A program made the position numbers and the translations under genes. Below, piece by piece: positions 1 through 64,000 of a stretch of 64,000 nt of DNA. Numbering within the stretch: the first letter of the stretch is position 1; each line of letters opens with the position of its first letter. Source of the stretch: an uncultured Bdellovibrionales bacterium (lineage in GTDB: Bacteria > Patescibacteriota > Minisyncoccia > Moranbacterales > UBA1568); assembly GCA_964444815.1 (NCBI GenBank), contig CAYUIR010000001.1, positions 78,031 through 142,030 of the forward strand. The letters run 5' to 3'. Under the pieces are notes generated by a model that was not told the origin of the DNA, searched no databases, and saw nothing but the letters and a program-made list of their open reading frames with translations.

Positions 1-279
1 AGCAATATCTTTCTTGAAGTCTGGCTCGGGAGTGGCTTCTTGGGACTCGCGGCTCTCGTAGGGCTCCTCTCCTATTTCAGTCTGCGACTCCTTCAGGGCG
101 TGATGGGAGCGCCCATGACGGAAGAGGCGATGCTCGCTGCCAGTATACTTTCGATACTCCTTGGTCTGACAGTATTTAACCTCTTTAATTCAGGCATTCT
201 CCTCGGGTTTTACTTTATGTTTTTTGCAGTCGCGGCGCTCCTGGTGGAGCGAGATATCTCTTCACACTCTCAACTATGA
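1..279 (+). CDS. partial CDS (5' end outside window), hydrophobic C-terminal segment of a polytopic membrane protein
   Basis: Frame 1 is open from base 1 to TGA 277-279. The tail forms TM-like helices. The stop overlaps the next ATG (ATGA). Confidence 0.5.
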   Translation, partial: SNIFLEVWLGSGFLGLAALVGLLSYFSLRLLQGVMGAPMTEEAMLAASILSILLGLTVFNLFNSGILLGFYFMFFAVAALLVERDISSHSQL

Positions 280-1424
280 ACAGTCAGATTCGTGCTATTG
301 ATGTGAGACTCCTCGGCCGAAAGCGAACGGGGGATGAGACCGTGTTTTTTAATTTGACCAAAGAGCTTTTGGCGCAAGACAAGGACCATGAGTACTGGCT
401 GCTTACGGATGAGCGCGATGAGGCGACACTCGACACGCTCCGGGAGCGACTCGGTATCGTCGGTGCTACTCATGTGCGCCTCGTGACGCTCCCGGGTCGG
501 AACCGTTTTGTCTGGAATCTCGTCACTCTCCCGTGGTTTCTCCTGACACACAACGTGGCAGTCTTTCACACTCAGTATATTCTCCCGCTCTTTGTACCGG
601 CGCGGACCAAAGTCGTTGATCACATCCACGATGTGTCATTTGCTGCATTGCCTCAGTATATCGGCTGGAGTGACCGATTGTTTCTCTCTGTGTTTATCCC
701 GCTTGCTCTGAGACGAGCAGACCGGGTGGTTGTGCCATCGCAGTTCACGAAGGACGAGATCATCCGCTACTATGGGACCAGTGGAGACAAAATTGTACTC
801 GTACCCAATGCGCTCTCCCTAGAGTTTCAGGCGCTTTCCCAGCCGAGCTTCGAAGCAATACGCCAAGCATACGGACTCCCAGAGCAGTACATCATTTCCG
901 TAGGAACGCTCCAGCCTCGGAAGAATCTCCCGCTGCTTATTAGGGCTTGGGCCAAGCTACGAGAGCGTCTCCCTGAGGTGCGTCTCGTACTGGTGGGCAA
1001 TCGTGCGGGGCATCATTTTGATCTCGACATTGATCGAGCCATCGCTGAGTGTAAAGGTGAAGAAGGAGTGATATTCCCGGGTTATATCAAGGCATCGGAC
1101 TTGCCGGCCGTGATACGAATGGCCAAGGTGTTCGCCTTTCCCTCGCGCTATGAGGGTTTTGGTATCCCGCTTCTTGAGGCCATGAGTCAGGATGTCCCGG
1201 TCGTAGCCTCGGATATCCCGTGTCTCTCGGAAGTAGCCGGGCCAGCGGCGCTCTATTTCGACCCAATGAGTGTTGCCACTTGTGAGGAAAAATTGTATAC
1301 TCTTCTTACTGACAACAATGTACGAGAAAACGCCATCTCTCTCGGGAGAGGGCGGGTCTCACTATTTTCCTGGCGGGCCAGTGCCACCAAGCTCTTGTCG
1401 CTCTATGAAGAGCTCAGTCGCTGA
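276..1424 (+). CDS. glycosyltransferase family 1 (GT4-type)
   Basis: 382 aa. C-terminal EGFGIPLLEAM...VPVVASD motif typical of GT1/GT4 retaining transferases. Confidence 0.85.
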   Translation: MNSQIRAIDVRLLGRKRTGDETVFFNLTKELLAQDKDHEYWLLTDERDEATLDTLRERLGIVGATHVRLVTLPGRNRFVWNLVTLPWFLLTHNVAVFHTQYILPLFVPARTKVVDHIHDVSFAALPQYIGWSDRLFLSVFIPLALRRADRVVVPSQFTKDEIIRYYGTSGDKIVLVPNALSLEFQALSQPSFEAIRQAYGLPEQYIISVGTLQPRKNLPLLIRAWAKLRERLPEVRLVLVGNRAGHHFDLDIDRAIAECKGEEGVIFPGYIKASDLPAVIRMAKVFAFPSRYEGFGIPLLEAMSQDVPVVASDIPCLSEVAGPAALYFDPMSVATCEEKLYTLLTDNNVRENAISLGRGRVSLFSWRASATKLLSLYEELSR

Positions 1425-1454
1425 CACGTCATTCAATTCATTATCGTTTACGTT

Positions 1455-2675
1455 ATGTATACACCGAAGTCAACCGATGCCTCGCTCGGCGAAGGAAAAG
1501 CATCGACCAAGAAGCGTGTTATCCGGGTGGCACTCTTTGGTCTGGCTCTCCTCCTCATTGCAGGGGGTGCCTTTGCTTGGAAGACAGGGATTACTCTCGA
1601 CAAAATTTCACAGGGTGATGCCAATATCTTCAAGTCCCTTGTAAAAACGCTCCCGGGCGTCGAAAAGACTTTGAGTGGTGAAGCAGAAGGCCGAATCAAC
1701 ATTCTCCTCCTCGGCATGCGAGGCGAGGGCGTCGCAGGTGGTGGACTCCTCGCGGATACCATCATGGTTCTTTCGATTCATCCCAAGAACGGCGAGGGGG
1801 ATATGAGCAAGGCCTCGCTCATTTCTATCCCGCGCGACCTCTATGTCAAGGTGCCTGGTCGTGACGAACAGCGCAAAATCAATGCTGTCTATGCCCTCGG
1901 TGAAGAGCGTTCGCGTGGCGGTGGCGGTATCGAGGATATGCGCACCATCGTCGGTGAAGTGACGGGACTCGATATCTCGTACGGTGTCACTATCAACTTC
2001 CAGGGCTTCAAGGACCTCGTCAATGCCATTGGTGGTATTACGATTACGCTTGAACAGCCGTTTGAAGAAGGGATGCAGTTCCGTGGCCTCGAAAAGCGCT
2101 GTGATGGCATCACCTATACGGTGCCATCCGGGAGCTATGAGGAAAAGCGTATTCAGCGTAAAAATGGCACCTACTATGCCAATCCGAAGCGCTACCCGCT
2201 CTGCTTTGAAAAGATGACTACGTCTGCTATCGCAGAACTTGAGTGTGGCGGTAACTTCAAACTGCCAGCGGGTGAGAACTTGCTCGATGGTGACAAGGCG
2301 CTCTGCTATGCTCGCGCTCGGTATACGTCGAGTGACTTCGATCGAGCTCGGCGTCAACAAGAGGTCATCAAGCTGATCAAGGACAAATCCTTGTCACTTG
2401 GTACGCTGACGGATTTCTCCAAGGTCACAGCTATGCTCGATAGCCTCGGGAACAATGTCAGTACCAACCTCGAAGCCTGGGAGATGAAACGGATGCTCGA
2501 GTTGTACCAAAAGGCTGGAGACGCAGGCAATATCAACCAGAAGGTGCTTGAAAACTCCGAGGAGGGACTGCTCTACAATCCACCTCAGACCAAGGAAACT
2601 GGGTACATCCTCCTCCCGATTGGAGATAACTACGATCGAATCAAAGAGTTGTTTCGGAACTCTCTCAACTACTAA
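1455..2675 (+). CDS. LytR-CpsA-Psr (LCP) family cell-envelope polymer transferase
   Basis: N-terminal TM helix, then NILLLGMRGEG...ADTIMVLSI...SIPRDLYV...KINAVYALG, the LCP core. Confidence 0.85.
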   Translation: MYTPKSTDASLGEGKASTKKRVIRVALFGLALLLIAGGAFAWKTGITLDKISQGDANIFKSLVKTLPGVEKTLSGEAEGRINILLLGMRGEGVAGGGLLADTIMVLSIHPKNGEGDMSKASLISIPRDLYVKVPGRDEQRKINAVYALGEERSRGGGGIEDMRTIVGEVTGLDISYGVTINFQGFKDLVNAIGGITITLEQPFEEGMQFRGLEKRCDGITYTVPSGSYEEKRIQRKNGTYYANPKRYPLCFEKMTTSAIAELECGGNFKLPAGENLLDGDKALCYARARYTSSDFDRARRQQEVIKLIKDKSLSLGTLTDFSKVTAMLDSLGNNVSTNLEAWEMKRMLELYQKAGDAGNINQKVLENSEEGLLYNPPQTKETGYILLPIGDNYDRIKELFRNSLNY

Positions 2676-2708
2676 GGCATTCCGGGGAGAGGTCTCTCTG
2701 GTACGAAC

Positions 2709-3533
2709 ATGTCAGAAAAAGCGCTTACTATTGCCGTCAATGGGTATCGGAGTCCAGAAATCTTGCGACTCTGTCTTCAGTCTATAGAACGAGAGATGAC
2801 GGGGAGCGGCATAGACTACGAGGTGATTGTGGCTGATAGCGCCACAGAGGAGGCTACCGAGATGCTCATGCGGGAAGAATTTCCAAAAATGAGATTCTTT
2901 CCCTTTGTTCACAATGTCGGCTTCAAGAAGCTCGTGAACGTGTCCATCGAAGAAGCACGCGGGGAATACGTTTTTCTTATCAATAGTGACATCGTGCTCA
3001 GTCCGGGTGCGGTGCCGGAAATGCTCACCTACCTCAAGGCCCATCCAGAAATCGGACTCCTGGGACCCAAACAGTACAATTTCAACGGCAGTCTCCAGCA
3101 GAGTTGTTTCCATTTTTATCGACCCGAGACCATCCTCTATCGCCGGACCTGGCTCGGACGACTCCCATTTGGCAGGAACCATCTGCGCTGGTTTACTCTG
3201 GCAGACCTCGATTTGAGTCGGCCTCAAGCTGTCGACTGGATTATCGGATCAGCTATGCTCGTGTCTCGAGCCAAAGCCAAGGAAGTGGGACCGATGGACG
3301 AACGTTTCTTTCTCTATATGGAAGATGTTGACTGGTGTCGCCGCTTCTGGGAGCACGGATTTAAGGTGGTGCACTATCCGAATACGTTTGTCTACCATTA
3401 CCATGGCAAGGGGAGTGCGCGGGGCGGGTTCTTTGGTTCGCTCCTTGGGAATCGTCTAACGTGGTATCATATCGAGAGTGCCCTCAAATACTTTTGGAAG
3501 TATCGTGGGAAATCATTACCAACAGTACACTAA
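2709..3533 (+). CDS. glycosyltransferase family 2
   Basis: 274 aa. GT-A fold N-terminus (IAVNGYRS...VIVADSATEE) with FLINSDIV and DVDWCRR motifs. Confidence 0.8.
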   Translation: MSEKALTIAVNGYRSPEILRLCLQSIEREMTGSGIDYEVIVADSATEEATEMLMREEFPKMRFFPFVHNVGFKKLVNVSIEEARGEYVFLINSDIVLSPGAVPEMLTYLKAHPEIGLLGPKQYNFNGSLQQSCFHFYRPETILYRRTWLGRLPFGRNHLRWFTLADLDLSRPQAVDWIIGSAMLVSRAKAKEVGPMDERFFLYMEDVDWCRRFWEHGFKVVHYPNTFVYHYHGKGSARGGFFGSLLGNRLTWYHIESALKYFWKYRGKSLPTVH

Positions 3534-3542
3534 CAGCAACAT

Positions 3543-4820
3543 ATGACAGAGACAAACCAGGTTCCGCTGACCACACCAGAAAAGAAAGAGCAGGGCCATC
3601 GCCTCTTCAAAAAAGCGTTCCTTGCTTTTTTTATCCTCCTCTTGTTTGGCGTGACCTACTACACAGGGTATGAAAATGGGCGTGAAATGGGAGACGTCAC
3701 TGCTTCGGAAGTGCTCTCCCCAGAGGACGCCATCATCGTCAACAAAAAAAGTGCTGATACGACGATTGATTTCTCGCTCTTCTGGAAGGTGTGGGAGCTC
3801 CTCAAGGACAAATATGTCGATCGAACTGGTCTTGATGCCCGAGAACTCTTTTATGGGGCTATTGATGGGATGCTCGCTGCCACTGGGGACCCGTATACGA
3901 CCTTTTTTAGCCCAGAAGAGAATCGAGAGTTCAATGAAGATATATCGGGGGTCTTTGAGGGTATCGGGGCCGAGATGGGCATGAAGGATAATATCATCAC
4001 CATCATTGCGCCGCTTGAGGGGATGCCTGCAGAAAAGGCCGGACTCCTCCCGGGTGATAAAATCGTCAAGATCGATGATGTGGCTTCGAGTGGTTACTCG
4101 CTTGATGAGGCAGTCAAGCGTATTCGAGGAGCCAAGGGGACCTCGGTCAAGCTCACTATATTCCGCGAGGGTGATGAAGAAACTCGTGATATCACCGTAG
4201 AGCGAGGCATTATTTCTGTGAAGAGTGTTCGTTCTGAAACAAAAGAGGGCAATATTGCGTACATTCGCGTCAGTCGATTTGGCGAGGACACCGATGCACT
4301 GTTTACGGAAGCTGTCCGAAAGGCAGCCAGTGACCAATCCGAAGGGGTGATTATCGATCTCCGGAGTAACCCAGGCGGATTTCTCGATACGGCCGTAGAG
4401 ATGGCGAGTTTTATGCTCCCATCGGGACAGATTGTGGTCATCGAAGAGGACGGTGCTGGCAAGCGCAAAGAGCTCAAAGCACGAGGCGGAGATATCTTGA
4501 GTGCTCTTCCGACGGTCGTTCTCATCAATGAGGGTAGCGCGAGTGCTTCTGAGATTCTCGCTGGGGCCTTGAGTGAGAACCGGGACAATGTGACCCTTAT
4601 CGGCAAAAAGTCCTACGGTAAAGGATCTGTGCAGGAGCTGATACCAGTAGGCAAGGATACGGCGGTCAAGATTACCGTCGCACGGTGGTTGACGCCAGAA
4701 GGACACCAGATCAATAAGGCCGGTATCAGTCCGGATATAGAAGTCGGTATGACCGCTGAAGATCGTGAAAATAAGCGTGACCCACAGCTTGATCGCGCTC
4801 TCGAGGAATTGAAAAAATAA
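3543..4820 (+). CDS. S41 carboxy-terminal processing protease (Ctp/Prc-like) with PDZ domain
   Basis: TM anchor, PDZ (PAEKAGLLPGDKIVKID), catalytic region GVIIDLRSNPGGFLD and SASASEILAGAL. Confidence 0.9.
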   Translation: MTETNQVPLTTPEKKEQGHRLFKKAFLAFFILLLFGVTYYTGYENGREMGDVTASEVLSPEDAIIVNKKSADTTIDFSLFWKVWELLKDKYVDRTGLDARELFYGAIDGMLAATGDPYTTFFSPEENREFNEDISGVFEGIGAEMGMKDNIITIIAPLEGMPAEKAGLLPGDKIVKIDDVASSGYSLDEAVKRIRGAKGTSVKLTIFREGDEETRDITVERGIISVKSVRSETKEGNIAYIRVSRFGEDTDALFTEAVRKAASDQSEGVIIDLRSNPGGFLDTAVEMASFMLPSGQIVVIEEDGAGKRKELKARGGDILSALPTVVLINEGSASASEILAGALSENRDNVTLIGKKSYGKGSVQELIPVGKDTAVKITVARWLTPEGHQINKAGISPDIEVGMTAEDRENKRDPQLDRALEELKK

Positions 4821-4829
4821 CGGGCCGTC

Positions 4830-4858
4830 TTGACCAGTAGAGGGAGTTTTTCTATACT
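4830..4858 (+). promoter_or_regulatory. sigma70-like promoter of groES (TTGACC-17-TATACT)
   Basis: TTGACC 4830-4835, 17-nt spacer, TATACT 4853-4858, 30 nt upstream of the groES ATG. No CIRCE element here. Confidence 0.55.
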
Positions 4859-4887
4859 GTGAGGTGCATAACCCGTAAGAAAACTCT

Positions 4888-5166
4888 ATGAAGAAAACGA
4901 ATGTACAACCGCTCGGTGAGAATATCTTGATTCAACTCGAAAAGCCTGAACAGAAAACGGAAGCCGGTATCTACCTGCCAGAAACAGCCAAGGAAGAGCG
5001 TTCCCAGTTTGGGAGAGTCGCCGGTGTCGGTGAAAGCGATCGTATCAAAGTAAAGTCAGGTGACCGAGTCATCTTTCGACTGTACGGCGGTGAAGAAGTC
5101 ACTATCATGGATGCGTCGTACCTCATCTGCAACTACAAGGACGTCCTCGCCGTAGTCGAAGACTAA
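4888..5166 (+). CDS. groES: co-chaperonin GroES
   Basis: 92 aa. VQPLGENILIQ...TEAGIYLPETAKE...GRV..VG matches the Cpn10 pattern. Confidence 0.9.
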   Translation: MKKTNVQPLGENILIQLEKPEQKTEAGIYLPETAKEERSQFGRVAGVGESDRIKVKSGDRVIFRLYGGEEVTIMDASYLICNYKDVLAVVED

Positions 5167-5175
5167 GACAAAACA

Positions 5176-5202
5176 AAAAGCACCCGGGAGGGTGTTTTTT
5201 TT
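5176..5202. terminator. bidirectional rho-independent terminator between groES and the rhodanese gene
   Basis: AAAAAG-CACCC-GGGA-GGGTG-TTTTTTTT. Stem 5181-5185/5190-5194, flanked by an A-run and a T-run. Confidence 0.8.
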
Positions 5203-5203
5203 G

Positions 5204-6031
5204 CTACGGTTCGATGGGGAGACCGCTCTCTTTTTTGAGATAATCACTGCCAGCGAGCGTCTTGCCAGTAAAGATATTGAGATCGGCTAATCTGACACCA
5301 CCTTGAAATGAGGTCAGTTCGTTTTCGCCATAGACCACGATGGTACTACCTGCTGGGATCTCGCCTGAGCGCTTCTCTAATTCTTTGAGCGGAATATGAA
5401 AGGCTCCTCGAATATGAGCCCGTTCATAGGCTTCCGTCGTCTGTACATCGAGGAGCAAGAGATTGGTTGGGGGATTAAAATAGAGCTTTTTAAACTCATC
5501 CAAACTGATGTAGGTCACTTTAGATTGATCGAGAAATGAGTTGGGATTGCCCTCTGAAATGAGTTGATTGCCACCTCGCTTCCAAGCCTCGATGCCACCT
5601 TTCAACATGAAAACAGGGTAGGATTTCTGACGGAGGATAGTCTCAGTCGTTTCTCGTGTATTTTTATCCTGAGCCGAGAAAACAATGATGACCGTACTGC
5701 CTTCTTCTGGCACAAAGGTAGCGAGGGCTCCTGTTGAAATGGATCGGGATCCGAGGAGGTGTTCACTCTCAAAGTCAGCCTGGCCACGGACATCCACTAA
5801 GACGAGCTGTTCTTTGTTCATGAGCTTTTGCCGGATGGTATTGGCATCGAGTTCAGGGATCGGGTTACTTTCTGCGGGAGAAGGGAGGGCAGCGGAGATG
5901 TCTTCTTCTTTGGGAGTATCTTTAAAAAGCGTTCGTCCGATGAAGTAGCCACCGACTAAGAGCACGAGCAAACCGCCTACGAGTACGGCTCGAGCATTTT
6001 TCTTTTCTTGTGAAGTGGGGAGTTCGCGCAT
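5204..6031 (-). CDS. membrane-anchored tandem rhodanese-homology-domain protein (no cysteine at all)
   Basis: N-terminal TM helix. Two RHOD-like repeats (LVDVR...FESEHLLGS; LLDVQTTEAYERAHIRGAFHIP). The protein contains no Cys. Confidence 0.7.
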   Translation of the reverse strand: MRELPTSQEKKNARAVLVGGLLVLLVGGYFIGRTLFKDTPKEEDISAALPSPAESNPIPELDANTIRQKLMNKEQLVLVDVRGQADFESEHLLGSRSISTGALATFVPEEGSTVIIVFSAQDKNTRETTETILRQKSYPVFMLKGGIEAWKRGGNQLISEGNPNSFLDQSKVTYISLDEFKKLYFNPPTNLLLLDVQTTEAYERAHIRGAFHIPLKELEKRSGEIPAGSTIVVYGENELTSFQGGVRLADLNIFTGKTLAGSDYLKKESGLPIEP

Positions 6032-6042
6032 AAGAGTGGGTG

Positions 6043-7122
6043 CTACTCGAGGAGAGTACCGACAAAACCTTCGTTGCCATTGAGAAATTCCCGAATGGGG
6101 AGGGGTGATTTGCCTTCTAGTTGGACTGTCTCGAGGAAGAGTATACCGTTGCCTGTTTGAACACCAATTTTTTCACCGATTTCACAGACCATGCCGATAG
6201 GTTGCTTGAGACCAGGATTCAACTTTTGGACCGAAACGGTGAGGAGCTTGAGGCGGAGGAGATTGTCCTTTTTGTGCCAGTAAGCAAAGATACCTGGCCA
6301 AGGAAAGAGCGCTCGATAGCGGTTGTAGATACTCTCGGCATCGTCACTCCAGACGATCTTGCCGTCACTCCGTTCGATGAGCTGGCAGAGAGTCGCATCT
6401 TCATGGTTTTGCTTCTTTGGGGTGATGCGACGCTCTACCCAGTCTGGGAGGGTAGAGAGGAGGAGGTCACGGCCAGCCATCGTAAGTTTGTCTGTGAGAG
6501 TCTCCGTAGTATCATCTGGGGCAATCGGGACCGTCACTTGGGTCAAGATATCACCCGTATCCATCCCGCGGTCCATGAGCATGATGGTGACACCAGTTTC
6601 GCTGGCACCGGCAAGGAGCGCGTTTTGGATCGGAGAGGCGCCTCTCCAGAGTGGGAGAAGTGAGGTATGAAAGTTGATACAGCCGAATCCTGGGAGATTG
6701 AGGACCGATTCGGGGAGAATTTTGCCATAGGCAGCGACCATAATGAGATCTGGCTTCCAGTCTGTCAGTGTTTTGAGTGTAGCATCATCCATCCGTTCAG
6801 GCTGGAGGAGCGGGAGGGCGCGTTCGACGGCAAGTTTTTTGACTGGACTCTCTTCAATCTCTCGTTTTCGACCGGCCGGCTTGTCTGGTTTGGTGACGAC
6901 ACCGACGATGTTGTACTTGGCATCGAGGAGTGCCTGGAGGAGTGTGGCGGAAAGTGTCGGCGTACCCATAAAGACTACCCGGACCTTGGGTGGGCCTTGC
7001 TTGTCGGCGACAGTGGGCTTTGTGCTATGAGGAGAGCGCTTATCCTTTGAGTGATGCACCATCACTTTGTGGCCGCGGGTAGGCCAGAAATGCTCGACAA
7101 AGCGTCTAAAGAGGCTGGTCAT
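6043..7122 (-). CDS. fmt: methionyl-tRNA formyltransferase
   Basis: VVFMGTP...NIVGVVTKPDKPAGR, GCINFHTSLLPLWRGASPIQ motifs. Start is uncertain: ATGs at 7182, 7122 and 7062. 7182 would overlap def by 77 nt. Confidence 0.85.
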   Translation of the reverse strand: MTSLFRRFVEHFWPTRGHKVMVHHSKDKRSPHSTKPTVADKQGPPKVRVVFMGTPTLSATLLQALLDAKYNIVGVVTKPDKPAGRKREIEESPVKKLAVERALPLLQPERMDDATLKTLTDWKPDLIMVAAYGKILPESVLNLPGFGCINFHTSLLPLWRGASPIQNALLAGASETGVTIMLMDRGMDTGDILTQVTVPIAPDDTTETLTDKLTMAGRDLLLSTLPDWVERRITPKKQNHEDATLCQLIERSDGKIVWSDDAESIYNRYRALFPWPGIFAYWHKKDNLLRLKLLTVSVQKLNPGLKQPIGMVCEIGEKIGVQTGNGILFLETVQLEGKSPLPIREFLNGNEGFVGTLLE

Positions 7123-7591
7123 AAGGTAGATTTTTTTGTTTTTTCTCTTGTTTGAGGAAACGATGAAGGATGAGCACACCATCTAAGTGATCGACTTCGT
7201 GCTGGATGACTGTCGCGAGGAATCCGCTAGCGCGCAACTTCTTCGGGAGGCCCTTTTCATTGATATAGCGGACTGTGACCGTCTCGGAACGGAGAATGGG
7301 AAAGAATTCGCCTGGGAGACTGAGGCAACCCTCTTCTGAAACGATGAGCTCTTGTGAGCGGGATGTGATCTCGGGATTGATGAGGAAGTACTGTTTCTTC
7401 TCGACCTCAGCGACTGCGAGCCGGAGTGGGATATTGATCTGAGGCGCCGCCAAACCGACCCCGTGCTCCGTGTGCATGGTCACTATCATCTTGGGGAGGA
7501 GTTCCTGTATCTCAGGAGAGAGCGGGTCTGTGACCAGCTGGGTTTTTTGACAGAGGATGGATTTGTCCTCGCCAGTAACGAGTGGAAGCAT
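7106..7591 (-). CDS. def: peptide deformylase
   Basis: GVGLAAPQI, EGCLSLPG and HEVDHLDG motifs. ORF trimmed to the ATG at 7591, 10 nt after the priA stop. Confidence 0.9.
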   Translation of the reverse strand: MLPLVTGEDKSILCQKTQLVTDPLSPEIQELLPKMIVTMHTEHGVGLAAPQINIPLRLAVAEVEKKQYFLINPEITSRSQELIVSEEGCLSLPGEFFPILRSETVTVRYINEKGLPKKLRASGFLATVIQHEVDHLDGVLILHRFLKQEKKQKNLPYDQPL

Positions 7592-7601
7592 AGGGAGTCG
7601 T

Positions 7602-9563
7602 TTAGCGGAGAGAGAGTGGATCAATATCAATGATGAGGTCCTTGCTATTTTTTTCGAGAAAGATGCGGATATCAGGTGGAAGCGTCTCGCGGAATCGGAG
7701 GAGTGTCGTCGACTCAAACCGACCACGCTTTTTCGGTCGATCTACACTCTTCGTCGGATAGAGTCGACAGTCCTTGGTGAGGAGCGGTGAGAGTGCCCTC
7801 GCGAGGTGTTCACTCTTTTTGTGGACCTCTTGGGCTGACTTCCCAGTTGTGCCGAGAGCGACAAAACGCGCAAAGGGCGGATAAGCAAAGTCTCGTCTCT
7901 CTTCAACGAACTTGGCCAAGATACTCGAGCTCCCCTCAGTCACTATTTTTTGGAAAAAGGCGTGTTCTGGATGAAAAGTTTGGACGATGACTCGCCCAGA
8001 AGGGGAGGATACGGTCTGGCGCATGGCTCGGGAAATGTCCCGAAAAAGGCGCTCATCAGCCTGAAAATCAGGAAAAAGAAGGAGACTATCCGCATCAATC
8101 ATAGCAACGAGCGCGAGTTTCGGCAAGGGTGGATCTTTGAGGGCCATCTGGGTACCGATGATGATATCGAGCTCTCCGGCAAGGCCACGAGAGATGATCG
8201 CTTGCAGCGCTCCAGTTGATTTTTGGGTAGAGCTATCGAGGCGCGCGATACGAGCTGGCGGAAAACGCTTGCGGATTTCACGCTCAACCTTTTCGGTGCC
8301 AAAGCCCACATGACGAAACACGAGGTGGCCACAGCTTGGGCAGTTGGGAAAACTCCCGGTCTCAAAGGAGCAATTGAGACAGCGGAAACCACCATCTACG
8401 GTATTGATGAGGGGGTGATCACATTCCTTACAGCGGAAAACTTCTTTACAGCGCTCGCACACGGAGAACGCACTCAGACCCTGACGATTGATATAGAGGA
8501 GAATTTGCTCGCGCCGGGAGAGTGCCTCATCGATACGGAGCGCGAGCTCCTCGGAAACTGGGGAGTAATTCCGACGGTAGCGCTCGAGGCGCAGGTTCAC
8601 CACCGAGAGCCGACTCCCAAAGGGTGGATGGAGTGGTATCGGTGCGACTGGTAGCATATCGCCACGTTCTATCCGAGCCAGAGTCTCAACACTCGGAGTA
8701 CCAGAAGTCAATATGAGGGTGGCTTGGTGGATGTGAGCGAGTAGCTCGGCGACGCGTTTGCCGTGATAACGTGGGCTCATGTCCCATTGCTTATAACTCT
8801 CGTCTTGCTCCTCAGTGACAATGATGGCGCCTAGATTCTTGAATGGGGCAAAGAGGCCCTGGCGAGTCGAGAGGATAATCCGGGCTTCGCCACTTCGCAC
8901 TCGTTCCCAGGCAGAAAAGTAGGCACCGTCGGAGAGATGGCTCTGGAGCGTGGCAATTTTCGCGGCGGGGAAAGCACTCTCTAGAGCTCGGAGAAGGATG
9001 GGAATGAGCGTGATTTCCGGAACCAAGACGAGGACTTGTTTCTGAAACTTTTCGTAATGCTTGATGGCGAGAAGAAGCGAACGCTTGGCTCCAGTATCGC
9101 GCGAGGTATCGATGAAGAGCGGTCGCTCACTCTGTGCCCAGAATGGATTCGCCATGAGGACACGTTCTTCCTTGGTGAGTCGGATGACTTTCAGTACTAC
9201 GGTATGGGCTCCAGATTTTTTGGTGAGGCGCTCTTTGACCCGTTTGGCGATAAAATGTTTGAGTGTCTTCCCAAGCGGAGTAAAATATTCGGTACTGATT
9301 TCTTGGGCGAGTGCGCACTGTGCCCCATTAAGGAGAGCTGGTTCTATAACGTCGGTGACAAATTTCATCCAAGTAGGTCTCCGTCCTGGGAGAGCCTGAC
9401 ACTGAAAGACGATGCCTTGCCCCATCTGACGTCCAAACGATATGGAAACGAGTGAACCAGGCTCGACGGGTACGGTGCTTGCATAGCTAAAAAGCGGTGA
9501 CCGCGCGAGAGGCAGGATCATGAGGGGGGCCACTTCGAGGCGATAGAGCGAAGAGTCTTTCAT
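7602..9563 (-). CDS. priA: primosomal protein N' (PriA) homologue with degenerate helicase motifs
   Basis: VLVLVPEITLIP (motif Ia), Cys-rich Zn region CERCKEVFRCKECDHPL...CLNC...CPSCG, IIIGTQMALK (motif V). Walker A and B are not canonical (see findings). Confidence 0.85.
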   Translation of the reverse strand: MKDSSLYRLEVAPLMILPLARSPLFSYASTVPVEPGSLVSISFGRQMGQGIVFQCQALPGRRPTWMKFVTDVIEPALLNGAQCALAQEISTEYFTPLGKTLKHFIAKRVKERLTKKSGAHTVVLKVIRLTKEERVLMANPFWAQSERPLFIDTSRDTGAKRSLLLAIKHYEKFQKQVLVLVPEITLIPILLRALESAFPAAKIATLQSHLSDGAYFSAWERVRSGEARIILSTRQGLFAPFKNLGAIIVTEEQDESYKQWDMSPRYHGKRVAELLAHIHQATLILTSGTPSVETLARIERGDMLPVAPIPLHPPFGSRLSVVNLRLERYRRNYSPVSEELALRIDEALSRREQILLYINRQGLSAFSVCERCKEVFRCKECDHPLINTVDGGFRCLNCSFETGSFPNCPSCGHLVFRHVGFGTEKVEREIRKRFPPARIARLDSSTQKSTGALQAIISRGLAGELDIIIGTQMALKDPPLPKLALVAMIDADSLLLFPDFQADERLFRDISRAMRQTVSSPSGRVIVQTFHPEHAFFQKIVTEGSSSILAKFVEERRDFAYPPFARFVALGTTGKSAQEVHKKSEHLARALSPLLTKDCRLYPTKSVDRPKKRGRFESTTLLRFRETLPPDIRIFLEKNSKDLIIDIDPLSLR

Positions 9564-9620
9564 ATGCTGTCAGTGTAGCAAATTATTGCTCTTTTGGCTT
9601 TTTTGCGCTACTCTTCCGTC

Positions 9621-10169
9621 ATGAACAAGACTCGAAGACTCTTTGTCGGCCTTCCGCTCTCGCGGGAGCTCAAGAAACGCCTCGTGCGTGAAATGGACGC
9701 TTTCCCAAAGGAAGCGTCGCTTTTGACACGCGAAGAGAATCTTCAAGTGACTGTCTTTTTCCTCGGGTTTGTCCATGAGGGAGAGGTGGCCGATGTCTGT
9801 GCCCGGGTTGGGGCCGTCTGTACGGATCTCGAAGCGTTCGAGCTTGCCTTTACCGGGATAGAGCTCATCGACAGTGATGAGAATCCCAAAAAGATAGAGC
9901 TCAAGGGAGAGGCCAGTGAAGGGCTCAAGTTACTGCGAGAAGAAATCGAAAAGGAGTTTGCTTCGTTTGTGACCGAGAAGAAACTCTACCGTCCGCATAT
10001 CACACTTGCCAAAATCAAGAAACAGCGTTGGCTCGCTTTGCCGGAGAAGCCCGTGCTCAAGGACAAACTGCACCTCATGGAACCAATTGACACGGTGTGT
10101 GTCTACGAAAGTCTCACTATCGACGGCAAACGTCGCTACGAACCGATTGACACCTTCTCGCTCAATTGA
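9621..10169 (+). CDS. thpR: 2H phosphoesterase (RNA 2',3'-cyclic phosphodiesterase ThpR/LigT family)
   Basis: RLFVGLPL N-terminus. Second HxTx motif is present (RPHITLAK). The first is QVTV instead of HxTx. Start set at ATG 9621. Confidence 0.7.
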   Translation: MNKTRRLFVGLPLSRELKKRLVREMDAFPKEASLLTREENLQVTVFFLGFVHEGEVADVCARVGAVCTDLEAFELAFTGIELIDSDENPKKIELKGEASEGLKLLREEIEKEFASFVTEKKLYRPHITLAKIKKQRWLALPEKPVLKDKLHLMEPIDTVCVYESLTIDGKRRYEPIDTFSLN

Positions 10170-10179
10170 AGCAGGAGAT

Positions 10180-10890
10180 ATGAATACAGAAATACTTGGT
10201 GTTGATGTGAGCAATACTTCGCGAGCAGAGATACTCGCTCAGGTGATGACACTTTTAGGTGAACCCAGGTTTCACCGCATTGCGACGGTTAATCCTGAGT
10301 TCTTGGTCATGGCCGATAATGACCCGGACTTTAAGCTATCACTCCTCTCGGCCGATCTGTGTGTAGCAGATGGCATCGGTATCGTACTCGCTGGACTACT
10401 CAAGGGAAAGAATGTCACACGATTTCCCGGTGCGGACCTCCTCCATGACATCCTCACCATCGCTGAACGAGATGAACATCCTGTCTTCCTCGCTATCAAA
10501 AAAGACGGTCTCTCTTCATATCAAGTAATCCGCGTGTCTCTTCTCAAAAGGTATCCGAAACTTTCTGTTGCGGGGGTAGAGGTTATCATGACGGAACCCT
10601 GGGAACACTACCAGCTAAAAGCCAAAAGCTATAAGCTCGTTTTGTGCAATTTCGGTGCCCCAGCCCAAGAACTCTTTCTCGAAAGTCTGCGAGTCAATCC
10701 GGGCAATATTCGTCTCGCTATGGGTGTAGGTGGTAGCTTCGACTTCCTGACTGGCAGACAAAAGCGCGCGCCGCAGTGGCTCCGTACCCTCGGCCTCGAA
10801 TGGCTCTGGCGCTTCATCCTCCAACCCAAACGTTTCATTCGTATCTGGAACGCAGTGGTCGTTTTTCCGCTCAAAGTATTGATTAAATAG
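10180..10890 (+). CDS. WecB/TagA/CpsF family glycosyltransferase
   Basis: ATVNPEFLVMA...ADLCVADGIGIV...LCNFGAPAQELF...GVGGSFDFLTG...RAPQW...GLEWLWR. GGAG Shine-Dalgarno 4 nt upstream of ATG 10180. Confidence 0.85.
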   Translation: MNTEILGVDVSNTSRAEILAQVMTLLGEPRFHRIATVNPEFLVMADNDPDFKLSLLSADLCVADGIGIVLAGLLKGKNVTRFPGADLLHDILTIAERDEHPVFLAIKKDGLSSYQVIRVSLLKRYPKLSVAGVEVIMTEPWEHYQLKAKSYKLVLCNFGAPAQELFLESLRVNPGNIRLAMGVGGSFDFLTGRQKRAPQWLRTLGLEWLWRFILQPKRFIRIWNAVVVFPLKVLIK

Positions 10891-10936
10891 TGAAAAAAGG
10901 TTATAATAAAGCCACAAATCCGTATAGTAGTGTTTT

Positions 10937-12433
10937 ATGTCAAACGTTCGAGTCAGATTTGCCCCATCGCCAACAGGATTTCTCCATGTTGGGAGTCTTC
11001 GGACTGCACTCTATAACTATCTTTTCGCCAAGAAGCAGGGTGGAACTTACGTTCTCCGCGTCGAGGACACCGACCAAAAGCGTTATGTTGAGGGCTCAAT
11101 GGAAAGCTTGATACGTTCTTTGGATAGCATGTTTGTCGGGGCTGACGAAGGGGTGGTGCTCGAAAACGATGCGGTCATAGAAAGGGGTGCTCATGGCCCG
11201 TATGAACAATCCAAGCGCCTGCCTCTATATCGTGAATACGTAGACAAACTATTGGCGAACAAACAAGCCTACTACTGTTTTTGCACGCATGAGCGACTCG
11301 AGGAGCTCCGGAATGAGCAGTCCAAAAATAAGCAAGCACCTAAATATGACAAGCGTTGCCTCGCTCTCACAATGATTGAGAGAGCAGCCAAGACTCATGA
11401 GGGTGCTCCATTTGTGGTTCGCCTCAACGTCAATCCGGAGCGGGGAGCAGTAGTGTTTCAGGATATGGTCCGAGGCAAAGTGAGTATTCACACCAAGGAT
11501 GTTGACGATCAGGTTCTCATGAAATCTGATGGTTTTCCGACCTATCACTTGGCCAACGTTGTTGATGATCACCTCATGCAAATTACACATGTCATTCGTG
11601 GTGAAGAATGGCTCCCAAGTACTCCGAAGCACGTCCTTCTCTACGAAGCGTTTGGATGGGAAGCGCCACAGTTTGCGCATCTGCCGCTCCTCCTCAATGC
11701 AGACAAAAGCAAGCTCTCGAAGCGTCAGGGTGATGTGGCAGTGGAGGACTACCTTAAAAAAGGCTATCTCAAAGAAGCGCTCCTTAACTTTGTCGCGCTC
11801 CTTGGATGGAATCCTGGGAAGGGGAGTACCCGGGAAATATTCTCTCTCGATGAATTGGTGGAGGCATTTGATTTCGCTCAGATCCATAAAGGTGGCGCTG
11901 TCTTTGACTTGAAGAAGCTCGACTGGATGAATGGTGAATACCTGAAGAAACTCTCTGTCGATGAGCTCTACACTCGGGCGCTTGAGTTTGGCCAGTTTCA
12001 AAACGAATTTTTTGCGACGGTAGGGGAAGCATTGAAATCCGAGACTTATCTCAAACGTGTCCTGACCGTCGAGCGTGATCGACTGGCCCGTCTCACAGAC
12101 ATTGGGCTCCACAATCCCTTCTTCTTTGTTTTGGGGGAATATGAGGCCAAGATGCTCAACTGGAAAGACAATGATGCCAGTATGACGCGTGCTTCTTTGG
12201 AACAAGCAGAGAAGCTCCTTGAGAACTTTGACGATGCTACCTGGTCAACCCTCACTCTCGTTGAAGAAAAATTGCTCGCGGAAGCTGGCGATAAGCGTGG
12301 TGACTTTCTCTGGCCACTTCGGGTAGCACTCACCGGAGCCGAACGTTCACCTTCACCAGGCCAGGTTGCCTGGGTTCTTGGGAAAGCCGAGAGTCTCGCA
12401 CGCCTCAAACAAGCCATCGCCAAGCTGGTGTAG
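10937..12433 (+). CDS. gltX: glutamyl-tRNA synthetase
   Basis: RFAPSPTGFLHVGSLRTALYNY (HIGH region) and KLSKRQG (KMSKS). Confidence 0.95.
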   Translation: MSNVRVRFAPSPTGFLHVGSLRTALYNYLFAKKQGGTYVLRVEDTDQKRYVEGSMESLIRSLDSMFVGADEGVVLENDAVIERGAHGPYEQSKRLPLYREYVDKLLANKQAYYCFCTHERLEELRNEQSKNKQAPKYDKRCLALTMIERAAKTHEGAPFVVRLNVNPERGAVVFQDMVRGKVSIHTKDVDDQVLMKSDGFPTYHLANVVDDHLMQITHVIRGEEWLPSTPKHVLLYEAFGWEAPQFAHLPLLLNADKSKLSKRQGDVAVEDYLKKGYLKEALLNFVALLGWNPGKGSTREIFSLDELVEAFDFAQIHKGGAVFDLKKLDWMNGEYLKKLSVDELYTRALEFGQFQNEFFATVGEALKSETYLKRVLTVERDRLARLTDIGLHNPFFFVLGEYEAKMLNWKDNDASMTRASLEQAEKLLENFDDATWSTLTLVEEKLLAEAGDKRGDFLWPLRVALTGAERSPSPGQVAWVLGKAESLARLKQAIAKLV

Positions 12434-12487
12434 TACCAGATATGGGTATGGTATACTGAGAGTTACGGAGCTTGACCAAAACCAACC

Positions 12488-13741
12488 ATGCCCAAAAGAA
12501 ATACTTTCATTCAATCATTTTTTCTCCTCGCGCTTCTCTCTGGAGGCCTGGTTTCTACGTTTTTGGTCCGGGCGAGTGATAGTGTGACGACGCTCTCTGA
12601 TGCCCAGCAAAAGGCGCTCGAAGACAAGGAGGACGAGCTCGAGGAAATTGACGCCAAGATCAAGGCCTACAAACAGATTATCGATCTCAAACAGCGACAG
12701 GGGGCTACACTCGCCGAACAAATCGAAGGGCTACAGGCCCAGGTAGACAAGCTCGAACTTGAGATCAAGACAACAACCAAACAAATCAACGAGCTGGAAG
12801 GGCAGATTCGGGACTTGTCGCTCCGCGTCGCTGAGAAAAGCATTCTGATTGACCGTCAAAAGCGTATCCTCTCTGAGCTCATGCGTGTCTACTATAGCGA
12901 GTACTCGGGTGACAGTCAGCCGGTATTTTTGGCTTCGGCTGAGAGCCTGCTGTATTTCAAAACCGAGGGCTGGACCGCAAGTATCAGCGACCGAGTGAGC
13001 GAGCTCCTCGATTCCGTCAAAACTCTCCGTGATAGCCTCACCAAAGAGCAACAAGAAGTGAGTGAGAAAAAGGCGGAGGTGGATGCCCTCTACAAGGATC
13101 TTGCCGGTCGCAATGCCAATCTCGAAGCCACCAAAAAAAGTAAAGCATCACTTCTCGCCAAGACGCAGGCCGAAGAAACCAAGTATGATGGCCTTGTCGA
13201 TGACCTCCAGAAACAGCGCGATGATATCGAGAATGAAATCAATGACTTGGAATCCGGACTCTCGACGGATGGACTGCCGAGCTCGTCAAAGAGCCTGCTC
13301 GCGTACCCGGTGAAAAGCGTCAAAATTACTCAGAATTATGGCAAGACAAGCTTTTCCAAGAAGGCCTATGCCTCTGGCAAACACAACGGCGTGGACTTTG
13401 GTGGACCCTACGGCACGACAATTTATGCCGCCGCCGATGGCAAGGTGATCGGTATCGGAAATCTTGGTAAATATGCCTACGGTCGATGGATCGCTATCGA
13501 CCATGACAACGGTATGATTACGCTTTACGGCCACTTGAGCTCTCAGAGCGTCAGTAAAGGAGATAAAGTATCAAAAGGGGAGCAGATTGGCAAAATGGGG
13601 AGTACTGGTTATTCCACCGGGAACCACCTCCATTTCACTGTTTTCTCAGAAAAATCCTACGATGTCGTACCATCGAAGACCGTGAAAGGTCTCAATATTC
13701 CGATTGGTGCCACCGTCAATCCGATGAACTATCTGCCATAA
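12488..13741 (+). CDS. M23 family metallopeptidase with long N-terminal coiled coil (EnvC-like)
   Basis: Signal/TM, about 250 aa of heptad-rich sequence, then HNGVDFGGPYGTTIYAAADGKV...STGNHLHFTV. Confidence 0.85.
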   Translation: MPKRNTFIQSFFLLALLSGGLVSTFLVRASDSVTTLSDAQQKALEDKEDELEEIDAKIKAYKQIIDLKQRQGATLAEQIEGLQAQVDKLELEIKTTTKQINELEGQIRDLSLRVAEKSILIDRQKRILSELMRVYYSEYSGDSQPVFLASAESLLYFKTEGWTASISDRVSELLDSVKTLRDSLTKEQQEVSEKKAEVDALYKDLAGRNANLEATKKSKASLLAKTQAEETKYDGLVDDLQKQRDDIENEINDLESGLSTDGLPSSSKSLLAYPVKSVKITQNYGKTSFSKKAYASGKHNGVDFGGPYGTTIYAAADGKVIGIGNLGKYAYGRWIAIDHDNGMITLYGHLSSQSVSKGDKVSKGEQIGKMGSTGYSTGNHLHFTVFSEKSYDVVPSKTVKGLNIPIGATVNPMNYLP

Positions 13742-13779
13742 GCGGCTTTTATAGCTTCTTAGAAGAAAGAATCACCAGA

Positions 13780-14541
13780 ATGAAGAATAAATCATTCCCA
13801 ATCAGAACACGTTTTGCAAAGGACATCGTAGCGGAAGTACAGTTGCCAGAGCGCCAAATTGGGAAGATAGCTATTATTGCGAGCGGACTCCCCTCTGCCC
13901 CTGTTAAAAAGGAGTTTCTGCACTTTCTAGCTGCGCATGGTTATGTCGTTATCTTTCCTCGCTACCGCGGTACTTGGGAGAGCGATGGTGCATTTTTACG
14001 TGAATCGCCAGCGAAGGACATCGCTGATATTCTTTCTCAACTTGCGAAGAAGAAAAGCATTGTAGATCTCTTCACCAAAGAGAATATTTCTATAAAAGTT
14101 TCGACAGTTCATTTGTTCGGCTCATCATTTGGAGGACCGGCCGTACTACTAAATAGCAAGCATCCACTGGTCAAAAAAGTTATTGCTATTGCTCCTGTTA
14201 CAAATTGGCGTGTCGAAGGGGAGTCTGAGTCTTTTGTAGAGCATGTTCGTTCTACTCAGGCGACATTTGGTATGGCCTTTCGTCCGAATCATGATGGTGA
14301 TTGGTTGAAATTAATCCGGACTAATTTTTATAATCCCATTGATCATCTCGATCAAATCGATGGCAGTAAAGTCTTCATCATTCATGCTCAAGACGACACG
14401 CTTGTTCCAATCAGACCCTCGGTTGATTTCGCACAAAAAACACAATCAGCCATTTATATCAAACCGAGTGGCGGACATGGACTTCGTATGACCCACGGAT
14501 TTCTTTGGAAGAAAGTTGAGGCCTTTCTCAAGAAGCGATAG
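13780..14541 (+). CDS. alpha/beta hydrolase (S9/dienelactone-hydrolase-like)
   Basis: Nucleophile elbow GSSFGG, acid HAQDDTLVP, His in SGGHGL. Confidence 0.7.
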   Translation: MKNKSFPIRTRFAKDIVAEVQLPERQIGKIAIIASGLPSAPVKKEFLHFLAAHGYVVIFPRYRGTWESDGAFLRESPAKDIADILSQLAKKKSIVDLFTKENISIKVSTVHLFGSSFGGPAVLLNSKHPLVKKVIAIAPVTNWRVEGESESFVEHVRSTQATFGMAFRPNHDGDWLKLIRTNFYNPIDHLDQIDGSKVFIIHAQDDTLVPIRPSVDFAQKTQSAIYIKPSGGHGLRMTHGFLWKKVEAFLKKR

Positions 14542-14560
14542 CAATAAAAATTTGACATGA

Positions 14561-14602
14561 GACTCCCCTGGCGATTTTTTGAAAAAAGAGGGGAGTCTTT
14601 TT
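14561..14602 (+). terminator. rho-independent terminator after the hydrolase gene
   Basis: GACTCCCCT (14561-69) pairs with AGGGGAGTC (14589-97), followed by TTTTTA. Confidence 0.75.
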
Positions 14603-14856
14603 ATGCTCCGTACTATTGATAATACATCAAAATATTCGGATCGTTTTGATGGTATCTTTATCTCATGTCTGAGTATTCATGATTCAAGCAAAGGAGGAGG
14701 GATAGATGTATACCCCCGTAGATTCAAATGCCTCACAATCGATTATACGCATTCGTATATTCATAAAAATACAAAGCGCCAGTGGAGTACGATGATTGTA
14801 CGTGGTAGCGGATTATCTCTCTCTGGCTCTTCCTTACGTAATGTCCTATAAGTTAC

Positions 14857-14900
14857 ATTGTGAGACGTATAGACAATACTTCTCTCAAATAAGCCACGGA
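14857..14900 (+). repeat. direct repeat R1 (left copy) flanking AT-rich island I
   Basis: ATTGTGAGACGTATAGACAATACTTCTCTCAAATAAGCCACGGA. 42/44 identical to 16922-16965, with weaker similarity for about 150 nt further. Confidence 0.85.
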
Positions 14901-15095
14901 TCAAAGCTCGGTCTGGATATACCCTGTACCCATGACATACGCCACGCGTCTTTCCCCTACTACGATGGTCGGAAAAAACGAGAGTGGTATTTTGAATAAT
15001 AAAACAGAATGTAGCAAAAAATCTTCGAAAAAATCACTTCAATTTCGTAACCACCCCCCCCTACTTTTTCTTGCTTTGCGGGGGATTTACTAGAA

Positions 15096-15125
15096 AATAA
15101 AAAAGCCATCACTACAGATAGATGG
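15096..15125 (-). terminator. terminator of the ImmA-like/TM operon
   Basis: CCATC (15106-10) pairs with GATGG (15121-25). On the minus strand it is followed by a T-run. Confidence 0.6.
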
Positions 15126-15141
15126 TTTCTATAGGTCGACT

Positions 15142-15525
15142 CTATTTATTAGAATACGGATGGTTATTATATTTAATATCTGTAAAAATCCATCTCACCA
15201 TTATTTTTACGATTAAGACCGTTTCTCCCAGAGTGCCTAATGTTAATACTGAAAGAAAAGGCTGTAAATCAAAGACGTATGGTGAGTCTTTATACGTATA
15301 AAATATTACCCATATAAATACATACGTGATAATATTCTGCACCAACAGAAAAATAGGAAAAGCATATGCAAAAAACTTTCTGATGGTAAGTTTAAAAGCG
15401 GCATCTTTTTGCCATGTCTCCATTATAGAGGCAATGGCCTGATCTTTTTTGCTAGAAAAAACTTCCGCTTGTTCGGAGTAACTGAAATCACCGTTGTCTT
15501 CTGTTATTTGTGGTTCAGCAGGCAT
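15142..15525 (-). CDS. small membrane protein (2-3 TM), translationally coupled to the ImmA-like protease
   Basis: 127 aa. Acidic N-terminus then hydrophobic helices (FAYAFPIFLLVQNIITYVFIWVIFY; FLSVLTLGTLGETVLIV). Start overlaps the upstream stop by 11 nt. Confidence 0.6.
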   Translation of the reverse strand: MPAEPQITEDNGDFSYSEQAEVFSSKKDQAIASIMETWQKDAAFKLTIRKFFAYAFPIFLLVQNIITYVFIWVIFYTYKDSPYVFDLQPFLSVLTLGTLGETVLIVKIMVRWIFTDIKYNNHPYSNK

Positions 15526-16027
15526 AATCAGTTAATCCAAGATTTTTCAATCTATAAGCCATTGCAGTTTGGGAAACACCAAAGACACTTGCAATTAATG
15601 TTACATCCTTGGTTTTTGACCACCATATTTCTATTAAAGGTTTCGGCATCAGTAGACTTGCAGCAAAAGTATTTGCTTCTGCTTCTTCAGTCTTATCCTG
15701 CATTTCTAGATTCACAGTGTCTAGTCTCCAAAAAGTGTCTTTTTGTTTATCTTTGTGTAAGATGTAGTGCCCTAATTCATGAGCAATAGTAAATGACACT
15801 CTAGGAAAATACTCACCATCTGCAACATATATAGTTTTTGATACTCGATCTAGCTGTCCTAAAGCATCGGGTTCAGAAAAGTTAACCTTTTTTAAGGACA
15901 GGCCATATTTTTTAGCAACTTTCCCCAGATCTACTGGCGGAACAATTTGTTCTTCGCCATAAACTTCCGCAAGAACATCGGCTGCTTGAGCTTCTAAAGT
16001 ATTGAGTTTTTCTTGGCTGAGTTTCAT
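15515..16027 (-). CDS. ImmA/IrrE-family (COG2856-like) zinc metallopeptidase
   Basis: HEXXH as AHELGHYILH, downstream EEAEANTFAASLLMP, and a C-terminal VFGVSQTAMAYRLKNLGL tail typical of the family. Confidence 0.75.
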   Translation of the reverse strand: MKLSQEKLNTLEAQAADVLAEVYGEEQIVPPVDLGKVAKKYGLSLKKVNFSEPDALGQLDRVSKTIYVADGEYFPRVSFTIAHELGHYILHKDKQKDTFWRLDTVNLEMQDKTEEAEANTFAASLLMPKPLIEIWWSKTKDVTLIASVFGVSQTAMAYRLKNLGLTDYAC

Positions 16028-16111
16028 ATATAACTAGTTTACTACGCTTTCAGTATACCACAGGGATTGTTCCCTTTCCGCCTATTGAGTAGGTGTTATT
16101 TTTTCTATCTA

Positions 16112-16786
16112 CTAAGGAGTTGAAGATGGCGTCGTAGTAGGAATTTTATTTGGAAACTCGTAGATGATTTTTAGTAACATTTCAACAAAAGAGAGAAGAT
16201 TTTTTGCTTCTTCTTCAGTCATGATTGTAATCTCGTGATTAGCTTCATTTCCCTTTTGACGAATGTGGTCTACCCACCCTTTCGATGCCGGTGGAATATA
16301 GTTCTCATCAGATAGATATTCAACGTATTGAAGAAAGTTCAAATTTTGTGCGGCACCTTTATCTACAGCAACATGCATGAGTAGTTTTCGGCAAGATAGT
16401 ACCGTTGCAGTAAATGCATTTTTCGAATAAGCATCCCTTGCTTCTGTATAGAGATTTTTTACACCGTTGTCCGTAATTCCATTTACATCCCCACCTGGCC
16501 TAATACCAGGAGTTTGTTTTCTAGCTGCATCAAAAAATGTTGGCCTATAACAGTGATGGCAAATGTAAATTTCACCTTTTCTATCTCCACGACCATCTTC
16601 AAGTTCCCCTCGAAAAAAACCAACATTTGAAGCTAAGGAATTATTACAATAGCCACATGTATAGCTTTTTGAATTGAGAATACTCGTATTACTCCAAAAA
16701 TAGCTCATTCCATTAAAACGCTCAATATATTTATATCTTATTATACCACCAAAAATATAGTTGTAATATTTGATAAAATATGACAT
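16112..16786 (-). CDS. zinc-ribbon + DUF4145-like domain protein
   Basis: CGYC...CHHC ribbon, then a helical C-terminal domain (LSCRKLLMHVAVDKGA...WVDHIRQKGNEANHE...EEAKNLLSFVEMLLKIIYE) recalled as DUF4145. The start could be the second MSYF (16708). Confidence 0.55.
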   Translation of the reverse strand: MSYFIKYYNYIFGGIIRYKYIERFNGMSYFWSNTSILNSKSYTCGYCNNSLASNVGFFRGELEDGRGDRKGEIYICHHCYRPTFFDAARKQTPGIRPGGDVNGITDNGVKNLYTEARDAYSKNAFTATVLSCRKLLMHVAVDKGAAQNLNFLQYVEYLSDENYIPPASKGWVDHIRQKGNEANHEITIMTEEEAKNLLSFVEMLLKIIYEFPNKIPTTTPSSTP

Positions 16787-16827
16787 ATTCTTAAAATTAT
16801 ATTTATGTTCCTTTATTTAAGCCTTTT

Positions 16828-16851
16828 GTCCTTTAAATGAAATTAAAGGAC
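16828..16851. promoter_or_regulatory. 9-bp perfect inverted repeat upstream of the DUF4145 gene
   Basis: GTCCTTTAA-ATGAAA-TTAAAGGAC, 42 nt upstream of ATG 16786. Confidence 0.5.
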
Positions 16852-16921
16852 ATTTTTGTTTTAGGAGAAAACCGACTCAATTTATTTCTATTTTTACTGC
16901 CCTGCTGGTCGTTTAACTAGA

Positions 16922-16965
16922 ATTGTGAGACGTATAAACAATACTTCTCTCAAACAAGCCACGGA
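16922..16965 (+). repeat. direct repeat R2 (right copy) flanking AT-rich island I
   Basis: ATTGTGAGACGTATAAACAATACTTCTCTCAAACAAGCCACGGA. 42/44 identical to R1. Confidence 0.85.
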
Positions 16966-17127
16966 CTAAAAAGATACAGTACCGCATGTGTATTGCGCTC
17001 GATTTCCTGTTTATCCCCCTGCCCAGATGGCGTCAGATTTCAATGAGTACTTTTAAATATTGAATGAGGAAAGTTTCGGAAATTTTATGGTAAAAAATAT
17101 CGCGAGTTTTATATGCTACCCCCTACT

Positions 17128-17159
17128 GAAAATGAAAATTCCGGTGGTGGAGTCCGGAA
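17128..17159 (-). terminator. hairpin + T-run downstream of the 39-aa ORF
   Basis: TTCCGG (17139-44) pairs with CCGGAA (17154-59). The minus strand continues TTTTCATTTTC. Confidence 0.55.
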
Positions 17160-17207
17160 ATTAAAAAAAGCCCCGTGAATACGGAGCTTGGCGTTCAATT
17201 TGATTCT

Positions 17208-17327
17208 TTAGCGGAAGGCTCGGAGGACCAAGATGACGAGGATGACGACTACAGCGAGGCCGACACAACCACAGCCACGTCGACGACGGAGGCCACCTCC
17301 TATACTATTACGAAATCTTCCAAACAT
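17208..17327 (-). CDS. possible 39-aa basic/hydrophobic peptide (MFGRFRNSIGGGLRRRRGCGCVGLAVVVILVILVLRAFR)
   Basis: ATG 17327, stop 17208. Sits between two minus-strand terminators. No clear Shine-Dalgarno. An acidic ORF (17175-17384) lies antisense to it. Confidence 0.3.
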   Translation of the reverse strand: MFGRFRNSIGGGLRRRRGCGCVGLAVVVILVILVLRAFR

Positions 17328-17390
17328 ATGAGCATGCAAATGACTTATTTTGTATACAATAAGTATATCACAACTCCAATCTGAGTAAGA

Positions 17391-17418
17391 AAAAACCGGT
17401 CGGTACGCGATGCGTACC
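17391..17418 (-). terminator. terminator of the GGDEF gene
   Basis: GGTACGC-GAT-GCGTACC (17402-17418). The minus strand continues GACCGGTTTTTTTC. Confidence 0.75.
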
Positions 17419-17433
17419 TTCCGGTGGTCGGTT

Positions 17434-18345
17434 CTACTCGATAGCGTCAAGGTTGATATCGAGCGCTGTGTGGAGCACCGACTGGGTCGAGATGCAGACG
17501 GTATTTCCGCCTTTCTTTTTGGCGCGGTACATGGCCTCATCGGCTAGGCTCATCAGCCTGCTCAGAGTCACTGCGATATCGGACCCCGGCTCAATACTGC
17601 CGTCCATGATGCCGATGGAAGCAGTTACCTGTGGCTTACCTTCGATGAGCTGGAAGCGCCCATCCTGAGACATCTGCATGAGGAGCCGCTGTGCGCGTTC
17701 GCTGGCAAATGATGCATTCGCATTGAATGCCGCTAGCACGAACTCATCTCCACCTCGTCGACCAATGAGGTCTGTTCCCCGAGGGAAGCATTCACGAACG
17801 AGCTGGGCAAAGGCACACAGCACGCGATCGCCACCATCGTGTCCCTCGCTATCGTTGTAGATCTTGAAACCATCGAGGTCCACGTAAAGGACTGAGACAT
17901 CCGCGGTCGACTGAGGGTATGACGCTCGGAGCTGGTTCTGAGCCTCGGCGAAAAAGAACTCTTCGAATCCAGAGCGACTCAGAAGGCCCGTCAAAGGGTC
18001 TCTCGTTGAGCGTTCTTCGGCCAACCTGAGAGCGTTTGCAAGAGACGCTACCTGAGGCCGGAGACGTTTGATTTCCTGCTGTGCCTGATCGAGCTCGCTG
18101 ATCAGTCCCTCGAAGGTGTGTGCGCCGGTCTCCGTGGCCGCAGCCTCGTTGTGCCTCATCGTTTCAATACCCGCAAGGAGCGCCTTGTTCGCTTCCTCTA
18201 GCTTGCTGAGCTTATCTTCCAGAGCTTTCTCCGTCATCGCGTGTCGCTCCTCCGCTCTTGTGGCGGCGACACGGGCAATCCAGAGAAGGACAGTCAGAAG
18301 CAGAACGAGCACGCCGAGAAGCATGCTGGCGACAAAATAATCCAT
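17434..18345 (-). CDS. membrane-anchored diguanylate cyclase (TM + coiled coil + GGDEF)
   Basis: N-terminal TM helix, coiled coil, then LLSRSGFEE...VLYVDLDGFKIYNDSEGHDGGDRVL...RGTDLIGRRGGDEFVL. The RxxD I-site lies 5 residues before GGDEF. Confidence 0.85.
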   Translation of the reverse strand: MDYFVASMLLGVLVLLLTVLLWIARVAATRAEERHAMTEKALEDKLSKLEEANKALLAGIETMRHNEAAATETGAHTFEGLISELDQAQQEIKRLRPQVASLANALRLAEERSTRDPLTGLLSRSGFEEFFFAEAQNQLRASYPQSTADVSVLYVDLDGFKIYNDSEGHDGGDRVLCAFAQLVRECFPRGTDLIGRRGGDEFVLAAFNANASFASERAQRLLMQMSQDGRFQLIEGKPQVTASIGIMDGSIEPGSDIAVTLSRLMSLADEAMYRAKKKGGNTVCISTQSVLHTALDINLDAIE

Positions 18346-18511
18346 GGATGGTCCCCTTTTGGGATGTTGGGTTGGTGGGCTGGGTTGGAAAAGGACAACG
18401 TTTTATTCTGGCATGGAATCGATGCTTTGTCAAGGTTACGCGACCAGGTTTTCTTGATAAGATATGAGTAGCTTTAGACCTTATTTGGCCCATCCTTACT
18501 TCATCCCTCCT

Positions 18512-19669
18512 ATGCGTATCTCCTATTCGAGTGTCGGCACGTACCAGACCTGTCCACTCAAGTACAAGTATCAGCACGTCGACCGAATCCCTGAGCCCAA
18601 GAGCAAGGAGGCTGTCTTTGGGACACTCGTCCATGCGGTCATGAAGTATATCCACACCCCTGCCCTGCTCTCACCCACGGTCGAGCAAGCACTCGACTAT
18701 TTCGCCAAGGGTTGGAACAGCGAAGTCTACGAAGATGAACTCGAGGAGCGAGCGGCATTCTCGCAGGGTGTCACTATCATCCAGGACTATCTCTCACGGA
18801 ACAAGCCGAGCGACTACACGATTGTTGATCTCGAGAGTCGGTTCGCTATCGAGATAGGTGATGAAGTCTCGGGCAAGCATATCGTCTCTGGGATCATCGA
18901 CCGGATTGACCGGACCAAGGATGGTTATGAAATCATTGATTACAAAACGACACGCAAGATGCCGAGTCAGGACAAAGTCGACAATGACCTCCAGCTCTCT
19001 ATTTACCTCAAGGCCTTTCTTGCTCGCTACCCCAAAGAAATTGCCAATCTCGATAAAATAACCGTCAGTCTCTACTATTTGAAGCACGGGGTCAAGCTCT
19101 CAAGTACTCGGACGCGGGAACAGCTCGACCGCGTGGATGAGACGTTCCTCGGTGTGATCAAGTCTATCGAGGAGGCCAAATTTGAACCGATTCTCTCGCC
19201 CTTGTGTGACTGGTGTGGCTACCAGAAAATTTGTCCCCTTTGGAAGCACAAATTTGCTGAGACACGTCGAGTTGAAACGGAGGATGTGAAGCAGGCGGTC
19301 GCAGAATACCTCGATCTCAAGGGAAAGCTCTCGGAAGAAAAATTGCGTCTGGGGAAACTTCAGTCGCTCATTCTGGAGTATATGGAACAAGAAGGTGTGG
19401 ACCGAGTCTTTGACGAAGCCGGCATCATTGGCAAATCAATGCGCAAGACCTACAAATACGATGCCGAGAAGCTCCGTGCCGTCCTCGAACCGCTCGACAA
19501 GTGGGAATCAGTACTCAAAGTTGATGGTATCGCCCTCCGTACTATCCTCGCTACCCTCCCCTCCTCGACCCAAGACGAGGTCGAAATGGCCAAGGTGCTC
19601 GACAAGGAAAGTACTAGTCTGACGGTCAAGAGAAACAAAATAGAGGTTGATGACGAGCTCAGCCTCTAG
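18512..19669 (+). CDS. PD-(D/E)XK nuclease (RecB/Cas4-like, Fe-S cysteines) with C-terminal extension
   Basis: YSSVGTYQTCPLKYKY, GTLVHAVM, IIDRIDR...YEIIDYKT, CDWCGYQKICPLW. Start set at ATG 18512. Confidence 0.7.
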   Translation: MRISYSSVGTYQTCPLKYKYQHVDRIPEPKSKEAVFGTLVHAVMKYIHTPALLSPTVEQALDYFAKGWNSEVYEDELEERAAFSQGVTIIQDYLSRNKPSDYTIVDLESRFAIEIGDEVSGKHIVSGIIDRIDRTKDGYEIIDYKTTRKMPSQDKVDNDLQLSIYLKAFLARYPKEIANLDKITVSLYYLKHGVKLSSTRTREQLDRVDETFLGVIKSIEEAKFEPILSPLCDWCGYQKICPLWKHKFAETRRVETEDVKQAVAEYLDLKGKLSEEKLRLGKLQSLILEYMEQEGVDRVFDEAGIIGKSMRKTYKYDAEKLRAVLEPLDKWESVLKVDGIALRTILATLPSSTQDEVEMAKVLDKESTSLTVKRNKIEVDDELSL

Positions 19670-19687
19670 CTTCTTCCGTTTCCACAA

Positions 19688-20119
19688 TTATTCGCCGGAC
19701 TCGAGTGTACTCCCGTCATCCGGACAAGGGGCAAATTGGCACTCAGGGCCGACTTTGCCGACGAAACTGCCATCAGGGCAAGTTTTGACTTCTTGAGTGC
19801 AAACAAGCGATTCTTTGCCCTTGGTTTTGGTGGTGGGAGTCGGGACTTCGAGCGGTGCATCGATGATGCCTCGACGGTTGGGCAACCCATCAGGACACGG
19901 AGCAAACTGACAGTACGGACCACTGCGACCGACGGCACTCCCGTCTGGACACATCATAGCTTCCTCTGTGCAAGCAATACCGAGATCGTTCCCCTGATGA
20001 GTGAAGTCTACATACGACAAAACGAAAGCCCCCAGGAGAAAAACAAAGAGTATCAAAATCGAGAACAACATCGTGTCAGGATGGAGTGTGTGATGCCACT
20101 TGGTGTGTTTGTGTTTCAT
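19688..20119 (-). CDS. membrane-anchored protein with two CPDGS-x-VG-x2-GP-x-CQFAPCPD repeats
   Basis: 143 aa from ATG 20119. His-rich N-terminus and a TM helix. Two near-identical Cys-rich repeats, about 27-29 aa each, separated by a roughly 33-aa linker. Confidence 0.6.
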   Translation of the reverse strand: MKHKHTKWHHTLHPDTMLFSILILFVFLLGAFVLSYVDFTHQGNDLGIACTEEAMMCPDGSAVGRSGPYCQFAPCPDGLPNRRGIIDAPLEVPTPTTKTKGKESLVCTQEVKTCPDGSFVGKVGPECQFAPCPDDGSTLESGE

Positions 20120-20153
20120 GACTGTAGTATATATCGGAGTGAAGTGTGTGTAA

Positions 20154-20187
20154 ATAAAAAAGAGGCGCCCGTCGTTGCGGTGCGCCT
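20154..20187 (-). terminator. terminator of the 156-aa gene
   Basis: AGGCGC (20163-68) pairs with GCGCCT (20182-87). T-run on the minus strand. Confidence 0.6.
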
Positions 20188-20204
20188 GTGGTGGTGTGCG
20201 GCGC

Positions 20205-20675
20205 TTAGGCCGGCACTGCGTCATTGAGCGAGTGGAGCTCGCCGACGGGCTTGTGACGGAGGGCAATGCAATGTGCCACCAGCCGGTCCAGAGCTTCTGT
20301 GTTGTCGGCGGCTACCATGGCGCGCTTGAGCACATCGGGTACGCACTCCGGATCCTGGACGAGTGACCGCAGCCAGGTGGAGACGTCGGCCTCGGGAATC
20401 ACGCCACGATCAGCGAATTCGTGAGTGATCTCGAGGTAGGTATCGAGTCCGGTAGATGCCCCGACCCATACCTGGCAGTTGGTCGGGTCTATTCGATCGC
20501 AGACGGCGCGACCGAGGGTGAGCAATGCCTCCTGAGCCTTTGGCGCCAGTGGCGCACCATGCTCTGGCAGACGCACATCGCTCCACGGCACCAGCACCAT
20601 CTCCGAGCAGTGCTTCTGACTGCCGGGTGGGCAGTCACCGCACGGACCAGTGCATGCAATACGAAAGACTTTCAT
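20205..20675 (-). CDS. hypothetical protein, Cys-rich N-terminus
   Basis: 156-aa ORF (MKVFRIACTGPCGDCPPGSQKHC...) followed by its own terminator. No family recognised. Confidence 0.5.
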   Translation of the reverse strand: MKVFRIACTGPCGDCPPGSQKHCSEMVLVPWSDVRLPEHGAPLAPKAQEALLTLGRAVCDRIDPTNCQVWVGASTGLDTYLEITHEFADRGVIPEADVSTWLRSLVQDPECVPDVLKRAMVAADNTEALDRLVAHCIALRHKPVGELHSLNDAVPA

Positions 20676-20748
20676 GGTTTCTCCTAGAAGGGAGGGTGGG
20701 AATATTGCGCCCCCATTATACCTCCAATTCGCTATTTGGCAAGGGTCA

Positions 20749-20775
20749 ACAAAAAAGCCCTTCTGAGGGCTTTTG
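20749..20775. terminator. bidirectional terminator
   Basis: AAAAAAGCCCT-TCTG-AGGGCTTTT. Confidence 0.7.
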
Positions 20776-20815
20776 GGTTATATGTTGTGAAAATAGGACG
20801 ATGATGGAGATCATC

Positions 20816-21442
20816 CTACTCAAAAATCAAAGCGTCGCCATCTTTTAGAGTTTTATAAGGAATCTTGTTTTCAATGCAATACTGTACTTCTTTGTAAATG
20901 TCAGCTGATTCAGGATGGTCAGAATCAAAGTGTGGTAAGAATGCATAATCAATCAGACCAAGCCCCTCCCAAATTGCTTCTTTTTGACCAGCATACGGAA
21001 GATCTGTTGGATCATCAACGATAGCATATCCCCTCAAAGATGGAGAGAGCACGCATCCCGCGGCACTATAGCCAGCGTAAACAAAATCTTTTTGAGTTTT
21101 ATTATACTCTCGCAATATAGTATCGAGCCCACTAAGTCTCATCGCTTGGCGGAGTATAAAAGTATTTCCCCCGCTTATAAAGATTCCTCCTAAGTTCTCT
21201 AATTTTTCTTTGAGCTTAACTTCATTGTCAAAGTAATTTTTTAAATCAAGGACCTCTACTCGAAGTCCAACGTCAGCCAGACTCTGCATATCACTTGTTA
21301 CATGCTTTTCTCGTCTTTGCGGATCAGCTCCGGTAAAGTCCAATGCATTCGGTATATATCCCACCCTTTTATTTTCTGAAAACAATGCTAAAAGCGATTC
21401 TGGATGATTACCAATTTTATATGACGACAGATAGAATTTCAT
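20816..21442 (-). CDS. peptidase S51 (dipeptidase E-like) family protein, AT-rich
   Basis: GGIFISGGNTFILRQAM and the nucleophile context YAGYSAAGCV. GC clearly lower than the flanks. Confidence 0.7.
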   Translation of the reverse strand: MKFYLSSYKIGNHPESLLALFSENKRVGYIPNALDFTGADPQRREKHVTSDMQSLADVGLRVEVLDLKNYFDNEVKLKEKLENLGGIFISGGNTFILRQAMRLSGLDTILREYNKTQKDFVYAGYSAAGCVLSPSLRGYAIVDDPTDLPYAGQKEAIWEGLGLIDYAFLPHFDSDHPESADIYKEVQYCIENKIPYKTLKDGDALIFE

Positions 21443-21448
21443 ATGTTG

Positions 21449-21473
21449 TGCTGGGGAGGAAGGGAAATCGAAC
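21449..21473 (-). repeat. duplicated 3' end (T-loop + acceptor) of tRNA-Gln
   Basis: Minus sense GTTCGATTTCCCTTCCTCCCCAGCA, against GTTCGATCCCTTCCTCCCCAGCA in the intact gene. It abuts the S51 gene ATG. Confidence 0.8.
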
Positions 21474-21512
21474 TGCTCTCCGCCGGCTGGCGGATGCGCT
21501 CTATAGGGCTTC

Positions 21513-21532
21513 CCTGCCTACCGGCAGGCAGG
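21513..21532. repeat. 20-bp GC-rich palindromic element
   Basis: CCTGCCTACCGGCAGGCAGG. Confidence 0.85.
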
Positions 21533-21591
21533 CGCCCTCTAGTCCGGCAGTGCCGGTCACCTCAAACGGGCAAACAGGTATTTTCCCGACC

Positions 21592-21611
21592 CCTGCCTGC
21601 CGGTAGGCAGG
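21592..21611. repeat. 20-bp GC-rich palindromic element (inverse orientation of the centre)
   Basis: CCTGCCTGCCGGTAGGCAGG, the reverse complement of the 21513 copy. Confidence 0.85.
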
Positions 21612-21644
21612 CCTTTCCTCGTTCGATCTCTTCCATCATAACAC

Positions 21645-21669
21645 AAACAAAAAAGCCCCTGAAGGGACC
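21645..21669 (-). terminator. terminator after tRNA-Gln
   Basis: Minus sense GTCCC-TTCA-GGGGC followed by TTTTTTG. Confidence 0.6.
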
Positions 21670-21684
21670 TTTTGTTTGCGTATG

Positions 21685-21756
21685 CTGGGGAGGAAGGGAT
21701 CGAACCTTCGCATGGTGGGACCAGAACCCACTGCCTTACCGCTTGGCTACTCCCCA
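21685..21756 (-). tRNA. tRNA-Gln (anticodon CUG)
   Basis: Hand-folded cloverleaf: acceptor TGGGGAG/CTCCCCA, D-arm GCC/GGC, anticodon arm GTGGG-TTCTGGT-CCCAC, T-arm GAAGG-TTCGATC-CCTTC. U1-A72 as in bacterial tRNA-Gln. CCA not encoded. Confidence 0.9.
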
Positions 21757-21760
21757 GTAT

Positions 21761-22012
21761 CTATAAACTACCCAGTATTTCTTTGAGCTCCCTTCGTCCA
21801 CTCCTTGTTTTTAGGTAGAGCTCTCTCTTACGTGCTTTGTCCAGACTATCAAATCTTTCAGAGTAAATCAATCGTAGAGGCCTTCGATTCATCGTGGCCT
21901 TACACTTACCAGTATTGTGTTCTTCCAACCTTCTTTTTAGGTTATCTGTTGAACCAGTATAGGTTCGATTGTCATTTAGACTCAGAAGAACGTACACCCA
22001 GTTTTTTTGCAT
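21761..22012 (-). CDS. GIY-YIG domain nuclease (83 aa)
   Basis: WVYVLLS...YTGSTDNLKRRLEEHN...RPLRLIYSE...ARKRELYLK. ATG 22012 lies 2 nt after the tRNA-like segment ends. The stop is 4 nt from the tRNA 5' end. Confidence 0.8.
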   Translation of the reverse strand: MQKNWVYVLLSLNDNRTYTGSTDNLKRRLEEHNTGKCKATMNRRPLRLIYSERFDSLDKARKRELYLKTRSGRRELKEILGSL

Positions 22013-22014
22013 AA

Positions 22015-22110
22015 GACCAGAACCCACTGCCTTATCCGTCCTCGTTACGCTCGGCCGAGACAAGCCGCTTGGTTTACCTCGGCTCGCTATGCGAGACGGG
22101 CTACTCCCCA
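22015..22110 (-). pseudogene. decayed copy of the 5' half of tRNA-Gln with two hairpin insertions
   Basis: Minus sense TGGGGAGTAGC-[27 nt]-CCAAGCGG-[30 nt]-TAAGGCAGTGGGTTCTGGTC. All three blocks are identical to the intact gene up to the anticodon arm. Confidence 0.8.
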
Positions 22111-22167
22111 GTGAAAAAGCCTCCTTATCCTAGCGAAAAAGAGGCTTCTGGTCAAGATTGTCTCATC

Positions 22168-23082
22168 CTAAACCTTGAGGTAACGGCGGATAGCGATGCT
22201 ACTCGAGAGGACACCGAGCGCGATACCGAGAAGGAGGATGCCGCCAAACACTGGGAGAAAGAAACTAATATAGAGCCCCATGAAATTCCCCTGCGGGATA
22301 GCCCCCTCGGTGAGTGGCGAGATGAAGTAGGCAGCCCCAAAGAGAGCGACGGCAGTAGCAAGGGCGGCCGCGATACCATAGAACACTCCCTCGAAAACAA
22401 ATGGCATGCGTACGTAGATGTTCGACGCACCGACGAGGCGCATAATCTCAAACTCCTGACGGTGTGAGTAGATGGTGATACGGATGGTATTGAAGGTAAT
22501 AAGGACCGCGATAAAGATGAAAGCGGCGCCGAGGCCCAAACCAATCTTCTGGGTAGTCTGGTTGATGCGCTCAAGATTGGCAAAAATCTTTTTGTTCTTG
22601 TCGTAGTTGATGCGACTGATATCACTCTGAAAGGTCGAGCGCTCGAGCTGATTGACGATGACCTCATAGTATTCTGGGGCCACAGCCTTGATGACGAGTG
22701 ACGCCAGGAGTGGATTCTCCCCTATTTCTTCGATAGCCTGAGTGACAGCCACGTTATTCTTGTTTTCAGCGAGGAAAGTCTCAAGCGCCGCGTCACGGGA
22801 AACATATTCGACTGAAGAGATTTCCTTTTTGTATTTGGAGAGTTCGTCACGGATCTCAAGCATGCGGTATTCTGGGACGTCAGGGTTGAATGAGACGTTG
22901 ATGCTCACTTTGTCACGCATGTTCTGGAGCATGTAGTGAGTGGTCAGTCCGAGGAGCGACGAGATGCCCACGATGAAGAGTGAGAGTGTCAAGATGCTGA
23001 CCGTGGCAAATGACAACCAACCGTTGCGACGAAAGTTCTGCCACCCTTCACGAAATGTGCGCCACAGTTTGAGAGTCTTCAT
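22168..23082 (-). CDS. ftsX: cell division permease-like protein FtsX
   Basis: FREGWQNFRRNGWLSFATVSILTLSLF, a large extracytoplasmic loop, and 3 C-terminal TM helices. Confidence 0.9.
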   Translation of the reverse strand: MKTLKLWRTFREGWQNFRRNGWLSFATVSILTLSLFIVGISSLLGLTTHYMLQNMRDKVSINVSFNPDVPEYRMLEIRDELSKYKKEISSVEYVSRDAALETFLAENKNNVAVTQAIEEIGENPLLASLVIKAVAPEYYEVIVNQLERSTFQSDISRINYDKNKKIFANLERINQTTQKIGLGLGAAFIFIAVLITFNTIRITIYSHRQEFEIMRLVGASNIYVRMPFVFEGVFYGIAAALATAVALFGAAYFISPLTEGAIPQGNFMGLYISFFLPVFGGILLLGIALGVLSSSIAIRRYLKV

Positions 23083-23115
23083 ACCAAAAGAGAACCGCTT
23101 ATCACTTATGTTTGT

Positions 23116-23817
23116 CTATTGTAGCATATATTTTCCCTTGCTCTCGTCATGGGCGATGCGACCACCATTTACGATGATGACGCGCTTACCGAGCTTGTCG
23201 ACGATACCCTTGTTGTGAGTCGCGAGGATCACCGTGGTTCCGAATGAGTTGATCTCGAGAAGAAGTCGGATGATTTCGTTCGATGAAACGGGGTCGAGGT
23301 TGCCGGTCGGTTCGTCAGCAATGATGACCTTGGGACGATGGATGAGAGCCCGAGCGAGGGAGACGCGCTGTTGCTCTCCACCAGAGAGTTCCTTGGGGAA
23401 CTGGTGCATCTTGCCACCGAGGCCGACAATCTCGAGGATTTCTGGCACTTCGGCATCAATTTCTTCCTGACTACGACCATCGACTTCGAGGGCATAGGCG
23501 ACGTTTTCAAAGGCTGTTTTGTTCGGCAATAGTTTAAAGTCCTGGAATACCGTCCCGATATTGCGTCGATAAAATGGCAAGTGCTTGCGATTGATAGCAC
23601 CGAGTGGTCGCTCGTTGAAGTACACCTCACCCTCGGTCGGCACTTCTTCGGCATAGATGAGCTTGAGGAGAGTCGACTTGCCGACCCCACTCGCACCGAC
23701 GAGTGAGAGGAATTCGCCCGGGTAAATAACCAGATTCACCTTGTTCAAAACAGGGGCATTTTCGAGATACGTTTTGGTGACATTTTCGAATCGGATAATC
23801 GGCTTCTTTTCTGGCAT
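23116..23817 (-). CDS. ftsE: cell division ATP-binding protein FtsE
   Basis: Walker [10 protein letters not shown], signature LSGGEQQRV, Walker B VIIADEPT. Confidence 0.9.
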
Positions 23818-23837
23818 AAGATTATATAAATTTGCTA

Positions 23838-24924
23838 TTAGTTTGTTTTGAGATAACGTAGGGTGCTTTCGATAAAGGGTTCCAGGCCACCATCGAGGAC
23901 CTTACTGGTATCACTCGTCTCGACGTTGGTGCGGTGATCTTTGACCATGGTGTAGGGATGGAGCACGTAGGAGCGAATCTGATTCCCCCACTCAGCACTT
24001 TTGAACTCGCCTCGTAGCGCCCGTTTGGCCTCGGCCTCGGCTTCGAGTTTCTGCTGGAGGAGTTTGGAGCGGAGGAGCTTCATGGCTTGCTCACGATTCT
24101 GGAGTTGCGAGCGTTCGGTCTGGCAGGCGACGACAGTGTTCGTAGCGAGATGTGTGATACGGACGGCGCTCTCGGTCTTGTTGACGTTTTGACCCCCTGC
24201 CCCTGATGAGCGATACGTATCGATGCGGAGGTCTTCGGGTTTGAGTACGATAGCCGTGTCATCATTTTCGATCACCGGCATCACTTCAACCGAAGCAAAT
24301 GACGTCTGCCGAAGCGAGTTGGCATTGAACGGTGAGAGTCGCACCAGTCGATGGATACCCGCTTCACCGCGGAGATAGCCATAGGCATAGGCACCATCAA
24401 TTTCAAGCGTCACACTCTTGATACCCGCTTCACTACCACGAGTCTCATCGAGGACGCTCGACCGGAAACCATTTTGTTCGGCATAGCGGAGATACATGCG
24501 CATGAGCATCTCAGCCCAGTCCTGGGCATCGACGCCTCCGGCGCCACTCCGTACCGTAAGGAGAGCCGGAGCACTATCATACTCCCCACCGAGGAGGGTC
24601 CGGAACTCAAGCGAGCGAATCGTCTCCTCGGCGCTCTCATACTCTGGTGTGATGAGGGCCATGTCGACCCCTTCTTCCTCGGCAAAGAGCGCGAGGTTCG
24701 CGAGGGTGTCGCGGAGCGTATCAAAAGACTGGCGTTCGCGCTGGAGCGTCTCTATTTCTTGCATCACCCGTCCAGCCTTTTTGGGGTCATCCCAAAACGA
24801 CGGGCTCTCACTCTCTTTCTTGAGGACAGTGACCCGCTCGGCCTTTTTGGCAAAGTCAAAGATAGTCCTGGAGCTCCAGGAGTTTTTGTTGAAGAACGGC
24901 GACTTTTTGACTCATGTCATTCAT
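23838..24924 (-). CDS. prfB: peptide chain release factor 2, with programmed +1 frameshift
   Basis: ATG 24924, 22 codons, then TAT CTT TGA C (24864-24855). The +1 frame continues to 23838. SPF and GGQ (SGAGGQNVNK) motifs. Confidence 0.92.
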
Positions 24925-25056
24925 AGGAAAAGTATACCATATTCCGCTCTGCTCTTGAACCTTTTGAAAAACTGCGCTAGACTTTCCGAAGTGCAGAGGG
25001 AGCGGCGCACTTCAGCCAAAGGCTGATAAACTCCACGCGCAAGTCATTTTTTGAGA

Positions 25057-25129
25057 GCCGTCTTAGCTCAGTTGGTAGAGCGTGGCATTCGTAACGCCAA
25101 GGTCCGGAGTTCGATCCTCCGAGACGGCT
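25057..25129 (+). tRNA. tRNA-Thr (anticodon CGU)
   Basis: Acceptor GCCGTCT/AGACGGC, D-arm GCTC-AGTTGGTA-GAGC, anticodon loop TTCGTAA, T-arm CGGAG-TTCGATC-CTCCG. TTGAAC-17-TAGACT promoter about 80 nt upstream. Confidence 0.9.
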
Positions 25130-25146
25130 CTCAGAAAATAACACGC

Positions 25147-25196
25147 AGGTCTCAGGTTCCCTGCCCGCCTTTGGAGGGGATCCTGGAAGGTGGCTC
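25147..25196 (+). pseudogene. tRNA 3'-half-like remnant with a hairpin inserted in the T-loop
   Basis: AGGTCTCAGGTTC-[CCTGCCCGCCTTTGGAGGGG]-ATCCTGGAAGGTGGCTC. T-stem CAGG/CCTG is retained. Confidence 0.5.
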
Positions 25197-25215
25197 AAAA
25201 GTAAATATGACTGGG

Positions 25216-25276
25216 GTAACGCCAAGGTCCCAAGTTCCCTGCCTGCCGGCAGGCAGGAATCCCGGTCATCGGCTCC
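25216..25276 (+). pseudogene. tRNA-Thr 3'-half copy with the 20-bp palindrome inserted in the T-loop
   Basis: GTAACGCCAAGGTCC is identical to tRNA-Thr positions 35-49. It continues CAAGTTC-[CCTGCCTGCCGGCAGGCAGG]-AATCCCGGTCATCGGCTC. Confidence 0.7.
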
Positions 25277-25280
25277 ATAG

Positions 25281-25309
25281 AAAAAACGCCTTCATAAAGG
25301 CGTTTTTTT
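25281..25309. terminator. bidirectional terminator
   Basis: AAAAAACGCCTT-CATA-AAGGCGTTTTTTT. Confidence 0.85.
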
Positions 25310-25315
25310 GATGAG

Positions 25316-26353
25316 TCATTTCGCTAATTCGGTTTCGATGGCAGATTGGATGTCCTCACGGCTGACAGCGCCGTCGAGGAAAGTACCGTTCACAAAGGTG
25401 GCTGGAGTTGCTGCAATGTTGAGAGACGACGCCTCTTCCTTATCACGAGCTACTTGTTCACGAGGGGCTCCAGTTGCGAGGCAGGCAGTAAAAGCGCGAC
25501 CGTCGAGCTTGAGCCACCAGGCATAGTCTTTGAACTTCTGAGTACCCTTGGCCTTGCTCCACTCCCCTTGTTTGGTAAAGAGATAGTCAGCATAGGTATC
25601 AAACTTACCCTGCGCATGAGCACAGAGTGAGGCGACGGCTGCATTTTCGGCCTGGGCATGAAACGACAATGGCAAGTGTTTGTAGACTACCCGGACCTGA
25701 TCGCCAAATGGAGCGACAGCTTGCTTGAGGGTCTCACGGTAGGTACCGCAGTGAGTACACTCAAAGTCAGTATAGGTGACGATAGTGACTGGAGCATCTG
25801 CTCCACCACGGACGATGTCTCCTTCGCCGACAGTCGGAAGCTTGAGATATCGTCCAGCCGGGAGTCCGATGCGACTCATATCAAAGAAATACTGGCCATC
25901 CTGTCCCGCGAAGAGACTTGAGGCCTGTGAGTAAAAATTGGTATGGAGGATGTCTTTCGAAAAGATAAAAGCTGGGAGGGTCACAATATCAAATCGTTCG
26001 GCCAAACGCTTCCCGTACTCATCACCGATGTCGACCCGGACCGCATCAAGGGTCGGGATGACACGACGGAGCCACACCAGGGCCTCGTTCGGGTCGCAAG
26101 CATAACAGTTCTTGTCGGTAATAACCGTGAGATCAACTTTGGGATCGGCATAGCCCACCCAAGTCTTGCCACTCGTTTCGAGAACATTGTGAGTTTTGGT
26201 GGCATAGGAAGAGAATCCTTCCCCGCTCACCAGCTGAACAAAATCCACCGCGAGGCTTCCGAGAAACAGTCCACCCAAGATAATCGCCAACGCCAGGAGA
26301 TTCTGGGCATCATACTTTGGCTTGGCTTCACTCATCTTGGATCCTTCGTTCAT
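25316..26353 (-). CDS. membrane-anchored DsbA-family thiol:disulfide oxidoreductase
   Basis: TM anchor. Thioredoxin fold with FECTHCG (CxxC). An N-terminal second thioredoxin-like half contains CYAC. Confidence 0.8.
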   Translation of the reverse strand: MNEGSKMSEAKPKYDAQNLLALAIILGGLFLGSLAVDFVQLVSGEGFSSYATKTHNVLETSGKTWVGYADPKVDLTVITDKNCYACDPNEALVWLRRVIPTLDAVRVDIGDEYGKRLAERFDIVTLPAFIFSKDILHTNFYSQASSLFAGQDGQYFFDMSRIGLPAGRYLKLPTVGEGDIVRGGADAPVTIVTYTDFECTHCGTYRETLKQAVAPFGDQVRVVYKHLPLSFHAQAENAAVASLCAHAQGKFDTYADYLFTKQGEWSKAKGTQKFKDYAWWLKLDGRAFTACLATGAPREQVARDKEEASSLNIAATPATFVNGTFLDGAVSREDIQSAIETELAK

Positions 26354-26363
26354 ACAGGTGATG

Positions 26364-26684
26364 TTATTCGGTTACTACCTCGGCGCAAGACTCTCCTTGT
26401 GGGACTACAGACCGCTCCGTACTCGATGTGCTGGTGCGGATCAGTTCTTTTTCGAGGAGATTCAAGTCGAGCGTACCAGCACGGCTCGTCAGACGATAGT
26501 CATCGTAACCGATAGTGAGGCGATTATTGGCTACGGATTTGATACCAGCACCGAGAAGCGTCGCTATGAGAAACAGGATGGCGAGCGCTCGGGGCGTGTA
26601 TTCTCGTTTGGTGGCATTGCCAAGGATGGTCCTCAGTCGGAGGAGTTGCCTACTACCTTTTGCGAGCCACGGTGCCAAGTCCAT
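26364..26684 (-). CDS. hypothetical single-TM protein upstream of dsbA-like gene
   Basis: 107 aa from ATG 26684 (LAILFLIATLLGAGI helix). The longer ORF version overlaps the neighbouring gene. Confidence 0.45.
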   Translation of the reverse strand: MDLAPWLAKGSRQLLRLRTILGNATKREYTPRALAILFLIATLLGAGIKSVANNRLTIGYDDYRLTSRAGTLDLNLLEKELIRTSTSSTERSVVPQGESCAEVVTE

Positions 26685-26736
26685 AGGGTATGAAGTTTGA
26701 AGAATCACCGTATCATACTGGTCATTTTTTGACAAT

Positions 26737-26806
26737 CCCTTCGACGGGCTCAGGATCAACCATTCGACATGGGGAGGATAAACCCTTCGACTTCGCTCAG
26801 GGTAAA
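26737..26806 (+). repeat. three tandem 23-24-nt repeats with CCMTTCGAC core
   Basis: cccttcgacgggctcaggatcaa / ccattcgacatggggaggataaa / cccttcgacttcgctcagggtaaa. Confidence 0.8.
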
Positions 26807-26842
26807 GAAAAAGCACCTGGGCTAAAAGCGCAGGTGCAGAGG

Positions 26843-27607
26843 CTACTTCTTGAGGGCGTCTGGAGTGCGGATGGTCTGCCACTCGCCGTCCTTGGCTGGG
26901 CCATACCACCGCGAGAGGTGACCCTCGCAGTTGTTACTCTTTTGGCAAGTAGAGTCGAACTCGTTGTAGGCACTCGAGACTTCGCGCCAGTAATCGATAC
27001 CCATCTGGAGTCTCGCAAGGCCAGAGAGCTTGACTTCCATCTCAACCAGATAGTTCATCCCTGGCTTGGTCGCGACCTTGGGGTCGGTCCAGCCATGATA
27101 TATACGTGTTGGTGACTGAGCCAGGTCAATGACGAGATTCGATCCATCACTTGAAAGCATCGAGCCAGCCTTCTCCGAGCCCCCTGCATACCAACGAGGA
27201 GTACGCGGATAGAGTTCGCCATCAAATCGGAAAGCCCCCTTCTTCTGAGAAAAGTCCGTGACTTCGCTCACGACCGCTTCGATTCCCGTTTCAGGATTGC
27301 GCTCGATGAGACGAATGGCCCGGATGGCGATCTTGGCTTCTTGGCCTGGTTGCATCGAGCATGGCGCAACGCTAGTCACTTGCATCAGTGCCAGCACAGC
27401 ATGGAAGTTCTCCGGGGCTGACTTCCGCCACACAACTTCATCACGATGTTGTGCGCCGAACGGGACGTCGAACATGCTCGTGACGGCTGGTGCCTTTTCA
27501 TTGAAAGCACAGATCACTTTGGTGGTCTCGAGTGATTGCCCGTACGACCGCACACAAAAGGTGATGAGACCGACGAGAACAGCGAATAGTATCCAGGTTC
27601 TTTTCAT
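26843..27607 (-). CDS. secreted hypothetical protein
   Basis: Signal peptide MKRTWILFAVLVGLITFCVRSYG. 254 aa, no family recognised. Confidence 0.55.
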   Translation of the reverse strand: MKRTWILFAVLVGLITFCVRSYGQSLETTKVICAFNEKAPAVTSMFDVPFGAQHRDEVVWRKSAPENFHAVLALMQVTSVAPCSMQPGQEAKIAIRAIRLIERNPETGIEAVVSEVTDFSQKKGAFRFDGELYPRTPRWYAGGSEKAGSMLSSDGSNLVIDLAQSPTRIYHGWTDPKVATKPGMNYLVEMEVKLSGLARLQMGIDYWREVSSAYNEFDSTCQKSNNCEGHLSRWYGPAKDGEWQTIRTPDALKK

Positions 27608-27663
27608 GACTGACTCCTTGTTAAGGAAGTTGATGTCGTTTCAAAAGGCGACTGTATATTGAA

Positions 27664-28071
27664 TCACGCTTTGTCATGACTGTCAAGGAGGTCGATATCA
27701 TCGAGGACACTGTCGAGATCATCGATACTCCGCGAGCCGATACCATCAGCCTTGCACGATGGATTATCGAGTTCAGAGCGCACTTTCTCCACGACTGATA
27801 TCGGAGCTACTCCCCGGATAATATTGTCATTCACAGCGATATTTGGGCCCATACCGCATCCGGAGAGACAGCGAGAAGCCGGCATTACCAGTGCCTCCTC
27901 TGGGGCAAATCCAAGCTTGAGAGCGCGCAATACGTTCTCGGCGCCCCTTTGGCAACAACTGGGCTCAAGGCAGACCTTGATAGTCGCACGAGCGTCTGGT
28001 TTGGGAGTGGTTTCATTCATATCGACATACTGTACCACGATTTCCCTATCTTGACAATCCCTCTTGAGCAC
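27664..28071 (-). CDS. thioredoxin-like [2Fe-2S] ferredoxin domain protein
   Basis: C-x4-C (CLEPSC) and C-x3-C (CLSGCGMGPN), the spacing seen in NuoE-type 2Fe-2S domains. The start may be ATG 28020. Confidence 0.6.
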   Translation of the reverse strand: MLKRDCQDREIVVQYVDMNETTPKPDARATIKVCLEPSCCQRGAENVLRALKLGFAPEEALVMPASRCLSGCGMGPNIAVNDNIIRGVAPISVVEKVRSELDNPSCKADGIGSRSIDDLDSVLDDIDLLDSHDKA

Positions 28072-28094
28072 GGTATATAGTCTCTATCCCCCCA

Positions 28095-28367
28095 ATGGAG
28101 AAGTCCATGCCAAAAACTGTGGCGTGGACCCCTCCATGCCCACCGCGTCCCCCGTACTTTGTCTACGCCTGTCGCGCCTGTGGTAGCGAACTCGTATTCA
28201 TGGAACGATCTGAACACTCCGATCACCGAGTGTGCGTGACCTGCTTAGAGTCCCTGCTCGCTCGTCCAGGAGTTATTCCTAGGGCTGATAGGGCGTACTT
28301 CTGGCGTCTTGTCAAAGCGCAACGATCAAGGAGGCAAGTGATGGCCATCGACCCGAAGCGGCAATGA
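28095..28367 (+). CDS. small zinc-ribbon protein (CRAC...CVTC)
   Basis: 90-aa ORF. TTGACA-17-TATATA promoter about 20-45 nt upstream. Confidence 0.5.
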   Translation: MEKSMPKTVAWTPPCPPRPPYFVYACRACGSELVFMERSEHSDHRVCVTCLESLLARPGVIPRADRAYFWRLVKAQRSRRQVMAIDPKRQ

Positions 28368-28456
28368 CCGCCTCGGGATTATTTTTTAGTTTGACTTTGG
28401 ACCCGAGGAAGCATATAAAGTAGGTATGTCCGGTCCGCCGGTTCGTTCACAACCAG

Positions 28457-29056
28457 ATGGAGACTTTCGCCATGTCCATGACGACTGTTAGAGTTCCGGT
28501 TCGTGTGCATTGCATCGGACCAGACGATCAACTCCCCACGGAGCCTGACCAACTCGAAAGAGCACTCACCGAGCGCGAATCACTGCTCGAAGATGTCCGA
28601 GGTGAGTACCTCAATCCTGATCTCAGGTTCGACACCCCCGACTCGTACTGGATTCTTGCCTATCGCCTACAGCATGGCGAGCAACCGGCAGAACCCATGT
28701 GCTTCATGAACATGCGTCTGCATCCCGGACGAGCGTTCTGCATCGGGGTCATCGCCTCTCCCCGCTTTCCATCACGGCATCGTCGACCACTCAAGCTGGC
28801 TTGGCGAGAAATGCAGTTGATTCTCCTGGAGCTACTCGACTTTCTGAGCAATTTGAACGAGAAACGAAAACAAGAAAATCTCGCGCCAATCGGTGTGCTC
28901 TCCATATGCGCTACTCCAGTCGAAGAGATGGCTATGCAGGGCAATGAGGCATTGCTCAAGACCGGCTTCCGTCAATGCTCCGAAAGCATCTACGATGCGC
29001 CAGGCAGTTGCTCGATGTATCTACGATCGCTCGGTCTCCAATCACTGATGCTGTAA
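28457..29056 (+). CDS. hypothetical protein
   Basis: 199-aa ORF. TTGACT-17-TATAAA promoter upstream and a hairpin + T-run terminator at 29063-29089. Confidence 0.5.
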   Translation: METFAMSMTTVRVPVRVHCIGPDDQLPTEPDQLERALTERESLLEDVRGEYLNPDLRFDTPDSYWILAYRLQHGEQPAEPMCFMNMRLHPGRAFCIGVIASPRFPSRHRRPLKLAWREMQLILLELLDFLSNLNEKRKQENLAPIGVLSICATPVEEMAMQGNEALLKTGFRQCSESIYDAPGSCSMYLRSLGLQSLML

Positions 29057-29090
29057 CCACCACGGTTCGGGATTCCCGAATCGTTTTTTC

Positions 29091-29969
29091 TTACTCTTTT
29101 TCCTTTTCCGGCTCCACTGCTGGTACCGGCGTAGATTTTTTGGGGAAGTTCAAGAGGGTTGCGATCGTGAGAACCAGTGTAAAGGCAAACGGCATTCCCA
29201 TCACTCCAAAGAATGAGAGGAGGAGGTGATAGCCAAGCGGGAGCGGGAGGAGAAAGAGTCCAGTGAGATAGGCTCGACCATAGGACAGTGAGTACTCTCG
29301 ATAACGCGCCACAAGTAAGACGACGACGGCACCCAAGATGAGATAGACGAGATAACCGACAAAATACCATCCGTAGAGTATGAATGGCATGAGACAGAGC
29401 CCGATCAGGATGGTGAGTTTGAGGTAGCGCGAGGCCTGAGCTACAAAATTACTATACGTCGACTCGTCTACGGTGAAAGTCTCGCGTCCCAGCAATCGCG
29501 TCAAATCATAGATGCGGTATTCGCTTTTCTCGGCATTGTAAAACCCAGCACTCTGCTCCCCGAGGATGAACCAGGTATCGTGGCGGGTAAAATCACTCGT
29601 AGAAATTGCTCGGGTCGTATCGATGACGAGGAGATTCTCTGGCATGTCAGCTTCGGTCGTGCGCCACTCAATTGGGATCGGGAGCGTGTACGGTTCATCG
29701 ACATTGGTTGAGACGACACCTTGCTTGACCGTGAGCTCCAACTCCTCTGGAAAAAGTTCCGTGACGTTTGCTACCTCACGGTCCCAGCGCTCCGAAAGAA
29801 TCTCATGCACGAATCGGACGGTCCCCGGGAGAGCGATGACTACTTGAGCGATGACGAGGACACCAATCAGCCCCGCATAAAATTTCAACCCCTGCTTGAG
29901 TGTAAAAGACTGCTCAACGAAAAACGCTGGTCGATAGACTTGATCTTTGACCCAGGTCCATAGTTTCAT
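29091..29969 (-). CDS. polytopic membrane protein (DUF1189-like architecture)
   Basis: N-terminal TM, a roughly 150-aa loop, and 4-5 C-terminal TM helices. The family call is from memory. Confidence 0.55.
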   Translation of the reverse strand: MKLWTWVKDQVYRPAFFVEQSFTLKQGLKFYAGLIGVLVIAQVVIALPGTVRFVHEILSERWDREVANVTELFPEELELTVKQGVVSTNVDEPYTLPIPIEWRTTEADMPENLLVIDTTRAISTSDFTRHDTWFILGEQSAGFYNAEKSEYRIYDLTRLLGRETFTVDESTYSNFVAQASRYLKLTILIGLCLMPFILYGWYFVGYLVYLILGAVVVLLVARYREYSLSYGRAYLTGLFLLPLPLGYHLLLSFFGVMGMPFAFTLVLTIATLLNFPKKSTPVPAVEPEKEKE

Positions 29970-29987
29970 AGAGTTGACGTAAAGTGA

Positions 29988-30284
29988 TTAGGCTTCAAAA
30001 CCAATTTTGTTGGTTGGTCCTTCCGATGGAGTGACATTACCAAACTGAGCCTCGTATTTGCCAAGGTTGTCTGTCATCGCGACGAGGAGGCGTTTGAAAT
30101 GGCCAGGGTTCAGGATAATCCGAGCATTGAGCGTACCAGTCGGTGGGAAGACGTTCAGGAAATCAATCACAAACTCTTCCTGGGTATGGAGGACATTGGC
30201 CATGTTGGAGTAGAGTCCCCGGAGGGCTTCATCACTCGCTTTAATCTGAATATTATTTTGATTCGATGGTGCCTCTGTGGCCAT
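29988..30284 (-). CDS. DUF3467 domain protein
   Basis: LYSNMANVLHTQEEFVIDFLNVFPP...ARIILNPGHFKRLL pattern. TATAAT upstream. Confidence 0.65.
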   Translation of the reverse strand: MATEAPSNQNNIQIKASDEALRGLYSNMANVLHTQEEFVIDFLNVFPPTGTLNARIILNPGHFKRLLVAMTDNLGKYEAQFGNVTPSEGPTNKIGFEA

Positions 30285-30399
30285 AGGGTTGTTTCAAACA
30301 GTTATGTCCCTATTATACCACTTCTGACTCTCCCGCTTGACAAAAGACCTGTTTGCGAGACAATGCAGGCATCCCAAACACTTTCCAGAAAGGAGCGGG

Positions 30400-30702
30400 A
30401 TGGACACGAAAGTTCATAAGCAGAGTCTCCGTCGCGCCGCCTTGGAAGAGGTTGAATACTGGCTGATGGCTGATTTTGAGAAACACCCCAATCTCCCCAT
30501 CATCTTGGTAGCGCCTCCCGGGAGTCAGCACAAGCCGATCTTCGACCAGGTGTACCGGTCGATGCGAGAGTATTATTTCCACTTGTCTCTCACGACACTG
30601 GAGTGCCACCTCACCATTGAAGAGCTAAGCGACGCCCTGATCCGAGTAGCTCGCATCTATAGCAAGGTCGAGTTGACATCTACCACCACCCCACCCCGGT
30701 AA
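30400..30702 (+). CDS. hypothetical protein (100 aa)
   Basis: AGGAG Shine-Dalgarno 4 nt before ATG 30400. The terminator hairpin CCCGG/CCGGG + T-run overlaps the stop. Confidence 0.5.
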   Translation: MDTKVHKQSLRRAALEEVEYWLMADFEKHPNLPIILVAPPGSQHKPIFDQVYRSMREYYFHLSLTTLECHLTIEELSDALIRVARIYSKVELTSTTTPPR

Positions 30703-30736
30703 ACTTGACCGGGCTTTTTCTTGTCAATAATTTAAT

Positions 30737-30757
30737 TACGTAATTAGTTACGTAATT
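30737..30757. promoter_or_regulatory. TACGTAATT-AGT-TACGTAATT site A
   Basis: Part of the near-palindrome AATTACGTAATTAGTTACGTAATT, directly after a terminator. Confidence 0.6.
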
Positions 30758-30852
30758 CTTCTTTCACTTGACCATTGACGAAGGCGGCATTTCATGCCAA
30801 GGTATGAACATTCGACAAGAAAATTCTTGTTGCAAACCACACAGGAGGTGCG

Positions 30853-31206
30853 ATGAATTGGAGAATTGAGCGAGCCCACCAAGAGCTCCCGGCCGAGTTG
30901 GCCATCTTTGCCCGACGAGCGTTCGTCCGCAGCTGTGAAAAGGTATACGGAGTGGCAGTACCAATCGAGCACGTCGTTGCCTGTACCCTCCAAACGAGCA
31001 GCCTGACACGGTTCTTTGTACTAATCTGGCTAACCGAAGATTCGATGAGGATACTTGCAAAGGGGAACTTCTATCTCACGACATCAGGCGGACAATTGGT
31101 AATGCGCTTTCTCCAAACCGCCGATTGGAAACGTGTCGCCGTCGACCGGGCACGCCGGGATAACTACATCAATTCGGGTGGATTCCCCTCGATTACCGGG
31201 CCCTGA
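30853..31206 (+). CDS. hypothetical protein (117 aa)
   Basis: Strong Shine-Dalgarno ACAGGAGGTG 4 nt before the ATG. Terminator GCCG..CGGC + TTTTTC downstream. Confidence 0.55.
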   Translation: MNWRIERAHQELPAELAIFARRAFVRSCEKVYGVAVPIEHVVACTLQTSSLTRFFVLIWLTEDSMRILAKGNFYLTTSGGQLVMRFLQTADWKRVAVDRARRDNYINSGGFPSITGP

Positions 31207-31258
31207 GCCCACCAACCGCCGACCCTAAACTGAAGGCCGGCGTTTTTCTTTTCTTTGA

Positions 31259-31789
31259 TTATTTCGGCTCTGAAATTTCGGCTGAATTAAACAGCACGGA
31301 AAAGTCCCCACACCACGTAAGAGCATAGCGATACTGTGAGATATCTATCCCCTTCGGTACGGTGTAATTGATATTGCCCTCTGTCCCCTTGATTGGTCCG
31401 AGGTCGACATACTCTTTGGCTGCCAAGTCCTTGGCGAGGTAGACTCTCACATCGGGACCATTGATGGTCTTGTAGTTTTCATATCGAAGAATCGTTTCGT
31501 CTGCATTCCTCACGATACGGACTACACCCGAAGCAGGATGGGCGGGAGTATCGACAATCGGAAATGGTCCGGATATAACTGGTGCTGTCTCTCTGCTTGG
31601 ATCAGGCTCCCCGACTGCAATCGACTGAGGCAGTTCTTTTGATGGGCTCGTCTCTGGTGTCGCTACAGGCAAAACATCATTCACCACTTTGTTTAGGAAA
31701 AGCGGTGATAGTGCGTACCAAGCGACCGCCACGAGGACTGACATACCGAGCGCAATCAAAATGTGCTTTTTTTGTATACCAGCACTCAT
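31259..31789 (-). CDS. membrane-anchored DM13 domain protein
   Basis: TM helix, then GVVRIV...ILRYENYKTINGPDVRVYLAKD...YRYALTWCGDFSVLF, recalled as the DM13 pattern. Trimmed to ATG 31789. Confidence 0.65.
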   Translation of the reverse strand: MSAGIQKKHILIALGMSVLVAVAWYALSPLFLNKVVNDVLPVATPETSPSKELPQSIAVGEPDPSRETAPVISGPFPIVDTPAHPASGVVRIVRNADETILRYENYKTINGPDVRVYLAKDLAAKEYVDLGPIKGTEGNINYTVPKGIDISQYRYALTWCGDFSVLFNSAEISEPK

Positions 31790-31921
31790 ATATCTGAATC
31801 GAGAATAAATTAGCAGTACATTCCTCAATTGTGTTGACAATCCCCCTTTGTTACTGGCATTATACCACCAATCGACAGGGTCCCTGTCGATACCACAGCA
31901 CCTTACAGATTGGAGTTCGCC

Positions 31922-32491
31922 ATGATCATCGGCCTCTACAAGGATCATCACCATCTGCCATTCTGGCACAGCCCGCAACTGCCGTTCGAGCTCTTCAGCC
32001 CCGAAACCCACAGGGCAAGGGTCTTTACCTTCTATCACGGTTCCGACCGGGAAAAGAAACAGCCCGTGCCTGAAAGCTGGATCTGGCCTGTCCTCATTGG
32101 CCTCCACATGGTGGACATCCCTGTCATGGCTCACGTGTCTACCTTCTGTGACCACGAAGGTCCCGACATCTGGCATTACCCCAAACGTGTTTGGGTCCAG
32201 ATTTCGACACTACCCGATGTCGTCAATGAAGCTGGAATCCCGGTCACCGTCGTCGATGGAAAGACCGTGGTGCAGGGTCTCTGGGGTTGGGACAATGGCA
32301 CCTACACCCCCTACGAGCTCCTTCCCAAGGACCAGCAGAAGCCTTCTCCCGAAAACGCTCGGCCGGAGTTCTGGCGCGACTTCTTCGTGGCACAGCTCAA
32401 GAGCGTGAAGATTGCTGCCACCGCAGCTCGCACCAAGGCAGTCGCCGAAGCGGAAGCAGCGACAAATCTCCTGGCCGTCATTCCCGATTGA
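31922..32491 (+). CDS. hypothetical protein (189 aa)
   Basis: GGAG Shine-Dalgarno 6 nt before ATG 31922. His/Trp-rich N-terminal half and an Ala-rich tail. T-run terminator downstream. Confidence 0.5.
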   Translation: MIIGLYKDHHHLPFWHSPQLPFELFSPETHRARVFTFYHGSDREKKQPVPESWIWPVLIGLHMVDIPVMAHVSTFCDHEGPDIWHYPKRVWVQISTLPDVVNEAGIPVTVVDGKTVVQGLWGWDNGTYTPYELLPKDQQKPSPENARPEFWRDFFVAQLKSVKIAATAARTKAVAEAEAATNLLAVIPD

Positions 32492-32563
32492 CAAGCGGAC
32501 AGCCCGAGCACAAAGCAGAACTCAACGCCGACTCTCCACGTGAGGGCCGGCTTTTTTCTTTGT

Positions 32564-32584
32564 TACGTAATTAATTACGTAATT
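32564..32584. promoter_or_regulatory. TACGTAATT-AAT-TACGTAATT site B
   Basis: Lies within the perfect 20-nt palindrome TTACGTAATTAATTACGTAA (32563-32582), directly after a terminator. Confidence 0.6.
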
Positions 32585-33160
32585 CTATTGCATATAAATT
32601 TCTTCCGTTGATTGTAAAAGGTCCATTATCTCATCGTTGTGCATACCACGCGCCACAGCGTACTCCAGATACTTAAGAGAATTTTCATGCTGTTCGGCAT
32701 CATAGGCATCGACTCCATCGAGGGCCAAGATGACTTCATAGTCACGCATGTAGGCGTCGATAGCGGTCGTTCGGACGCACGTCATCGTATTGATACCAGT
32801 GAGAATGAGCGTATCAATGCCCTTTGCTACCAAGTAGGTTTCGAGGTCGGTATTGAAAAATGAACTAAAACGCTTTTTTACTATCTCTCTGTCGTCGGCA
32901 TCACGGTGCAGTTCGGGCAGCAACCTCACACCATCAGTACCCTCTATGGTCACCGGCTTGTTGTGCTTGCGATTGTAGAGTGGAGCATCAGAGAGATCGG
33001 CTTTGTATTCCTGACGTATCCAAATGACCGGGATGCCTCGAGTGTGAGCCCTATCCACAAGTGCATTCACCGAGTTTGTGAGCTTTTCCCGGCGTTCTGC
33101 TAACGGACCGCTAAGGAAAAATTCTTGCTGCAGATCAATAACGAGTAACGCTGGTTGCAT
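32585..33160 (-). CDS. isochorismatase-family cysteine hydrolase (nicotinamidase-like)
   Basis: ALLVIDLQQEF, IPVIWIRQEY, LTGINTMTCVRTTAIDA (catalytic Cys context). Start set at ATG 33160. Confidence 0.8.
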   Translation of the reverse strand: MQPALLVIDLQQEFFLSGPLAERREKLTNSVNALVDRAHTRGIPVIWIRQEYKADLSDAPLYNRKHNKPVTIEGTDGVRLLPELHRDADDREIVKKRFSSFFNTDLETYLVAKGIDTLILTGINTMTCVRTTAIDAYMRDYEVILALDGVDAYDAEQHENSLKYLEYAVARGMHNDEIMDLLQSTEEIYMQ

Positions 33161-33290
33161 AGGTTTGAAAATGCTATTCAAATAATTCAACTTCAGGCTC
33201 ATTTTAGCACATCTGTTCACTATTGACTTTTATGCTGAAATGTGCTATCATAAAAAGTTCGTAAGCTCACGAACGCAACGAGGAAGCGCT

Positions 33291-33569
33291 ATGACTGGTG
33301 ATGAGTTCTACACTGTTGCGGCGGCCCAGAAGTGGTTCGCAGAGCAACTCAAGCAATTTCCTGCCCTGCCCGGACTCACGGCAACAAAGCAGGAATTGCT
33401 GAACCTGAACAACGGTGATGCCGAATTGCCGCAGTTGTACGAGGCGATGGTCGGCTATCGTTGGCACCTTCAGCTGGCCCACAACGATCAATTGTCCTTG
33501 GTGGACGTCGTCGTGGCGTTCACAGCGGCCGCCCAAGAAGCGGGCAAGCTCACGATCATCGAGGGCTGA
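33291..33569 (+). CDS. hypothetical protein (92 aa)
   Basis: TTGACT-17-TATCAT promoter (33223-33251), AGGAAG Shine-Dalgarno, hairpin terminator 33601-33628. Confidence 0.5.
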   Translation: MTGDEFYTVAAAQKWFAEQLKQFPALPGLTATKQELLNLNNGDAELPQLYEAMVGYRWHLQLAHNDQLSLVDVVVAFTAAAQEAGKLTIIEG

Positions 33570-33627
33570 GCGACCGCCGGTAACCGCCGGCAAACCAAGA
33601 AACGGCAGTACCTAACAAGGCTGCCGT

Positions 33628-34149
33628 TTAAATTTTCTCTTTTAGAATTTTGTTGATGAACTCTAGCTTTCTTCGATAATATTCTCGCGTTGATAGGCCG
33701 TTGCCAGACTCTTTCAATCTTCTGTATTCTTCCAGCTTGGCTGGGTCGCTTCGCAGGATAGTCTCAAATTTTACCAAGTTTTTCCAGTCGACACTCTCTT
33801 CATTGATCGGGAAAATGTCGATATGTTTGCCGTTTTCCTCTGTAACAAACCGGGCTCGTTTCAGAGGGTAGAAACTTCTGGGCTCACCAAAGCGTGACTT
33901 CAAAGCCTCGACTAACGCTTCAAATCTCGCTGGACTTACTGGGAGGTACACATCAATTTCGTCCTGACCAGATATACCGAGACTCGTCGCGCCATGATGC
34001 TCTATCCTGACATCCTGTCCCAAAGCCTCCTGTATCTTGGCTCTTACCCTTTGAAACTTCTCTTCCGCCGTAATATCAAATGGAACTATCGTGATAGTTT
34101 TGATATCCGATAGGCGTGCAATCCACTTTTCCTGTTCAGGTGTTAACAT
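33628..34149 (-). CDS. GrpB-like nucleotidyltransferase-fold protein
   Basis: IEHHGATSLGISGQDEIDVYLPV...HIDIFP pattern recalled from the GrpB family. The start overlaps the upstream stop (TAATG). Confidence 0.6.
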   Translation of the reverse strand: MLTPEQEKWIARLSDIKTITIVPFDITAEEKFQRVRAKIQEALGQDVRIEHHGATSLGISGQDEIDVYLPVSPARFEALVEALKSRFGEPRSFYPLKRARFVTEENGKHIDIFPINEESVDWKNLVKFETILRSDPAKLEEYRRLKESGNGLSTREYYRRKLEFINKILKEKI

Positions 34150-34439
34150 TATTTACTTTTTCTAAGCTTCACTTCTAGAATAAGTGCTGAACCAATAAAG
34201 AGTATGAAGTCAAAAAGAAGCTTAGCTACTGAAAAGCCATACTCTTTTTCAAAAGTGTAGGCACCTATGTAGACTTCATTCGGACCTTCCCAAATAAATG
34301 GGAGCGGAAAACCCACTATTACTTTTGGTGAGTCTGCAGTAAGCATAAGAGGAATTAGCTGCAAAGTTAGCCCGATGAGTATTGTGACAATCAATAGAAA
34401 GAGTTTACTTGGTCTCATAGAACTATGGCCTCTCACCAT
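34149..34439 (-). CDS. small membrane protein (96 aa, 3 TM)
   Basis: Hydrophobic helices. Coupled to the GrpB-like gene by a 1-nt overlap. AT-rich. Confidence 0.5.
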   Translation of the reverse strand: MVRGHSSMRPSKLFLLIVTILIGLTLQLIPLMLTADSPKVIVGFPLPFIWEGPNEVYIGAYTFEKEYGFSVAKLLFDFILFIGSALILEVKLRKSK

Positions 34440-34476
34440 TCTTGTTGGCGATAGAGAGGATGAAGTTTATATTAAG

Positions 34477-35025
34477 CTAAGCAATAGTTATAAGCTGAAC
34501 TCCGGCTGGAATTTTTGCTTCTACAATCTCATGAACAAGGCCTATGTTCTTCGCTTCTTCTGAGGAGATAATCCCCCCTTTTCTCATTAAGTCATCAATT
34601 ACTTTATAATCAATCCCGGTAAAGTCACTAACATTCTTTGCGATGTTCTCTCTGTCTCGTCTAAGAGTAGCCAATCTTTCACCTAACTGCTCTTCAGTTA
34701 AGCTGGACTGCCCGAAGTTTGCCATGACCCCGTGAAATAAAAAGGATGAGTTTTTCTGAGCGAGACGCTTAGTGCCAGCAGAAAATATCACGCTTGCAAT
34801 TGAATCAATTTGTCCAACATTATGGACATTAATTGGTATCGGCGAAGACTTGATAAGAGTCGCAATATTCATACCATCAAAAACGCTTCCACCGGGAGAC
34901 GAGATAAGAATATTAATTTCAGTAAATTGGCTATTGATAGCAGTTGTAATTGCACCAAGAAGCTGTCCAGCAGACTGAGAGTTTACGCCAGCCTGAAAAA
35001 TTATATATAGTTGCTTCATATCCAT
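34477..35025 (-). CDS. ClpP-fold serine protease-like protein (stand-alone)
   Basis: ISSPGGSVFDG, GQIDSIASVIF (compare ClpP GQAASMG), FLFHGV (compare MIHQP), EEAKNIGLVHEIV (compare EA..YGL.D). Confidence 0.65.
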   Translation of the reverse strand: MDMKQLYIIFQAGVNSQSAGQLLGAITTAINSQFTEINILISSPGGSVFDGMNIATLIKSSPIPINVHNVGQIDSIASVIFSAGTKRLAQKNSSFLFHGVMANFGQSSLTEEQLGERLATLRRDRENIAKNVSDFTGIDYKVIDDLMRKGGIISSEEAKNIGLVHEIVEAKIPAGVQLITIA

Positions 35026-35690
35026 TATTGCTTAGCTATCTTTCTAATTACATCTACTGCCGGAGAATTATAAATAAATTCTACCTGCGAACTTACCTCC
35101 GTAAGAATACTGTGTGCATTTCCAGTTGCCGTAAACTCGATGTGGATCTGTCCGGGTTGTGGCATGGGTTGACCGGGGACATTCATTGCTTGTAAACCAG
35201 GTTGAACAATAACTGGTGCGCTTGTTGTAGACTGAACTGGAGAAATCTTCTGATCTGCAATTCTTCTAATCAAATAGTCAAGAAACTCTACACTGGAATA
35301 GAATCGACTTATAGTATCTGCTCCGGTTTCCTCAAGTTCTGAGATGAACAAATGTATACTATTGTTCCAACTATTTGTTGGTAAAAGGGTGTGTGATAAT
35401 CGATAGGTATGGTTATTTAATCTGGCTTCTCTAATCTTTTGTTCCGCACTACGTATTTCTTGGAGGATGAGACTAGCAATATCGCGTTTCTGGTCCTGCT
35501 TTTGTTTCAAATACAAATAGTAAGCAACAAATGCTGTAAAAAGAGTTAGGACAGCCACGAAAAACTGAGAATTAAGTGCCAACCAAACTTTTGGAAAGTT
35601 TTCAATTACGGCACTTAATATAAAGATTGCCCCAGCTAATAGCGCCGATGAAGTAACTACATATGTTGCAATGTTAAATACTTTTTTCAT
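35025..35690 (-). CDS. 2-TM membrane protein with helical/Pro-Gln-rich ectodomain
   Basis: 221 aa, two N-terminal TM helices. The stop overlaps the ClpP-like ATG by 1 nt. Confidence 0.5.
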   Translation of the reverse strand: MKKVFNIATYVVTSSALLAGAIFILSAVIENFPKVWLALNSQFFVAVLTLFTAFVAYYLYLKQKQDQKRDIASLILQEIRSAEQKIREARLNNHTYRLSHTLLPTNSWNNSIHLFISELEETGADTISRFYSSVEFLDYLIRRIADQKISPVQSTTSAPVIVQPGLQAMNVPGQPMPQPGQIHIEFTATGNAHSILTEVSSQVEFIYNSPAVDVIRKIAKQ

Positions 35691-35716
35691 ACAGTTTAGT
35701 ATTTAGTTAATTATAT

Positions 35717-35775
35717 AAAAGCGGGGCGAAATGCCCCGCTTTTATGCTACTCTTATTTCTTTTCTTCTTCAACTT
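35717..35775 (-). repeat. copy r1 of the dnaK 3' end + terminator repeat
   Basis: AAAAGCGGGGC-GAAAT-GCCCCGCTTTTATGCTAC-TCTTATTTC..., also serving as terminator of the 217-aa gene. Confidence 0.8.
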
Positions 35776-36406
35776 TGCTTTCAGGCGCCCCGTCTGAAGC
35801 CGAGGTAGGCTCAGATTGTACTACTTCTGAAAGCTGTGGTCTTGATGGCACATATGGGGATAAGAGATTCTCACTCCCCTTATGTTCCGGCGACAATTGA
35901 GTGAGATTCTTAGGTTCACCGTTCATATTATTAAAGTTAATGGCAGAAAAGATAAGAATTGAAACAAGGGCGAAAATAAATGTCGATATAGTTATATAGT
36001 TTGTTCTTGTGATACTTTTACCGTACTTCCGTGGAGGAATAAACCCAACAATACTACTACTATTCATAAACATCCGGTCCATGGGAGAGATATCTGCATA
36101 CCACTTGTCTAACGATAGAATTTGATCTTCACTTTGCCAAGTGCTCAACAGATACCCAATTATCTGTGATACTATTGAAATGCTCAGTAGTATCCAAGAA
36201 ATAAAGAGAAGTGATGTGAAATCAAAATGGAGATTCGTATTAAATACGACATTAACAGAGAGAACAAAAACACCTGTAACTAGGTAGAGCAACATCTTAT
36301 CAAGAGCGTTTTGAGAAGAAAGATGATGTGTACGGGCCTGCTCTCTAGTTCTGTTGTAATAATCTTGAGCCTCTTCAAAACTTAAGTTTGGCATATGTTT
36401 ATCCAA
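35753..36406 (-). CDS. polytopic membrane protein (217 aa)
   Basis: 3-4 TM helices and a C-terminal acidic/Ser-rich tail ending EEEKK. AT-rich. Confidence 0.5.
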   Translation of the reverse strand: MDKHMPNLSFEEAQDYYNRTREQARTHHLSSQNALDKMLLYLVTGVFVLSVNVVFNTNLHFDFTSLLFISWILLSISIVSQIIGYLLSTWQSEDQILSLDKWYADISPMDRMFMNSSSIVGFIPPRKYGKSITRTNYITISTFIFALVSILIFSAINFNNMNGEPKNLTQLSPEHKGSENLLSPYVPSRPQLSEVVQSEPTSASDGAPESKVEEEKK

Positions 36407-36463
36407 AAGCGGGGCATTTCGCCCCGCTTTTATGCTACATCTTATTTTTTCTCTTCGCTAGGC
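36405..36463 (-). repeat. copy r2: dnaK terminator + last dnaK codons
   Basis: AAAAGCGGGGC-ATTTC-GCCCCGCTTTTATGCTAC-ATCTTATTTT. The loop is the reverse complement of the r1 loop. Confidence 0.8.
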
Positions 36464-38364
36464 TTTTCCTCTGCAGGCTCGGTCTCGGCGTCCTTCGGAG
36501 CATCAGCCGTACCCTCGGCCTTAGCTTCACCGGCAGCACCCTGCTTGGCGGCCTCAGCTTCGGAAGTGGCCTTATACAGCTTCTCGCCAATCTTCTGAGC
36601 TGCTTGGGAGAGGACTTCGGTCGCTTTCTTGATAGCGTCGAGGTCGTCACCGTTCTTCACCTTGTTGAGCTCTGTGATGGCATCCTCTACCGGCTTCTTC
36701 TCTTCGGCCGTGATCTTGTCACCGGCGTCTTTCATGGCTTTCTCTGTGGTGTATGAGAGCGTGTCGGCCATGTTGCGAGCTTCGATGAGGGCCTTCTTGT
36801 TCTTGTCTTCTTCGGCGTGGAGCTCGGCATCTTTCTTCATGCGCTCGATTTCGTCTTTCGACAAACCGGTCGATGATTCGATGCGGATGTTTTGGCTCTT
36901 GCCAGTCGCTTTGTCCTTGGCGGACACGGTGAGGATACCAGAGGCATCGATATCAAATGTCACCTCAATCTGTGGCACACCCCGGGGAGCCGGCATGATG
37001 CCATCGAGGATAAACTGACCGAGCGACTTGTTGTCCCCTGCCATCTCGCGCTCACCCTGGAGCACATGGATCTGGACCGACGGCTGATTGTCAGAGGCGG
37101 TCGAGAATACCTGGGAGCGACTGACTGGCACCGTGGTGTTGCGGTCGATGAGCGGGGTACGGACTCCGCCCATGGTCTCGATACCAAATGTGAGCGGAGT
37201 AACATCGAGGAGGAGGACATCTTTGACTGAGCCTTCGAGCACACCACCCTGGATAGCGGCACCGAGAGCGACCACTTCATCCGGGTTCACCGTGATGTTG
37301 GGCTTCTTGCCAAAGAATTTCTCTACTTCGGCGAGGACGAGAGGCATGCGGGTCATACCACCGACCAGGACCACTTCGGAGAGGTCCTTTACATCAATCT
37401 TGGCATCGGCGAGGGCCTTCTTCACTGGTTCAAACGAAGCCTTGACTAAATCCCCGACCAATTCTTCGAGCTTGGCCCGAGAGAGTTTGATGAGAAGGTG
37501 CTTGGGACCAGAGGCATCGGCGGTGATAAACGGCTGGTTGATTTCGGATTCCTGCGCGGTCGAGAGTTCAATCTTGGCCTTTTCAGCGGCTTCCTTGATG
37601 CGCTGGAGGGCGAGTGGGTCCTTGGACAGGTCGAGTCCTTCTTGCTTCTTGAATTCATCGAGGATCCAGTGGATGATGCGCTGGTCAAAGTCGTCACCAC
37701 CGAGATGCGTATCACCATTGGTCGAGCGGACTTCTACGGTGTCTTCGGATACTTCGAGGATAGAGATATCGAACGTCCCACCACCGAGGTCATAGACGGC
37801 GATCTTCTCGTCTTTCTTCTTATTGAAGCCATAGGCGAGAGCAGCAGCCGTCGGCTCGTTGATGATACGACGGACATTGAAGCCAGCGATTTCTCCGGCT
37901 TCCTTAGTCGCCTTGCGCTGTGAGTCATCGAAGTAAGCCGGGACCGTGATGACGGCATCGGTGATTTTCTCCCCGAGCTTTTCCTCAGCATCGGCCTTGA
38001 GCTTGGCCAAGACCATGGCGCTTATCTCCTGTGGGCTATACTCCTTGCCACCCATGACGATCTTGACGCCTTCACCGGCCTGGACCACCTTGTACGGCAG
38101 GGTCTTCATATCACGCTGGGCATCTTCGTCACTAAAGTGTCGTCCGATGAGACGCTTGACCGAGAAGAGTGTATTCTCTGGGTTGGTCACACTCTGACGC
38201 TTGGCGAGGAGCCCCACCAGACGCTCACCAGTTTTTGACACGGCGATCATCGACGGAGTCGTGCGATTACCTTCTTTGTTCTCGATAATGGTCGGGGTCC
38301 CACCCTCCACGAATGCCATGGCAGAGTTGGTTGTCCCGAGATCGATTCCTAATATCTTGGCCAT
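36442..38364 (-). CDS. dnaK: molecular chaperone DnaK (Hsp70)
   Basis: [27 protein letters not shown], full-length 640 aa. Confidence 0.98.
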
Positions 38365-38384
38365 ATGATTATATTTACTACTTT

Positions 38385-38405
38385 AATTACGTACTCAATT
38401 ACTTA
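38385..38405. promoter_or_regulatory. TACGTAATT-like site C just upstream of dnaK
   Basis: Plus strand AATTACGTA-CTC-AATTACTTA, which in minus sense is TAAGTAATT-GAG-TACGTAATT. Lies 21-41 nt upstream of the dnaK ATG. Confidence 0.5.
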
Positions 38406-38465
38406 TTATTGGCGATAGCCCCGCTCATGAGCTCCCCCACACTGGTGAGGGAGCCGAGCGCGTGG

Positions 38466-38873
38466 CTACTTCACCGATACCGTGACCTTCTTGGGTTTCA
38501 CGGATTCCTCCTTGGGCATCGTGATGGTGAGAACGCCCTTGTCATAGTGTGCTTGGGCGTCACTTCCCTTCACGGCCATCGGGAGGACGACTGAGCGAGA
38601 GAAGCTCCCGGTGCGGACTTCCTTCCGGTAATAGTCCTCACGCTTCACTTCCTGCTTTTCCTCAGAGCTGCCGCTCACGGTCAGAACATCATTTTCGATA
38701 GTGATGTCGACCTTGGCGGGATCGATACCTGGGACGGAGAGTTCGGCCACGACGTTGTCCTTGTCCTGATAGACATCGAGCGCCGGGAAGAAATCTACTG
38801 CCCCGAGGAACTCATCTCCGAAGAATCGGCTGAGGTCGTTCGTTGGCATAAATGGGATAAGATGGCGTGTCAT
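38466..38873 (-). CDS. Hsp20/alpha-crystallin small heat-shock protein
   Basis: ALDVYQDKDNVVAELSVPGIDP...GVLTITMPK. Start set at ATG 38873, which has AAAGGAGGTGA 7 nt upstream. Confidence 0.88.
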   Translation of the reverse strand: MTRHLIPFMPTNDLSRFFGDEFLGAVDFFPALDVYQDKDNVVAELSVPGIDPAKVDITIENDVLTVSGSSEEKQEVKREDYYRKEVRTGSFSRSVVLPMAVKGSDAQAHYDKGVLTITMPKEESVKPKKVTVSVK

Positions 38874-38933
38874 ATGGTTCTCACCTCCTTTCATTGCATT
38901 GATGATTGTTAACGGTAGATTGTCGATTGAATA

Positions 38934-39563
38934 CTACGAAACGCTCACTCTGGCTGGCCTGACTACTTTCGTACCTACTTTGTATCCCTTCTGAAGTACC
39001 TTGGCGATTTTATGTCCTTTCTCTTCGCTTCCCTCTGCACCTTCGACAGGCTCTGGACCTCCAGTTCCTTCGGAACTTACGGCTTCATGAAGACTGGGGT
39101 CAAAGAGTTCGCCGGGTGTGGCATCTATCATAGTCACTCCATTTTCTGTCAGTACTGTTTCCAATTGTTTCTCAATGTACTGGATACCCGTCACCCAAGG
39201 ACTGTCCTTTTGTTCGGGTGGGACATGCGACGTCGCGGCGCGGAAGTTGTCGAGGACCGGGACGATATCGAGTACAAGCTTCTCTATGAGATATCCGCCG
39301 AGCTCCTTCTGCGATTCTGCCTGCCGTTTCTTGTAGTTTTCAAAGTCCGCTTGGGTCCGCTTTAGGTCGGTCAAATATTCTTCTGCTTTGACCTGCCACT
39401 CCGACTTTTCTTCATCAGTGTTTTCATTCGTCATCGGCTCTTCGCCTGCTTGCTCCTTGCTACTCTCTTCTTCCTCCTCATTCATTGTTGGTTTTTTCTT
39501 AAGCATATGTTTGCGCATTATTTTATTAGGATGAGCGAGTGAGAGCACTCTTGGCGATTTCAA
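38934..39563 (-). CDS. grpE: nucleotide exchange factor GrpE
   Basis: YLTDLKRTQADFENYKKR...VLDNF...H.A. Several in-frame ATGs, so the N-terminus is uncertain. Confidence 0.88.
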   Translation of the reverse strand: MKSPRVLSLAHPNKIMRKHMLKKKPTMNEEEEESSKEQAGEEPMTNENTDEEKSEWQVKAEEYLTDLKRTQADFENYKKRQAESQKELGGYLIEKLVLDIVPVLDNFRAATSHVPPEQKDSPWVTGIQYIEKQLETVLTENGVTMIDATPGELFDPSLHEAVSSEGTGGPEPVEGAEGSEEKGHKIAKVLQKGYKVGTKVVRPARVSVS

Positions 39564-39623
39564 ATTGTCTTTGGCGTTCTTCTTCAGTCATGACCTCTGG
39601 TTCTTCTGCTTCGGTGTCTTGGT

Positions 39624-40370
39624 CTACCATACCTGTGGGATGAAGATAATCATCACTCCCATCGAGGTCCCGAGGAACTTGCGCATGTATTCGATGAGGG
39701 ATTTGTTCTTGGCGTAGTCCATCCGCTTGGGTCCGATGATAGCGAGCATCCCGCGTCCTTCGTCAGTCTGGTACGGCGCGACGATCATCGAGCAGTTGTC
39801 GATACCAGTGATAGGATTCTCATTGCCGATAAAGATGCGCGTTTCGCCGTCTTTGAGCGTAAGCATGATACCGTCGAGCTTTTCATCCAGCGTATCAAGC
39901 GTTTCTACTAGGCGACACAGTTCATCGATTTCTTGGAATTCTGGCTTCTCGATCATCTCTCGCATCCCAAAATCATAGAGCTCGTCCTTGCCTACCATGC
40001 CCGATACCGCAAGGTTGCCTGAGAACGCAGAGAGGAGCTTGGCGGTACTCCGACTGAGGCGAGTGTTCTTGGCCTTCATCATGAGGAGCTCTTTCTGGAG
40101 TCGGCGCTGATCCTCACGCGAGAGATCGGTATCACCCATCATTTCCTCCACATACATCCGATACCCGAGGTCAGTCGGGATGCGTCCAGCGGAGACGTGG
40201 GGCTGGTAGAGGTACCCGGCTTCTTCGAGCGATGCCATGTCGTTCCGGAGGGTCGCGCTACTCACACCGAAGTCATAGTGCTCAAGGAGCGCTTGGGACC
40301 CTACCGGCACGGCGGTCTTGGTGTAGAGCTCGACGATAGCGGAGAACAATTGTTTTTGACGATCGATCAT
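39624..40370 (-). CDS. hrcA: heat-inducible transcription repressor HrcA (short, 248 aa)
   Basis: Winged-helix N-terminus (LFSAIVELYTKTAVPVGSQALL...SSATLRNDMASLEEAGYLYQPHVSAGRIPT). CIRCE lies upstream. Confidence 0.88.
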   Translation of the reverse strand: MIDRQKQLFSAIVELYTKTAVPVGSQALLEHYDFGVSSATLRNDMASLEEAGYLYQPHVSAGRIPTDLGYRMYVEEMMGDTDLSREDQRRLQKELLMMKAKNTRLSRSTAKLLSAFSGNLAVSGMVGKDELYDFGMREMIEKPEFQEIDELCRLVETLDTLDEKLDGIMLTLKDGETRIFIGNENPITGIDNCSMIVAPYQTDEGRGMLAIIGPKRMDYAKNKSLIEYMRKFLGTSMGVMIIFIPQVW

Positions 40371-40448
40371 AGGAAGAAGCTTTTAGCTTATAGGCATTAG
40401 CTTGTAGGAAATACCCCGGGAAATATCATAAAACTTCAATACAATTTC

Positions 40449-40489
40449 ATTATAATAAGTGGTTAGCACTCTGTCAAGTCGAGTGCTAA
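40449..40489 (-). promoter_or_regulatory. hrcA operon promoter (TTGACA-17-TATAAT) overlapped by a perfect CIRCE
   Basis: CIRCE TTAGCACTC-N9-GAGTGCTAA at 40463-40489. The -35 TTGACA (40477-40472) lies in the CIRCE spacer. The -10 TATAAT is at 40454-40449. Confidence 0.9.
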
Positions 40490-40507
40490 TTGGAAGTTTT
40501 TGGCACG

Positions 40508-40570
40508 CCACCACACCAATATTAAAGCTTTATAAAAGCAATTTTTCGAGAGTGGTCATTGGTGTGGTGG
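40508..40570. repeat. 13-bp inverted repeat with AT-rich 37-nt loop
   Basis: CCACCACACCAAT (40508-20) and ATTGGTGTGGTGG (40558-70). Confidence 0.7.
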
Positions 40571-40573
40571 AAT

Positions 40574-40626
40574 AAAAAAAGCCCGCCCGAATCGCAATGA
40601 TAAGTTGCGAATCGTTGCGGGCGGGC
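40574..40626 (-). terminator. long hairpin terminator of the yidD-led operon
   Basis: GCCCGCCCGAATCGCAA...TTGCGAATCGTTGCGGGCGGGC, with a T7 run on the minus strand. Confidence 0.75.
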
Positions 40627-40668
40627 CCTCTGGAGAGCCTCCATTGGACTTATTGAACCAGGCCTGAG

Positions 40669-40872
40669 TTAGCCCGGCTTGCAAGCATGCTTGCAATCGA
40701 TAGTGCAGACATTGCTCCGCGGGTCAAAGTGCCGGCGCGCCAACTTTGGCACGAGGCTAATGACCGTTGAGGCATGCTGTTTGCGAGTTGCTTCACGGCA
40801 GGGCACTTCTCTCCCCTTGCCACCATGGGAGGCCGTGCGATGCTTCGACTTCACTGAATGACTCTTGCCCAT
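40669..40872 (-). CDS. small basic protein with C-terminal CTIDCKHAC (67 aa)
   Basis: GGAGGAA Shine-Dalgarno 5 nt before ATG 40872. Last gene before the terminator. Confidence 0.5.
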   Translation of the reverse strand: MGKSHSVKSKHRTASHGGKGREVPCREATRKQHASTVISLVPKLARRHFDPRSNVCTIDCKHACKPG

Positions 40873-40884
40873 GTTTTCCTCCTG

Positions 40885-41106
40885 TCATTGACCAGGGCGG
40901 TTGAGGGCAATGGCCACGCGGTGGCACAAGGGATGATCCGGACACGGCCTCGTGCTGTAGGCACACGGTTCTGAGCTGTACTGCCACGATGCATGACGGA
41001 GATTCGTACTCACACCGAGACGATTGCACCAGGTGCCCTGCTCAGGGAGTATAGTCACCGCCTCGACATCGGACGGAGTCATTCCGGACATGAGTGTTGT
41101 CTGCAT
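40885..41106 (-). CDS. small Cys/His-rich protein (73 aa)
   Basis: AGGAGA Shine-Dalgarno 4 nt before ATG 41106, 9 nt after the upstream stop. Confidence 0.5.
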   Translation of the reverse strand: MQTTLMSGMTPSDVEAVTILPEQGTWCNRLGVSTNLRHASWQYSSEPCAYSTRPCPDHPLCHRVAIALNRPGQ

Positions 41107-41114
41107 GCTGTCTC

Positions 41115-41510
41115 CTAACGGTTGTGGGTGTGGGGACGATTGGAGCGGTGCCAGGGCCAGCGTCGATGATGCGCGGGACCATAGGGTGAATACCCCGACG
41201 TTGACCGCATGACGCGCTTTGTACGAGAAAGCACAGTCACTGCCGGCTCGACAAAGGTGAGGTTGTCGAGCCTCAGCTCCCCGAGGTCGGGGCACTGGTC
41301 CAAATCACCCGCGACAGCCTCGAGGAGTTGTGCTATCGCATCGCTGTCCGCGAAAATGCGGACGCGACCGGTGGACACGCGCCCAAAGAGGGCGCCGGGT
41401 TCACGCAGAGAATCTGCTTGCTCATCGGTCAAGAAGACCACACCGACATGCACGGCCAACCCAGCCGTGACAACCACGGCGGGGTCCTGATCATTTTCAT
41501 CGATCATCAT
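41115..41510 (-). CDS. hypothetical protein (131 aa)
   Basis: GAGGAGG Shine-Dalgarno. ATGA overlap with the upstream gene. The Arg/His/Pro-rich C-terminal tail looks odd. Confidence 0.45.
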   Translation of the reverse strand: MMIDENDQDPAVVVTAGLAVHVGVVFLTDEQADSLREPGALFGRVSTGRVRIFADSDAIAQLLEAVAGDLDQCPDLGELRLDNLTFVEPAVTVLSRTKRVMRSTSGYSPYGPAHHRRWPWHRSNRPHTHNR

Positions 41511-41794
41511 GCCTCCTCGAATTTTTCAAGAAATCGCTGGGCCCGCTCGTTCCGTCTTGCCAGTGCCAGTTCGTCAAGCCTGTCTTCACAGGCCTTCGAA
41601 CAGGTACCTGAAAAACGACTACTCTTTCCCGGTACATCGTGTCGACCGTACGGGAATTGGAACCCGGCACCACACACGATGCAGTGTCCATTGATGAGCG
41701 GAAGAGATTCTGCGGGCGCATGCCCGACTTCTGTGGCCTTCACTGCCTTACTCCAGTTTGTTAACGATCTATACGACAGGGTCATAGCCCCCAT
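41507..41794 (-). CDS. zinc-ribbon protein (HCIVCG...GTCSKAC) with helical tail
   Basis: 92-95 aa. The start (41785 or 41794) overlaps the yidD 3' end in another frame. Confidence 0.5.
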
Positions 41795-42005
41795 CGTTCC
41801 ACGGATGGCAGCGGATGATGCGCTTGGCACCGATCCAACTTCCTCGGAAGACTCCATACCGGGCGATAGCCTGATAGGAATACTCTGAGCAGGTAGGATA
41901 GAAGCGACAGAACCGCATCGGTATGACTCGACCGATAATCCCATGATCAAAAGAAAGGGTCTTTTGATACATGCGGATGATGCCGAGAGCGATACTTTTG
42001 AACAT
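41769..42005 (-). CDS. yidD: membrane protein insertion efficiency factor YidD
   Basis: IRMYQKTLS...[19 protein letters not shown]...[20 protein letters not shown]. Confidence 0.9.
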
Positions 42006-42019
42006 ATCGTCATTGTCCC

Positions 42020-42048
42020 TTGTTTCCAGCTTTTGTCAATGGTATAAT
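42020..42048 (+). promoter_or_regulatory. corA promoter (TTGTTT-17-TGGTATAAT)
   Basis: Extended -10 TGGTATAAT, with the TATAAT hexamer at 42043-42048. Confidence 0.5.
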
Positions 42049-42108
42049 GTTGAGGAAACAAACACAAAAAGATTCTCAGCCCACAGGGCTGATGAGTCCT
42101 CTGGCTCA

Positions 42109-43017
42109 ATGAAAACGATACAACACAAAAACCTTACGTGGATTGATTTCGAGGACCCGAGTCCCGATGATATCACCTACCTCCAGGAGAACTTCAATAT
42201 CCACCCCCTCGCTATCGAGGAACTGGTCACCCCAACCTATCAGCCCAAAGTCGTCCAGTACGATGGTTGTTTGTTTTTTTCGATTCATATCCCCCTCTTT
42301 GATACCAAACTCCGCACTACGTATCCTGGTGAGCTCGATATCATCCTGACCAAGGAGCACCTCATCACCAGTCATCGCCACACCATCTACCAACTCTCAA
42401 GCTTTTTCGATTTGCTCGAACAGAGTGAGGGCAAACGCCGCCTCTACCTCGAGCACAGTCCGGCCCGGCTCCTCCATCACATTCTCGAGATCCTCCTCAA
42501 TTCTTGTTTCCCCAAACTCGATCACATTACGGAAAAGCTCGACTTTATCGAGATGCAGGTATTCTCGGGCAAAGAGAAAGAGATGGTGCTCGAGATCTCG
42601 GTACTCAAGCGCGATATCCTCAACTTCCGTCGAACACTCAAGCCCCAGCGGGCCATCATCGAGTCGCTCATCCAGCGTGACCATCCCCATATCCCGAGCG
42701 AACTCACCGTCTACTACCAGGACCTCATCGGGACCAATATCCGACTGTGGAACCTCCTTGAGAGCCAAAAGGAGACCATCGAAGCGCTCGAGGATACCAA
42801 CAACTCGCTCCTCTCAAACAAACTCGATCAAACCATGAAGGTGCTCACCATCTTTTCGGCTATCCTCCTCCCGCTCACTGCCTATTCCAACATGATGTCG
42901 ATGAATGCCGCTGTGCCCTTTATTCACAACGACTTTGGGTTTTGGATTCATCTCTTCATAATGGGGCTCATCTCGATTATCACCTTTGCCATCTTCAAGG
43001 TCCGCAACTGGCTGTAG
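42109..43017 (+). CDS. corA: CorA-family divalent cation transporter (SMN instead of GMN)
   Basis: Cytoplasmic domain plus 2 C-terminal TM helices. LLPLTAYSNMMSMNAAVPF occupies the position of the YGMNF motif. Start set at ATG 42109. Confidence 0.8.
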   Translation: MKTIQHKNLTWIDFEDPSPDDITYLQENFNIHPLAIEELVTPTYQPKVVQYDGCLFFSIHIPLFDTKLRTTYPGELDIILTKEHLITSHRHTIYQLSSFFDLLEQSEGKRRLYLEHSPARLLHHILEILLNSCFPKLDHITEKLDFIEMQVFSGKEKEMVLEISVLKRDILNFRRTLKPQRAIIESLIQRDHPHIPSELTVYYQDLIGTNIRLWNLLESQKETIEALEDTNNSLLSNKLDQTMKVLTIFSAILLPLTAYSNMMSMNAAVPFIHNDFGFWIHLFIMGLISIITFAIFKVRNWL

Positions 43018-43134
43018 CATGTAGAGCAGAATGTAGAACGTAGAAAGGAGAATGACGAGAAAAACCGACTACTCGGCTTGCTTTGGGCCTCGTTTTTCTT
43101 TATGCTGTATTCAAGAATCACTATTCTCTATTCC

Positions 43135-44547
43135 ATGCAACTCTACAATACCCTCACCAAGCAAAAGGAAGAATTCACCCCGCTCCATACTGGCAAAGTG
43201 GGCATGTATGTCTGTGGGCCGACCGTCTATGACTACATCCACATCGGCAACATCCGCGCCTATACCTTTGCGGATACCCTCCGCCGGGTGCTCGAGGATA
43301 TCGGCTACGAAGTGCGCCTGATCAAAAACATCACCGACGTCGGCCACCTCACGGCCGATGATATCGCCCAGGGCGACAGTGGTGAAGACAAGGTCGCCAA
43401 AAAAGCAGCCAAAGAACACAAGACTCCTGAGGAAATTGCTCGGTTCTACGAGGAGTATGCTCTCACGACCGAGAAGCAGATGAACATTGAGCCGGCTCAT
43501 TACTTTCCCCGGGCCACGGCACATATCAAGCAGATGATCGTGCTCATCGAAGAGCTCATCGTCAAGGGTCACGCTTACGAGAAGAATGGCAATGTTTTCC
43601 TCGATGTGACGACCTTTCCCGACTATGGTCGCCTCTCCGGCAACACCCTCGCCAATCTCGAAGTGGGCGCCCGGCTCGAAGAACATCCCGACAAGCGAAA
43701 TCCCTGGGACTTCGCGCTCTGGCTCCACGCCCCCGAAGGACACCTCATGCATTGGTCCTCCCCTTGGAGCGAGGGCTATCCTGGCTGGCACATCGAGTGT
43801 AGCGCCATGAGTATGGAGTATCTCGGGGACACGCTCGATATCCATACTGGTGGTGAAGACAATATCTTTCCGCATCACGAAGCAGAAATCGTCCAGTCAG
43901 AGGGGGTGACCGGCAAGCCATTTGTACGGTATTGGCTCCACACGCGCCACATGCTCGTCGACGGCACCAAAATGTCCAAATCCAAAGGGAACTTCTATGT
44001 CCTCGAGGACCTCATCACCCGGGGCTATACCCCGATGGATTTCCGCATGCTCCTTACGAGCGCTCACTATCGGAGCCAGATGAATTTCACTTGGGAGTCG
44101 CTCGAGCAGGCCAAGAAAAACAAGGAAACGCTCTTTGCTATCGTCAGTCGCCTGTCTGATATTCCTGCTACCGAAAACGATGCTACGGGATTCGATGGAG
44201 CTGAGTCGCTCAGTGCGATGCGGAGCGCCATGCAAGACGACCTGAATACTCCGGAAGCACTTGCCCTCACACTCGAACTCTCGAAGAAAATTAACACCCT
44301 CCTTGATAGTAACGAGCGGGTCAATGCTACCATACTCGGACTCGTCTTTGAAAAAATATTCTTCTTTTTTGGACTAGCTCTCGAGAATCAGGTGATTCCA
44401 GAGGCTATCCATGCCCTCGCCAAAGCCCGTGACACCGCCCGCGAGAATCGTGACTGGGCCGAGTCCGACCGTCTGCGCGATGAGATAGCGACCGCGGGCT
44501 ACAAAGTCGAAGACACCGCCCGAGGCTACCGTCTGAAAAAGTTATAA
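43135..44547 (+). CDS. cysS: cysteinyl-tRNA synthetase
   Basis: [16 protein letters not shown] (HIGH), [17 protein letters not shown]. Confidence 0.95.
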
Positions 44548-44585
44548 CTACTTAGAAGCCTCGCTTCTCAGTAGAAAGAATAAAG

Positions 44586-44620
44586 AAAAACGGGAGGGTC
44601 CACGTAGGACACTCCCTTTT
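44586..44620. terminator. bidirectional terminator between cysS and the lipoprotein gene
   Basis: AAAAAC-GGGAGGGTCC-ACGTA-GGACACTCCC-TTTTG. Confidence 0.75.
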
Positions 44621-44637
44621 GCTTGGCTGAACTCAGC

Positions 44638-45117
44638 CTACTTCTTGGTCGAAGGCTTCGACGGCAGAACCTGCTCGCGCTTGCCCTTGAACCTCAGTTC
44701 TTCGGAAAAACGTTCGACGTGATGGACACACCGTCCCCGGTAGTAGGTGAGGACCAAGGGACCGTGAGTTGCGTACTGCTTGAGCTTGGTGAGCTCAGCC
44801 GGAATAAGGCGACACATCGCGTAGTCGCTGACCTTCCCCCGGGCCACCACGACTCTGGCCACTGCATCAGTCGCGTTCCCGATCTCTTCGTAGAGCAGAA
44901 GCTCGCGCTCCGCTTGTTGAAGAAGCAAAGCGAGATCGCTCGCCGTCTGTTTGGCATCGGTCTCCGCTCGTGTCGGTACGGGTGCTTGCCGTCGCTCGTC
45001 CGGTGGCGTAACGAGCTCAACGCGGTCCATCGGCTTGCTTTCAGGCAAGCTGCCACAAGCAGTAACGAAGCTGGTCAAAGCGACCAGGGCTAAAGAAAGG
45101 AACTGTTTGATATGCAC
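44638..45117 (-). CDS. putative lipoprotein
   Basis: GTG start. Lipobox-like LTSFVTAC. TTGACA-18-TTAATA promoter upstream. Confidence 0.55.
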   Translation of the reverse strand: MHIKQFLSLALVALTSFVTACGSLPESKPMDRVELVTPPDERRQAPVPTRAETDAKQTASDLALLLQQAERELLLYEEIGNATDAVARVVVARGKVSDYAMCRLIPAELTKLKQYATHGPLVLTYYRGRCVHHVERFSEELRFKGKREQVLPSKPSTKK

Positions 45118-45264
45118 TGTGCGTGCTCCGGTTGTACACCTCCCACGAGGTGTTCAAAGTATTAACGCATACTTTGTTCGGTATGTCAAGTCTAAATTAG
45201 CTCTAGAAAGTTTGCGAGCCGGACAATCACGATGTGATGCCGGCTCTGGTTCGGTGGATCCCTC

Positions 45265-45447
45265 TTACAACTGAGGGGGCTTGGGTGGTGACCCGAAGAT
45301 GTGACCTGGTGCCTCACCGAGTCCCAGCTGACGTTGGGCCATCTCTTGAGACTCCTGCTGTCGGGTTCTCTTTGCACCTGGGAGATGCCATGTGACAAGT
45401 GTCACCAGCGCCAACACGGGCGCCAAAAGGATTGAAGCGATCTTCAT
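45265..45447 (-). CDS. small secreted/membrane protein (60 aa)
   Basis: GGAGGGG Shine-Dalgarno before ATG 45447. N-terminal hydrophobic helix MKIASILLAPVLALVTLV. Confidence 0.5.
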   Translation of the reverse strand: MKIASILLAPVLALVTLVTWHLPGAKRTRQQESQEMAQRQLGLGEAPGHIFGSPPKPPQL

Positions 45448-45493
45448 TTCTTCCCCTCCAGGAAGTTTTCGTTGCGGGTCGGTTTCTCGCGCG

Positions 45494-45628
45494 CTATGCA
45501 CGCTCTTGGTAACGCTCAGCTACGAGCTGATCCGCTTGGGCGACGGCTCGGTCCAGCCGCTGCCAAGCCCGTTCCGGGAACAGGTGTTCTAGACACCTCC
45601 TCCAGTATGATCCAAAGAACTTGCTCAT
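45494..45628 (-). CDS. 44-aa ORF not in the supplied track (MSKFFGSYWRRCLEHLFPERAWQRLDRAVAQADQLVAERYQERA)
   Basis: AGGAGA Shine-Dalgarno 7 nt before ATG 45628. TAGACA-17-TATAAT promoter about 25 nt further upstream. Confidence 0.45.
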   Translation of the reverse strand: MSKFFGSYWRRCLEHLFPERAWQRLDRAVAQADQLVAERYQERA

Positions 45629-45696
45629 CGTATTTTCTCCTGGTTGGTTTGTTTATATTATACACCTTTTTGAGTATTTTGTCTAGTGGTAGTACC

Positions 45697-45746
45697 ACCC
45701 TATGAAATACGGCTTTGCCTGTCGCTTACGGCGAATTTCATAGGGT
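45697..45746. repeat. 12-bp inverted repeat in the dnaB upstream region
   Basis: ACCCTATGAAAT (45697-708) and ATTTCATAGGGT (45735-46), with a 26-nt loop. Confidence 0.7.
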
Positions 45747-45829
45747 AAATATCCACATGTGCACCAAAGCTGGCTCTCTTTTGGTCCACACGGTATAATG
45801 CTCTCGTAACAGACCTATCTTTCACCACT

Positions 45830-47182
45830 GTGGCTCCCAAAACTGATCACCTGCGCGTTCCCCCACACAACCTCGAAGCCGAAGCCTCGGTCTTGGGCTC
45901 ACTCATGCTCGACAAAGACGCGGTCATCAAGATCGCTGACCTCTTGAAGCTCGGTGATTTCTACAAGGACGATCACAACCTGATCTACGAAACGATGCTC
46001 GCTCTCTACGAAGAACGCGAGCCAATTGACGTCCTGTCACTCTCAAACAAACTGGAAGAAAAAGGCAAACTCGAAAAAGTCGGTGGCTCAAGCTATCTCG
46101 CGTCACTCGTGAACACCGTGCCATCGGCCGTGAACGTGGTCCACTATGCCAAGGTAGTCCAGAAAAAGGCCCTGCTCCGTCGGCTCATCACGGCAGCGAG
46201 TGACATCATCGAGCTCGGCTATGACGAATCCGAGGACGCCCAGAAGCTCCTCGATGAAGCCGAACAAAAAATCTTTGCGGTGTCACAGAAGTACATCAAG
46301 CAGGACTTTATCCCTATCAAGTCTATTCTCGAACTCGCCTTCAACCGGATTGATGAGCTCCACAAGAGTGACAATGCTTTCCGTGGCGTCGAGACCCACT
46401 ACCCTGACCTCGACAATCTCCTCGCCGGACTCCAGAAGTCCGATCTCATCATCCTCGCGGCGCGACCATCGGTCGGTAAGACAACCTTTGCTCTCGACCT
46501 CGCCCGTCAGGTGGGAGTCCACAGCAAGGTTCCGGTCGGAATATTCTCGCTCGAAATGGGTGCGGACCAGCTCGTCGACCGTATGATCGCGGCCCAGGCC
46601 GGGGTCGACCTGTGGCGACTCCGCACCGGCAAGCTCTCAAGTGAAGGCGCTGGCAACGACTTTGAGAAAATCTCTGATGCCATGGGTGTCCTCTCCGAGG
46701 CTCCTATATTCATCGACGACTCGGGCTCGCTCAACATCATGGAGATGCGGACTATGGCCCGTCGCCTCCAGGCTGAGCACGACCTCGGTCTCATCATCGT
46801 CGACTACCTCCAGCTCATGGAGGGACGGAGTTCCAAGGGCGACAACCGGGTCCAAGAAATTTCTGAAATCTCTCGTGGCCTCAAGCAACTGGCTCGTGAA
46901 CTCAATATCCCCGTCATCGCCCTCTCGCAGTTGTCGCGTGCCGTCGAATCCCGCCCAGACCAAATCCCGAAACTCTCCGACCTCCGTGAATCTGGATCTA
47001 TCGAACAAGACGCTGACGTGGTCATGTTTCTCTACCGTGAAGACCGGGTAAAGCCCGATACCCCGAACAAGGGCATCGCTGATGTCATCATCGCCAAGCA
47101 CCGTAACGGTCCCGTCGGCAAGATCTCGCTCTACTTCGATGAGAATTCAACGACGTTCCGTTCACTCGAAACCAGTCACTAG
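45830..47182 (+). CDS. dnaB: replicative DNA helicase DnaB
   Basis: PPHNLEAEASVLGS, Walker A ARPSVGKT, IIVDYLQLM, SQLSR. GTG start. Confidence 0.95.
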   Translation: MAPKTDHLRVPPHNLEAEASVLGSLMLDKDAVIKIADLLKLGDFYKDDHNLIYETMLALYEEREPIDVLSLSNKLEEKGKLEKVGGSSYLASLVNTVPSAVNVVHYAKVVQKKALLRRLITAASDIIELGYDESEDAQKLLDEAEQKIFAVSQKYIKQDFIPIKSILELAFNRIDELHKSDNAFRGVETHYPDLDNLLAGLQKSDLIILAARPSVGKTTFALDLARQVGVHSKVPVGIFSLEMGADQLVDRMIAAQAGVDLWRLRTGKLSSEGAGNDFEKISDAMGVLSEAPIFIDDSGSLNIMEMRTMARRLQAEHDLGLIIVDYLQLMEGRSSKGDNRVQEISEISRGLKQLARELNIPVIALSQLSRAVESRPDQIPKLSDLRESGSIEQDADVVMFLYREDRVKPDTPNKGIADVIIAKHRNGPVGKISLYFDENSTTFRSLETSH

Positions 47183-47183
47183 T

Positions 47184-47780
47184 ATGCAATATCCCAAAGC
47201 GTTTCAGTCGCTTATCGCGCATTTTTCTGCCCTCCCATCGGTCGGTCCCAAGATGGCTGAGCGTATCGTGCTCTACCTCTTCAAGCAAGATGCCGAGAAG
47301 CTCCAGAGCTTTGCTGAGAGTCTCGAAGAACTCCCTCGGCTCAAGAGCTGTACCCGCTGCTACCACATCGCCGAAAGCGAACTCTGTAGCATCTGTGCTG
47401 ACAGTCGGCGTGATACCACCGCACTCTGCGTCGTCGAGGAGCCCCTCGATGTCATCGCGCTCGAACGCCTCGGCATCTACTCTGGTCTCTACCATGTACT
47501 CGGCGGACTCCTCGAAACAGGCAAAAATGACAACAGTGGCAATCTCCGCATCAGCGAACTTCTCGACCGTGTCGCCCATGATGGGGTCGTCGAAGTAATT
47601 CTCGCCACCAACCCGACGACTGAGGGTGATCTGACGGCTCTCTATCTCAAGAAGAAACTCGAGGCCTCAGGGGTCAAAATTACGCGTATAGGACGAGGTC
47701 TCGCAACGGGAGGTGACATCGAGTACGCCGATGAGCTCACCCTTAGTGCCGCCTTGACAAATCGCAAGGAACTGGCATAA
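47184..47780 (+). CDS. recR: recombination protein RecR
   Basis: LPSVGPKMAERI (HhH), C4 zinc finger CTRCYHIAESELCSIC, Toprim segment. ATG 1 nt after the dnaB stop. Confidence 0.93.
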   Translation: MQYPKAFQSLIAHFSALPSVGPKMAERIVLYLFKQDAEKLQSFAESLEELPRLKSCTRCYHIAESELCSICADSRRDTTALCVVEEPLDVIALERLGIYSGLYHVLGGLLETGKNDNSGNLRISELLDRVAHDGVVEVILATNPTTEGDLTALYLKKKLEASGVKITRIGRGLATGGDIEYADELTLSAALTNRKELA

Positions 47781-47809
47781 TTATCGTATCTCAATCAGAG
47801 GAGACGCAC

Positions 47810-48073
47810 ATGCGAGAGTTTTCGCTGTTTAATCCCGATACCAGTACGCCACCAGCCAGCCGTAGCAACACGGTCGTGGTGGACCCATTGGTCACGCAGG
47901 CAGACCAGGAGGCACTCATGTCAGCGCAGTTTGCCGCACTGCATGGAGAGCCGTGGGTCGCTCGTGCGCAAGTCGATGATCCACGCTTCCCACCCCTCAC
48001 CCAGAGAATGGGATTGGTCGGGATGGGCGGTAGCAACGACACGTACCTGCGTCAGTTTGCATTCAACGCGTAG
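47810..48073 (+). CDS. hypothetical protein (87 aa)
   Basis: GGAGA Shine-Dalgarno. Terminator hairpin 48083-48104 + T-run. Confidence 0.45.
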   Translation: MREFSLFNPDTSTPPASRSNTVVVDPLVTQADQEALMSAQFAALHGEPWVARAQVDDPRFPPLTQRMGLVGMGGSNDTYLRQFAFNA

Positions 48074-48123
48074 GCCAACCAAGCGGATCCGAACACGGAC
48101 CCGCCTTTTTCTTTGCTGGAACG

Positions 48124-48145
48124 AAAAAACCACCCTTTCGGGTGG
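48124..48145 (-). terminator. rplU terminator
   Basis: CCACCC-TTTC-GGGTGG, with a T-run on the minus strand. Confidence 0.75.
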
Positions 48146-48154
48146 CTTTGAAAT

Positions 48155-48463
48155 TTAGGCGGAAATCTTGGTGATTTCGACTTCGGTATAGGCCTGGCGA
48201 TGGCCATAGCGGACCAAGTAGCGCTTCTTTGGCTTGTGCTTGATACCCTTCACTTTGTCGTGACGATCCTGGGCGACAACTTTGCCCTCTACCACAGCCT
48301 TTTCAAGGACAGGAGTCCCGACATGAGCCACAGTCTCATCCCCAACAAAGAGCACCTCAAACTTCACGAGGCCGTCAATTTCGGTGTCGAGTTTTTCAAT
48401 CTTGACCTTGTCTCCCTCTGAGACTTTGTATTGTTTGCCACCCGTTCTGATAATCGCGAGCAT
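48155..48463 (-). CDS. rplU: 50S ribosomal protein L21
   Basis: MLAIIRTGGKQYKVSEGDKVKIEKL...HRQAYTEV. Confidence 0.93.
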   Translation of the reverse strand: MLAIIRTGGKQYKVSEGDKVKIEKLDTEIDGLVKFEVLFVGDETVAHVGTPVLEKAVVEGKVVAQDRHDKVKGIKHKPKKRYLVRYGHRQAYTEVEITKISA

Positions 48464-48530
48464 ATGCCTTTCGTAAGCCAATAATATACTTGTCCACTGT
48501 ACCGGATTTGCCCGATTCTGTCAATGACGC

Positions 48531-50297
48531 CTAGGCGAGGACTGCTTTGATACGCCTGACCCCGGCAGAACTGGCTTCTTCTTTCACTATTTTGAAGGTG
48601 CCAAAGGTGGCGATATCAGCCGTAGTGACGACATGAGGGCCACCACAGAGTTCGCGCGAATAGACCGTCCCATCAGGAGCCACTACCTGGTACACGGTCA
48701 CTTTTTCTGGATACTTCTCCCAGAAACTCCCCTCTACCCCTTCACTTTTGGCGACGTCCTTGTCCATGACCGTCGTCCCCACAGTGGCACCAGCTTTGAT
48801 CGCTTCGTTGACGTAGCTTTCCACCCGATCGAGGACCTCACGAGACACCTTTTCCGGGTAGGTAAAGTCAAATCGCGTACGCTCTTCGGTGATGTTGGAT
48901 CCGGCCTGATGCACTCCGTCACCAAGCTCCTTGCGGAGAGCAGCGAGCATGAGATGGGTCGCAGTGTGGTAGGCGGTCACTTTGGCACTGTGATCCGCGA
49001 GACCGCCCTTGAACTTGCCGGCACTCGCAGTACGCGAGAGGTCCTGGTGCTTCTTGAATTCGGCCTGAAAAGCGACCTTGTCGATGGTTACTCCCTTCTC
49101 TCGTGCCAATTCTTCGGTCATTTCGAGGGGGAAACCGTAAGTAGAAAACAATTCAAAGGCATCCTCTCCGGTGAGTGTCCCAGCTTCTGTCCGTCGCGCT
49201 ACTTCCTTGAGCCCTTTTGAGATTGTGGCTCGAAACTTGGACTCCTCGCGCGTCAATTCACTCAAAATAGTTGCCTCGCCTCGTTTGACTGAGTCGTAGA
49301 CAGGAGCAAAGAGGGTGATATAGGACTGGGCGATTTGTGCTACCACGGGCTCTTCATAGCCCATCTTGTAAAACTCGCGGATGGCTCGACGAATGAGCCG
49401 ACGAAGGATATAGCCCTGGTCGACATTCTTCGGTACCACCCCGTCGGCTATCATATGGGTGGCCGCCCGCAAATGGTCTGCAATAATCCGACCCGAACGT
49501 TCAACATAGCGCTCGGGTCCCACGAGCGTCCGAATCTCTTGGAGTACCGGTGCAAAAGCATCGGTTTCGTAGACATTCTTCTGGCCGTTCAAAGTCACAA
49601 TAGTACGCTCAAGTCCCATGCCAGTATCCACACATGGGGCTGGCAGTGTATCGAGTGTGTCGGCATCAACCCGGTTGTACTGCATGAACACGTTGTTCCA
49701 GATCTCCATCCACTGCTTCGGATGAGTCCCCTTGTTCCCCTGTGGTTCCCCCTCGCCCACCCAGTAAAATATCTCTGTGTCGGGTCCACAAGGTCCAGTC
49801 GGTCCCGCTGCCCACCAGTTGTCTTCGGCCGGGAGATAGGCAATGCGTTCGACTGGTACCCCGAGAGACTGCCAAATACCGGCTGATTCTTCATCTCGCG
49901 GAGCGTTGTTATCTCCTTCAAAGACCGTGACCGACAGCATAGCCGGATCGAGCGCGAGCCACTCTCGGCTGGTCAAAAACTCCCAGGACCAGGTAATAGA
50001 TTCTTGCTTGAAATAGTCACCGAGTGACCAGTTGCCAAGCATCTCAAAAAATGTCAGGTGTGTATCGTCGCCAACATCATCGATATCGCCGGTCCGGACA
50101 CACTTCTGGACATCCACGAGGCGCTTGCCCATCGGATGAGGCTTGCCGAGGAGGTACGGCACGAGCGGTTGCATCCCAGCTGTATTGAACAGAACCGATG
50201 GATCGTTCTCTGGTACGAGTGGAGCCGAGGGTATGACCGCGTGTTCCTTGCCCTTAAAAAACTGGAGGTATTTCTCACGGAGTTCGTTCGTGTGCAT
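48531..50297 (-). CDS. alaS: alanyl-tRNA synthetase, compact form (588 aa, no C-Ala domain)
   Basis: FNTAGMQ, FFEMLGNWS, DTGMGLERT, and editing-domain HTATHLM and CGGPHV. Ends right after the editing core. Confidence 0.9.
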   Translation of the reverse strand: MHTNELREKYLQFFKGKEHAVIPSAPLVPENDPSVLFNTAGMQPLVPYLLGKPHPMGKRLVDVQKCVRTGDIDDVGDDTHLTFFEMLGNWSLGDYFKQESITWSWEFLTSREWLALDPAMLSVTVFEGDNNAPRDEESAGIWQSLGVPVERIAYLPAEDNWWAAGPTGPCGPDTEIFYWVGEGEPQGNKGTHPKQWMEIWNNVFMQYNRVDADTLDTLPAPCVDTGMGLERTIVTLNGQKNVYETDAFAPVLQEIRTLVGPERYVERSGRIIADHLRAATHMIADGVVPKNVDQGYILRRLIRRAIREFYKMGYEEPVVAQIAQSYITLFAPVYDSVKRGEATILSELTREESKFRATISKGLKEVARRTEAGTLTGEDAFELFSTYGFPLEMTEELAREKGVTIDKVAFQAEFKKHQDLSRTASAGKFKGGLADHSAKVTAYHTATHLMLAALRKELGDGVHQAGSNITEERTRFDFTYPEKVSREVLDRVESYVNEAIKAGATVGTTVMDKDVAKSEGVEGSFWEKYPEKVTVYQVVAPDGTVYSRELCGGPHVVTTADIATFGTFKIVKEEASSAGVRRIKAVLA

Positions 50298-50307
50298 AGT
50301 GGAGTCG

Positions 50308-50568
50308 TTACAGGGTGTTCATCTTGCGTTTATGGCGGGCGATTTCATCAGTGAGCGTAGCAATCTTTCGCTCAAGTTCATGGCTTTCGGCTACTTTGAC
50401 CTCGAGGTCGCCCTGCAAATGCCCGATATCGGTCTTCAACTTGCGGATAGCTATCGTAGCGTCTTCATGAAGGCGCGTGAAGCGACTCTTGTCTCCCTCA
50501 AATACAAAGAGTTCGGACTGGAGTCGGCGTCTCATGGCTTGTGCTTCGGCATCCTGAGGATCAATCAT
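50308..50568 (-). CDS. small coiled-coil protein
   Basis: 86 aa, heptad-like, no TM. Function unknown. Confidence 0.45.
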   Translation of the reverse strand: MIDPQDAEAQAMRRRLQSELFVFEGDKSRFTRLHEDATIAIRKLKTDIGHLQGDLEVKVAESHELERKIATLTDEIARHKRKMNTL

Positions 50569-50622
50569 AGCGTAAAAGTTGGTGCTTTATCGTAGCAAAA
50601 TATAGGAAGAAACTCAAGTACT

Positions 50623-52530
50623 TTATTCCTGACCGGGTTCAATGAGTACCGTCACCCGACTGTTTGAGCTGGGGACCGTCCTCGTGAACCACTGGGGCTT
50701 GAAGGCAATCTCAATTTTCTTGATCTCTGGGAATGACGCCAAGACTTCATCGATACCCTTCTCATCTTTACCGAGGATGGCTTCTTCGAACACGTCGCGA
50801 TTGATCACTGACTCTGAAATTACCTTGGCATGAGTCTTTAACTTGACTGTCCGAGCGTCGAAATCGGGTACTGCCTCTCCATAACTTAGGACCACATCGA
50901 CTGGTTGAAACGATACGCCAGAAACCATATTCTTCCCCTGCGAGAGTATATACTGCTTGATGGCTTCTTCTGAGTACACGAAGCCTCGTATCCGATAGGT
51001 GTTTTCGTACTCAAACGATGTCGCCACTGTACCCGAAAGTGGTAACGTGGCGTCGCTCAATGAGATGATATCGAGATTCTCCTCCAGGATACGTTCACCC
51101 GGCAAAAGCTCTGACTTGGCGCTTTCGAGAAATACCTCTCGCGCCCTAGTCCGTGCTTCGAGCGAGGCTTTTTCAAGGTCGGACTTGGCAATAACGGTTT
51201 GATTAGCACTACCACTCCCATCACTGCCGCCAGCCATGGCCTTGACGATTCGGGCCGAGAATTTATCATACTTGGGACTCCCCTTGAAACCAGGGATGGT
51301 AAAAGTTCCCGAAGAAATATTGTAACTCGTACCTGTCTGATCGGCGATGACGCTCGCCTCGATGGTCCCAGGAGTCGTCCCCTTCATCCCCGGCACTGTT
51401 ACGCCCTCAGTGAGACGAAATACCTTGCCATCAGCGGTCTCAAATCGAGTCGTAGCCACGAGAGACTGTGGATCACTGCTAAACGTGTTCGAGATAGCTA
51501 TCGTCCCGCGAGCTTTCTGAGTGGTACCAGCGGCGGTACCAGTCGCCTCGACTGAAAGTTTGGCCTTCTGTTCTTTTTCAATGATACGAACGGGCACCGT
51601 AAGAGTATCAGATGGTTCTACATCAGCCCGACCCTCAAATGGGAGGTCAACTTCTTGCACCGTTCGGTATGGTACGACGTGCACCTCTGCTTTGGGGAGA
51701 AAAAGAAATGTCCCCACACCGATGAGTGACATAAGCGAAATACCTCCAAGTATGGCAAAAATTCGGCCAGCCTTGGGCGATGTCACGGGGATGCGAGGCG
51801 CGGATGAAGGGGTCACTTCGGCCAACTTTGGCTCTGACTCATTTCTCGGTACGCCACCTTGGGTAAAAAAATTGCGGAGACGAGCTTCTCTACCGGTTTG
51901 AGTGGCCTCGCGATTCGCTCCACGTTCGCTTGGGGTCGGAGGCACGACAGGCATCGAGCGCTCAATCGGGAGTACTATCTGTGGTCGGAGACCCTGCGGA
52001 GCGGGTTTCGCTTGCATACTCGGCGCACCATCAAAGCGCTTAGAATTGAGACTCGGTGGCCGTTCGGGTGTAGCATTGCGGATACGAAGTGTCCGAGCTC
52101 CGGGCGCCGCTGGCTCTCGAGCGGGCGCACTCTTTGGAGGCTTGATCCCCCCTCCGTAAAAATCACTACTCCCGATATCTTGAGATCGGAGTCCACCGAG
52201 CGTGGGCTTGATGGTAGAAAGAGGCGCAGGTGTCACTTCCGGGGTGAGTTCGATATGCTCTGCAGCGCGTGAAAAATCGTCCGTATAGCGCTCGGCCGTG
52301 AGCCCAGCCTTCTCAGCGAGGAGCATCCCAGCCTCGTCTTGGGTCACGATCACGATACGTTTGCCAAGCTTTTCTGCTTCACGCTGAAAGAGTCGTAGGT
52401 TGACAATACTCTGGAGGACTAGCGCGCGCTTGGGAAAGACAAAGTAATTCTCCTCGGATGATGAGCGACGCAATCGCCCAATCACGGAGATAATTTCTTC
52501 GTCGTTTTCGATATAAAATGTCTGAGGCAT
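50623..52530 (-). CDS. bitopic membrane protein: small cytoplasmic domain, Pro-rich linker, TM, large ectodomain
   Basis: 635 aa. TM IFAILGGISLMSLIGVGTFLFL near aa 255. The start lies 4 nt after the ftsA-like stop. Confidence 0.6.
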   Translation of the reverse strand: MPQTFYIENDEEIISVIGRLRRSSSEENYFVFPKRALVLQSIVNLRLFQREAEKLGKRIVIVTQDEAGMLLAEKAGLTAERYTDDFSRAAEHIELTPEVTPAPLSTIKPTLGGLRSQDIGSSDFYGGGIKPPKSAPAREPAAPGARTLRIRNATPERPPSLNSKRFDGAPSMQAKPAPQGLRPQIVLPIERSMPVVPPTPSERGANREATQTGREARLRNFFTQGGVPRNESEPKLAEVTPSSAPRIPVTSPKAGRIFAILGGISLMSLIGVGTFLFLPKAEVHVVPYRTVQEVDLPFEGRADVEPSDTLTVPVRIIEKEQKAKLSVEATGTAAGTTQKARGTIAISNTFSSDPQSLVATTRFETADGKVFRLTEGVTVPGMKGTTPGTIEASVIADQTGTSYNISSGTFTIPGFKGSPKYDKFSARIVKAMAGGSDGSGSANQTVIAKSDLEKASLEARTRAREVFLESAKSELLPGERILEENLDIISLSDATLPLSGTVATSFEYENTYRIRGFVYSEEAIKQYILSQGKNMVSGVSFQPVDVVLSYGEAVPDFDARTVKLKTHAKVISESVINRDVFEEAILGKDEKGIDEVLASFPEIKKIEIAFKPQWFTRTVPSSNSRVTVLIEPGQE

Positions 52531-52534
52531 ACCA

Positions 52535-53824
52535 CTATCCTATTATGTGTTTGACTATTTTTTTTTCAAGTGATTCCATACTCCGATGGAGGATAGCAGA
52601 GAGCATCTTTTCTTCCTCAATAGCATCGAGAAGCGCCAGATGAGCGAGGCCAATCGGGGTCATATCCTGGGGATTATTGAGTTCACCCGTCTCATCGGTG
52701 ATACTCGCTACATCATGAGGCTGGAGAAAAGAAACCTGGGGTGGCTTGGAAAACGGCAGCGTCCCAGCCCATTCTGGAGTAAGGAGTGACTGTTTGATAC
52801 CCGGGAGCGCCGAACCACCACCACAGAGAAAAATACGTGATGGCAGGAGATCAGTCTCAGCAAACTCCATAAGGGAGAGCTCTACTCCACCGAGCCAAAT
52901 CCGACAGTCATCGGCAAACAGCGCTGCCACCCGCTCGGCATCATCGCTCTTGAGTCTCCCGTTGGCGTAGTCGAGTTTCATAGTTTCGGCCAGCTCAAAA
53001 GACAGACCGAACTCTTGGGCCAAGCGTTTGGTAAAAGCACGACCGCCGAGAGCAAACATTTTGGTCCCTTCGAGACCGCCATTTCTGACGACTGCGATAT
53101 CGGTCGTCCCACCACCGACATCAATAAATATGGCACTAAAATCCATCATATCCTCAACCTCAACCGAACGGGCGACCGCGTAGGGCTCGGCCGCTACTGA
53201 GAGGAGGTCGAGATCAAGCTCATCAGCAATCGTCTCGAGAGCTCCCAAGTGAATCATTGGGGCGTAGGCGTTAAACACGCTCATTGATACTGACCGGCCC
53301 TGGAAATCTATGGGGTTCAAGACATGATAGCCATCGATACGGACATCTACCATGGCAGCATTGATGAGCTTCACATCGATATCATTCTGACCCGTCTCCC
53401 ACGACAGCTGGCGTTTGATACGTTCATAGGCCTTTTCCTGGACCTTTTGGATGATCATCTTGAGCTCGGACACGCCGATGTGCATCTCTGGATTGACTCG
53501 CTCATAGTGCACGGTCGTTGTCGTCCCCTTGACGAGCTCACCTGCGATACCGATAATACTCTTCTCAATACGCTTGACCCCTGCCTTTTCCTTGGCGATA
53601 GTGATGGCCTCTCGCGCGGATTCAATCACGCCGCTGATGTCAGAGACGGCGCCACTTTGCATATTGCCAATCTTCTGGGCTGTCCGACCGACGCCAATGA
53701 CCACCCCTCGCCGAGCACCCTTTTCAATACGAAGAATAAGCGCTTTGACCACCTCGGTCCCGATATCAAGCGCCAAGACCAAATCTGAATCTTTACGAAA
53801 TGAGAGACTACCAAAAAGACCCAT
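52535..53824 (-). CDS. ftsA: actin-fold ATPase, FtsA-like (FtsA/PilM family)
   Basis: LALDIGTEVVKA, FIDVGGGTTDIAV, LCGGGSALPG. Confidence 0.8.
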   Translation of the reverse strand: MGLFGSLSFRKDSDLVLALDIGTEVVKALILRIEKGARRGVVIGVGRTAQKIGNMQSGAVSDISGVIESAREAITIAKEKAGVKRIEKSIIGIAGELVKGTTTTVHYERVNPEMHIGVSELKMIIQKVQEKAYERIKRQLSWETGQNDIDVKLINAAMVDVRIDGYHVLNPIDFQGRSVSMSVFNAYAPMIHLGALETIADELDLDLLSVAAEPYAVARSVEVEDMMDFSAIFIDVGGGTTDIAVVRNGGLEGTKMFALGGRAFTKRLAQEFGLSFELAETMKLDYANGRLKSDDAERVAALFADDCRIWLGGVELSLMEFAETDLLPSRIFLCGGGSALPGIKQSLLTPEWAGTLPFSKPPQVSFLQPHDVASITDETGELNNPQDMTPIGLAHLALLDAIEEEKMLSAILHRSMESLEKKIVKHIIG

Positions 53825-53859
53825 AGTATACGCGAAATGTTTGTGTTTCTATTATAGCA

Positions 53860-54885
53860 CTACCCGAGTCGTTCTGGGGCGATACTCTTTCTCATGGTCT
53901 CCATCGTTGACTCATCGAGGAGCCCCTCGATGGCACCATACTCCCCGACGACGCTTCCGCTATTGGCAATCCCACAGGCAAGCGCCTCAGGCAGTGTCCG
54001 GCCAGCTAAGTGCGCCCCAAAGAAGCCTGATCCAAACGCGTCACCTGCTCCGGTACTATCTACTACCGTAGTGCGTGTATGAATCGGACAGTACCAGAGT
54101 TCCGTCCCGTCATAGCCCCAAGCCCCCCGTTTGCCATCAGTCATCCCAATCATCTTGACACCATGACGGGCGAGACTCCGGAGGAGAAAAGCTTCGTCGT
54201 TCAGTTCATCATCAGTCGGTCGAGGACTCGATTGCATGAGGAGCTCGATGGCTTCGTCCTTATTGAGGAGAAGCACGTCGACCTCGGGAAGCATCTCAAA
54301 GATATACTTGGCATCCTCACGGATATTGTGTTGCCCCGGATTGAGCGCGAGCTTTTGTCCATACTGCTTTTTGGCCTCGCGTATAGCCAAGAGATTAGCG
54401 TGCCAATCGCCATTTAAAGCACTAACAAAGAGCCACTCTGCCCCCTTGAGTCGAGATGACTCGACGACGAGTCGTTCATTGGCATCACGATTGTGAAAGA
54501 TGGTACGCTCGCCAGTCTCCATGACCACAATGATAGCCGAGAGGTCAGTCTTGGCATCGGGATACGTCGTAAGGAGGTCTGTGGCGACACCGATACGGTC
54601 GAGTTCGTGCACGATGTACCGACCAATTTCGTCTCCACCGATACAACTGTATGTTGCGACAGTGCGACCGAGTCGAGCCAAACCACAGGCGACATTGGCT
54701 GCTACGCCACCAATCGCTTCGTAGCGATCGGCGACGCGGTACTTGCCACCGAGCTCAAACGCGATTTTCTCTTTGGCCGTGATATCATCAGGCGTCTCGA
54801 TAATGATGCCTTCATCGGTCGGAAAAAATATATCCTTGGAGGATGATCCGATACAAATAACCTCTGGACTTTTATGAAACCACAT
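53860..54885 (-). CDS. PfkB-family carbohydrate kinase
   Basis: GGVAANVA and DSTGAGDAFGSGF motifs. Confidence 0.85.
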   Translation of the reverse strand: MWFHKSPEVICIGSSSKDIFFPTDEGIIIETPDDITAKEKIAFELGGKYRVADRYEAIGGVAANVACGLARLGRTVATYSCIGGDEIGRYIVHELDRIGVATDLLTTYPDAKTDLSAIIVVMETGERTIFHNRDANERLVVESSRLKGAEWLFVSALNGDWHANLLAIREAKKQYGQKLALNPGQHNIREDAKYIFEMLPEVDVLLLNKDEAIELLMQSSPRPTDDELNDEAFLLRSLARHGVKMIGMTDGKRGAWGYDGTELWYCPIHTRTTVVDSTGAGDAFGSGFFGAHLAGRTLPEALACGIANSGSVVGEYGAIEGLLDESTMETMRKSIAPERLG

Positions 54886-54896
54886 AGTGGACTCGC

Positions 54897-56207
54897 TTAC
54901 TCAGTTAGTGTGACAGGTATCTCAACCTTCTGCAGCTCTTGATAGATTTCGGAGAGGCGATTGTACTTGGCGAGGCGTTCACCTCGGGAGAGCGAGCCTG
55001 ATTTGATGAATTCAGCCCCCGTCCCGACAGCCAAATCAGCAATGAAATCATCCGGTGTCTCACCAGAACGATGAGAGATAATGCGGTTCATGCTATTTGC
55101 TTGAGCAAGGCGCATACAATCCAGGGTCTCCGACACCGTTCCGATCTGATTGACTTTGATGAGGACGGCATTGCAGGCCTTTTCAGCAATCGCTTTTTCC
55201 AATCGAGAGACATTGGTCACCAGGAGATCATCACCGATGAGCATGACGGTCTGGTGCCATGAGGCTGGCTCACGCTCGAGCTTTTCCTTCATAGCGGCCC
55301 ATCCCTGCCAGTCTTCTTCATGGAGACCATCCTCGATCGACACGATAGCGTGCTTGGTCATCCATTCGCGATAGAGATTGACCAGCGATTCTCGTGACAG
55401 CTTTACGTCTTCGGGCTTCAAAAGATACTGATCCTCAGTCTTATCATAAAATGAATCAGCTGCCACATCGAGCCCGATATAGATCTGCTCCCCGAGCACA
55501 TAACCTGCCTCACGCACCGCCTCACCGATGAGTTCGAGTGCCTGAGCATGTCCCTCCACTCGTGGAGCAAATCCACCCTCATCGCCTACCGCGGTGGTGA
55601 AGCCTCGTTGATGGAGCAGTTCTTCCAAGGCGTGAAAAATCTCACTCCCAGCCCGGAGCTGCTCAGGAAATGAGGCAATACCAAAGGGAACAATCTTGAA
55701 TTCCTGCACTGAGAGCCCAGAATCGGCGTGTTTACCACCATTCACGATGTTGAACATCGGGACTGGGAAATGCCCCTTGGCTTCTTTCTTGCCATACAAA
55801 CTGGCGATATGAGTATGAAGTGGTACACCTGCGGACAAGGCGGCAGCACGACAGACAGCAAGTGACACCCCGAGGATAGCGTTCGCCCCGAGTCGCCCCT
55901 TGTTGGGTGTCCCATCGAGCGTCCGCATCGCCTGGTCAAGCTCGGTCTGCTTCGATGCCTCCATGCCTCGCACCGTATCAGCTATGATCGTATTTACGTG
56001 CGCCACGGCCTGAAGCACGCCTTGGCCACGGTAGCGTCTGGTGTCGCCGTCACGAAGCTCCAATGCCTCAAAAGCACCGGTTGACTTCCCCGAAGGGACC
56101 CCTGCCTTGGCCACGGTGCCATCGTCGAGTGTCACCCGAACCTCGACGGTCGGATCTCCCCGTGAATCAAGAATTTCACGCGCCCAAACTTCCAAAATCT
56201 TTGCCAT
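54897..56207 (-). CDS. eno: enolase
   Basis: REILDSRGDPTVEV, SHRSGETPD, LLIKVNQIGT-like segment. Confidence 0.97.
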   Translation of the reverse strand: MAKILEVWAREILDSRGDPTVEVRVTLDDGTVAKAGVPSGKSTGAFEALELRDGDTRRYRGQGVLQAVAHVNTIIADTVRGMEASKQTELDQAMRTLDGTPNKGRLGANAILGVSLAVCRAAALSAGVPLHTHIASLYGKKEAKGHFPVPMFNIVNGGKHADSGLSVQEFKIVPFGIASFPEQLRAGSEIFHALEELLHQRGFTTAVGDEGGFAPRVEGHAQALELIGEAVREAGYVLGEQIYIGLDVAADSFYDKTEDQYLLKPEDVKLSRESLVNLYREWMTKHAIVSIEDGLHEEDWQGWAAMKEKLEREPASWHQTVMLIGDDLLVTNVSRLEKAIAEKACNAVLIKVNQIGTVSETLDCMRLAQANSMNRIISHRSGETPDDFIADLAVGTGAEFIKSGSLSRGERLAKYNRLSEIYQELQKVEIPVTLTE

Positions 56208-56272
56208 ACACTTGTATAAAGCCCAAAAATCAAATCACAAAATCCAATGTCCTCACATTACACTTCATTATA

Positions 56273-57322
56273 TCACGCCTGGAGAGCCACGAGTCCAGGG
56301 AGACTGTCTCCACTCAAGTACTCAAGCATCGCTCCACCACCAGAAGACACAAAACTGATCTTGCCGATAGCACCAGCTTTTTCGAGTACCGCGAGTGACT
56401 CTCCACCACCGATGACTACGTACGCATCACTTTTCAAAATGGCGTGGAGGATAGCGTCAGTCCCGATGTCATAGGGCTTTTCTTCAAACTTACCCATCGG
56501 TCCATTCCAGATGATGGTCTTGGCGGTTGCAATAATCTGAGTGTAGTAGCCGATGGTTTGCGGTCCGATATCCAGACGGAGCGATGAATCAAAGTCATTT
56601 GGAAGGAGCACTCGCTCTGAGAATGCAATTTTCTGATCCAGTGCCTCATTGGCGATTCTCCCACCCACCAAGACCGCATCATAGCTCTGCTCGAGCGCCT
56701 GAATGAGCGGGAGTTTGGTCTCGATCTTGGCACCACCGATGATAGCGATGGCCGGATGCTCGGGAGCCGTCCGCACCCGATCAAGCTCGGTCAACTCCTC
56801 CACGAGCCTCAGTCCAGCGTAGGATGGCAGGAGCCTGGTCACGGCCTCGACCGAGGCATGAGCGCGGTGACAGACGCTAAACGCCTCATTGACGTAGTGA
56901 GTAAACGGAGTCACGAGTCGCTTGGCAAATTCTCCGTCGTTCTTTTCTTCTTCGCCGTAAAAACGGACATTTTCGAGGAGAAGCACCTGCCCCGGGAGGA
57001 GTGCCTCCAGTGCTGTCACGACTGAATCCCCGACGCAGTCAGGCACAAAGACGACTTCGCGGTCGAGCGCTCGGGCTACAGCATTGGTAAGTTTGGCCAC
57101 CGAATACGCTTGGTCCGGCCTGCCATCCGGACGGCCAAAATGAGTGAGGAGAGCGATTTTGACATGGGCACTTTCAGCAATCCGGTCCACGGACTTCTTG
57201 ACGATATCCAGTCGGAAATGTTCTTCGATGTCACCGATATTACTCTGCTCGATATTGAAATCCACTCGCATGAGGACACGTGCACCGGAAAAATCTACCC
57301 CCTCCATACTGCGCAGTTCCAT
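56273..57322 (-). CDS. pgk: phosphoglycerate kinase
   Basis: VLMRVDFN, LTHFGRP, WNGPMGKFE, GGGESL. Start set at ATG 57322, after the mraY stop. Confidence 0.92.
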   Translation of the reverse strand: MELRSMEGVDFSGARVLMRVDFNIEQSNIGDIEEHFRLDIVKKSVDRIAESAHVKIALLTHFGRPDGRPDQAYSVAKLTNAVARALDREVVFVPDCVGDSVVTALEALLPGQVLLLENVRFYGEEEKNDGEFAKRLVTPFTHYVNEAFSVCHRAHASVEAVTRLLPSYAGLRLVEELTELDRVRTAPEHPAIAIIGGAKIETKLPLIQALEQSYDAVLVGGRIANEALDQKIAFSERVLLPNDFDSSLRLDIGPQTIGYYTQIIATAKTIIWNGPMGKFEEKPYDIGTDAILHAILKSDAYVVIGGGESLAVLEKAGAIGKISFVSSGGGAMLEYLSGDSLPGLVALQA

Positions 57323-57351
57323 AGGTTTCTCGTCTTCAAAAATTACTGAAA

Positions 57352-58488
57352 TTATTCGCCCATGCCGAGGATGCCGATCATGACACCAATGAGCGCGGTC
57401 AGTGCTGTAAATATCCAGGCGCGCATAACAATCTTGGGCTCTGGCCATCCCTTGGCTTCAAAATGATGGTGGATGGGAGCAGCGAGAAATACTTTGCGAC
57501 CAAAGAAACGCTTGGAAAAGAGCTGAATGGCGACACTCCCTGACTCAATGGAGTAGATAGCCACGATCACAAAGAGGACGAGAGCAGAATTCGTGAGCAT
57601 CGCGACCACCCCGAGTGTCGTCCCGAGCGCAATGGCACCCGTATCGCCCATAAAGAATCGTGCCGGGTAGATGTTGAACCAGAGAAACGCGAGGAGTGCT
57701 CCAGCGAGCGCTGCGCAGAACGCTGCGAGATCCATCTTGTTGTGTACAAAGGCAATGAGCGAAAAGGCGCTAAAGGCGATGAGTAGTACTCCGCCGTTTA
57801 ACCCATCAAGTCCGTCGGTTTCATTGGAGGAAATAGCTGCAAACAGAATAACAAAGATAAAAAGCGGAACATACCACCAGCCGATAGTGAAGTCACCGAC
57901 AGCCGGGATATGAATCTCATCCCAACCAAGCTTGCTATAAAACCACCAGGCCCCAAATCCTGCGATAAGAAACAGCCACCAGAACCGAAAAGCGAAACGC
58001 ATCCCGCCACCCTTGTTGGTCCCTTTGCCGCGGACGCTCATGTAGTCATCGAGGAGGCCAAGGAGGCCTGCCGTGACCAGTACAAAGAGTGGGAGCCACA
58101 CCTGAGAGCGCTTGAAGAAATCCAGCCGAGCGATGAAGTTCGTGTTGGTCCATTCAGCGATAAACGGGAAAACATAGTGCGAGAGGAGTACGAGAAGGAG
58201 TACTGTCACCCAGACGATGACTCCCCCCATAGTTGGTGTCCCCGCTTTGCCAGCATGGAGCTTGTTCACAAATGTGAGCTGCTCACCATTAACTGAGCGC
58301 TCTTTGATCTTGATGCCAAATTTGTACTTGTAGAGAAGATACGTCCACAGCGGCGTCAATCCAAACGCGATAAGAAACGCCAAGAGACCCGTGGTCAGTA
58401 CTTTGAGCACGTTTATGATCGTGGGAACACTCTGAATCTGCGCAATCTGTATAGCATCCATACCAAGTAATTTAAAAACTATTTCCAA
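57352..58488 (-). CDS. mraY: phospho-N-acetylmuramoyl-pentapeptide transferase MraY
   Basis: GTPTMGG, NETDGLDGL, FMGDTG, APIHHHFE. An alternative ATG at 58461 would remove the 10-nt overlap with dac. Confidence 0.93.
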   Translation of the reverse strand: MEIVFKLLGMDAIQIAQIQSVPTIINVLKVLTTGLLAFLIAFGLTPLWTYLLYKYKFGIKIKERSVNGEQLTFVNKLHAGKAGTPTMGGVIVWVTVLLLVLLSHYVFPFIAEWTNTNFIARLDFFKRSQVWLPLFVLVTAGLLGLLDDYMSVRGKGTNKGGGMRFAFRFWWLFLIAGFGAWWFYSKLGWDEIHIPAVGDFTIGWWYVPLFIFVILFAAISSNETDGLDGLNGGVLLIAFSAFSLIAFVHNKMDLAAFCAALAGALLAFLWFNIYPARFFMGDTGAIALGTTLGVVAMLTNSALVLFVIVAIYSIESGSVAIQLFSKRFFGRKVFLAAPIHHHFEAKGWPEPKIVMRAWIFTALTALIGVMIGILGMGE

Positions 58489-59522
58489 TCATGCGCCTGA
58501 AAACTCCAGTCAAACATAGACCGAATACTCTGCCAGCGTGACTGATCATCGAGGACTACGGCCACTACTTTGTGATTCGCAGTATAGTCAGTCGCTACGG
58601 CGAGCAGCGAGTATCCAGCGAGCGGGGTAAAGCCCGTCTTGGTGCCGATGAGATTCGGGAATTGACCGAGCAGTTCATCCGTATTGAAAATTTCATGTTG
58701 GTAGCGACCATCAGCCGACGAGATAAACTGCTTTTCATTGCGCATAATTTCCCAAATTTCCGGGTATTCGAGAGCATGGATAGCCACTTTCGCGATATCT
58801 GCCGCCGAAGAATAACACTCTTCCTCACGTCCATCTGGCTCCAGTCCTGAGGGCGTACAGAAGTTTGAATTTTCTAGCCCGAGCTCCTTCGCTCGCTCAT
58901 TCATGATCTTGGCAAAGCCATCCTGGGTCTTGCCAATGTGCTTGCCTAAAGCGATAGCAGCGTCATTGGCGCTATTCATAAGGGCGGCCTTCAAGAGATT
59001 TCGAACACTCATTTGCTCCCCCGGCTTGAGACGAACGCCGTTACAGAACCCGGAGCGTGGACATCCGACTCGTGTCCCCTCCGCATAGACCGCTTCTTCA
59101 TCGATGGTCACGAGTTCATCAAGATCCTTGACCCGCTCCATGACAATAGTAGCCGTAAAGAGCTTGGTAAGCGAAGCAATCTGACGCTGTTCGTGAGCAT
59201 TACGTTCGTAGAGCACTTTGCCTGATTCAGCATCCATGATGATCGAAGCATGCGCCGTTACTATAGCCAGACGAGGCGAATATTCTTTCAGTTCTGGTTG
59301 AAAACTAGTAGCGAGCTCCCGACTTTCTTCCACTACTGGCTGTACTTCTTGCGTGACGCCGAGCACCGCCCCTGCTACCGGAGCATCAAATCGGTCCGCT
59401 TCAGAAAAATAAGCATCGATCGTTGACTCGAACCACGCGAGAAGTGGCTGACTCCCACCGCTGTACCACCCAAAAGCAAAGGCGGTTGCGACAAGCATAA
59501 GACTGAGTAAGAAAAAGCGCAT
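58479..59522 (-). CDS. D-alanyl-D-alanine carboxypeptidase (S11, PBP5/6-like)
   Basis: SLTK, SAND (SxN) and KTGFT motifs. N-terminal TM. Confidence 0.88.
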   Translation of the reverse strand: MRFFLLSLMLVATAFAFGWYSGGSQPLLAWFESTIDAYFSEADRFDAPVAGAVLGVTQEVQPVVEESRELATSFQPELKEYSPRLAIVTAHASIIMDAESGKVLYERNAHEQRQIASLTKLFTATIVMERVKDLDELVTIDEEAVYAEGTRVGCPRSGFCNGVRLKPGEQMSVRNLLKAALMNSANDAAIALGKHIGKTQDGFAKIMNERAKELGLENSNFCTPSGLEPDGREEECYSSAADIAKVAIHALEYPEIWEIMRNEKQFISSADGRYQHEIFNTDELLGQFPNLIGTKTGFTPLAGYSLLAVATDYTANHKVVAVVLDDQSRWQSIRSMFDWSFQAHDWK

Positions 59523-59525
59523 AGA

Positions 59526-60134
59526 TTATTCTTCGATGGGTGATGACTTTTTTGTTTGTGTCTCCTCTTCAGATGCGACATCTGGCTGTCCAGCCAAGAT
59601 GAGTTTGAGTCGTTCATCTTGCGAGAGAGTCTCAAAATCCGGTAACTCCGAAATCTGCCCCAATCCCAATGACTCAAGAAATCGAAACGTCGGGCGGTAG
59701 AGATACCCCCGACTGTCACTCGGATTCCCCTCACGTGAAATAAGGTCTCGGAGAAGGAGGTTGCGGAGCGTAAAGCTACAGTTGACTCCCCGGATGGCAT
59801 CAATCTCAGAGCGAGATATCGGGGAGCGATACGCGACAATCGAGAGCACTTCTAGCGCCGCTTTGCTCAGGTTCTCTTGGAGCTCGCTTTTGGTCAGGGC
59901 CTCAACGATTGGGGCGTGCTCAGGTTTGGTAGCCATAAGAAACGACTCACCATCCGAAAGAATCATGAGTCCGCGCAAAGCATTACTCTGATAGTCTACC
60001 GCCAATGCTTGTCCTGCTACTCGTATCTCATCTTTGGGTGCACCGAGAATTTTCTCCAGACGAGTGAGAGACAGTGCCTCTCCACTGACAAAAAGGAGCG
60101 CTTCGAGTGATGACTGGAGGGAGGATTGAGACAT
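59526..60134 (-). CDS. scpB: segregation and condensation protein B
   Basis: LEALLFVSGEALSL...AALEVLSIVAYRSPISRSEIDAIRGV. Confidence 0.9.
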   Translation of the reverse strand: MSQSSLQSSLEALLFVSGEALSLTRLEKILGAPKDEIRVAGQALAVDYQSNALRGLMILSDGESFLMATKPEHAPIVEALTKSELQENLSKAALEVLSIVAYRSPISRSEIDAIRGVNCSFTLRNLLLRDLISREGNPSDSRGYLYRPTFRFLESLGLGQISELPDFETLSQDERLKLILAGQPDVASEEETQTKKSSPIEE

Positions 60135-60137
60135 AGG

Positions 60138-60845
60138 CTAAGAAACCAATCTTTTTATACGGATATCGCTAAAATACTTCTCCTGCTCCACCGAGATAAA
60201 GCGCTGTTTGATGAGCTCAAGCATAGCGAGAAATGAAACGATGACTTCCACCCGATTCTCGGCATTTTCGATAATCTCTCGGAACGATGACTCTACCCGC
60301 GCGCCGAGGGTCGTCTGGAGATGTGAGATTTTTTCCTCAAGCGTAATCACGAGGGCGATTTCCTTTTCTGGCAGGACTTCAAATACAGGAATATCACCGA
60401 GGACATCGACAAAATGCTGGCGAAGCATTTCTTTGGTCAGACCCTTGGGGGGATAAAAAACCACCTGTGTACCGAGAAAACTCTCACGATGATAAGCGCT
60501 TTTCCTCGTCCGAAAAAAGTTTCCCAGTCCCTGCGAGGCCTCACGAAACAAGCGATAGGCTTTGAGATGATACTCGAGGTCTTCCATCGCCTCTTCTTCT
60601 TCGTCACTAAAGGTAAGAATTGGGAGGAGCGCTCGCGACTTGATCAGGATGAGCCGAGCCGCGATGGTGAGAAACGCCGAAAGATTCTCAAGCGACAGAT
60701 GCTCTTCATCTCGAATGTAGGCAAGGTACTGATCGGCTACCTGGGCAAGACTGACTTGGGTAATATCCATCTTCTCCTTTTCGATGAGCGTGAGGAGGAG
60801 ATCAAGTGGTCCCTCAAACTTTTCCAGATGAAATTGATACGCCAT
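60138..60845 (-). CDS. scpA: segregation and condensation protein A
   Basis: FEGPLDLLLTLIEKEKMDITQVSLAQVADQYL. Start set at ATG 60845 (the ORF extends to 60872). Confidence 0.88.
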   Translation of the reverse strand: MAYQFHLEKFEGPLDLLLTLIEKEKMDITQVSLAQVADQYLAYIRDEEHLSLENLSAFLTIAARLILIKSRALLPILTFSDEEEEAMEDLEYHLKAYRLFREASQGLGNFFRTRKSAYHRESFLGTQVVFYPPKGLTKEMLRQHFVDVLGDIPVFEVLPEKEIALVITLEEKISHLQTTLGARVESSFREIIENAENRVEVIVSFLAMLELIKQRFISVEQEKYFSDIRIKRLVS

Positions 60846-60943
60846 AAGAGTCAAAACGGAGTAAAAGCGCACAAACGAAAGAGGAAATGGGACAATCCAC
60901 TTCCTCTCTACGATACCATTTTTAGCCTATTTTTGAAACTCCC

Positions 60944-62722
60944 CTACTTCCCATTCACATTGGACTTTATATCACACGCAAAGTTGAAGTAGCCTTGGGT
61001 AGCGGTGAGATTGAGGAAGGGCTTATCGGGACTCGCCGTGTCTACCAAGATAGTCAAGATGACATTGACTATGAGGTAGGCAGAGAGCATCACGGCAAAG
61101 CCAATGAGAGAAGCTATCATGCCTCCTTTGGCCGTTTGCATCATGCCACTATTCCCCGCTGAGAGGATGTAGAGGACTCCCATGGCAAAGATGACGGTAA
61201 TGGCTATGATCGCCATGATCTTGAGTCCCCAGGCAACGAGGCCTTGACCTCCTAAGACGATGTGACAGAGGGTGCAAGGTTTGGTTTCGTCTATATCAGT
61301 CGTATTCTTGTTGTCGATGTTTCGGCCACAAGGGATGAGAGAGGGAGAGTCGGCAGAGGGAGATGGGGCTGGAGTAGGATTGGGAGGTGCGATAGGACTA
61401 GGACCAGGACCAGGGGCCGGTGACGGACCGGGGCCAGGGGATGGAGCAGGTCCCGGCGTAGGAGTTGGCCCAGGACCGCCCGATGGCTTCCCTTCATTAC
61501 AAAGCGCTCGTGTCCCACCACTGATACCATCGCAATTCCAGTACCAGTTGCCCCCATCTTCTTGTGGAGTTGAGCTGGTTCCGGCTAAACAATTGTTGTG
61601 GGTCGGAGCGCACCTACCATCAATCGGACCACCCCCTCCACCGCCGGTTCCACCTCCACCACCACTGCCTCCACCACTGCCACCCACGGTCACCGTAACA
61701 GATTTTTTGCCCGCTGAGACACCATTAGAATCCAAGCAATCCAGATAATACGTAGTGGTAACACTCACAAACTGTACGGCCGACCCATTGGGAAGATCGG
61801 TGATATTGCCATTCCAACCACCAGAGGCAAAGCAGCCAGCGACACCACTGGTTTGCCAAGAAAGAGTGGCCTGGCCAGGAGCAGGCAGCGATGTCACACT
61901 CCCGGTAAATATGACACTGGGTTTGCCTGGGGCCGACGCCGTACACGATGTCTGCGTCGGTTCTGAAAATACGCCATCCATACAACTATAGGTCGTACTC
62001 CCGATGTAGCCAGGTTGTGTGTTGGCGACAGCTTTGGATTTGCCTGATTCGAGGGTCTCCGAAACATAGGCGCTACAGTTGGTCATCCACACCAGATTGC
62101 CCATAAACGTACAAGGGGCTCCTGGTGTCACCGTAACAGGGACAGATCTCGTTGGACTACTCTCGCGAGGAGAGCCGTTAACATAATTCACGCACGTCAT
62201 CGTATAGGTGGTTGATTCAGTCGGATACAGTTGTTTGCTCCCGTTCTGCTGTTGCGGGCCGATTGGACCTCGTGAATCATTCAAGAAACACACCACATCA
62301 CTCCCTCCGGTAGAGCTCCATGTCACAGTAACTGGATTTCCCGCCTTGACGGAGGTAGGATTAGCAGAAAGGTCGAGTGTAACATCAGATACTTGGGTTA
62401 CCAATACACGTTCACCACTTGATGCATTTGTATTGTCCCAGCACTCGAGATAATAGGTAACTTGCTTCGTAACGACTACCTTCATCGAGCCACTAGTTGT
62501 TGGCCACGGTCCAGTCCACGGAGAGTTGTCAGTGGCTGTACAACGTGTGGCACCACTGATAGTCCAGATAATATCTATACTCGTCCCTGACGGAACCGTT
62601 GCCGGACTCGGATTCGATGTCAGTGTCACCACTGGAGCAGCCCAAACCAGCTGTGGCATGAAAAACCATGTCACTCCCAATACTCCTCCACCCAGCCACT
62701 GCCAAAGTCTCGATGTTGTCAT
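60944..62722 (-). CDS. large surface protein: signal peptide, repeated Ig-like Cys-pair modules, poly-Gly and Pro-rich linkers, C-terminal TrbC/VirB2-like pilin TM hairpin
   Basis: Three roughly 70-aa modules (..W.xSGAxxC...TYYLxC..). GGSGGGSGGGGGTGGGGGG. GPGPTPTPGPAPSPGPGPSPAPGPGPSP. C-terminus IMAIIAITVIFAMGVLYILSAGNSGMMQTAKGGMIASLIGFAVMLSAYL. Confidence 0.7.
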   Translation of the reverse strand: MTTSRLWQWLGGGVLGVTWFFMPQLVWAAPVVTLTSNPSPATVPSGTSIDIIWTISGATRCTATDNSPWTGPWPTTSGSMKVVVTKQVTYYLECWDNTNASSGERVLVTQVSDVTLDLSANPTSVKAGNPVTVTWSSTGGSDVVCFLNDSRGPIGPQQQNGSKQLYPTESTTYTMTCVNYVNGSPRESSPTRSVPVTVTPGAPCTFMGNLVWMTNCSAYVSETLESGKSKAVANTQPGYIGSTTYSCMDGVFSEPTQTSCTASAPGKPSVIFTGSVTSLPAPGQATLSWQTSGVAGCFASGGWNGNITDLPNGSAVQFVSVTTTYYLDCLDSNGVSAGKKSVTVTVGGSGGGSGGGGGTGGGGGGPIDGRCAPTHNNCLAGTSSTPQEDGGNWYWNCDGISGGTRALCNEGKPSGGPGPTPTPGPAPSPGPGPSPAPGPGPSPIAPPNPTPAPSPSADSPSLIPCGRNIDNKNTTDIDETKPCTLCHIVLGGQGLVAWGLKIMAIIAITVIFAMGVLYILSAGNSGMMQTAKGGMIASLIGFAVMLSAYLIVNVILTILVDTASPDKPFLNLTATQGYFNFACDIKSNVNGK

Positions 62723-62745
62723 AATACAAACTTATCTCTTATGTG

Positions 62746-64000
62746 TTACCCAAAAAACTGAGCCACCTGAGTCACCATGACCAGAGCTGCGAGAGCAATA
62801 GCGATAGCGATGGTAGCATAGGTCACGATCTTCTTGCCTGTTTCTGCCTTACCCTCGTCTCCCCCAGCGGTGAGGTACATGAGACCACCGATAACCAGCA
62901 TGATGATCGCGATGATGCCTACGATGGAGAGGAGGAAGCTTAAGACCTTAGAGGCTATCTCAGTAAAGGTTTGAGCTTCTTCGACTACTTGGGTGACTTC
63001 TATCCAGCCTAAGAGTTCTCCAATTTCTTTGAGGAAGGCAGGAGCAGCGATAGCGAGAGCGAGACCAACCATAGAGGCAGTGATGGCTACTTTAGCCTGA
63101 GTGACTCGTGATTCATTGCCAGCCGAGAGGATATACATGACCGCTCCTACGATAATCATGATGATAGAGAGGACGACTACGATACTCTGAAGGGTTGAGA
63201 GGACGGCGGTTAAGACACTGTCTAAGGAATTGTATTTGAGAGGGTTAAAGTAGCCCACTCCAGGAGAAGGGAGGGCGAGAGGGGTACAGCAGGAGGCTCC
63301 GGTATCACCACAGGTGCCTGAAGCTTGAGTGTACTTGTCAGGGGCACATCCTCCTGAGACACAGGTGTTTGGGGCTTGGCAGGTGCCATCGCCTAAGGGA
63401 GGAGCGGGAGGTCCAGGGGGAAGAGGTGGGGCTGGAGGACCCAGGGGGAGAGGAGGCGGAACGGGGCCGCTACAATCGTTTTTGGCACAAGAAGAGCTAC
63501 ACTCAGCGGGACAGAAACCATTACTTCCGGTTCCCCTATCACAGGCTTCACCGGGATCTATCTTGCCATTGCCACATTTGCGGGGATCAACCTGAGGAGG
63601 CGTAAATGACCCACCATCAGAGTCACGAAACACTGCCTCCGTGGTCGCCCGAAATGTACCCCATTTATTGGTACACTCGATACTAAAAGTCCGCGGGGCT
63701 GTGACAGAAAATGGGGTCGATCGATGGTAGCCCGAGATATCCACTGGACCATCCCGATTGAGGGTGGCGCTCCCATTGTCAAGCCAGTCTACTGCCTTAC
63801 ACGTTGCCGGAGGGTAGACCCCATTATCATAGACCTGCCAGATGATGACTCCTTGTCCACCAGGAACGGTATAACCGCCTGGCGAGAGCGCAATATACAC
63901 GCTTGGATAATTTGGTAGGCCATTATCGACTGTCACGCTCAAGTTGGCACTCACGCTGTCCTCTGGCGTGAGGTAGCCCCGAGCAGCGATGACGGCCTCG
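62746..64000 (-). CDS. partial CDS (5' end outside window): surface protein with Ig-like module, Cys-rich and PPAPPLP linkers, and two tandem pilin-like TM hairpins
   Basis: The frame stays open upstream of the GTG at 63954 to the window edge. MYILSAGNESRVTQAK... and MYLTAGGDEGKAETGK... modules. Confidence 0.7.
   Translation of the reverse strand, partial: EAVIAARGYLTPEDSVSANLSVTVDNGLPNYPSVYIALSPGGYTVPGGQGVIIWQVYDNGVYPPATCKAVDWLDNGSATLNRDGPVDISGYHRSTPFSVTAPRTFSIECTNKWGTFRATTEAVFRDSDGGSFTPPQVDPRKCGNGKIDPGEACDRGTGSNGFCPAECSSSCAKNDCSGPVPPPLPLGPPAPPLPPGPPAPPLGDGTCQAPNTCVSGGCAPDKYTQASGTCGDTGASCCTPLALPSPGVGYFNPLKYNSLDSVLTAVLSTLQSIVVVLSIIMIIVGAVMYILSAGNESRVTQAKVAITASMVGLALAIAAPAFLKEIGELLGWIEVTQVVEEAQTFTEIASKVLSFLLSIVGIIAIIMLVIGGLMYLTAGGDEGKAETGKKIVTYATIAIAIALAALVMVTQVAQFFG

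Follow-up and report, generated by a model that had tools for sequence, protein, structure and literature searches.

An integrase-less, IMEX-like defence cassette probably integrated at a candidate dif site of a Candidatus Moranbacteria chromosome

The IMEX (reviews: PMC5357621, PMC6744903), which include CTX-phi, VGJ-phi and TLC-phi of Vibrio cholerae as well as the gonococcal genetic island, encode no integrase of their own and reside at the dimer-resolution site of the replication terminus, where they are flanked by direct copies of dif and of a dif-like sequence. The dif mimic contributed by the element has a spacer that differs from that of dif, and successive or variable cargo is found on one side of the site. 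These features recur in a small island that we analysed in a 64-kb stretch of DNA (hereafter the window), which is a part of the chromosome of an uncultivated member of Candidatus Moranbacteria (Candidate Phyla Radiation (CPR)/Patescibacteria) and contains the replication terminus. However, the island is a bare cassette of about 2 kb, without phage, replication or transfer genes, and its host belongs to the CPR. Moreover, the arms of its site are not classical XerC/XerD arms, the identity between the two copies continues for 32 nt past the arm, and its dependence on Xer is putative. We propose, with a probability of roughly 0.7, that it is an integrase-less IMEX-like cassette, integrated at dif through host Xer recombination and carrying a RAZR/PD-T7-4-like RNase, a CapP-like M78 protease and a small membrane protein.

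A precedent for the site is provided by LME-1 of Legionella, whose attachment site revealed an unrecognised dif; there, the dif/XerL system was proven genetically (PMC9765430). Like the 28-mer described below, the Legionella dif is intergenic, about 30 bp long and low in G+C, has a short spacer between dyad arms and is situated near the cumulative skew maximum. Its arms are also unlike the known Xer-binding motifs, which in Legionella suggested a single-recombinase system. As in our island, integration of LME-1 leaves an intact dif and a modified downstream copy with a few substitutions in an arm (PMC9765430). On the other hand, LME-1 is a large phage-like element and its dif/XerL system rests on genetics, whereas the evidence for the island is computational.

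Among elements that move without a recombinase of their own, the pdif modules of Acinetobacter are plasmid modules bounded by Xer sites (PMC7399989, PMC9455709). They share with the island the small number of accessory genes (one to few), the Xer-type borders and the occurrence in differing contexts, but they are located on plasmids and carry mostly resistance or toxin-antitoxin genes, whereas the island is chromosomal, sits at the terminus and is flanked by direct copies. The sites that bound pdif modules are usually in inverted XerC/XerD order. The CIMEs of streptococci are integrase-less stretches of DNA between att direct repeats and can be mobilised only in trans. They derive from integrative conjugative elements and use the dedicated integrase of those elements at the ends of tRNA or protein genes; unlike the island, they are not known to use a dif-like site at the terminus. 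We also considered an integron cassette, which would call for attC sites together with an IntI integrase next to them and an attI site, and rejected it, as the scanned ORFs include no integrase and the repeats are near-identical direct copies, not the imperfect palindromes with R''/R' cores that are typical of attC.

Borders and mobility of the island

The two copies of the 44-bp direct repeat that an earlier note on this DNA had reported (42/44 positions identical, enclosing AT-rich DNA with three minus-strand genes) are borne out by the coordinates (Table 1), the ORFs and the base composition, with a GC fraction of 0.30-0.39 in the enclosed DNA versus 0.50-0.57 in the flanks. The 64-kb window contains no further copy of the 44-mer at up to three mismatches, and shuffled sequences are expected to contain none. 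The repeat extends more weakly to 63 nt at 84% identity (14843-14905 and 16908-16970).

Table 1. Coordinates of the island, its borders, its genes and the proposed recombination sites within the window
Feature	Position	Strand	Remarks
Candidate chromosomal dif (attL)	14841-14868	+	ATGTCCTATAA-GTTACA-TTGTGAGACGT, 11-6-11; XerC-like arm 14841-14851, central region 14852-14857, XerD-like arm 14858-14868; straddles the left edge of the repeat
Left 44-bp repeat copy	14857-14900	+	Central-region base 14857 (the last one), the XerD-like arm, then 32 nt of conserved sequence flanking dif
Mobile unit	14858-16922	.	2,065 bp, one repeat copy counted; missing from L092; bounds the high identity between W and D
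Non-coding P' arm of the island	14901-15141	.	W and D share 95% identity here; similar to the chromosomal DNA right of dif
Membrane protein, 127 aa, predicted	15142-15525	-	Overlaps the M78 gene by 11 nt; translationally coupled
ImmA/IrrE-type M78 metallopeptidase, CapP-like	15515-16027	-	Pfam Peptidase_M78 E=1.5e-16; PADLOC capP E=3.8e-26
RAZR/PD-T7-4-like protein, 198 aa	16112-16708	-	Cys4 zinc ribbon and DUF4145 (HEPN-like RNase) domain
Promoter-like site	16740-16767	-	ATTACA-16 nt-TATAAT with TG; precedes the ATG at 16708; consensus match only
Putative attR, degenerate dif mimic	16906-16933	+	TGGTCGTTTAA-CTAGAA-TTGTGAGACGT; 9 mismatches to the 28-mer of related lineages
Right 44-bp repeat copy	16922-16965	+	Private substitutions at position 16 (W) and at positions 5, 7, 12 and 43 (strain D)
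Chromosomal right flank of dif	16966-17207	.	TATCCCCCTGC at 17013-17023; terminators of convergent minus-strand genes

The similarity to the right of the copies, also reported before, is real but weak: the best local alignment is reached by 48 of 500 shuffles and is not significant, whereas the colinear global score (z of about 4.3) is reached by none of 500, and the underlying layout, with AATACTTCTCTC..AAGCC and, about 85-95 nt further, TTCCCCTAY, is common to all related lineages. In the P' arm of the island, the resemblance to the right flank of dif includes TTTCCCCTAC at 14951-14960; this arm also contains a variable poly-C tract at 15054-15061 (C8 in the window, C9 in another strain), and in it the membrane-protein gene is followed by a terminator-like hairpin. 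The chromosomal right flank includes a terminator-like site at 17189-17168. If the island were circularised, its non-coding DNA would form one stretch of about 500 nt (213 + 44 + 241). The hairpin previously noticed in the 44-mer, TTGTGAGA/TCTCTCAA, does exist as a portion of an imperfect palindrome with 13-nt arms, but it is probably not the functional core. The upstream octamer TTACGTAA, likewise noticed before, is not conserved and reads TTGCACAA in strains C and D.

The mobility of the island can be assessed by comparing the window (strain W) with the island-bearing strain D (L093) and the island-free strain C, known from a single metagenome contig (L092). The search for island-free relatives with a single repeat that had been suggested for this locus was positive: L092 aligns to positions 17700-16922 and 14900-11462 of the window, and the flanks are joined via a single 44-mer. 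Cargo-free states are also present independently in the sister species L109 and L111. W and D share 95.0-99.4% identity across the island, its non-coding arms included (98.6% in the upstream arm), whereas in the DNA that directly borders the repeats they share only 71.8% on the left side and 62.8% on the right side; their flanking genes are at about 88-93%. The junctions in W and D fall on identical nucleotides. Judged by the flanks, the closest relative of the island-bearing D is the island-free C (88% identity in the right flank). With the island at 95-99% between lineages whose adjacent flanks are at 63-72%, it follows that the island entered one and the same site as a separate unit, and for the same reason the insertion is not old; the former suggestion of an old site-specific insertion therefore holds for the site-specificity and fails for the age. 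A 50-nt segment (14840-14889) is identical in attL of W, attL of D and the empty site of C, i.e. in the "primary" copies, and the private substitutions sit in the redundant attR copies. The five copies of the 44-mer exhibit nine polymorphisms, every one a singleton, so that none of them serves to map the crossover point inside the repeat.

We confirm that a Pfam scan of 34 of the larger ORFs of the window finds no integrase or transposase domain. The genes of the island itself encode the DUF4145 protein, the M78 peptidase and the membrane protein. No Xer or FtsK genes were found in the 64 kb either (34 ORFs by Pfam; the rest by weak tblastn with a hand-written Xer consensus).

A dif-like 28-mer at the replication terminus

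A degenerate core of the classical dif led to the detection of a 28-mer at the left edge of the repeat, and the version of this 28-mer from related lineages has a single match in the window at up to eight mismatches, namely the candidate site listed in Table 1. Counted per locus, it is present as a single copy, in equivalent position, in 18 loci that represent nine lineages, whose M23 proteins are 66-97% identical to that of the window and whose intergenic DNA around the site is about 66% identical. All nine lineages have the same spacer, GTTACA. The arrangement is that of dif sites, which measure about 28-31 bp and have two dyad arms of about 11 bp around a centre of 6 bp (at most 11 bp), and the site is intergenic and conserved while its neighbourhood varies, with different neighbour genes in L113. 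In L111 the 28-mer is a perfect 11-6-11 dyad, ATGTCTCATAA-GTTACA-TTATGAGACAT; the symmetry of the arms decreases to 9/11 in L113, 8/11 in L109 and a weak 7/11 in the window. The rule of Kono et al. for dif demands more than four complementary pairs between positions 7-12 and 17-22 (PMC3025954), and by hand we count five in L111, which is enough, but four in L109 and three in the window, which fall short. The sister species exhibit ATAA-N6-TTAT, as does the classical dif; the arms resemble known XerC/XerD arms only moderately (8/11 and 6-7/11 in comparison with B. subtilis dif). The full sites of E. coli and B. subtilis, as well as difSL and difH, gave no match at up to 9-10 mismatches.

Among the closer relatives of the window, as would be expected for an IMEX, the XerC-like arm and the spacer are constant, and the XerD-like arm varies (TTGTGAGACGT, TTATCCGACGT, TTATCTGACGT, TTATGAGACGT). 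It is directly after this arm that the variable cargo of the relatives begins, and the cargo of the intergenic locus between the hydrolase and GGDEF genes differs among sister species; no recognisable second site is associated with it in L102 and L108. On the XerC-arm side, conserved non-coding blocks extend over about 300 nt. The earlier idea that the repeat is a recombination site needs to be modified: a recombination site does bound the island, but the role of functional core more likely belongs to the dif-like 28-mer than to the 44-mer or to its hairpin. What remains of the 44-mer is conserved sequence of the dif flank that travels with the element.

The position of the site on the chromosome points in the same direction. 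A flip in the strand polarity of G-runs marks the replication terminus. In the window, the counts of runs of at least four G on the plus and minus strands are 44:7 left of the maximum-likelihood switch and 79:164 on its right (lnL gain 26), independently of gene strand. The switch is placed at 13597-13890 (2-lnL interval 12700-13898), about 1 kb left of the site; in L111 and in L113, the latter with different neighbour genes, the flip occurs within 150-250 nt of the site. The cumulative GC skew calculated from single bases forms only a plateau across 10-27 kb, with a maximum at 26.9 kb, and falls thereafter. The location at the terminus had been overlooked in the earlier note. It would explain the absence of an integrase, and taken together with the conservation and layout of the 28-mer it leads us to infer that the latter is a functional dif.

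Proposed mechanism of insertion and alternative explanations

Host Xer enzymes probably move the island, and since one or more recombinases of this type would act on it, an integrase would not be needed. In our model, the circular form of the island would carry the mimic found at attR and, next to it, about 270 nt similar to the DNA that usually adjoins dif on the right. When the mimic recombines with dif, either at the border between the spacer and the XerD-like arm or on the right of this border, the cassette would come to lie on the XerD-arm side, with an intact dif on the left (attL) and the degenerate copy on the right (attR). Indeed, the XerC-like arm and the spacer of attR derive from the island, and its XerD-like arm is identical to that of dif; the "44-bp direct repeat" would then be nothing else than the common XerD-like arm with 32 nt of conserved flank. 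Provided that the 28-mer is dif, the island lies at dif between direct dif and dif-like copies, as an IMEX does, and like an IMEX it is a mobile unit with an empty-site counterpart. However, the spacers of dif and of the mimic share only two of six bases, so that a complete two-strand Xer exchange is not expected and a pathway exchanging one pair of strands has to be assumed. The identity that runs 32 nt past the XerD-like arm would also permit homologous recombination.

The last point leads to the view that no site-specific enzyme was involved, and that RecA-dependent import from a related donor, together with the donor's copy of the dif-flanking sequence, created the 44-bp duplication, while the island-free genomes either lost the island by recombination between the repeats or never had it. 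Recombination is rampant in this population, as indicated by the replaced alleles of the hydrolase in W and of GluRS in C and by strain B, whose identity to W changes to 100% precisely at about 14825 and remains so on the right; moreover, about 270 nt of the island are similar to the chromosomal DNA on the right of dif, and runs of 26-50 identical nucleotides are present at both borders. Nevertheless, these anchors are very short, and homologous import normally drags flanking DNA along, whereas here, in two lineages with identical junctions, both repeats coincide precisely with a fall in identity from 95-99% to 63-72%. Homologous import also fails to account for the dif-shaped site at the left border and for the variable cargo of the sister species, which starts directly after the XerD-like arm. 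We regard this scenario as improbable, even a little more so than the assumption that the island is a satellite or cis-mobilisable element, for which the 28-mer or the 44-mer would be the attB of a dedicated non-Xer integrase, encoded by a helper phage or an integrative element and acting in trans, the position at the terminus being a coincidence. Direct repeats, an empty site and discrete mobility suit any site-specific system, a 44-bp identity block is commoner in att sites of integrases than in dif mimics, the arms are unlike classical Xer arms, and the circularised non-coding stretch is comparable in size to an attP with its arms. What makes a dedicated integrase unlikely is that the site is kept in nine mostly island-free lineages, its invariant spacer and dyad arms arguing for a host function, and that it coincides with the polarity switch in all lineages, even in the one with different neighbour genes. 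In addition, a search of 2.9 million viral contigs returned neither the core nor the 28-mer, and a search of the GTDB species genomes did not return the 25-nt core of the 44-mer.

Finally, the repeats could be two copies of a small RNA gene or of a regulatory element that flank the island by chance, a possibility raised in the earlier note with which the palindrome of the repeat and the conserved non-coding blocks near the site would agree. We consider it very remote, since the repeat has no Rfam match at E values up to 10, the neighbouring conserved DNA exhibits no conserved fold or covariation on either strand, only one of the copies is chromosomal, the other being a part of the mobile unit, and the empty site contains exactly one copy.

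Returning to host Xer recombination at dif, it is tempting to extend this reading, although we do so tentatively and with more doubt than conviction. The 28-mer could be the dif of an undescribed Xer system of the CPR, perhaps one with only one recombinase, as suggested by the perfectly symmetrical arms in L111 and by the conserved blocks on the XerC-arm side, which may be accessory sequences. In such tiny genomes, the dif site might then serve as a general point of capture and exchange for bare cassettes, including anti-phage systems, so that the housekeeping machinery of dimer resolution would play an integron-like role, with cassettes born from recombination between dif and nearby pseudo-sites.

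Putative anti-phage cargo and implications

The RAZR protein of E. coli is activated by phage ring proteins and aborts infection by cleaving RNA; its definition comprises an N-terminal Cys4 zinc ribbon and, at the C terminus, a HEPN-like DUF4145 domain whose catalytic Arg and His are spaced by eight positions (PMC13017515). The cargo protein possesses the zinc ribbon, the DUF4145 domain and an Arg/His pair with this separation, R150/H158 being spaced like R146/H154 of E. coli RAZR. Its ORF reaches 16786, but the start at 16708 is likelier, as the homologues are 190-200 aa long. C18, C21, C50, C53, R150 and H158 are invariant across 28 homologues. The protein matches Pfam DUF4145 (E=3.6e-11) and, distantly, the PADLOC profile PD-T7-4 (E=1.8e-7, profile positions 8-178 of 211); a sequence search among solved structures matched none. 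Two other genomes that we checked carry RAZR-like homologues without the protease.

The protease matches the M78 proteases of the CapP type, and its nearest solved structure is CapP itself (7t5t, E=9e-8). However, it is coupled to a small membrane protein instead of a CapH-like HTH partner. We therefore rejected the assignment to a CapH/CapP regulatory pair, in which the M78 protease cleaves an HTH repressor encoded next to it, the island containing no HTH gene. The membrane protein is 99.2% identical between W and D and gave no significant match to Pfam, NCBIfam, PADLOC or PHROG families. From these similarities we infer that the cargo, i.e. the RAZR/PD-T7-4-like RNase and the CapP-like protease with the membrane protein, serves in anti-phage defence.

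We found no description of a dif site for the Candidate Phyla Radiation in the literature. The 28-mer is a concrete candidate for the dimer-resolution site of Moranbacteria, and could be used as a marker of the replication terminus in fragmented metagenome assemblies. Even if the involvement of Xer turned out to be wrong, the locus would still represent a clean example of an integrase-less defence islet that has moved recently and whose att sites and empty site have been located. The presence of a RAZR-like abortive-infection RNase in CPR bacteria extends the known range of RAZR and points to phage pressure on CPR episymbionts. Bare cassettes riding host Xer recombination at dif suggest a route by which very small genomes, with few classical mobile elements, may swap their defence genes.

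A mobile island between two copies of a direct repeat

The 44-bp direct repeat reported in the earlier note, with 42 of 44 positions identical, is present in two copies in the window, where no third copy was found at up to three mismatches (none being expected by chance), and the DNA between the copies is indeed AT-rich, with a GC content of 0.30-0.39 versus 0.50-0.57 outside. Gene calls and Pfam agree with the three minus-strand genes that had been read in this DNA, for an ImmA-like protease, a membrane protein and a DUF4145 protein, and the reported lack of an integrase or transposase also holds: the island encodes neither, and none was found by a Pfam scan of 34 of the larger ORFs of the window. 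A tblastn search of the window and all fetched loci with a hand-written Xer C-terminal consensus, which is a weak test, gave no match to a Xer-like gene. The proposal that the repeats are copies of a small RNA was not supported, as Rfam returned only two tRNAs for the whole window at the gathering threshold and nothing relevant for 14400-17500 at E up to 10. Short ORFs spanning the repeat on either strand were rejected, because one copy lacks a start codon and the frames are not kept between lineages. A second AT-rich patch of the window (GC 0.38-0.40) has its last ORF bracketed by near-identical GC-rich hairpins (AAAAGCGGGGC...GCCCCGCTTTTAT).

The locus was recovered from several populations by look-ups of exact proteins and by scanning metagenome contigs once at the DNA level, which yielded, in addition to the strain of the window (W), the related strains B (L006-L008, L091), C (L092) and D (L093-L098, from several unrelated samples). 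The closest glutamyl-tRNA synthetases (GluRS) in GTDB species genomes belong to Candidatus Moranbacteria/Moraniibacteriota, with up to 68% identity, which assigns the window to an uncultivated CPR bacterium. The core of the 44-mer had no match in GTDB species genomes and viral contigs, and its matches in the metagenome scan are L091 and L092. The latter is the kind of relative that the earlier note had proposed to look for, with a single repeat and no island: the two flanks (window 17700-16922 on the right, 14900-11462 on the left) have exactly one 44-mer in common where they meet, and the 2,065 bp between the repeats are missing. Within this species complex the empty site is known from this one contig.

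Between W and D the three island genes are 99.2-99.4% identical, the internal spacer 98.8%, and the non-coding arms adjoining the left and right repeats 95.0% and 98.6%, compared to 71.8% and 62.8% for the chromosomal flanks to the left and right of the repeats and about 88-93% for the flanking genes; the junctions fall at the same nucleotides in both lineages. Whereas the empty site marks the island as a genuine insertion, this step in identity indicates that it moved as a discrete unit. Since it is far more alike than its flanks, it is younger than the divergence of the carrier chromosomes, and the suggestion of an "old" insertion has to be abandoned; either the same site received it on two or more occasions, or it was transferred between the chromosomes. 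For most segments of the flanks, the intergenic ones on both sides among them, the island-free strain C is the nearest relative of the island-bearing D (intergenic identity 93.5% on the left and 88% on the right, versus 70% and 65% between C and W). The island is younger than the C-D split too, and therefore the empty site of C probably represents the ancestral state and not the scar of an excision. Across the island, W and B differ solely in the length of a poly-C tract in the non-coding arm, C8 in W and C9 in B.

Features of the window and of two sister-species loci
Feature	Coordinates	Strand	Remarks
alpha/beta-hydrolase gene	13780-14541		beside the site
Conserved block	14561-14603		hairpin and T-run
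Conserved block	14702-14716		ATAGATGTATACCCC
Conserved block	14734-14754		CACAATCGATTATACGCATTC; perfect TATAAT on minus strand
28-mer, candidate dif	14841-14868		arms in the next table
44-mer repeat	14857-14900, 16922-16965		ATTGTGAGACGTATARACAATACTTCTCTCAAAYAAGCCACGGA
TTCCCCTAY motif	14951-14960, 17013-17023		
Poly-C tract	15054-15061		
Membrane protein gene	15142-15525	minus	127 aa; 11-nt overlap with peptidase gene
M78 (ImmA/IrrE-type) peptidase gene	15515-16027	minus	Pfam
DUF4145 protein gene	16112-16786	minus	Pfam
attR mimic	16906-16933		TGGTCGTTTAA-CTAGAA-TTGTGAGACGT; right end of island
Terminator-like hairpin	17189-17168		
39-aa peptide gene, candidate	17208-17327	minus	MFGRFRNSIGGGLRRRRGCGCVGLAVVVILVILVLRAFR
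Variable spot	about 20500-22100		L093 4258-6436
Second AT-rich patch	33600-36450		
GrpB-like gene	33628-34149		second patch
ClpP-like protease gene	34477-35025		second patch
Two ORFs without Pfam family	35025-35690, 35753-36406		second patch
GC-rich hairpins	35715-35745, 36403-36433		second patch
Cargo after site	L102 12367-15150		three extra genes (211, 228, 299 aa)
Cargo after site	L108 12434-13201		211-aa gene

A candidate dif site and the replication terminus

Among six weak matches to a degenerate classical-dif core, one (14848-14868) overlaps the left edge of the repeat, and can be read in the 11-6-11 format of arm, spacer and arm. Syntenic loci of sister species were fetched via homologues of the neighbouring M23 peptidase; synteny is kept only in relatives whose M23 protein is 66-90% identical. 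Each fetched locus contains exactly one such 28-mer, the spacer GTTACA shows no variation among the lineages compared, and the sister species carry ATAA-N6-TTAT, the signature of dif sites, in intergenic DNA that is only about 66% identical between lineages. The window's 28-mer, with its modest dyad symmetry, does not pass one published palindrome rule to which the L111 site conforms, and the arms bear only moderate likeness to known Xer arms. Sites of this type are recognized by their position at the skew shift, intergenic location, length of about 28 bp, low G+C content, dyad arms and short spacer (PMC9765430; PMC3025954), and the dif of Legionella was uncovered by the same reasoning, through the mobile element LME-1 (PMC9765430).

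Arms of the 28-mer flanking the spacer GTTACA
Strains or loci	XerC-like arm	XerD-like arm
W, B, C, D	ATGTCCTATAA	TTGTGAGACGT
L102-L104	ATGTCCTATAA	TTATCCGACGT
L108, L110	ATGTCCTATAA	TTATCTGACGT
L109	ATGTCCTATAA	TTATGAGACGT
L111, L112 (perfect inverted repeat)	ATGTCTCATAA	TTATGAGACAT
L113, L114	ATGTCTTATAA	TTATGAGACGT

A 31-nt palindrome within the 44-mer, TTGTGAGACGTAT-AGACA-ATACTTCTCTCAA (13-nt arms, 5-nt spacer), was also considered as the recombination core and demoted. Palindromes of this quality are not unusual in the window (16 found versus about 4 expected, mostly terminators), and the right arm is absent from L102 and L108; hence, we regard the palindrome, of which the hairpin in the earlier note is a part, as conserved sequence adjacent to dif. 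A search of 80 GluRS loci from distant relatives returned no palindrome like it.

Irrespective of gene direction, GC skew has a positive sign over 1-10 kb and a negative one over 27-64 kb; in between it forms a plateau (10-27 kb, maximum at 26.9 kb), and at the level of single bases it does not pinpoint the site. Finer resolution was obtained from the polarity of runs of four or more G, with the island excluded: their plus-to-minus ratio is 44:7 on the left side of the optimal switch point and 79:164 on the right side (lnL gain of 26), and the polarity persists against gene direction, both in the minus-strand genes at 5204-9563 (19:4) and in the plus-strand genes at 41971-47780 (10:23). The best switch in W (13597-13890) is about 1 kb left of the 28-mer, in an interval that includes a foreign allele of the hydrolase gene. 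In L111 the last plus G-run (12211) and the first minus G-run (12466) enclose the site at 12354, in L113, which has different neighbouring genes, the flip occurs between 13744 and 14001 with the site at 13883, and D, L102, L108 and L109 flip likewise. Judging from this polarity, the 28-mer lies at the replication terminus.

The surroundings of the site bear traces of recombination. Strain B is 92-96% identical to W left of about 14825, with only about 55% for the hydrolase gene, and 100% identical from there rightward to at least 19528, bar one C in the poly-C tract; all 27 substitutions (L006-L008, L091) lie left of 14824, which places a recombination breakpoint abutting the left edge of the dif-like site (14825-14841). 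The hydrolase gene of W has only about 59% nucleotide identity to the alleles of B, C and D, which are 89-97% identical mutually (88-95% for neighbouring genes), which suggests that this allele, immediately adjacent to the terminus, was replaced. Similarly, identity with W, B and D falls to only about 71% in the GluRS gene of strain C (window 10937-12433), between genes that are 92-98% identical, and by this comparison the gene is another replaced segment. A variable spot of the terminus region, between a PD-(D/E)XK nuclease gene and ftsX, is occupied in the window by a 156-aa ORF, a Peptidase_S51 gene and tRNA-Gln, and in strain D by a methyltransferase and small ORFs.

Left of the 28-mer, the non-coding blocks at 14561-14754 are conserved in seven lineages, including L113 with its different upstream gene. 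Gene finders predict an 82-aa ORF in this stretch, which shows no conservation at the protein level, and structured RNA was rejected, with consensus folds of only -7 and -5 kcal/mol and almost no covariation; the blocks could be a promoter, a small transcript or accessory sequences for recombination. On the other side, between the GGDEF gene and the site, lies a candidate gene for a hydrophobic 39-aa peptide, which has no family match and is followed by a terminator-like hairpin.

Relation of the island to the site and possible mechanism of integration

The left end of the island carries the intact 28-mer, and the mimic at the right end (attR) shares with it the entire XerD-like arm, 7/11 of the XerC-like arm and 2/6 of the spacer. 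Since each spacer stays with its XerC-like arm, the exchange is placed within the shared 44 nt, either at the border of the spacer and the XerD-like arm or to the right of this border. The repeat itself starts with the final base of the spacer, continues through the XerD-like arm and ends with a further 32 nt, which also occur right of the site in relatives that carry no cargo, as well as in the arm of the island itself. In every lineage (L109, L111 and L113, for example), and likewise in the arm of the island, the TTCCCCTAY / TCCCCCTGC motif follows on the right of the XerD-like arm, at a distance of about 85-95 nt. Together, these elements explain the weak similarity that had been noticed to the right of each copy, which is upheld by a colinear global score (z about 4.3) and not by the local score. 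A crossover at positions 17-33 of the 44-mer, deduced from the two inter-copy differences, was withdrawn once strain D was included; each of the nine polymorphisms among the five copies is found in a single copy, and hence they carry no information on the crossover.

Among the closer relatives only the XerD-like arm of the 28-mer varies, the XerC-like arm and the spacer being constant, and variable cargo starts directly after the XerD-like arm. L108 and its near-identical strain L109 (98.8-99.9%) differ by 768 nt in place of 174 nt, starting inside the XerD-like arm, and the 211-aa gene is missing from L109. For the 211-, 228- and 299-aa sister cargo, Pfam and PADLOC gave nothing significant, and a second site was not recognizable at the right end of the L102 or L108 cargo. 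The copies that serve the chromosome (attL of W and D and the empty site of C) are identical over 50 nt; the attR copy of W bears a single private change and that of D bears four, of which three lie in the arm. In LME-1, changes in the second copy stabilize the insert, and the attR copies here are likewise changed. The site of variation, the decay of attR and the lack of a recombinase fit an element that would use the dimer-resolution system of the host.

The sequence comparisons indicate that the repeat marks the ends of a recently mobile, integrase-less cassette with a predicted role in defence. Most likely (with a probability of about 0.7), it was integrated at the chromosomal dif by the host Xer machinery, for which we infer this role. 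In the simplest origin, dif would have undergone recombination, in a related chromosome, with a pseudo-site on the far side of three neighbouring genes, the newborn cassette would have taken along that chromosome's XerD arm and right flank, and the circle junction is predicted to read ...CTGGTCGTTTAACTAGAA-TTGTGAGACGTATAGACAATAC...TCAAAGCTCGG. As the spacers of dif and the mimic differ, a pathway exchanging one strand pair would be required, as in some Vibrio IMEXs (integrative mobile elements exploiting Xer). It is also possible that the exchange occurred by homologous recombination within the 44 nt, or that a dedicated integrase acted in trans; against such an integrase speaks the absence of both the 28-mer and the 44-mer core from 2.9 million viral contigs.

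Predicted cargo and the nature of the element

The DUF4145 protein matches the PADLOC profile PD-T7-4 (E=1.8e-7) over most of its length. PD-T7-4 has been renamed RAZR, a zinc-finger and DUF4145/HEPN RNase that assembles around phage portal-like rings, cleaves RNA and aborts infection (PMC13017515); DUF4145 has been described as a HEPN family (PMC3710099). The family is widespread (1,163 matches, many from CPR phyla), and because its members have 190-200 aa, we place the start of the island gene at 16708, downstream of a promoter-like site. Across 28 aligned members, four zinc-ribbon Cys residues are retained together with R150 and H158, whose spacing is that of the catalytic R146 and H154 in E. 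coli RAZR (PMC13017515). PDB sequence searches with the protein alone and with the 28-sequence profile gave no meaningful match.

The protease matches CapP (PADLOC E=3.8e-26; PDB 7t5t). However, unlike in the CapP system, it lacks an HTH partner and is coupled to a small membrane protein of no known family, and our guess is that the two form a protease-controlled membrane effector. Since two other genomes inspected carry the RAZR-like gene without the protease, the cargo probably comprises two modules.

The element is most likely a known kind, the IMEX, in a new form, i.e. a bare 2-kb cassette with predicted anti-phage cargo, and in a lineage new for it, the CPR. As a by-product, the analysis provides a candidate dif site for the CPR lineage concerned.

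Follow-up and report, generated by a model that had tools for sequence, protein, structure and literature searches.

Two overlapping genes on the reverse strand are the subject of this analysis. They lie in the window, by which we mean the whole stretch of 64,000 nucleotides of DNA that was analysed, and the features around them are collected in Table 1. The first gene encodes a protease of the ImmA/IrrE type and the second a small membrane protein. The stop codon of the protease gene (TGA) occupies positions 15517–15515 and the ATG of the downstream gene positions 15525–15523, in agreement with the coordinates of both ORFs and the 11-nt overlap given in the original prediction. This overlap of the protease stop with the start of the putative toxin gene suggests that the translation of the two genes is coupled. 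Close spacing was also found in the related pairs, 40 of 44 of which showed overlaps or gaps within −59 to +11 nt.

Table 1. Features at the locus of the protease–membrane protein pair (positions are those of the window)
Feature	Position	Strand	Description and basis
rmrA-like gene, stand-alone M78 (ImmA/IrrE-type) zinc peptidase	15515–16027	−	170 aa; ORF and Pfam
rmrT-like gene, predicted membrane-depolarising toxin	15142–15525	−	127 aa; two-TM hairpin
Overlap of protease stop and putative toxin start	15515–15525	−	11 nt; ORF coordinates and sequence
Possible extended −10 element, TGGTATACT	16052–16060	−	Read manually; 24 nt before the protease ATG
Terminator-like imperfect hairpin, then U-run	15094–15143	−	RNA fold; directly after the putative toxin stop
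DUF4145 gene	16112–16786	−	Pfam, 3.6e-11; upstream neighbour of the pair
63-nt imperfect direct repeat	14843–14905 and 16908–16970		Flanks the three-gene cassette

The pair had been predicted to possess its own promoter and terminator. Manual reading and RNA folding are in line with this, whereas the consensus scans are not. The possible extended −10 element TGGTATACT may act as a promoter, and a consensus sigma-70 scan found no −35/−10 pair near it; the pair could also be co-transcribed with the upstream DUF4145 gene. At the other end, the stem of the hairpin comprises positions 3–44 of the folded stretch and is followed by UUUUUAUUUU, with a z value of only −1.6 over the full 106 nt that were folded. 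The terminator scan reported no hairpin with a U-run on the 3′ side of the putative toxin gene.

The protease ORF contains FTIAHELGHYILH, and its 170-aa product matched Peptidase_M78 of Pfam (PF06114) at 1.5e-16. The HELGH motif is intact, and the active-site residues H83, E84, and H87 are invariant in an alignment of 49 relatives, establishing the predicted ImmA/IrrE-type HEXXH protease. The best PADLOC match was capP (3.8e-26), which spans positions 4–154 of the 242 in the model, and the RmrA models matched down to 5e-15 in their protease part only (about positions 158–300). The protein is the peptidase domain alone, with neither an HTH domain (Pfam) nor a C-terminal GAF-like sensor domain. 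The structural comparison gave the same picture. The top PDB folds for the AlphaFold2 model (pLDDT 88.8) were CapP (7t5t), IrrE (3dti), and PprI (8sln), all with a probability of 1.0, and the model covers only the peptidase domain of each. The TM-scores were 0.61–0.66 when normalised to the query and 0.34–0.48 when normalised to the target; for CapP 7t5t, they were 0.61 and 0.40, respectively, with residues 80–177 of the 291-residue chain covered.

The 127-aa protein has the acidic N-terminus noted in the original prediction (six acidic and two basic residues among the first 28). Of the two to three TM helices proposed there, two were supported and the third was not: the hydropathy profile shows two TM segments (residues ~51–78 and ~90–110), and the AlphaFold2 model is a helical hairpin (H15–76 and H81–112, pLDDT 88.4). 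Whereas the Pfam and PADLOC searches of the pair matched the protease (M78, capP, and RmrA), they left its partner unmatched. No credible family was found for the membrane protein in Pfam, PADLOC, NCBIfam, or PHROGs, the single match being DUF4481 at 18 bits, under the cutoff. In addition, tblastn against 50,697 phage records gave no match, and Foldseek of the model against BFVD and PDB gave nothing significant.

A word-indexed protein search with the 127-aa protein returned only itself and one relative, and the family was revealed only when 1.84 billion representatives of 50% identity clusters were scanned in full with HMMER (E ≤ 1e-3). The family has at least 125 representatives, with members of about 110–150 aa. 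One relative pair (L001), on a 1.5-kb contig, has a TM protein 58% identical and a protease 71% identical to those of the window, the genes again overlapping. When 77 family members were searched, only scattered sub-threshold matches to unrelated membrane families were obtained; S_4TM was matched by two of the 77 at 6.5e-4. In the family alignment, the N-terminal ~35 residues are variable and acidic, and a juxtamembrane helix (D..WK..RK) and a tail motif (W.F.DI.Y) are conserved. Among the conserved positions are D40, R48, W112, F113, D115, and Y118. Conserved polar residues are also present inside the TM helices (Q62-N63 in TM1 and GT..ET in TM2) and would be suited to helix–helix packing or pore lining. 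Both TM helices are flanked by basic residues on the N- and C-terminal sides, which suggests an N-in/C-in hairpin topology. Both conserved soluble motifs would therefore be cytoplasmic, within reach of the protease.

The association of the two genes was surveyed from both sides. On the protease side, the survey comprised 160 loci with a related protease gene. A gene of the TM family lies immediately downstream in all nine relatives scoring at least 110 bits and, after iteration of the HMM, in 44 of the 149 loci with room there. The iterated HMM matched 55 loci, including eight same-organism loci, and in 52 of them the match is adjacent to the protease; among 9,207 ORFs, only four non-adjacent ones reached 15 bits, at least one of which (L058) is an ORF-start artefact. 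Another 29 protease loci have different small proteins with one or two TM helices in the same downstream position. On the TM side, six family members were sampled over a range of E from 3e-22 to 9e-4. Five of them directly follow a Peptidase_M78 gene encoding 163–171 aa, often with an overlap of 4–8 nt, and in the case of the sixth the contig ends where the protease gene would lie. The homologues of the membrane protein are thus co-conserved with ImmA-like genes. The protease and the membrane protein make up a genuine two-gene module with wide co-conservation and do not represent a decayed ImmR/ImmA pair.

The absence of a nearby HTH gene, pointed out in the original prediction, was confirmed for the flanking genes (Pfam) and for seven small ORFs in the intergenic regions on either side. 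The relatives were examined for an HTH partner as well. None of 118 protease homologues has a fused HTH domain. The upstream ORF is an HTH gene in only two of 41 TM-partnered loci, whereas it is of the Xre-type HTH class in 36 of 41 non-TM protease loci, which belong to sister clades. The nearest protease neighbour is also partnered with the TM family in 32 of 46 TM-family cases, and it shares the class in 28 of 41 HTH-partnered cases and in 21 of 29 cases with other TM proteins. Judged from these counts, the partner class tracks the protease phylogeny, and the stand-alone ImmA-like proteases fall cleanly into HTH-partnered and membrane-protein-partnered clades. Both of the outcomes that would have refuted the original prediction, a lack of co-conservation and an HTH partner in the relatives, were thus checked, and the results favour a real module of protease and membrane protein.

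The same data bear on the idea that the locus is the remnant of an ImmR/ImmA or CapH/CapP pair that has lost its HTH repressor, the downstream ORF being fortuitous. The protease does belong to the ImmA/IrrE/CapP family, and the island in which it lies is variable and low in GC. Nevertheless, we regard this explanation as extremely improbable, given that the downstream ORF is a member of a family with strongly conserved motifs (at least 125 representatives), that the overlap of the two genes is retained in the 71%/58%-identical relative, and that neither CBASS nor integrase or ICE genes lie next to the pair. The co-conservation of the ORF and the protease in both directions and the finding that HTH partners mark different protease clades effectively refute it. 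A module with a membrane effector, of the toxin or abortive-infection type, as had been proposed, is very plausible.

The pair lies in the AT-rich island described in the original prediction: the GC content is 0.37 for positions 14542–17433 and about 0.49–0.51 in the flanks. The window has two tRNAs only and no rRNA. On one side, the island is flanked by gltX, an M23 peptidase, and an S9 hydrolase, and on the other by a GGDEF protein and a PD-(D/E)XK nuclease. The neighbouring DUF4145 gene, likewise described before, encodes a protein resembling the single-gene defence system PD-T7-4 (PADLOC, 1.8e-7). This gene was considered as a third component of the module and rejected; none of the other loci, the 71%-identical L001 among them, has it beside the pair, and we treat it as a separate neighbour because of this lack of linkage. 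A related strain shares the synteny of these flanking genes; in it, positions 14869–17164 are replaced by one gene of low GC encoding 245 aa with no known function, and only partial copies of the direct repeat occur at the cassette borders. With a variable low-GC cassette, flanking repeats, and a PD-T7-4-like neighbour beside the pair, the site looks like a small defence hotspot.

At the other loci, the neighbours are mutually unrelated and include IS1595 transposases, HepT and PIN toxin–antitoxin (TA) genes, a D12 methylase, ABC transporter genes, tRNA synthetases, TsaE, and HemN. The hosts belong to at least 10 phyla (Chlamydiota, CPR lineages, Bacillota, Actinomycetota, Pseudomonadota, Acidobacteriota, Chloroflexota, Melainabacteria, Bacteroidota, and Spirochaetota), and phages carry the pair as well. 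The pair behaves as an autonomous, TA-like mobile module.

A validated system with the same architecture exists in Gordonia phage Kita. The RosmerTA system of this phage consists of RmrA-D25 (YP_009301393, Peptidase_M78) and RmrT-D5 (YP_009301394, annotated as 'Transmembrane') (Ernits et al. 2023, PMC10440598). RmrT-D5 rapidly depolarises and permeabilises E. coli membranes, the full-length toxin is toxic alone without the protease, and the two genes together confer protection from Bas54 and Bas59. Only partial neutralisation of the toxin by the antitoxin was seen there, and AlphaFold failed to predict the complex (PMC10440598). The peptidase protein of RosmerTA behaves as an antitoxin, and a deletion of rmrA could not be transformed (10.1101/2022.05.11.491447). 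A search of the literature yielded no work on the mechanism of RosmerTA other than Ernits 2023 and Millman 2022.

In the Kita genome, gp32 encodes an M78 protein of 178 aa and gp33 a protein of 119 aa with a C-terminal TM region, and the two genes overlap by 4 nt. A tblastn search of the phage records with the window protease retrieved gp32 directly, and BLASTP gave 34% identity between the two proteases (E 9e-18). The relationship of the membrane proteins is more distant. The iterated HMM of the TM family scored 24.6 bits against gp33, compared with a maximum of 13.9 bits among 1000 hydropathy-preserving window-shuffles in the control. The BLAST matches of gp33 itself (3.5e-12 to 1e-4) were the downstream ORFs of four protease loci (L145, L058, L053, and L155), which had already been placed in the TM family by the HMM. 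When the window family (77 sequences) was compared by hhalign with a Kita-type alignment of five sequences, the probability was 69.8%, and it rose to 90.7% (E 1.3e-6) with a Kita-type alignment of 33 sequences. The 78 columns of the latter comparison span the juxtamembrane helix, both TM helices, and the ..lF tail. The aligned identity between the window toxin family and RmrT-D5 is about 9%, a homology at the profile level only, and for this reason we take the evidence that the 127-aa protein is homologous to RmrT-D5 to be of moderate strength. Compositional similarity among TM proteins can inflate profile scores; the window-shuffle controls argue against such an effect here.

In the original prediction, the pair was not recognised as a described system. 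The view that it is undescribed has to be given up, in that the Kita RosmerTA combines the same architecture with proteins homologous to both of those in the window. Kita RmrA and the window protease gave almost identical PADLOC hit lists, and neither Kita RmrT nor the 127-aa protein matches any PADLOC model. Present annotation tools would miss both systems, which explains why the pair was not recognised in the first reading. From the comparison of the sequences, the window pair is most likely a divergent member of the Kita-type RosmerTA and not a new kind of system.

By analogy with Kita, we consider it likely that the two genes form a toxin–antitoxin/abortive-infection module of the RosmerTA type, in which the TM protein would be the toxin and the protease the antitoxin. 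The toxicity, depolarisation, antitoxin role, and phage defence assumed here would be carried over from the homologues described in the literature. As a helical hairpin of N-in/C-in topology, the 127-aa protein would insert into the inner membrane, oligomerise via its polar TM residues, and depolarise or permeabilise the membrane, possibly by forming a pore. The M78 peptidase, a cytoplasmic protein that is made before the toxin and coupled to it in translation, would keep it harmless, probably by binding or cutting the juxtamembrane helix or the C-terminal tail; with cutting, neutralisation would be proteolytic. Phage infection or loss of the module may then upset the balance, free the toxin, and stop the infected cell. 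Several points count against the RosmerTA reading: the homology of the toxin is at the profile level, the protease has none of the extra N-terminal HTH and C-terminal regions of the canonical RmrA proteins, neutralisation was partial and the complex was not predicted in the Kita study, and the protease is devoid of the GAF-like sensor of CapP and IrrE, which would leave phage sensing unexplained.

The HEXXH motif is invariant in the TM-partnered clade, which speaks for a role of proteolysis in the mechanism. The invariance is also compatible with the opposite polarity, in which a protease switched on by infection trims the acidic N-terminus of an inactive pro-form and thereby activates membrane disruption. 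The variable acidic N-terminus of the family, followed by the conserved juxtamembrane motif, offers a candidate cleavage site for such activation. Moreover, the relatives ImmA, IrrE, and CapP are signal-activated proteases (structures 7t5t, 3dte, and 8sln), although the window protease is without the sensor domains that activate CapP and IrrE. What speaks against activation by cleavage is that RmrT-D5 at full length needs no protease to be toxic (PMC10440598) and that the RosmerTA peptidase acts as an antitoxin, an rmrA deletion being untransformable (10.1101/2022.05.11.491447). We judge this reading unlikely on these grounds; the original prediction, which had the protease activate the effector, probably assigned the wrong polarity.

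It is also conceivable that the pair is not toxic at all. The hairpin might anchor or regulate the protease, or be its regulated substrate in the manner of anti-sigma factors, and the pair would then control another cellular target instead of killing the cell. No toxin domain was recognised in Pfam, PADLOC, NCBIfam, or PHROGs, and the neighbours are often housekeeping genes, both of which would suit such a signalling role. However, no DNA-binding or sigma-factor partner was found in or near the module among the loci surveyed, and the pair occurs as an autonomous two-gene unit across contexts, phyla, and phages, which is typical of TA and defence systems and not of integrated regulators. Together with the homology to the Kita pair, whose toxicity has been demonstrated, these observations make a non-toxic regulatory pair still less probable than activation by cleavage.

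If the RosmerTA reading is correct, an unannotated gene pair can be assigned to a defence/TA family. Its putative toxin has no model in Pfam, NCBIfam, PHROGs, or PADLOC 2.0, and its protease is called capP as the best match, with RmrA matching only partially. The surveys imply that RosmerTA of the HTH-less Kita type is a widespread module with co-conservation in both directions and no peculiarity of phages. They also yielded, as a by-product, a defined toxin family with motifs, of which the conserved motifs predicted to be cytosolic are candidate contact or cleavage sites for working out how RmrA neutralises RmrT. A bolder proposal, which we offer tentatively and rate as rather doubtful, is that the pairs of an HTH-less protease and a two-TM protein constitute a large uncatalogued branch of RosmerTA, in which the antitoxin acts directly, continuously cleaving the cytosolic juxtamembrane or tail segment of the toxin instead of cutting a repressor or sequestering the toxin. 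If true, such continuous cleavage would be a proteolytic-antitoxin mechanism new among demonstrated TA systems.

ImmR/ImmA of ICEBs1, IrrE-DdrO, and CapH/CapP share the peptidase fold and the HEXXH active site with the window protease. The ImmA, IrrE, and CapP proteases cut an adjacent or cognate HTH repressor of the Xre type, whereas the partner in the window is a membrane protein, and the C-terminal sensor domains of CapP and IrrE are missing from the window protease. Unlike ImmR/ImmA and CapH/CapP, the window pair is free of an ICE, prophage, or CBASS context. The window locus has no adjacent Xre/cI-type HTH repressor, and the 2.3-kb cassette contains no integrase of the kind that accompanies ImmR/ImmA in an ICE or prophage with integrase or excision genes. 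Likewise, neither a CapH-like HTH gene nor a CBASS operon is present, since CD-NTase and effector genes are absent from the ~4 kb to either side. Small type II toxins that depolarise membranes, such as PanT-D11/PanA, resemble the window pair in combining a toxin with a C-terminal TM region and a cytoplasmic protein antitoxin; the antitoxin domain is Panacea/DUF4065 in PanA and M78 in the window. PanT-D11 served as the mechanistic comparator for RmrT-D5 in the Kita study (PMC10440598).

The canonical RosmerTA (Millman et al. 2022) is, as here, a two-gene defence system of the TA type with a Zn-peptidase (COG2856/M78) in the antitoxin, and its RmrT toxin, like the 127-aa protein, has no known domain. 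The canonical RmrA proteins (PADLOC PDLC03943–03956) are larger, with 357–400 residues, and have an N-terminal HTH domain and additional C-terminal regions. These parts are absent in the window protease and equally in the validated Kita RmrA of 178 aa, so that they are common but not obligatory in RmrA. The closest counterpart is the Kita system itself. In both, a stand-alone M78 peptidase of ~170–180 aa is encoded first and its gene overlaps that of a protein of ~120 aa, which is hydrophilic at the N-terminus and has two TM helices in its C-terminal part. The window pair is chromosomal and belongs to an uncultured bacterium, whereas the Kita pair resides on a phage, and the overlap is 11 nt in the former and 4 nt in the latter. 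The toxin subfamily of the window is very divergent from that of Kita and is distinguished by motifs of its own, QN, GT..ET, and W.F.DI.Y.

The site between the S9-family hydrolase gene and the GGDEF gene is a hotspot that varies by strain: the window and the corresponding locus of a related strain (L182) carry different inserts, both with a GC content of 0.37-0.39 versus approximately 0.50 in the flanks. In this related genome (GCA_964500505.1), the three-gene cassette of the window is replaced by a single gene encoding a 245-aa protein, for which searches of Pfam and PADLOC gave no match. The low-GC cassette of the window, comprising the predicted toxin, protease, and DUF4145 genes, is bracketed by the two copies of a 63-nt imperfect direct repeat, whose 44-nt core contains two mismatches (chance expectation, 0). 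Two copies were found in each of the seven same-organism contigs spanning both positions (L002-L006, L008, and L009); an eighth, L007, ends short of the second copy. L182, whose own cassette is a different one, retains just the first ~30 nt of the repeat at that cassette's left edge and a weak trace of the 3' part at its right edge. The repeat may serve as a recombination or att-like site for the exchange of cassettes.

Features at the variable site and at other loci
Feature	Location	Strand	Remarks
Strain-variable site	window 14869-17164; L182:10374-11144
63-nt imperfect direct repeat	window 14843-14905 and 16908-16970		84% identity between copies
DUF4145 protein, 224 aa	window 16112-16786	-	Pfam, 3.6e-11
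82-aa protein gene	L003:4028-4276; L007:1425-1673; L008:3258-3506		counterpart, window 14542-15141
Five co-oriented genes	window 33628-36406	-	GrpB-like, 173 aa; unknown, 96 aa; ClpP-like protease, 182 aa; 221 aa; 217 aa
Protease loci of P2-type phages	L179:1992-3143; L180:1950-3126

The DUF4145 protein, which has a Cys-rich segment (C..C ... C..C) at its N-terminus, is similar to the single-gene anti-phage system PD-T7-4 (PADLOC, 1.8e-7) and also to PHROG 1305. Because no other locus links a DUF4145 gene to the protease/toxin pair, this gene is probably an independent defence gene. On the other side of the pair, some same-organism contigs have an 82-aa protein gene called between the S9 hydrolase and toxin genes, the product of which had no match in Pfam. 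The counterpart stretch of ~600 bp in the window contains no convincing gene. L003 matches the window at 100% identity across 6.9 kb, and the difference therefore reflects gene calling rather than sequence variation.

Another AT-rich island (window 33628-36406; GC 0.38-0.40), made up of the five co-oriented genes in the table, adjoins dnaK. No credible domains were found in its 221-aa and 217-aa proteins, and the island may be a further accessory or defence cassette.

An ImmA-like protease with 33-38% identity to the window protease also occurs in P2-type phages (L179 and L180), where it is followed by a different protein of 159-199 aa with TM segments, the two genes coming after replication gene A. 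This TM protein may represent another toxin class partnering the same protease. Within the toxin's own family, 2 of the 77 aligned members weakly matched Pfam S_4TM (SMODS-associated 4TM effector domain), the best E-value of 6.5e-4 being below any reliable threshold; such matches hint only faintly at a connection with membrane effectors of the CBASS type.

Follow-up and report, generated by a model that had tools for sequence, protein, structure and literature searches.

A candidate family of small structured elements with arms copied from neighbouring tRNA genes in Moranbacteria and metagenomes

Integrative elements that target tRNA genes, and their integrase-less derivatives (CIMEs), are classically recognised by an att signature in which an insert separates an intact tRNA gene from a direct repeat of its 3' end; they occupy their sites patchily, further DNA gathers beside their repeats, and their integrase lineages normally use one tRNA each. 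MITEs, REP/REPIN, Correia, RUP, ERIC and Rickettsia palindromic elements are short, non-coding, multi-copy, extragenic and hairpin-rich, with terminal inverted sequences, flanking duplications, presence/absence polymorphism and within-genome recombination or homogenisation. In the tRNA-like domain of tmRNA, in YrlA and in mascRNA-type signals, paired 5' and 3' ends form an acceptor/T-stem-like helix around a structured insert, and the 3' end lies at the discriminator, sometimes with an encoded CCA. Retroviral and LTR primer-binding sites are internal segments complementary to the last ~18-21 nt of a tRNA (T-loop to 3' end), while group I and II introns carry guides (IGS, EBS) for a flanking target and group IIC introns insert just 3' of intrinsic terminators. 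The element described here resembles, or may resemble, each of these groups in some of the respects named and departs from each of them in others.

The window, i.e. the whole stretch of 64,000 nt that was analysed, contains an intact tRNA-Gln(CTG) gene on the minus strand, and the features that surround it are collected in Table 1. A first-pass annotation had proposed that the last 23-25 nt of this tRNA recur downstream, which is approximately right: TGCTGGGGAGGAAGGGA is found exactly at 21449-21465 and 21683-21699, and the match goes on through the T-loop (TTCGAT), past a 1-2-nt indel, to 21472, so that the repeat measures 17 exact nt, or 24 nt if the T-loop is counted. Shuffling the window 100 times gave a mean of 0.16 occurrences of TGCTGGGGAGGAAGGGA at up to 3 mismatches per shuffled stretch. 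The repeat had been described as touching the ATG of the S51 peptidase gene, but six bases (CAACAT) intervene and it lies near the ATG with no contact. The bracketed segment is about 210 nt long, and the only ORFs there are on the plus strand, running antisense through the tRNA. All five hairpins read from it earlier are present, including CCGGC-ACT-GCCGG, TCCGCC-AGCC-GGCGGA and the longer stem CTAGAGGGC...GCCCTATAG (P3, P5 and P4 in Table 1), together with two 20-bp palindromes (21513-21532 and 21592-21611) that are reverse complements of each other.

Two arms enclose this segment, and the source sequence 'A' of both is the 3' part of tRNA-Gln, G53 up to and including the discriminator. Apart from 1 mismatch, the 5' arm GGAAGAGATCGAAC reverse-complements the T-loop and the T-stem 3' strand of tRNA-Gln, and its acceptor-complement part, further 5' (to about 21641), is decayed in this lineage; this inverted copy at the 5' end of the segment had been overlooked in the first-pass annotation. 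The tRNA-Gln 3' end, term1 and the 5' arm together make up a long imperfect palindrome (inverted repeat I1, 34-nt arms). In the 3' arm or tail UUCGAUUUCCCUUCCUCCCCAGCA, tRNA-Gln is repeated in direct orientation, from the T-loop through the 3' strands of T-stem and acceptor to the discriminator and CA. Beyond the S51 gene lies term2, whose local alignment with term1 scores 33 compared with 10.4 +/- 2.0 in shuffles (reached by 0 of 2000), and tail plus term2 form the second copy of a duplicated unit of tRNA 3' end and terminator. Folding of 21449-21641 as minus-strand RNA gave z = -5.5 relative to dinucleotide shuffles, and a further fold z-score was -5.0.

Table 1. Features of the tRNA-Gln locus in the window.
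Feature	Positions	Strand	Basis
tRNA-Gln(CTG), intact	21684-21756	minus	ARAGORN; Rfam tRNA model, 59.8 bits
term1, intrinsic terminator hairpin with T-run, between tRNA-Gln and element	21650-21673	minus	terminator scan
5' arm, GGAAGAGATCGAAC	21621-21634	minus	direct reading; inverted repeats I1, I16; arm-pairing statistics, 24 copies
20-bp palindrome in the 5' arm/core junction, optional hairpin	21592-21611	minus	sequence, comparison of copies
Core helix P2/P2a	21555-21591	minus	RNAalifold; covariance-model alignment and pair counts; P2a variant list
P3, variable-sequence hairpin CCGGC-ACU-GCCGG	21544-21556	minus	comparison of copies
P4, CUAGAGGGC/GCCCUAUAG	21501-21542	minus	comparison of copies
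Conserved unpaired junction AGCGCA	21495-21500	minus	alignments A3, A5
P5 hairpin UCCGCC-AGCC-GGCGGA	21479-21494	minus	comparison of copies
Junction GAGCAG, then 3' arm (tail) UUCGAUUUCCCUUCCUCCCCAGCA	21449-21478	minus	repeat search, tail comparison
S51 peptidase gene	20816-21442	minus	Pfam PF03575, E = 1.9e-21
term2, terminator homologous to term1	20745-20779	minus	local alignment; L013 arrangement

The same arrangement recurs in a family of elements of about 125-190 nt with a core of ~95 nt, located just 3' of many different tRNA genes. At least 32 copies were recovered by covariance model from Moranbacteria MAGs and metagenome contigs, in what is a biased sample, as the copy set stems from one pattern scan with at least 119 matches, of which about 90 were chance matches to a degenerate pattern and were removed by nhmmer. 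The nhmmer matches come from the population of the window itself, from five other Moranbacteria loci (L012, L013, L015 with 3 copies, L027 and L035) and from at least about 25 unclassified metagenome contigs. A pattern match on the viral contig L062 was set aside as chance after nhmmer gave no confirmation. Exact-protein look-ups with FtsX and S51 returned the same population only, with a spacer identical at 725 nt apart from L008, a strain-level variant with a deletion within P4.

Among the matches listed, 27 of 32 copies have a same-strand tRNA about 45-65 nt upstream (extremes 25 and 193). At least 12 tRNA species precede the element (Gln, Tyr, Asn, Glu, Phe, Lys, Ala, Thr, Arg, Gly, His and Ser), with anticodons that include Gln(CTG), Gln(TTG), Glu(CTC), Glu(TTC), Lys(TTT), Lys(CTT), Arg(CCG) and Arg(TCG), and core identity remains above 85% across this range. 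Two different tRNAs less than 1 kb apart can each carry an element, and single contigs hold up to two full copies, with a shortened third in L015. The element usually lies 3' of the tRNA's terminator and sometimes inside a tRNA operon, as in the order Phe-element-Met-Gly of L098 and L084, and outside the window's population and L012, where S51 comes next, the following feature 3' of it is an unrelated gene, a terminator or another tRNA. A few copies sit behind protein-coding genes, and the tail in L083 repeats 10 nt of the rpsI 3' end.

Searches of Rfam 15, which includes models of riboswitches, ribozymes, tmRNA, RNase P, 6S, SRP, Y RNA and introns, gave no family match over the element, either in the window region at E <= 10 or in four clean loci at E <= 1, where only the tRNAs score; the other Rfam matches in the window are noise at E >= 0.16, including meaningless miRNA-type matches on the long hairpin. 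No ORF is present in the insert of about 110-170 nt, blastn against phage and plasmid collections returned no match, and a full-text literature search found no description of such an element. Likenesses to 5S rRNA, ZTP/TPP riboswitches and the 11-nt tetraloop receptor were dropped, having no Rfam support, and a likeness to RNase P CR-I (GAGGAAAG) was dropped because only the window's copy has GAGGAAAG.

Both arms follow the neighbouring tRNA. The 3' arm directly copies the T-stem 3' strand, acceptor 3' strand and discriminator of the upstream tRNA, the repeat reaching from the T-loop/T-stem boundary to 1-6 nt past the annotated tRNA 3' end; 14 nt of the tRNA 3' strand are found again at the element 3' end, without any mismatch in 14 of the 27 copies listed and with no more than 2 mismatches in 25 of 27, for which we estimate a chance rate of <1e-3 per locus. 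The 5' arm reverse-complements the tRNA from G53 across the T-loop and the T-stem 3' strand, sometimes across the acceptor 3' strand too, and in L103 it forms a perfect 21-nt reverse complement of tRNA-Asn G53-G73. Where the tRNA stem has a G·U pair (Tyr in L120, Gly in L161), the 5' arm has a Watson-Crick partner for the 3' strand instead. Pairing was computed for 24 copies with fixed 21-nt and 26-nt arms (unrestricted RNAduplex ran over into the flanks) and for the 5' arm averaged -24.1 kcal/mol with the 3' end of its cognate tRNA versus -15.5 kcal/mol with non-cognate tRNAs, and -18.3 kcal/mol with the copy's own tail versus -12.2 kcal/mol with the tails of other copies. The three segments stand in the order A (tRNA 3' end), A' (antisense) and A'' (copy), in which two mutually exclusive pairings are possible.

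Together, the arms could close the core in an acceptor/T-stem-like helix. Such minihelix-type pairing (about 12 bp, acceptor plus T-stem, leaving the discriminator free at the 3' end) is complete in L103, L120, L137 and L079 (-25 to -32 kcal/mol), only the T-stem part pairs in the window's copy, L012 and L098, and the arms of L157 and L084 barely pair (-4.7 and -2.2 kcal/mol). As the tRNA-Gln lineage that includes the window's copy has a decayed acceptor-complement and yet a perfect tail, a full acceptor-stem mimic is not kept everywhere, and something besides helix P1 keeps the tail equal to the tRNA. Like tmRNA, YrlA and mascRNA-type signals, the element might by analogy plausibly recruit RNase P, 3' processing and CCA addition. 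Unlike them, it copies its arms from the neighbouring tRNA and thus has many acceptor identities where tmRNA has a tRNA-Ala-like acceptor, has its T-loop replaced by the core, lacks any analogue of the D-loop, tag ORF or Ro-binding stem, and is multi-copy and dispensable; ARAGORN found no tmRNA, permuted or otherwise, no resume codon is present, and neither Rfam tmRNA nor YrlA matched.

The core is composed of helices P2/P2a, P3, P4 and P5 with GNRA loops and conserved junctions. In P2, a GGUCG/UGACC pairing encloses the hairpin GGGAAAA-UACC-UGUUUGCCC and a conserved 3' bulge GUUUGAGG. Across the family, 95.6% of the paired cells can pair compared with 35-55% when partners are slid, 9 of 19 pairs have changes on both sides, and the observed values were reached by 0 of 500 shuffles. 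Within P4, UA changes to AU or CG and CG to UA with UG intermediates, and a second subtype, CUGAGAAC/GUUCUCAG, differs at every stem position; the subtypes were compared by direct reading, MAFFT having set type-1 and type-2 hairpins in different registers. The P4 cap is a GGAA tetraloop in most copies, with GGAA and GGGA as the loops of the family. At the P3 position a short segment differs in sequence in every copy and forms a clear hairpin in about half, and P5 is elsewhere reduced to a minimal GCGAAGC or GCGUAGC. G·U outnumbers A·C on the tRNA-sense strand by 36 to 3, and the core has an invariant G·U pair, an asymmetric bulge and highly conserved non-palindromic junctions. The suggestion of an unrecognised structured RNA has thus held in substance, with a core conserved in relatives and unrelated metagenome contigs, compensatory changes and no Rfam match; the refuting outcome named beforehand, absence of conservation or covariation together with a simple local tandem duplication, did not arise.

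Comparison with genomes that lack the segment revealed orthologous tRNA-Gln sites both filled and empty: among 50 ftsX-tRNA-Gln loci, about 40 are without the element and about 6-7 are occupied. One empty site, in L061, has retained the terminator that stands before the element at the L012 and L015 loci, from which it follows that the tRNA-adjoining terminator is ancestral and was not delivered by the element. A duplicated unit of tRNA 3' end, trailer and terminator, about 55-60 bp, flanks the element in about five loci, the duplication of tRNA 3' end and terminator being found in L166, L179, L084 and the window; its length ranges over 15-55 nt when counted as tRNA 3' strand with or without terminator, and in most copies it does not visibly extend past the tRNA end. 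We consider that this unit looks like a long target duplication. The copies after Tyr and Glu in L120 have identical variable hairpins, and the window's copy is a mosaic, with its left half like the tRNA-Gln(TTG) copy of L167 and its right half like L012, so that copies recombine and those in one genome share private features. It is from the distribution of the copies that we infer mobility, and no transposase or reverse transcriptase was associated with the element; no convincing promoter was found for it either.

With at least 32 copies and empty tRNA-Gln sites in most of the 50 loci, the element behaves as a MITE would, but element-encoded terminal inverted repeats and a short fixed target-site duplication of a known transposase family are missing. 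Its inverted repeat is instead target-derived, with arms that differ per tRNA; the duplication, where visible, covers about 55-60 bp from the tRNA 3' strand through the terminator rather than the 2-10 bp of MITEs; the core is a multi-helix fold with conserved junctions and not a simple palindrome; and the copies are tied to tRNA 3' flanks (27 of 32 listed).

Some parts of the window's copy lie outside this family core. The palindrome at 21592-21611 is absent from L012, L027, L167 and most other copies, the second one interrupts the P4 loop, where an insertion of the palindrome is also found in L106, and a third copy is located at 25238-25257, against a chance expectation of 0.01 copies per stretch. 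Both 20-bp palindromes in the element are later, secondary loop insertions. If the reading given below holds, the flanks of Moranbacteria tRNA genes are crowded with small selfish elements, among them a GIY-YIG gene, the loop-invading 20-bp palindromes and possibly group I introns. The S51 gene, in turn, belongs to an AT-rich cassette of 38% G+C that lies between the copies of a 10-nt direct repeat. It is found downstream of the element only in the window's population and L012, while in L013 it is missing and the tail leads on to the terminator and then to the promoter of the next gene. S51 is thus a later insertion next to the tail, before which term2 adjoined the tail directly, as in the uninterrupted arrangement of L013.

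These findings led us to conclude that the segment 21449-21634 on the minus strand probably represents a conserved and hitherto uncatalogued family of small structured elements that are non-autonomous and spread among tRNA loci. Its active form may be a single strand of tRNA sense, most likely an RNA made together with the tRNA or immediately after it; at some loci, copies inside tRNA operons imply such transcription. Its arms would close the core in a helix imitating the coaxial acceptor/T-stem 'minihelix', whose ends could then be set and stabilised by the enzymes that process tRNA (RNase P, 3' trimming, CCA addition). Such an element would be selfish, and the 5' arm, antisense to the tRNA 3' end, may together with the universal palindromic T-loop TTCGAA provide target recognition or template-switch homology. 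Tentatively, and as a possibility in which we place well below even confidence, it may represent a new kind of mobile RNA (or single-strand DNA) element that carries a guide and is parasitic on tRNA genes, in which the 5' arm picks the target, the region from T-arm to terminator is duplicated on insertion, arm and tail are rewritten per target, hence the host-tRNA acceptor/T-stem and tRNA-like maturation, and the 95-nt core serves as ribozyme or enzyme scaffold. By analogy with intron guides, its 5' arm could pair with a flanking target. It differs from retroviruses, LTR elements and introns in having no reverse transcriptase, LTR or intron catalytic core and no Rfam intron match, from primer-binding sites in that CCA lies outside the complement, and from introns in that the upstream tRNA is complete, which leaves nothing to splice.

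Sequence does not separate RNA from single-stranded DNA, and an element of the REP/REPIN, PATE or integron-attC type, moved by a host HUH or tyrosine enzyme and with hairpins that matter as DNA, would also be short, multi-copy, hairpin-rich, extragenic and polymorphic in presence. Strand-specific folding would suit the DNA top strand equally, the GCGAAGC and GCGTAGC mini-hairpins at P5 correspond to GCGNAGC, a classic stable DNA hairpin motif, and arm plus tail make a duplex copy of the target of the kind formed by folded CTX-phage attP or integron attC sites, with Watson-Crick complementarity retained where the tRNA has G·U. We nevertheless regard this explanation as unlikely, as the conserved non-palindromic junctions, the asymmetric bulge and the invariant G·U are more typical of folded RNA, location inside transcribed tRNA operons guarantees transcription, and no RAYT, TnpA or integron integrase was seen adjoining any copy.

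Alternatively, the element could be a host-beneficial, non-mobile tRNA-coupled RNA, either a cis switch whose 5' arm pairs with the tRNA 3' end or the tail and controls tRNA maturation, or a tRNA-acceptor decoy or regulator for tRNA-binding enzymes or toxins. The A/A'/A'' order with its exclusive pairings, in which A' binds the real tRNA better than the tail, would suit such a role, as would the strong conservation of the core and the identity of the tail with the tRNA even where the 5' arm has decayed. Patchy occupancy of the orthologous tRNA-Gln sites (about 6-7 of 50), the P4 deletion in the strain-level variant, arms that in some copies do not pair, the terminator that usually stands between tRNA and element, and the copies behind protein-coding genes all speak against it, and we judge it to be rather improbable.

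As its other option, the first-pass annotation had named an integrative element, decayed or non-autonomous, whose att repeat comes from the tRNA; this would be a CIME-like remnant in which the tRNA fragment is attR and the 209 nt are attP arms left over after loss of integrase and cargo. One part of this reading stands, namely the direct repeat (an att-like repeat bounds the insert at 25 of the 27 listed loci) and the insertion-like behaviour; the S51 cassette inserted right beside the tail and the L015 array, where cargo-like genes (NUDIX, EamA) take up about 4 kb between repeated modules of tRNA 3' end, terminator and element, resemble the accretion of DNA beside such repeats. The classic integrase picture does not fit, because one core serves 12 or more tRNA species and takes on the 3' end of each, the tRNA end is also present as an inverted copy, copies lie within tRNA operons and no integrase is nearby, no tyrosine or serine recombinase having been found among the Pfam-scanned ORFs neighbouring the window's copy and in the L015 array. 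The recombinase-free insert of about 110-170 nt and the ancestral terminator depart from it likewise, and covariation, the G·U bias and the GNRA loops speak for a folded single strand rather than for duplex arm sites bound by protein, which makes this origin very unlikely. A 5' leader or riboswitch of the S51 gene, which the end of the element 6 nt before the start codon had suggested, is refuted by synteny, since in relatives the element follows a tRNA whatever gene is next and S51, which L013 lacks, arrived later as an AT-rich cassette between 10-nt direct repeats. Chance similarity or a one-off local tandem duplication, for which only the small size of the repeat speaks, is refuted by the low chance expectation and by the same architecture at 27 tRNA loci among the matches listed.

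If the proposed family of elements spreading among tRNA loci is real, CPR/Patescibacteria, whose tiny genomes are thought to be streamlined, would carry a widespread and uncatalogued small-element family, and with it a new RNA motif whose fold and ends can be tested, as well as a natural tRNA-minihelix 'scaffold' surrounding a foreign RNA domain. How inverted and direct target copies are made or kept at 12 or more tRNA loci is a puzzle that could reveal a new insertion mechanism, be it guided, template-switching or by long staggered cuts. For annotation, tRNA 3' fragments in these genomes would not automatically be integrase att scars.

The last bases of tRNA-Gln recur in the window behind a GC-rich segment that follows the intact gene, and the 17-mer TGCTGGGGAGGAAGGGA is present in two exact copies (21449-21465 and 21683-21699; chance expectation 0.16 per window with three mismatches allowed). 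Both the second tRNA-Gln 3′-end fragment and the hairpin-dense segment described in the first-pass annotation were thereby confirmed, all listed hairpins being found in the sequence; it had missed that the segment opens at its 5′ end with GGAAGAGATCGAAC (21634-21621), which repeats the T-loop and T-stem 3′ strand of the tRNA in inverted orientation.

Layout of the tRNA-Gln locus in the window
Feature	Position	Strand	Remark
prfB, ftsE, ftsX	22168-23082	-	head of locus order
Promoter-like site	22155-22127	-	after ftsX, before tRNA-Gln pseudo-half
tRNA-Gln 5′ pseudo-half	22113-22017	-	
GIY-YIG ORF	22012-21761	-	
Intact tRNA-Gln(CTG)	21756-21684	-	
Intrinsic terminator	21673-21650	-	
GC-rich segment, ~190 nt	between terminator and tRNA-Gln 3′-end copy	-	
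Copy of tRNA-Gln 3′ end	21472-21449	-	
S51 peptidase gene	21442-20816	-	six bases past tRNA-Gln 3′-end copy

Judged by its FtsX relatives, the window belongs to Candidatus Moranbacteria (CPR/Patescibacteria). Among L012-L018 and other records with CAZ and CAY accessions, many MAGs titled 'uncultured Bdellovibrionales bacterium' encode an FtsX with 70-100% identity to that of records titled Candidatus Moranbacteria or Moraniibacteriota and share their synteny; the Bdellovibrionales label on these submissions looks like a taxonomy error. The gene order from ftsX to tRNA-Gln is kept in 50 species-level loci, and alignment of the closest ones revealed conservation of the segment 3′ of tRNA-Gln in L012, L013 and L015. 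With nhmmer and a covariance model, roughly 6-7 of these 50 loci proved to carry the element at tRNA-Gln, with three matches in L015; most of the remaining loci carry tRNA-Gln, a terminator and the next gene, and orthologous sites are filled in some cases and empty in others. As the terminator located ahead of the element in L012 and L015 is still there in the empty site of L061, the element sits after an ancestral terminator. The L015 array (2522-7450) starts with tRNA-Gln and one element plus tail, continues with a second, truncated copy (~3241-3288) and ~4 kb of genes (a 278-aa ORF without Pfam match, two NUDIX, one EamA and two further ORFs without Pfam match), and ends with a degenerate tRNA 3′ fragment and a terminator, followed by a third full element (7285-7448).

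Metagenome contigs were scanned with a degenerate core pattern, and nhmmer confirmed ~25 copies among the matches listed, always on the strand of the tRNA and ~45-65 nt past its end. In the same listed matches, the element followed tRNAs for Gln(TTG), Tyr, Asn, Glu, Phe, Lys, Ala, Thr, Arg, Gly, His and Ser, and an upstream same-strand tRNA was present for 27 of 32 covariance-model copies. Read directly, the copies share a single architecture of 5′ arm, core and 3′ arm. The 5′ arm corresponds, as reverse complement, to the part of the upstream tRNA that begins at G53 and takes in the T-loop and the T-stem 3′ strand, often with the acceptor 3′ strand as well; the 3′ arm, or tail, directly copies the 3′ strands of T-stem and acceptor stem and the discriminator of the same tRNA. 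Among the matches listed, the tail matched the 14-nt tRNA 3′ strand with no more than two mismatches in 25 of 27 copies, 14 of them without any, and the repeat usually ends 1-6 nt beyond the annotated tRNA 3′ end. Pairing of the 5′ arm was stronger with the cognate tRNA end (−24.1 versus −15.5 kcal/mol, non-cognate) and with its own tail (−18.3 versus −12.2 kcal/mol, other tails), and in L103 the arm complements tRNA-Asn G53-G73 perfectly over 21 nt. Where tRNA stems contain G·U (Tyr in L120, Gly in L161), the arm bears the Watson-Crick complement of the 3′ strand and thus looks like a reverse-complement copy of that strand, not a copy of the tRNA 5′ strands. Since the tail architecture occurs at many tRNAs, the 'second tRNA-Gln fragment' is the 3′ arm of the element and not tRNA-Gln-specific. 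The suggestion of an integrase att scar was therefore mostly wrong: the direct repeat is real, but the same element stands behind many tRNAs, with the 3′ end of each.

A number of copies are embedded in tRNA operons, without terminators (Phe-element-Met-Gly), and a few follow protein-coding genes; in L083, 10 nt from the 3′ end of rpsI recur in the tail, and L106 has a tRNA-Gln-type tail with no tRNA nearby. An antisense arm and a tRNA tail around a different middle were observed at L056 5090-5255 (+) and L153 ~5740-5860 (-), the L056 insert resembling the element only in starting with TTCGAAC-GGG and ending with GCGAGCGATG; this architecture may be more general than the present core family.

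From 5′ to 3′, the core consists of GGGGUCGGGAAAC-GNRA-GUUUCCC-GUUUGGGG-UGACC, a variable hairpin, CUAGAGGGC-GGAA-GCCCUAUAG, the sequence AGCGCA, another variable hairpin and GAGCAG. RNAalifold supported helices P2/P2a and P4, and in the 32-copy model alignment 95.6% of cells were paired, versus 35-55% with partners slid; both sides had changed in 9 of 19 pairs, and 0 of 500 shuffles reached the observed values. Changes in P4 include UA to AU or CG and CG to UA through UG, and a second core subtype has the entire stem swapped for CUGAGAAC/GUUCUCAG; loop sequences are GGAA and GGGA. Helices P3 and P5 vary in sequence and length by copy, with clear hairpins in roughly half, and single-sequence folds gave z ~ −5. 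On the tRNA-sense strand G·U outnumbered A·C by 36 to 3, and folding is thus strand-specific. The earlier idea of a structured RNA proved largely right as regards a conserved, covarying and strand-specific fold, with action as RNA being likely.

In L166, L179 and L084 the direct repeat runs 24-50 nt past the tRNA, across trailer and terminator, and the window, with the S51 cassette discounted, has the same extended repeat through trailer and terminator. Its second terminator (20745-20779) resembles the first significantly, with a score of 33 versus 10.4 ± 2.0 (0 of 2,000 shuffles), and the uninterrupted tail-terminator arrangement is visible in L013. These extended repeats lead to the general form [tRNA ... 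A-trailer-terminator] [A′-core] [A-trailer-terminator], A being the tRNA 3′ part and A′ its reverse complement, which looks like insertion with a target duplication of ~55-60 bp from the T-loop/T-stem boundary to the terminator end. The copies after Tyr and after Glu in L120 have identical variable hairpins. The window copy is a mosaic, with terminator, 5′ arm and P2a as in the L167 tRNA-Gln(TTG) copy and a 94% match to L012 from P3 onward; in L008, from the population of the window, the palindromes are absent and P4 has a deletion. Copying within a genome and recombination between element copies are thus evident.

The S51 peptidase gene (region 20780-21450, -) has 38% G+C (genome ~52%) and is bounded by the 10-nt direct repeat CACAACATAT (21441-21450 and 20780-20789), and L013, which lacks S51, passes from the tRNA-fragment tail directly to the terminator and the promoter of the next gene. 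Together, these features indicate a recent single-gene insertion adjoining the element tail; the reading of the segment as an S51 leader was wrong.

The 20-bp palindrome CCTGCCTRCCGGYAGGCAGG lies outside the family core. It occurs twice in the window copy, once where arm and core join and once within the GGAA loop of P4, both palindromes being missing from L012, and in the P4 loop of L106; a third window copy downstream of tRNA-Thr (25238-25257) had previously been overlooked. The identical 20-nt palindrome CCTGCCTGCCGGTAGGCAGG was seen at L079 989-1008, L084 753-772, L017 2661-2680, L056 342-361 and 978-997, and L106 345-364. In L079 and L084 it occupies the D-loop of a tRNA 5′ fragment, immediately behind GTGGATA; it is also seen in a pseudo T-loop behind tRNA-Thr (window, L017) and in two unclassified flanks (L056), and appears to be a tiny hairpin module invading or targeting loops.

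Downstream of tRNA-Thr (25057-25130), the 3′ half of this tRNA recurs in the window as two degenerate direct copies (25145-25196 and 25216-25275, +), each with its T-loop split by a GC-rich insert, in the second copy the palindrome; the real terminator (25281-25309) comes only thereafter. As the covariance model does not match this flank, it represents a different kind of tRNA-flank repeat. Between tRNA-Thr(TGT) and tRNA-Thr(GGT), L137 has a group I intron-like match (1158-1361, -; Rfam RF00028, 42 bits, E = 9e-8, gathering score 50) where syntenic L120 has tRNA-Tyr; ARAGORN called no tRNA-Tyr in L137, and the match may be an intron-interrupted tRNA-Tyr. In L030 (~8275-8412, +), one tRNA-Gln is directly followed by a second sequence resembling tRNA-Gln, of the type present in the window, which lacks the first acceptor-stem bases and carries two GC-rich hairpin insertions of ~30-40 nt, in the D-loop and after the anticodon loop. 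The tRNA-Gln pseudo-half of the window spans tRNA positions 1 to ~39, ending in the anticodon loop, with a D-arm broken by two GC-rich hairpin insertions, and the ORF behind it encodes 83 aa (GIY-YIG, Pfam E = 2e-16). The arrangement is kept in L015 (2172-2517; 73% identity); in L025 only the repeated anticodon-arm segment is seen, lying with the same offset ~276 nt ahead of tRNA-Gln. The whole appears to be a homing-endonuclease insertion specific for tRNA-Gln, by which the tRNA was rebuilt.

Overall, these results establish an element family that is conserved, folds strand-specifically and is linked to the 3′ flanks of tRNA genes, with tRNA-derived arms and patchy occupancy. We lean towards the combined view that the element acts as RNA, that its arms form an acceptor/T-stem-like closing helix which could recruit tRNA-processing enzymes, and that it is non-autonomous and selfish. 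Three routes by which the arms might arise were considered. In one, the 5′ arm would act as a guide by base-pairing to the 3′ strand of the tRNA, and the long duplication would result from staggered cuts, one at the T-arm and one behind the terminator. Alternatively, in replication template switching, the nascent strand would fold back at the terminator hairpin to yield A′, entering and leaving the donor core via the universal palindromic T-loop TTCGAA, present on either side of the core as TCGAAC...GUUCGA. The third route is a recombination site of single-stranded DNA that mimics its target. A simple functional minihelix is opposed by several facts, as copies of the tRNA-Gln lineage keep a perfect tail but have a decayed acceptor portion in the 5′ arm, the arms of two copies barely pair, and a terminator normally precedes the element.

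No Rfam family matched the element, ARAGORN found no tmRNA, phage and plasmid collections gave no match, and literature searches returned no description of such an element. A categorically new mechanism seems to us less likely than not, yet a real possibility. The element lies outside every family tested; in kind it belongs with small structured repeats and with closing helices of tRNA-like form.
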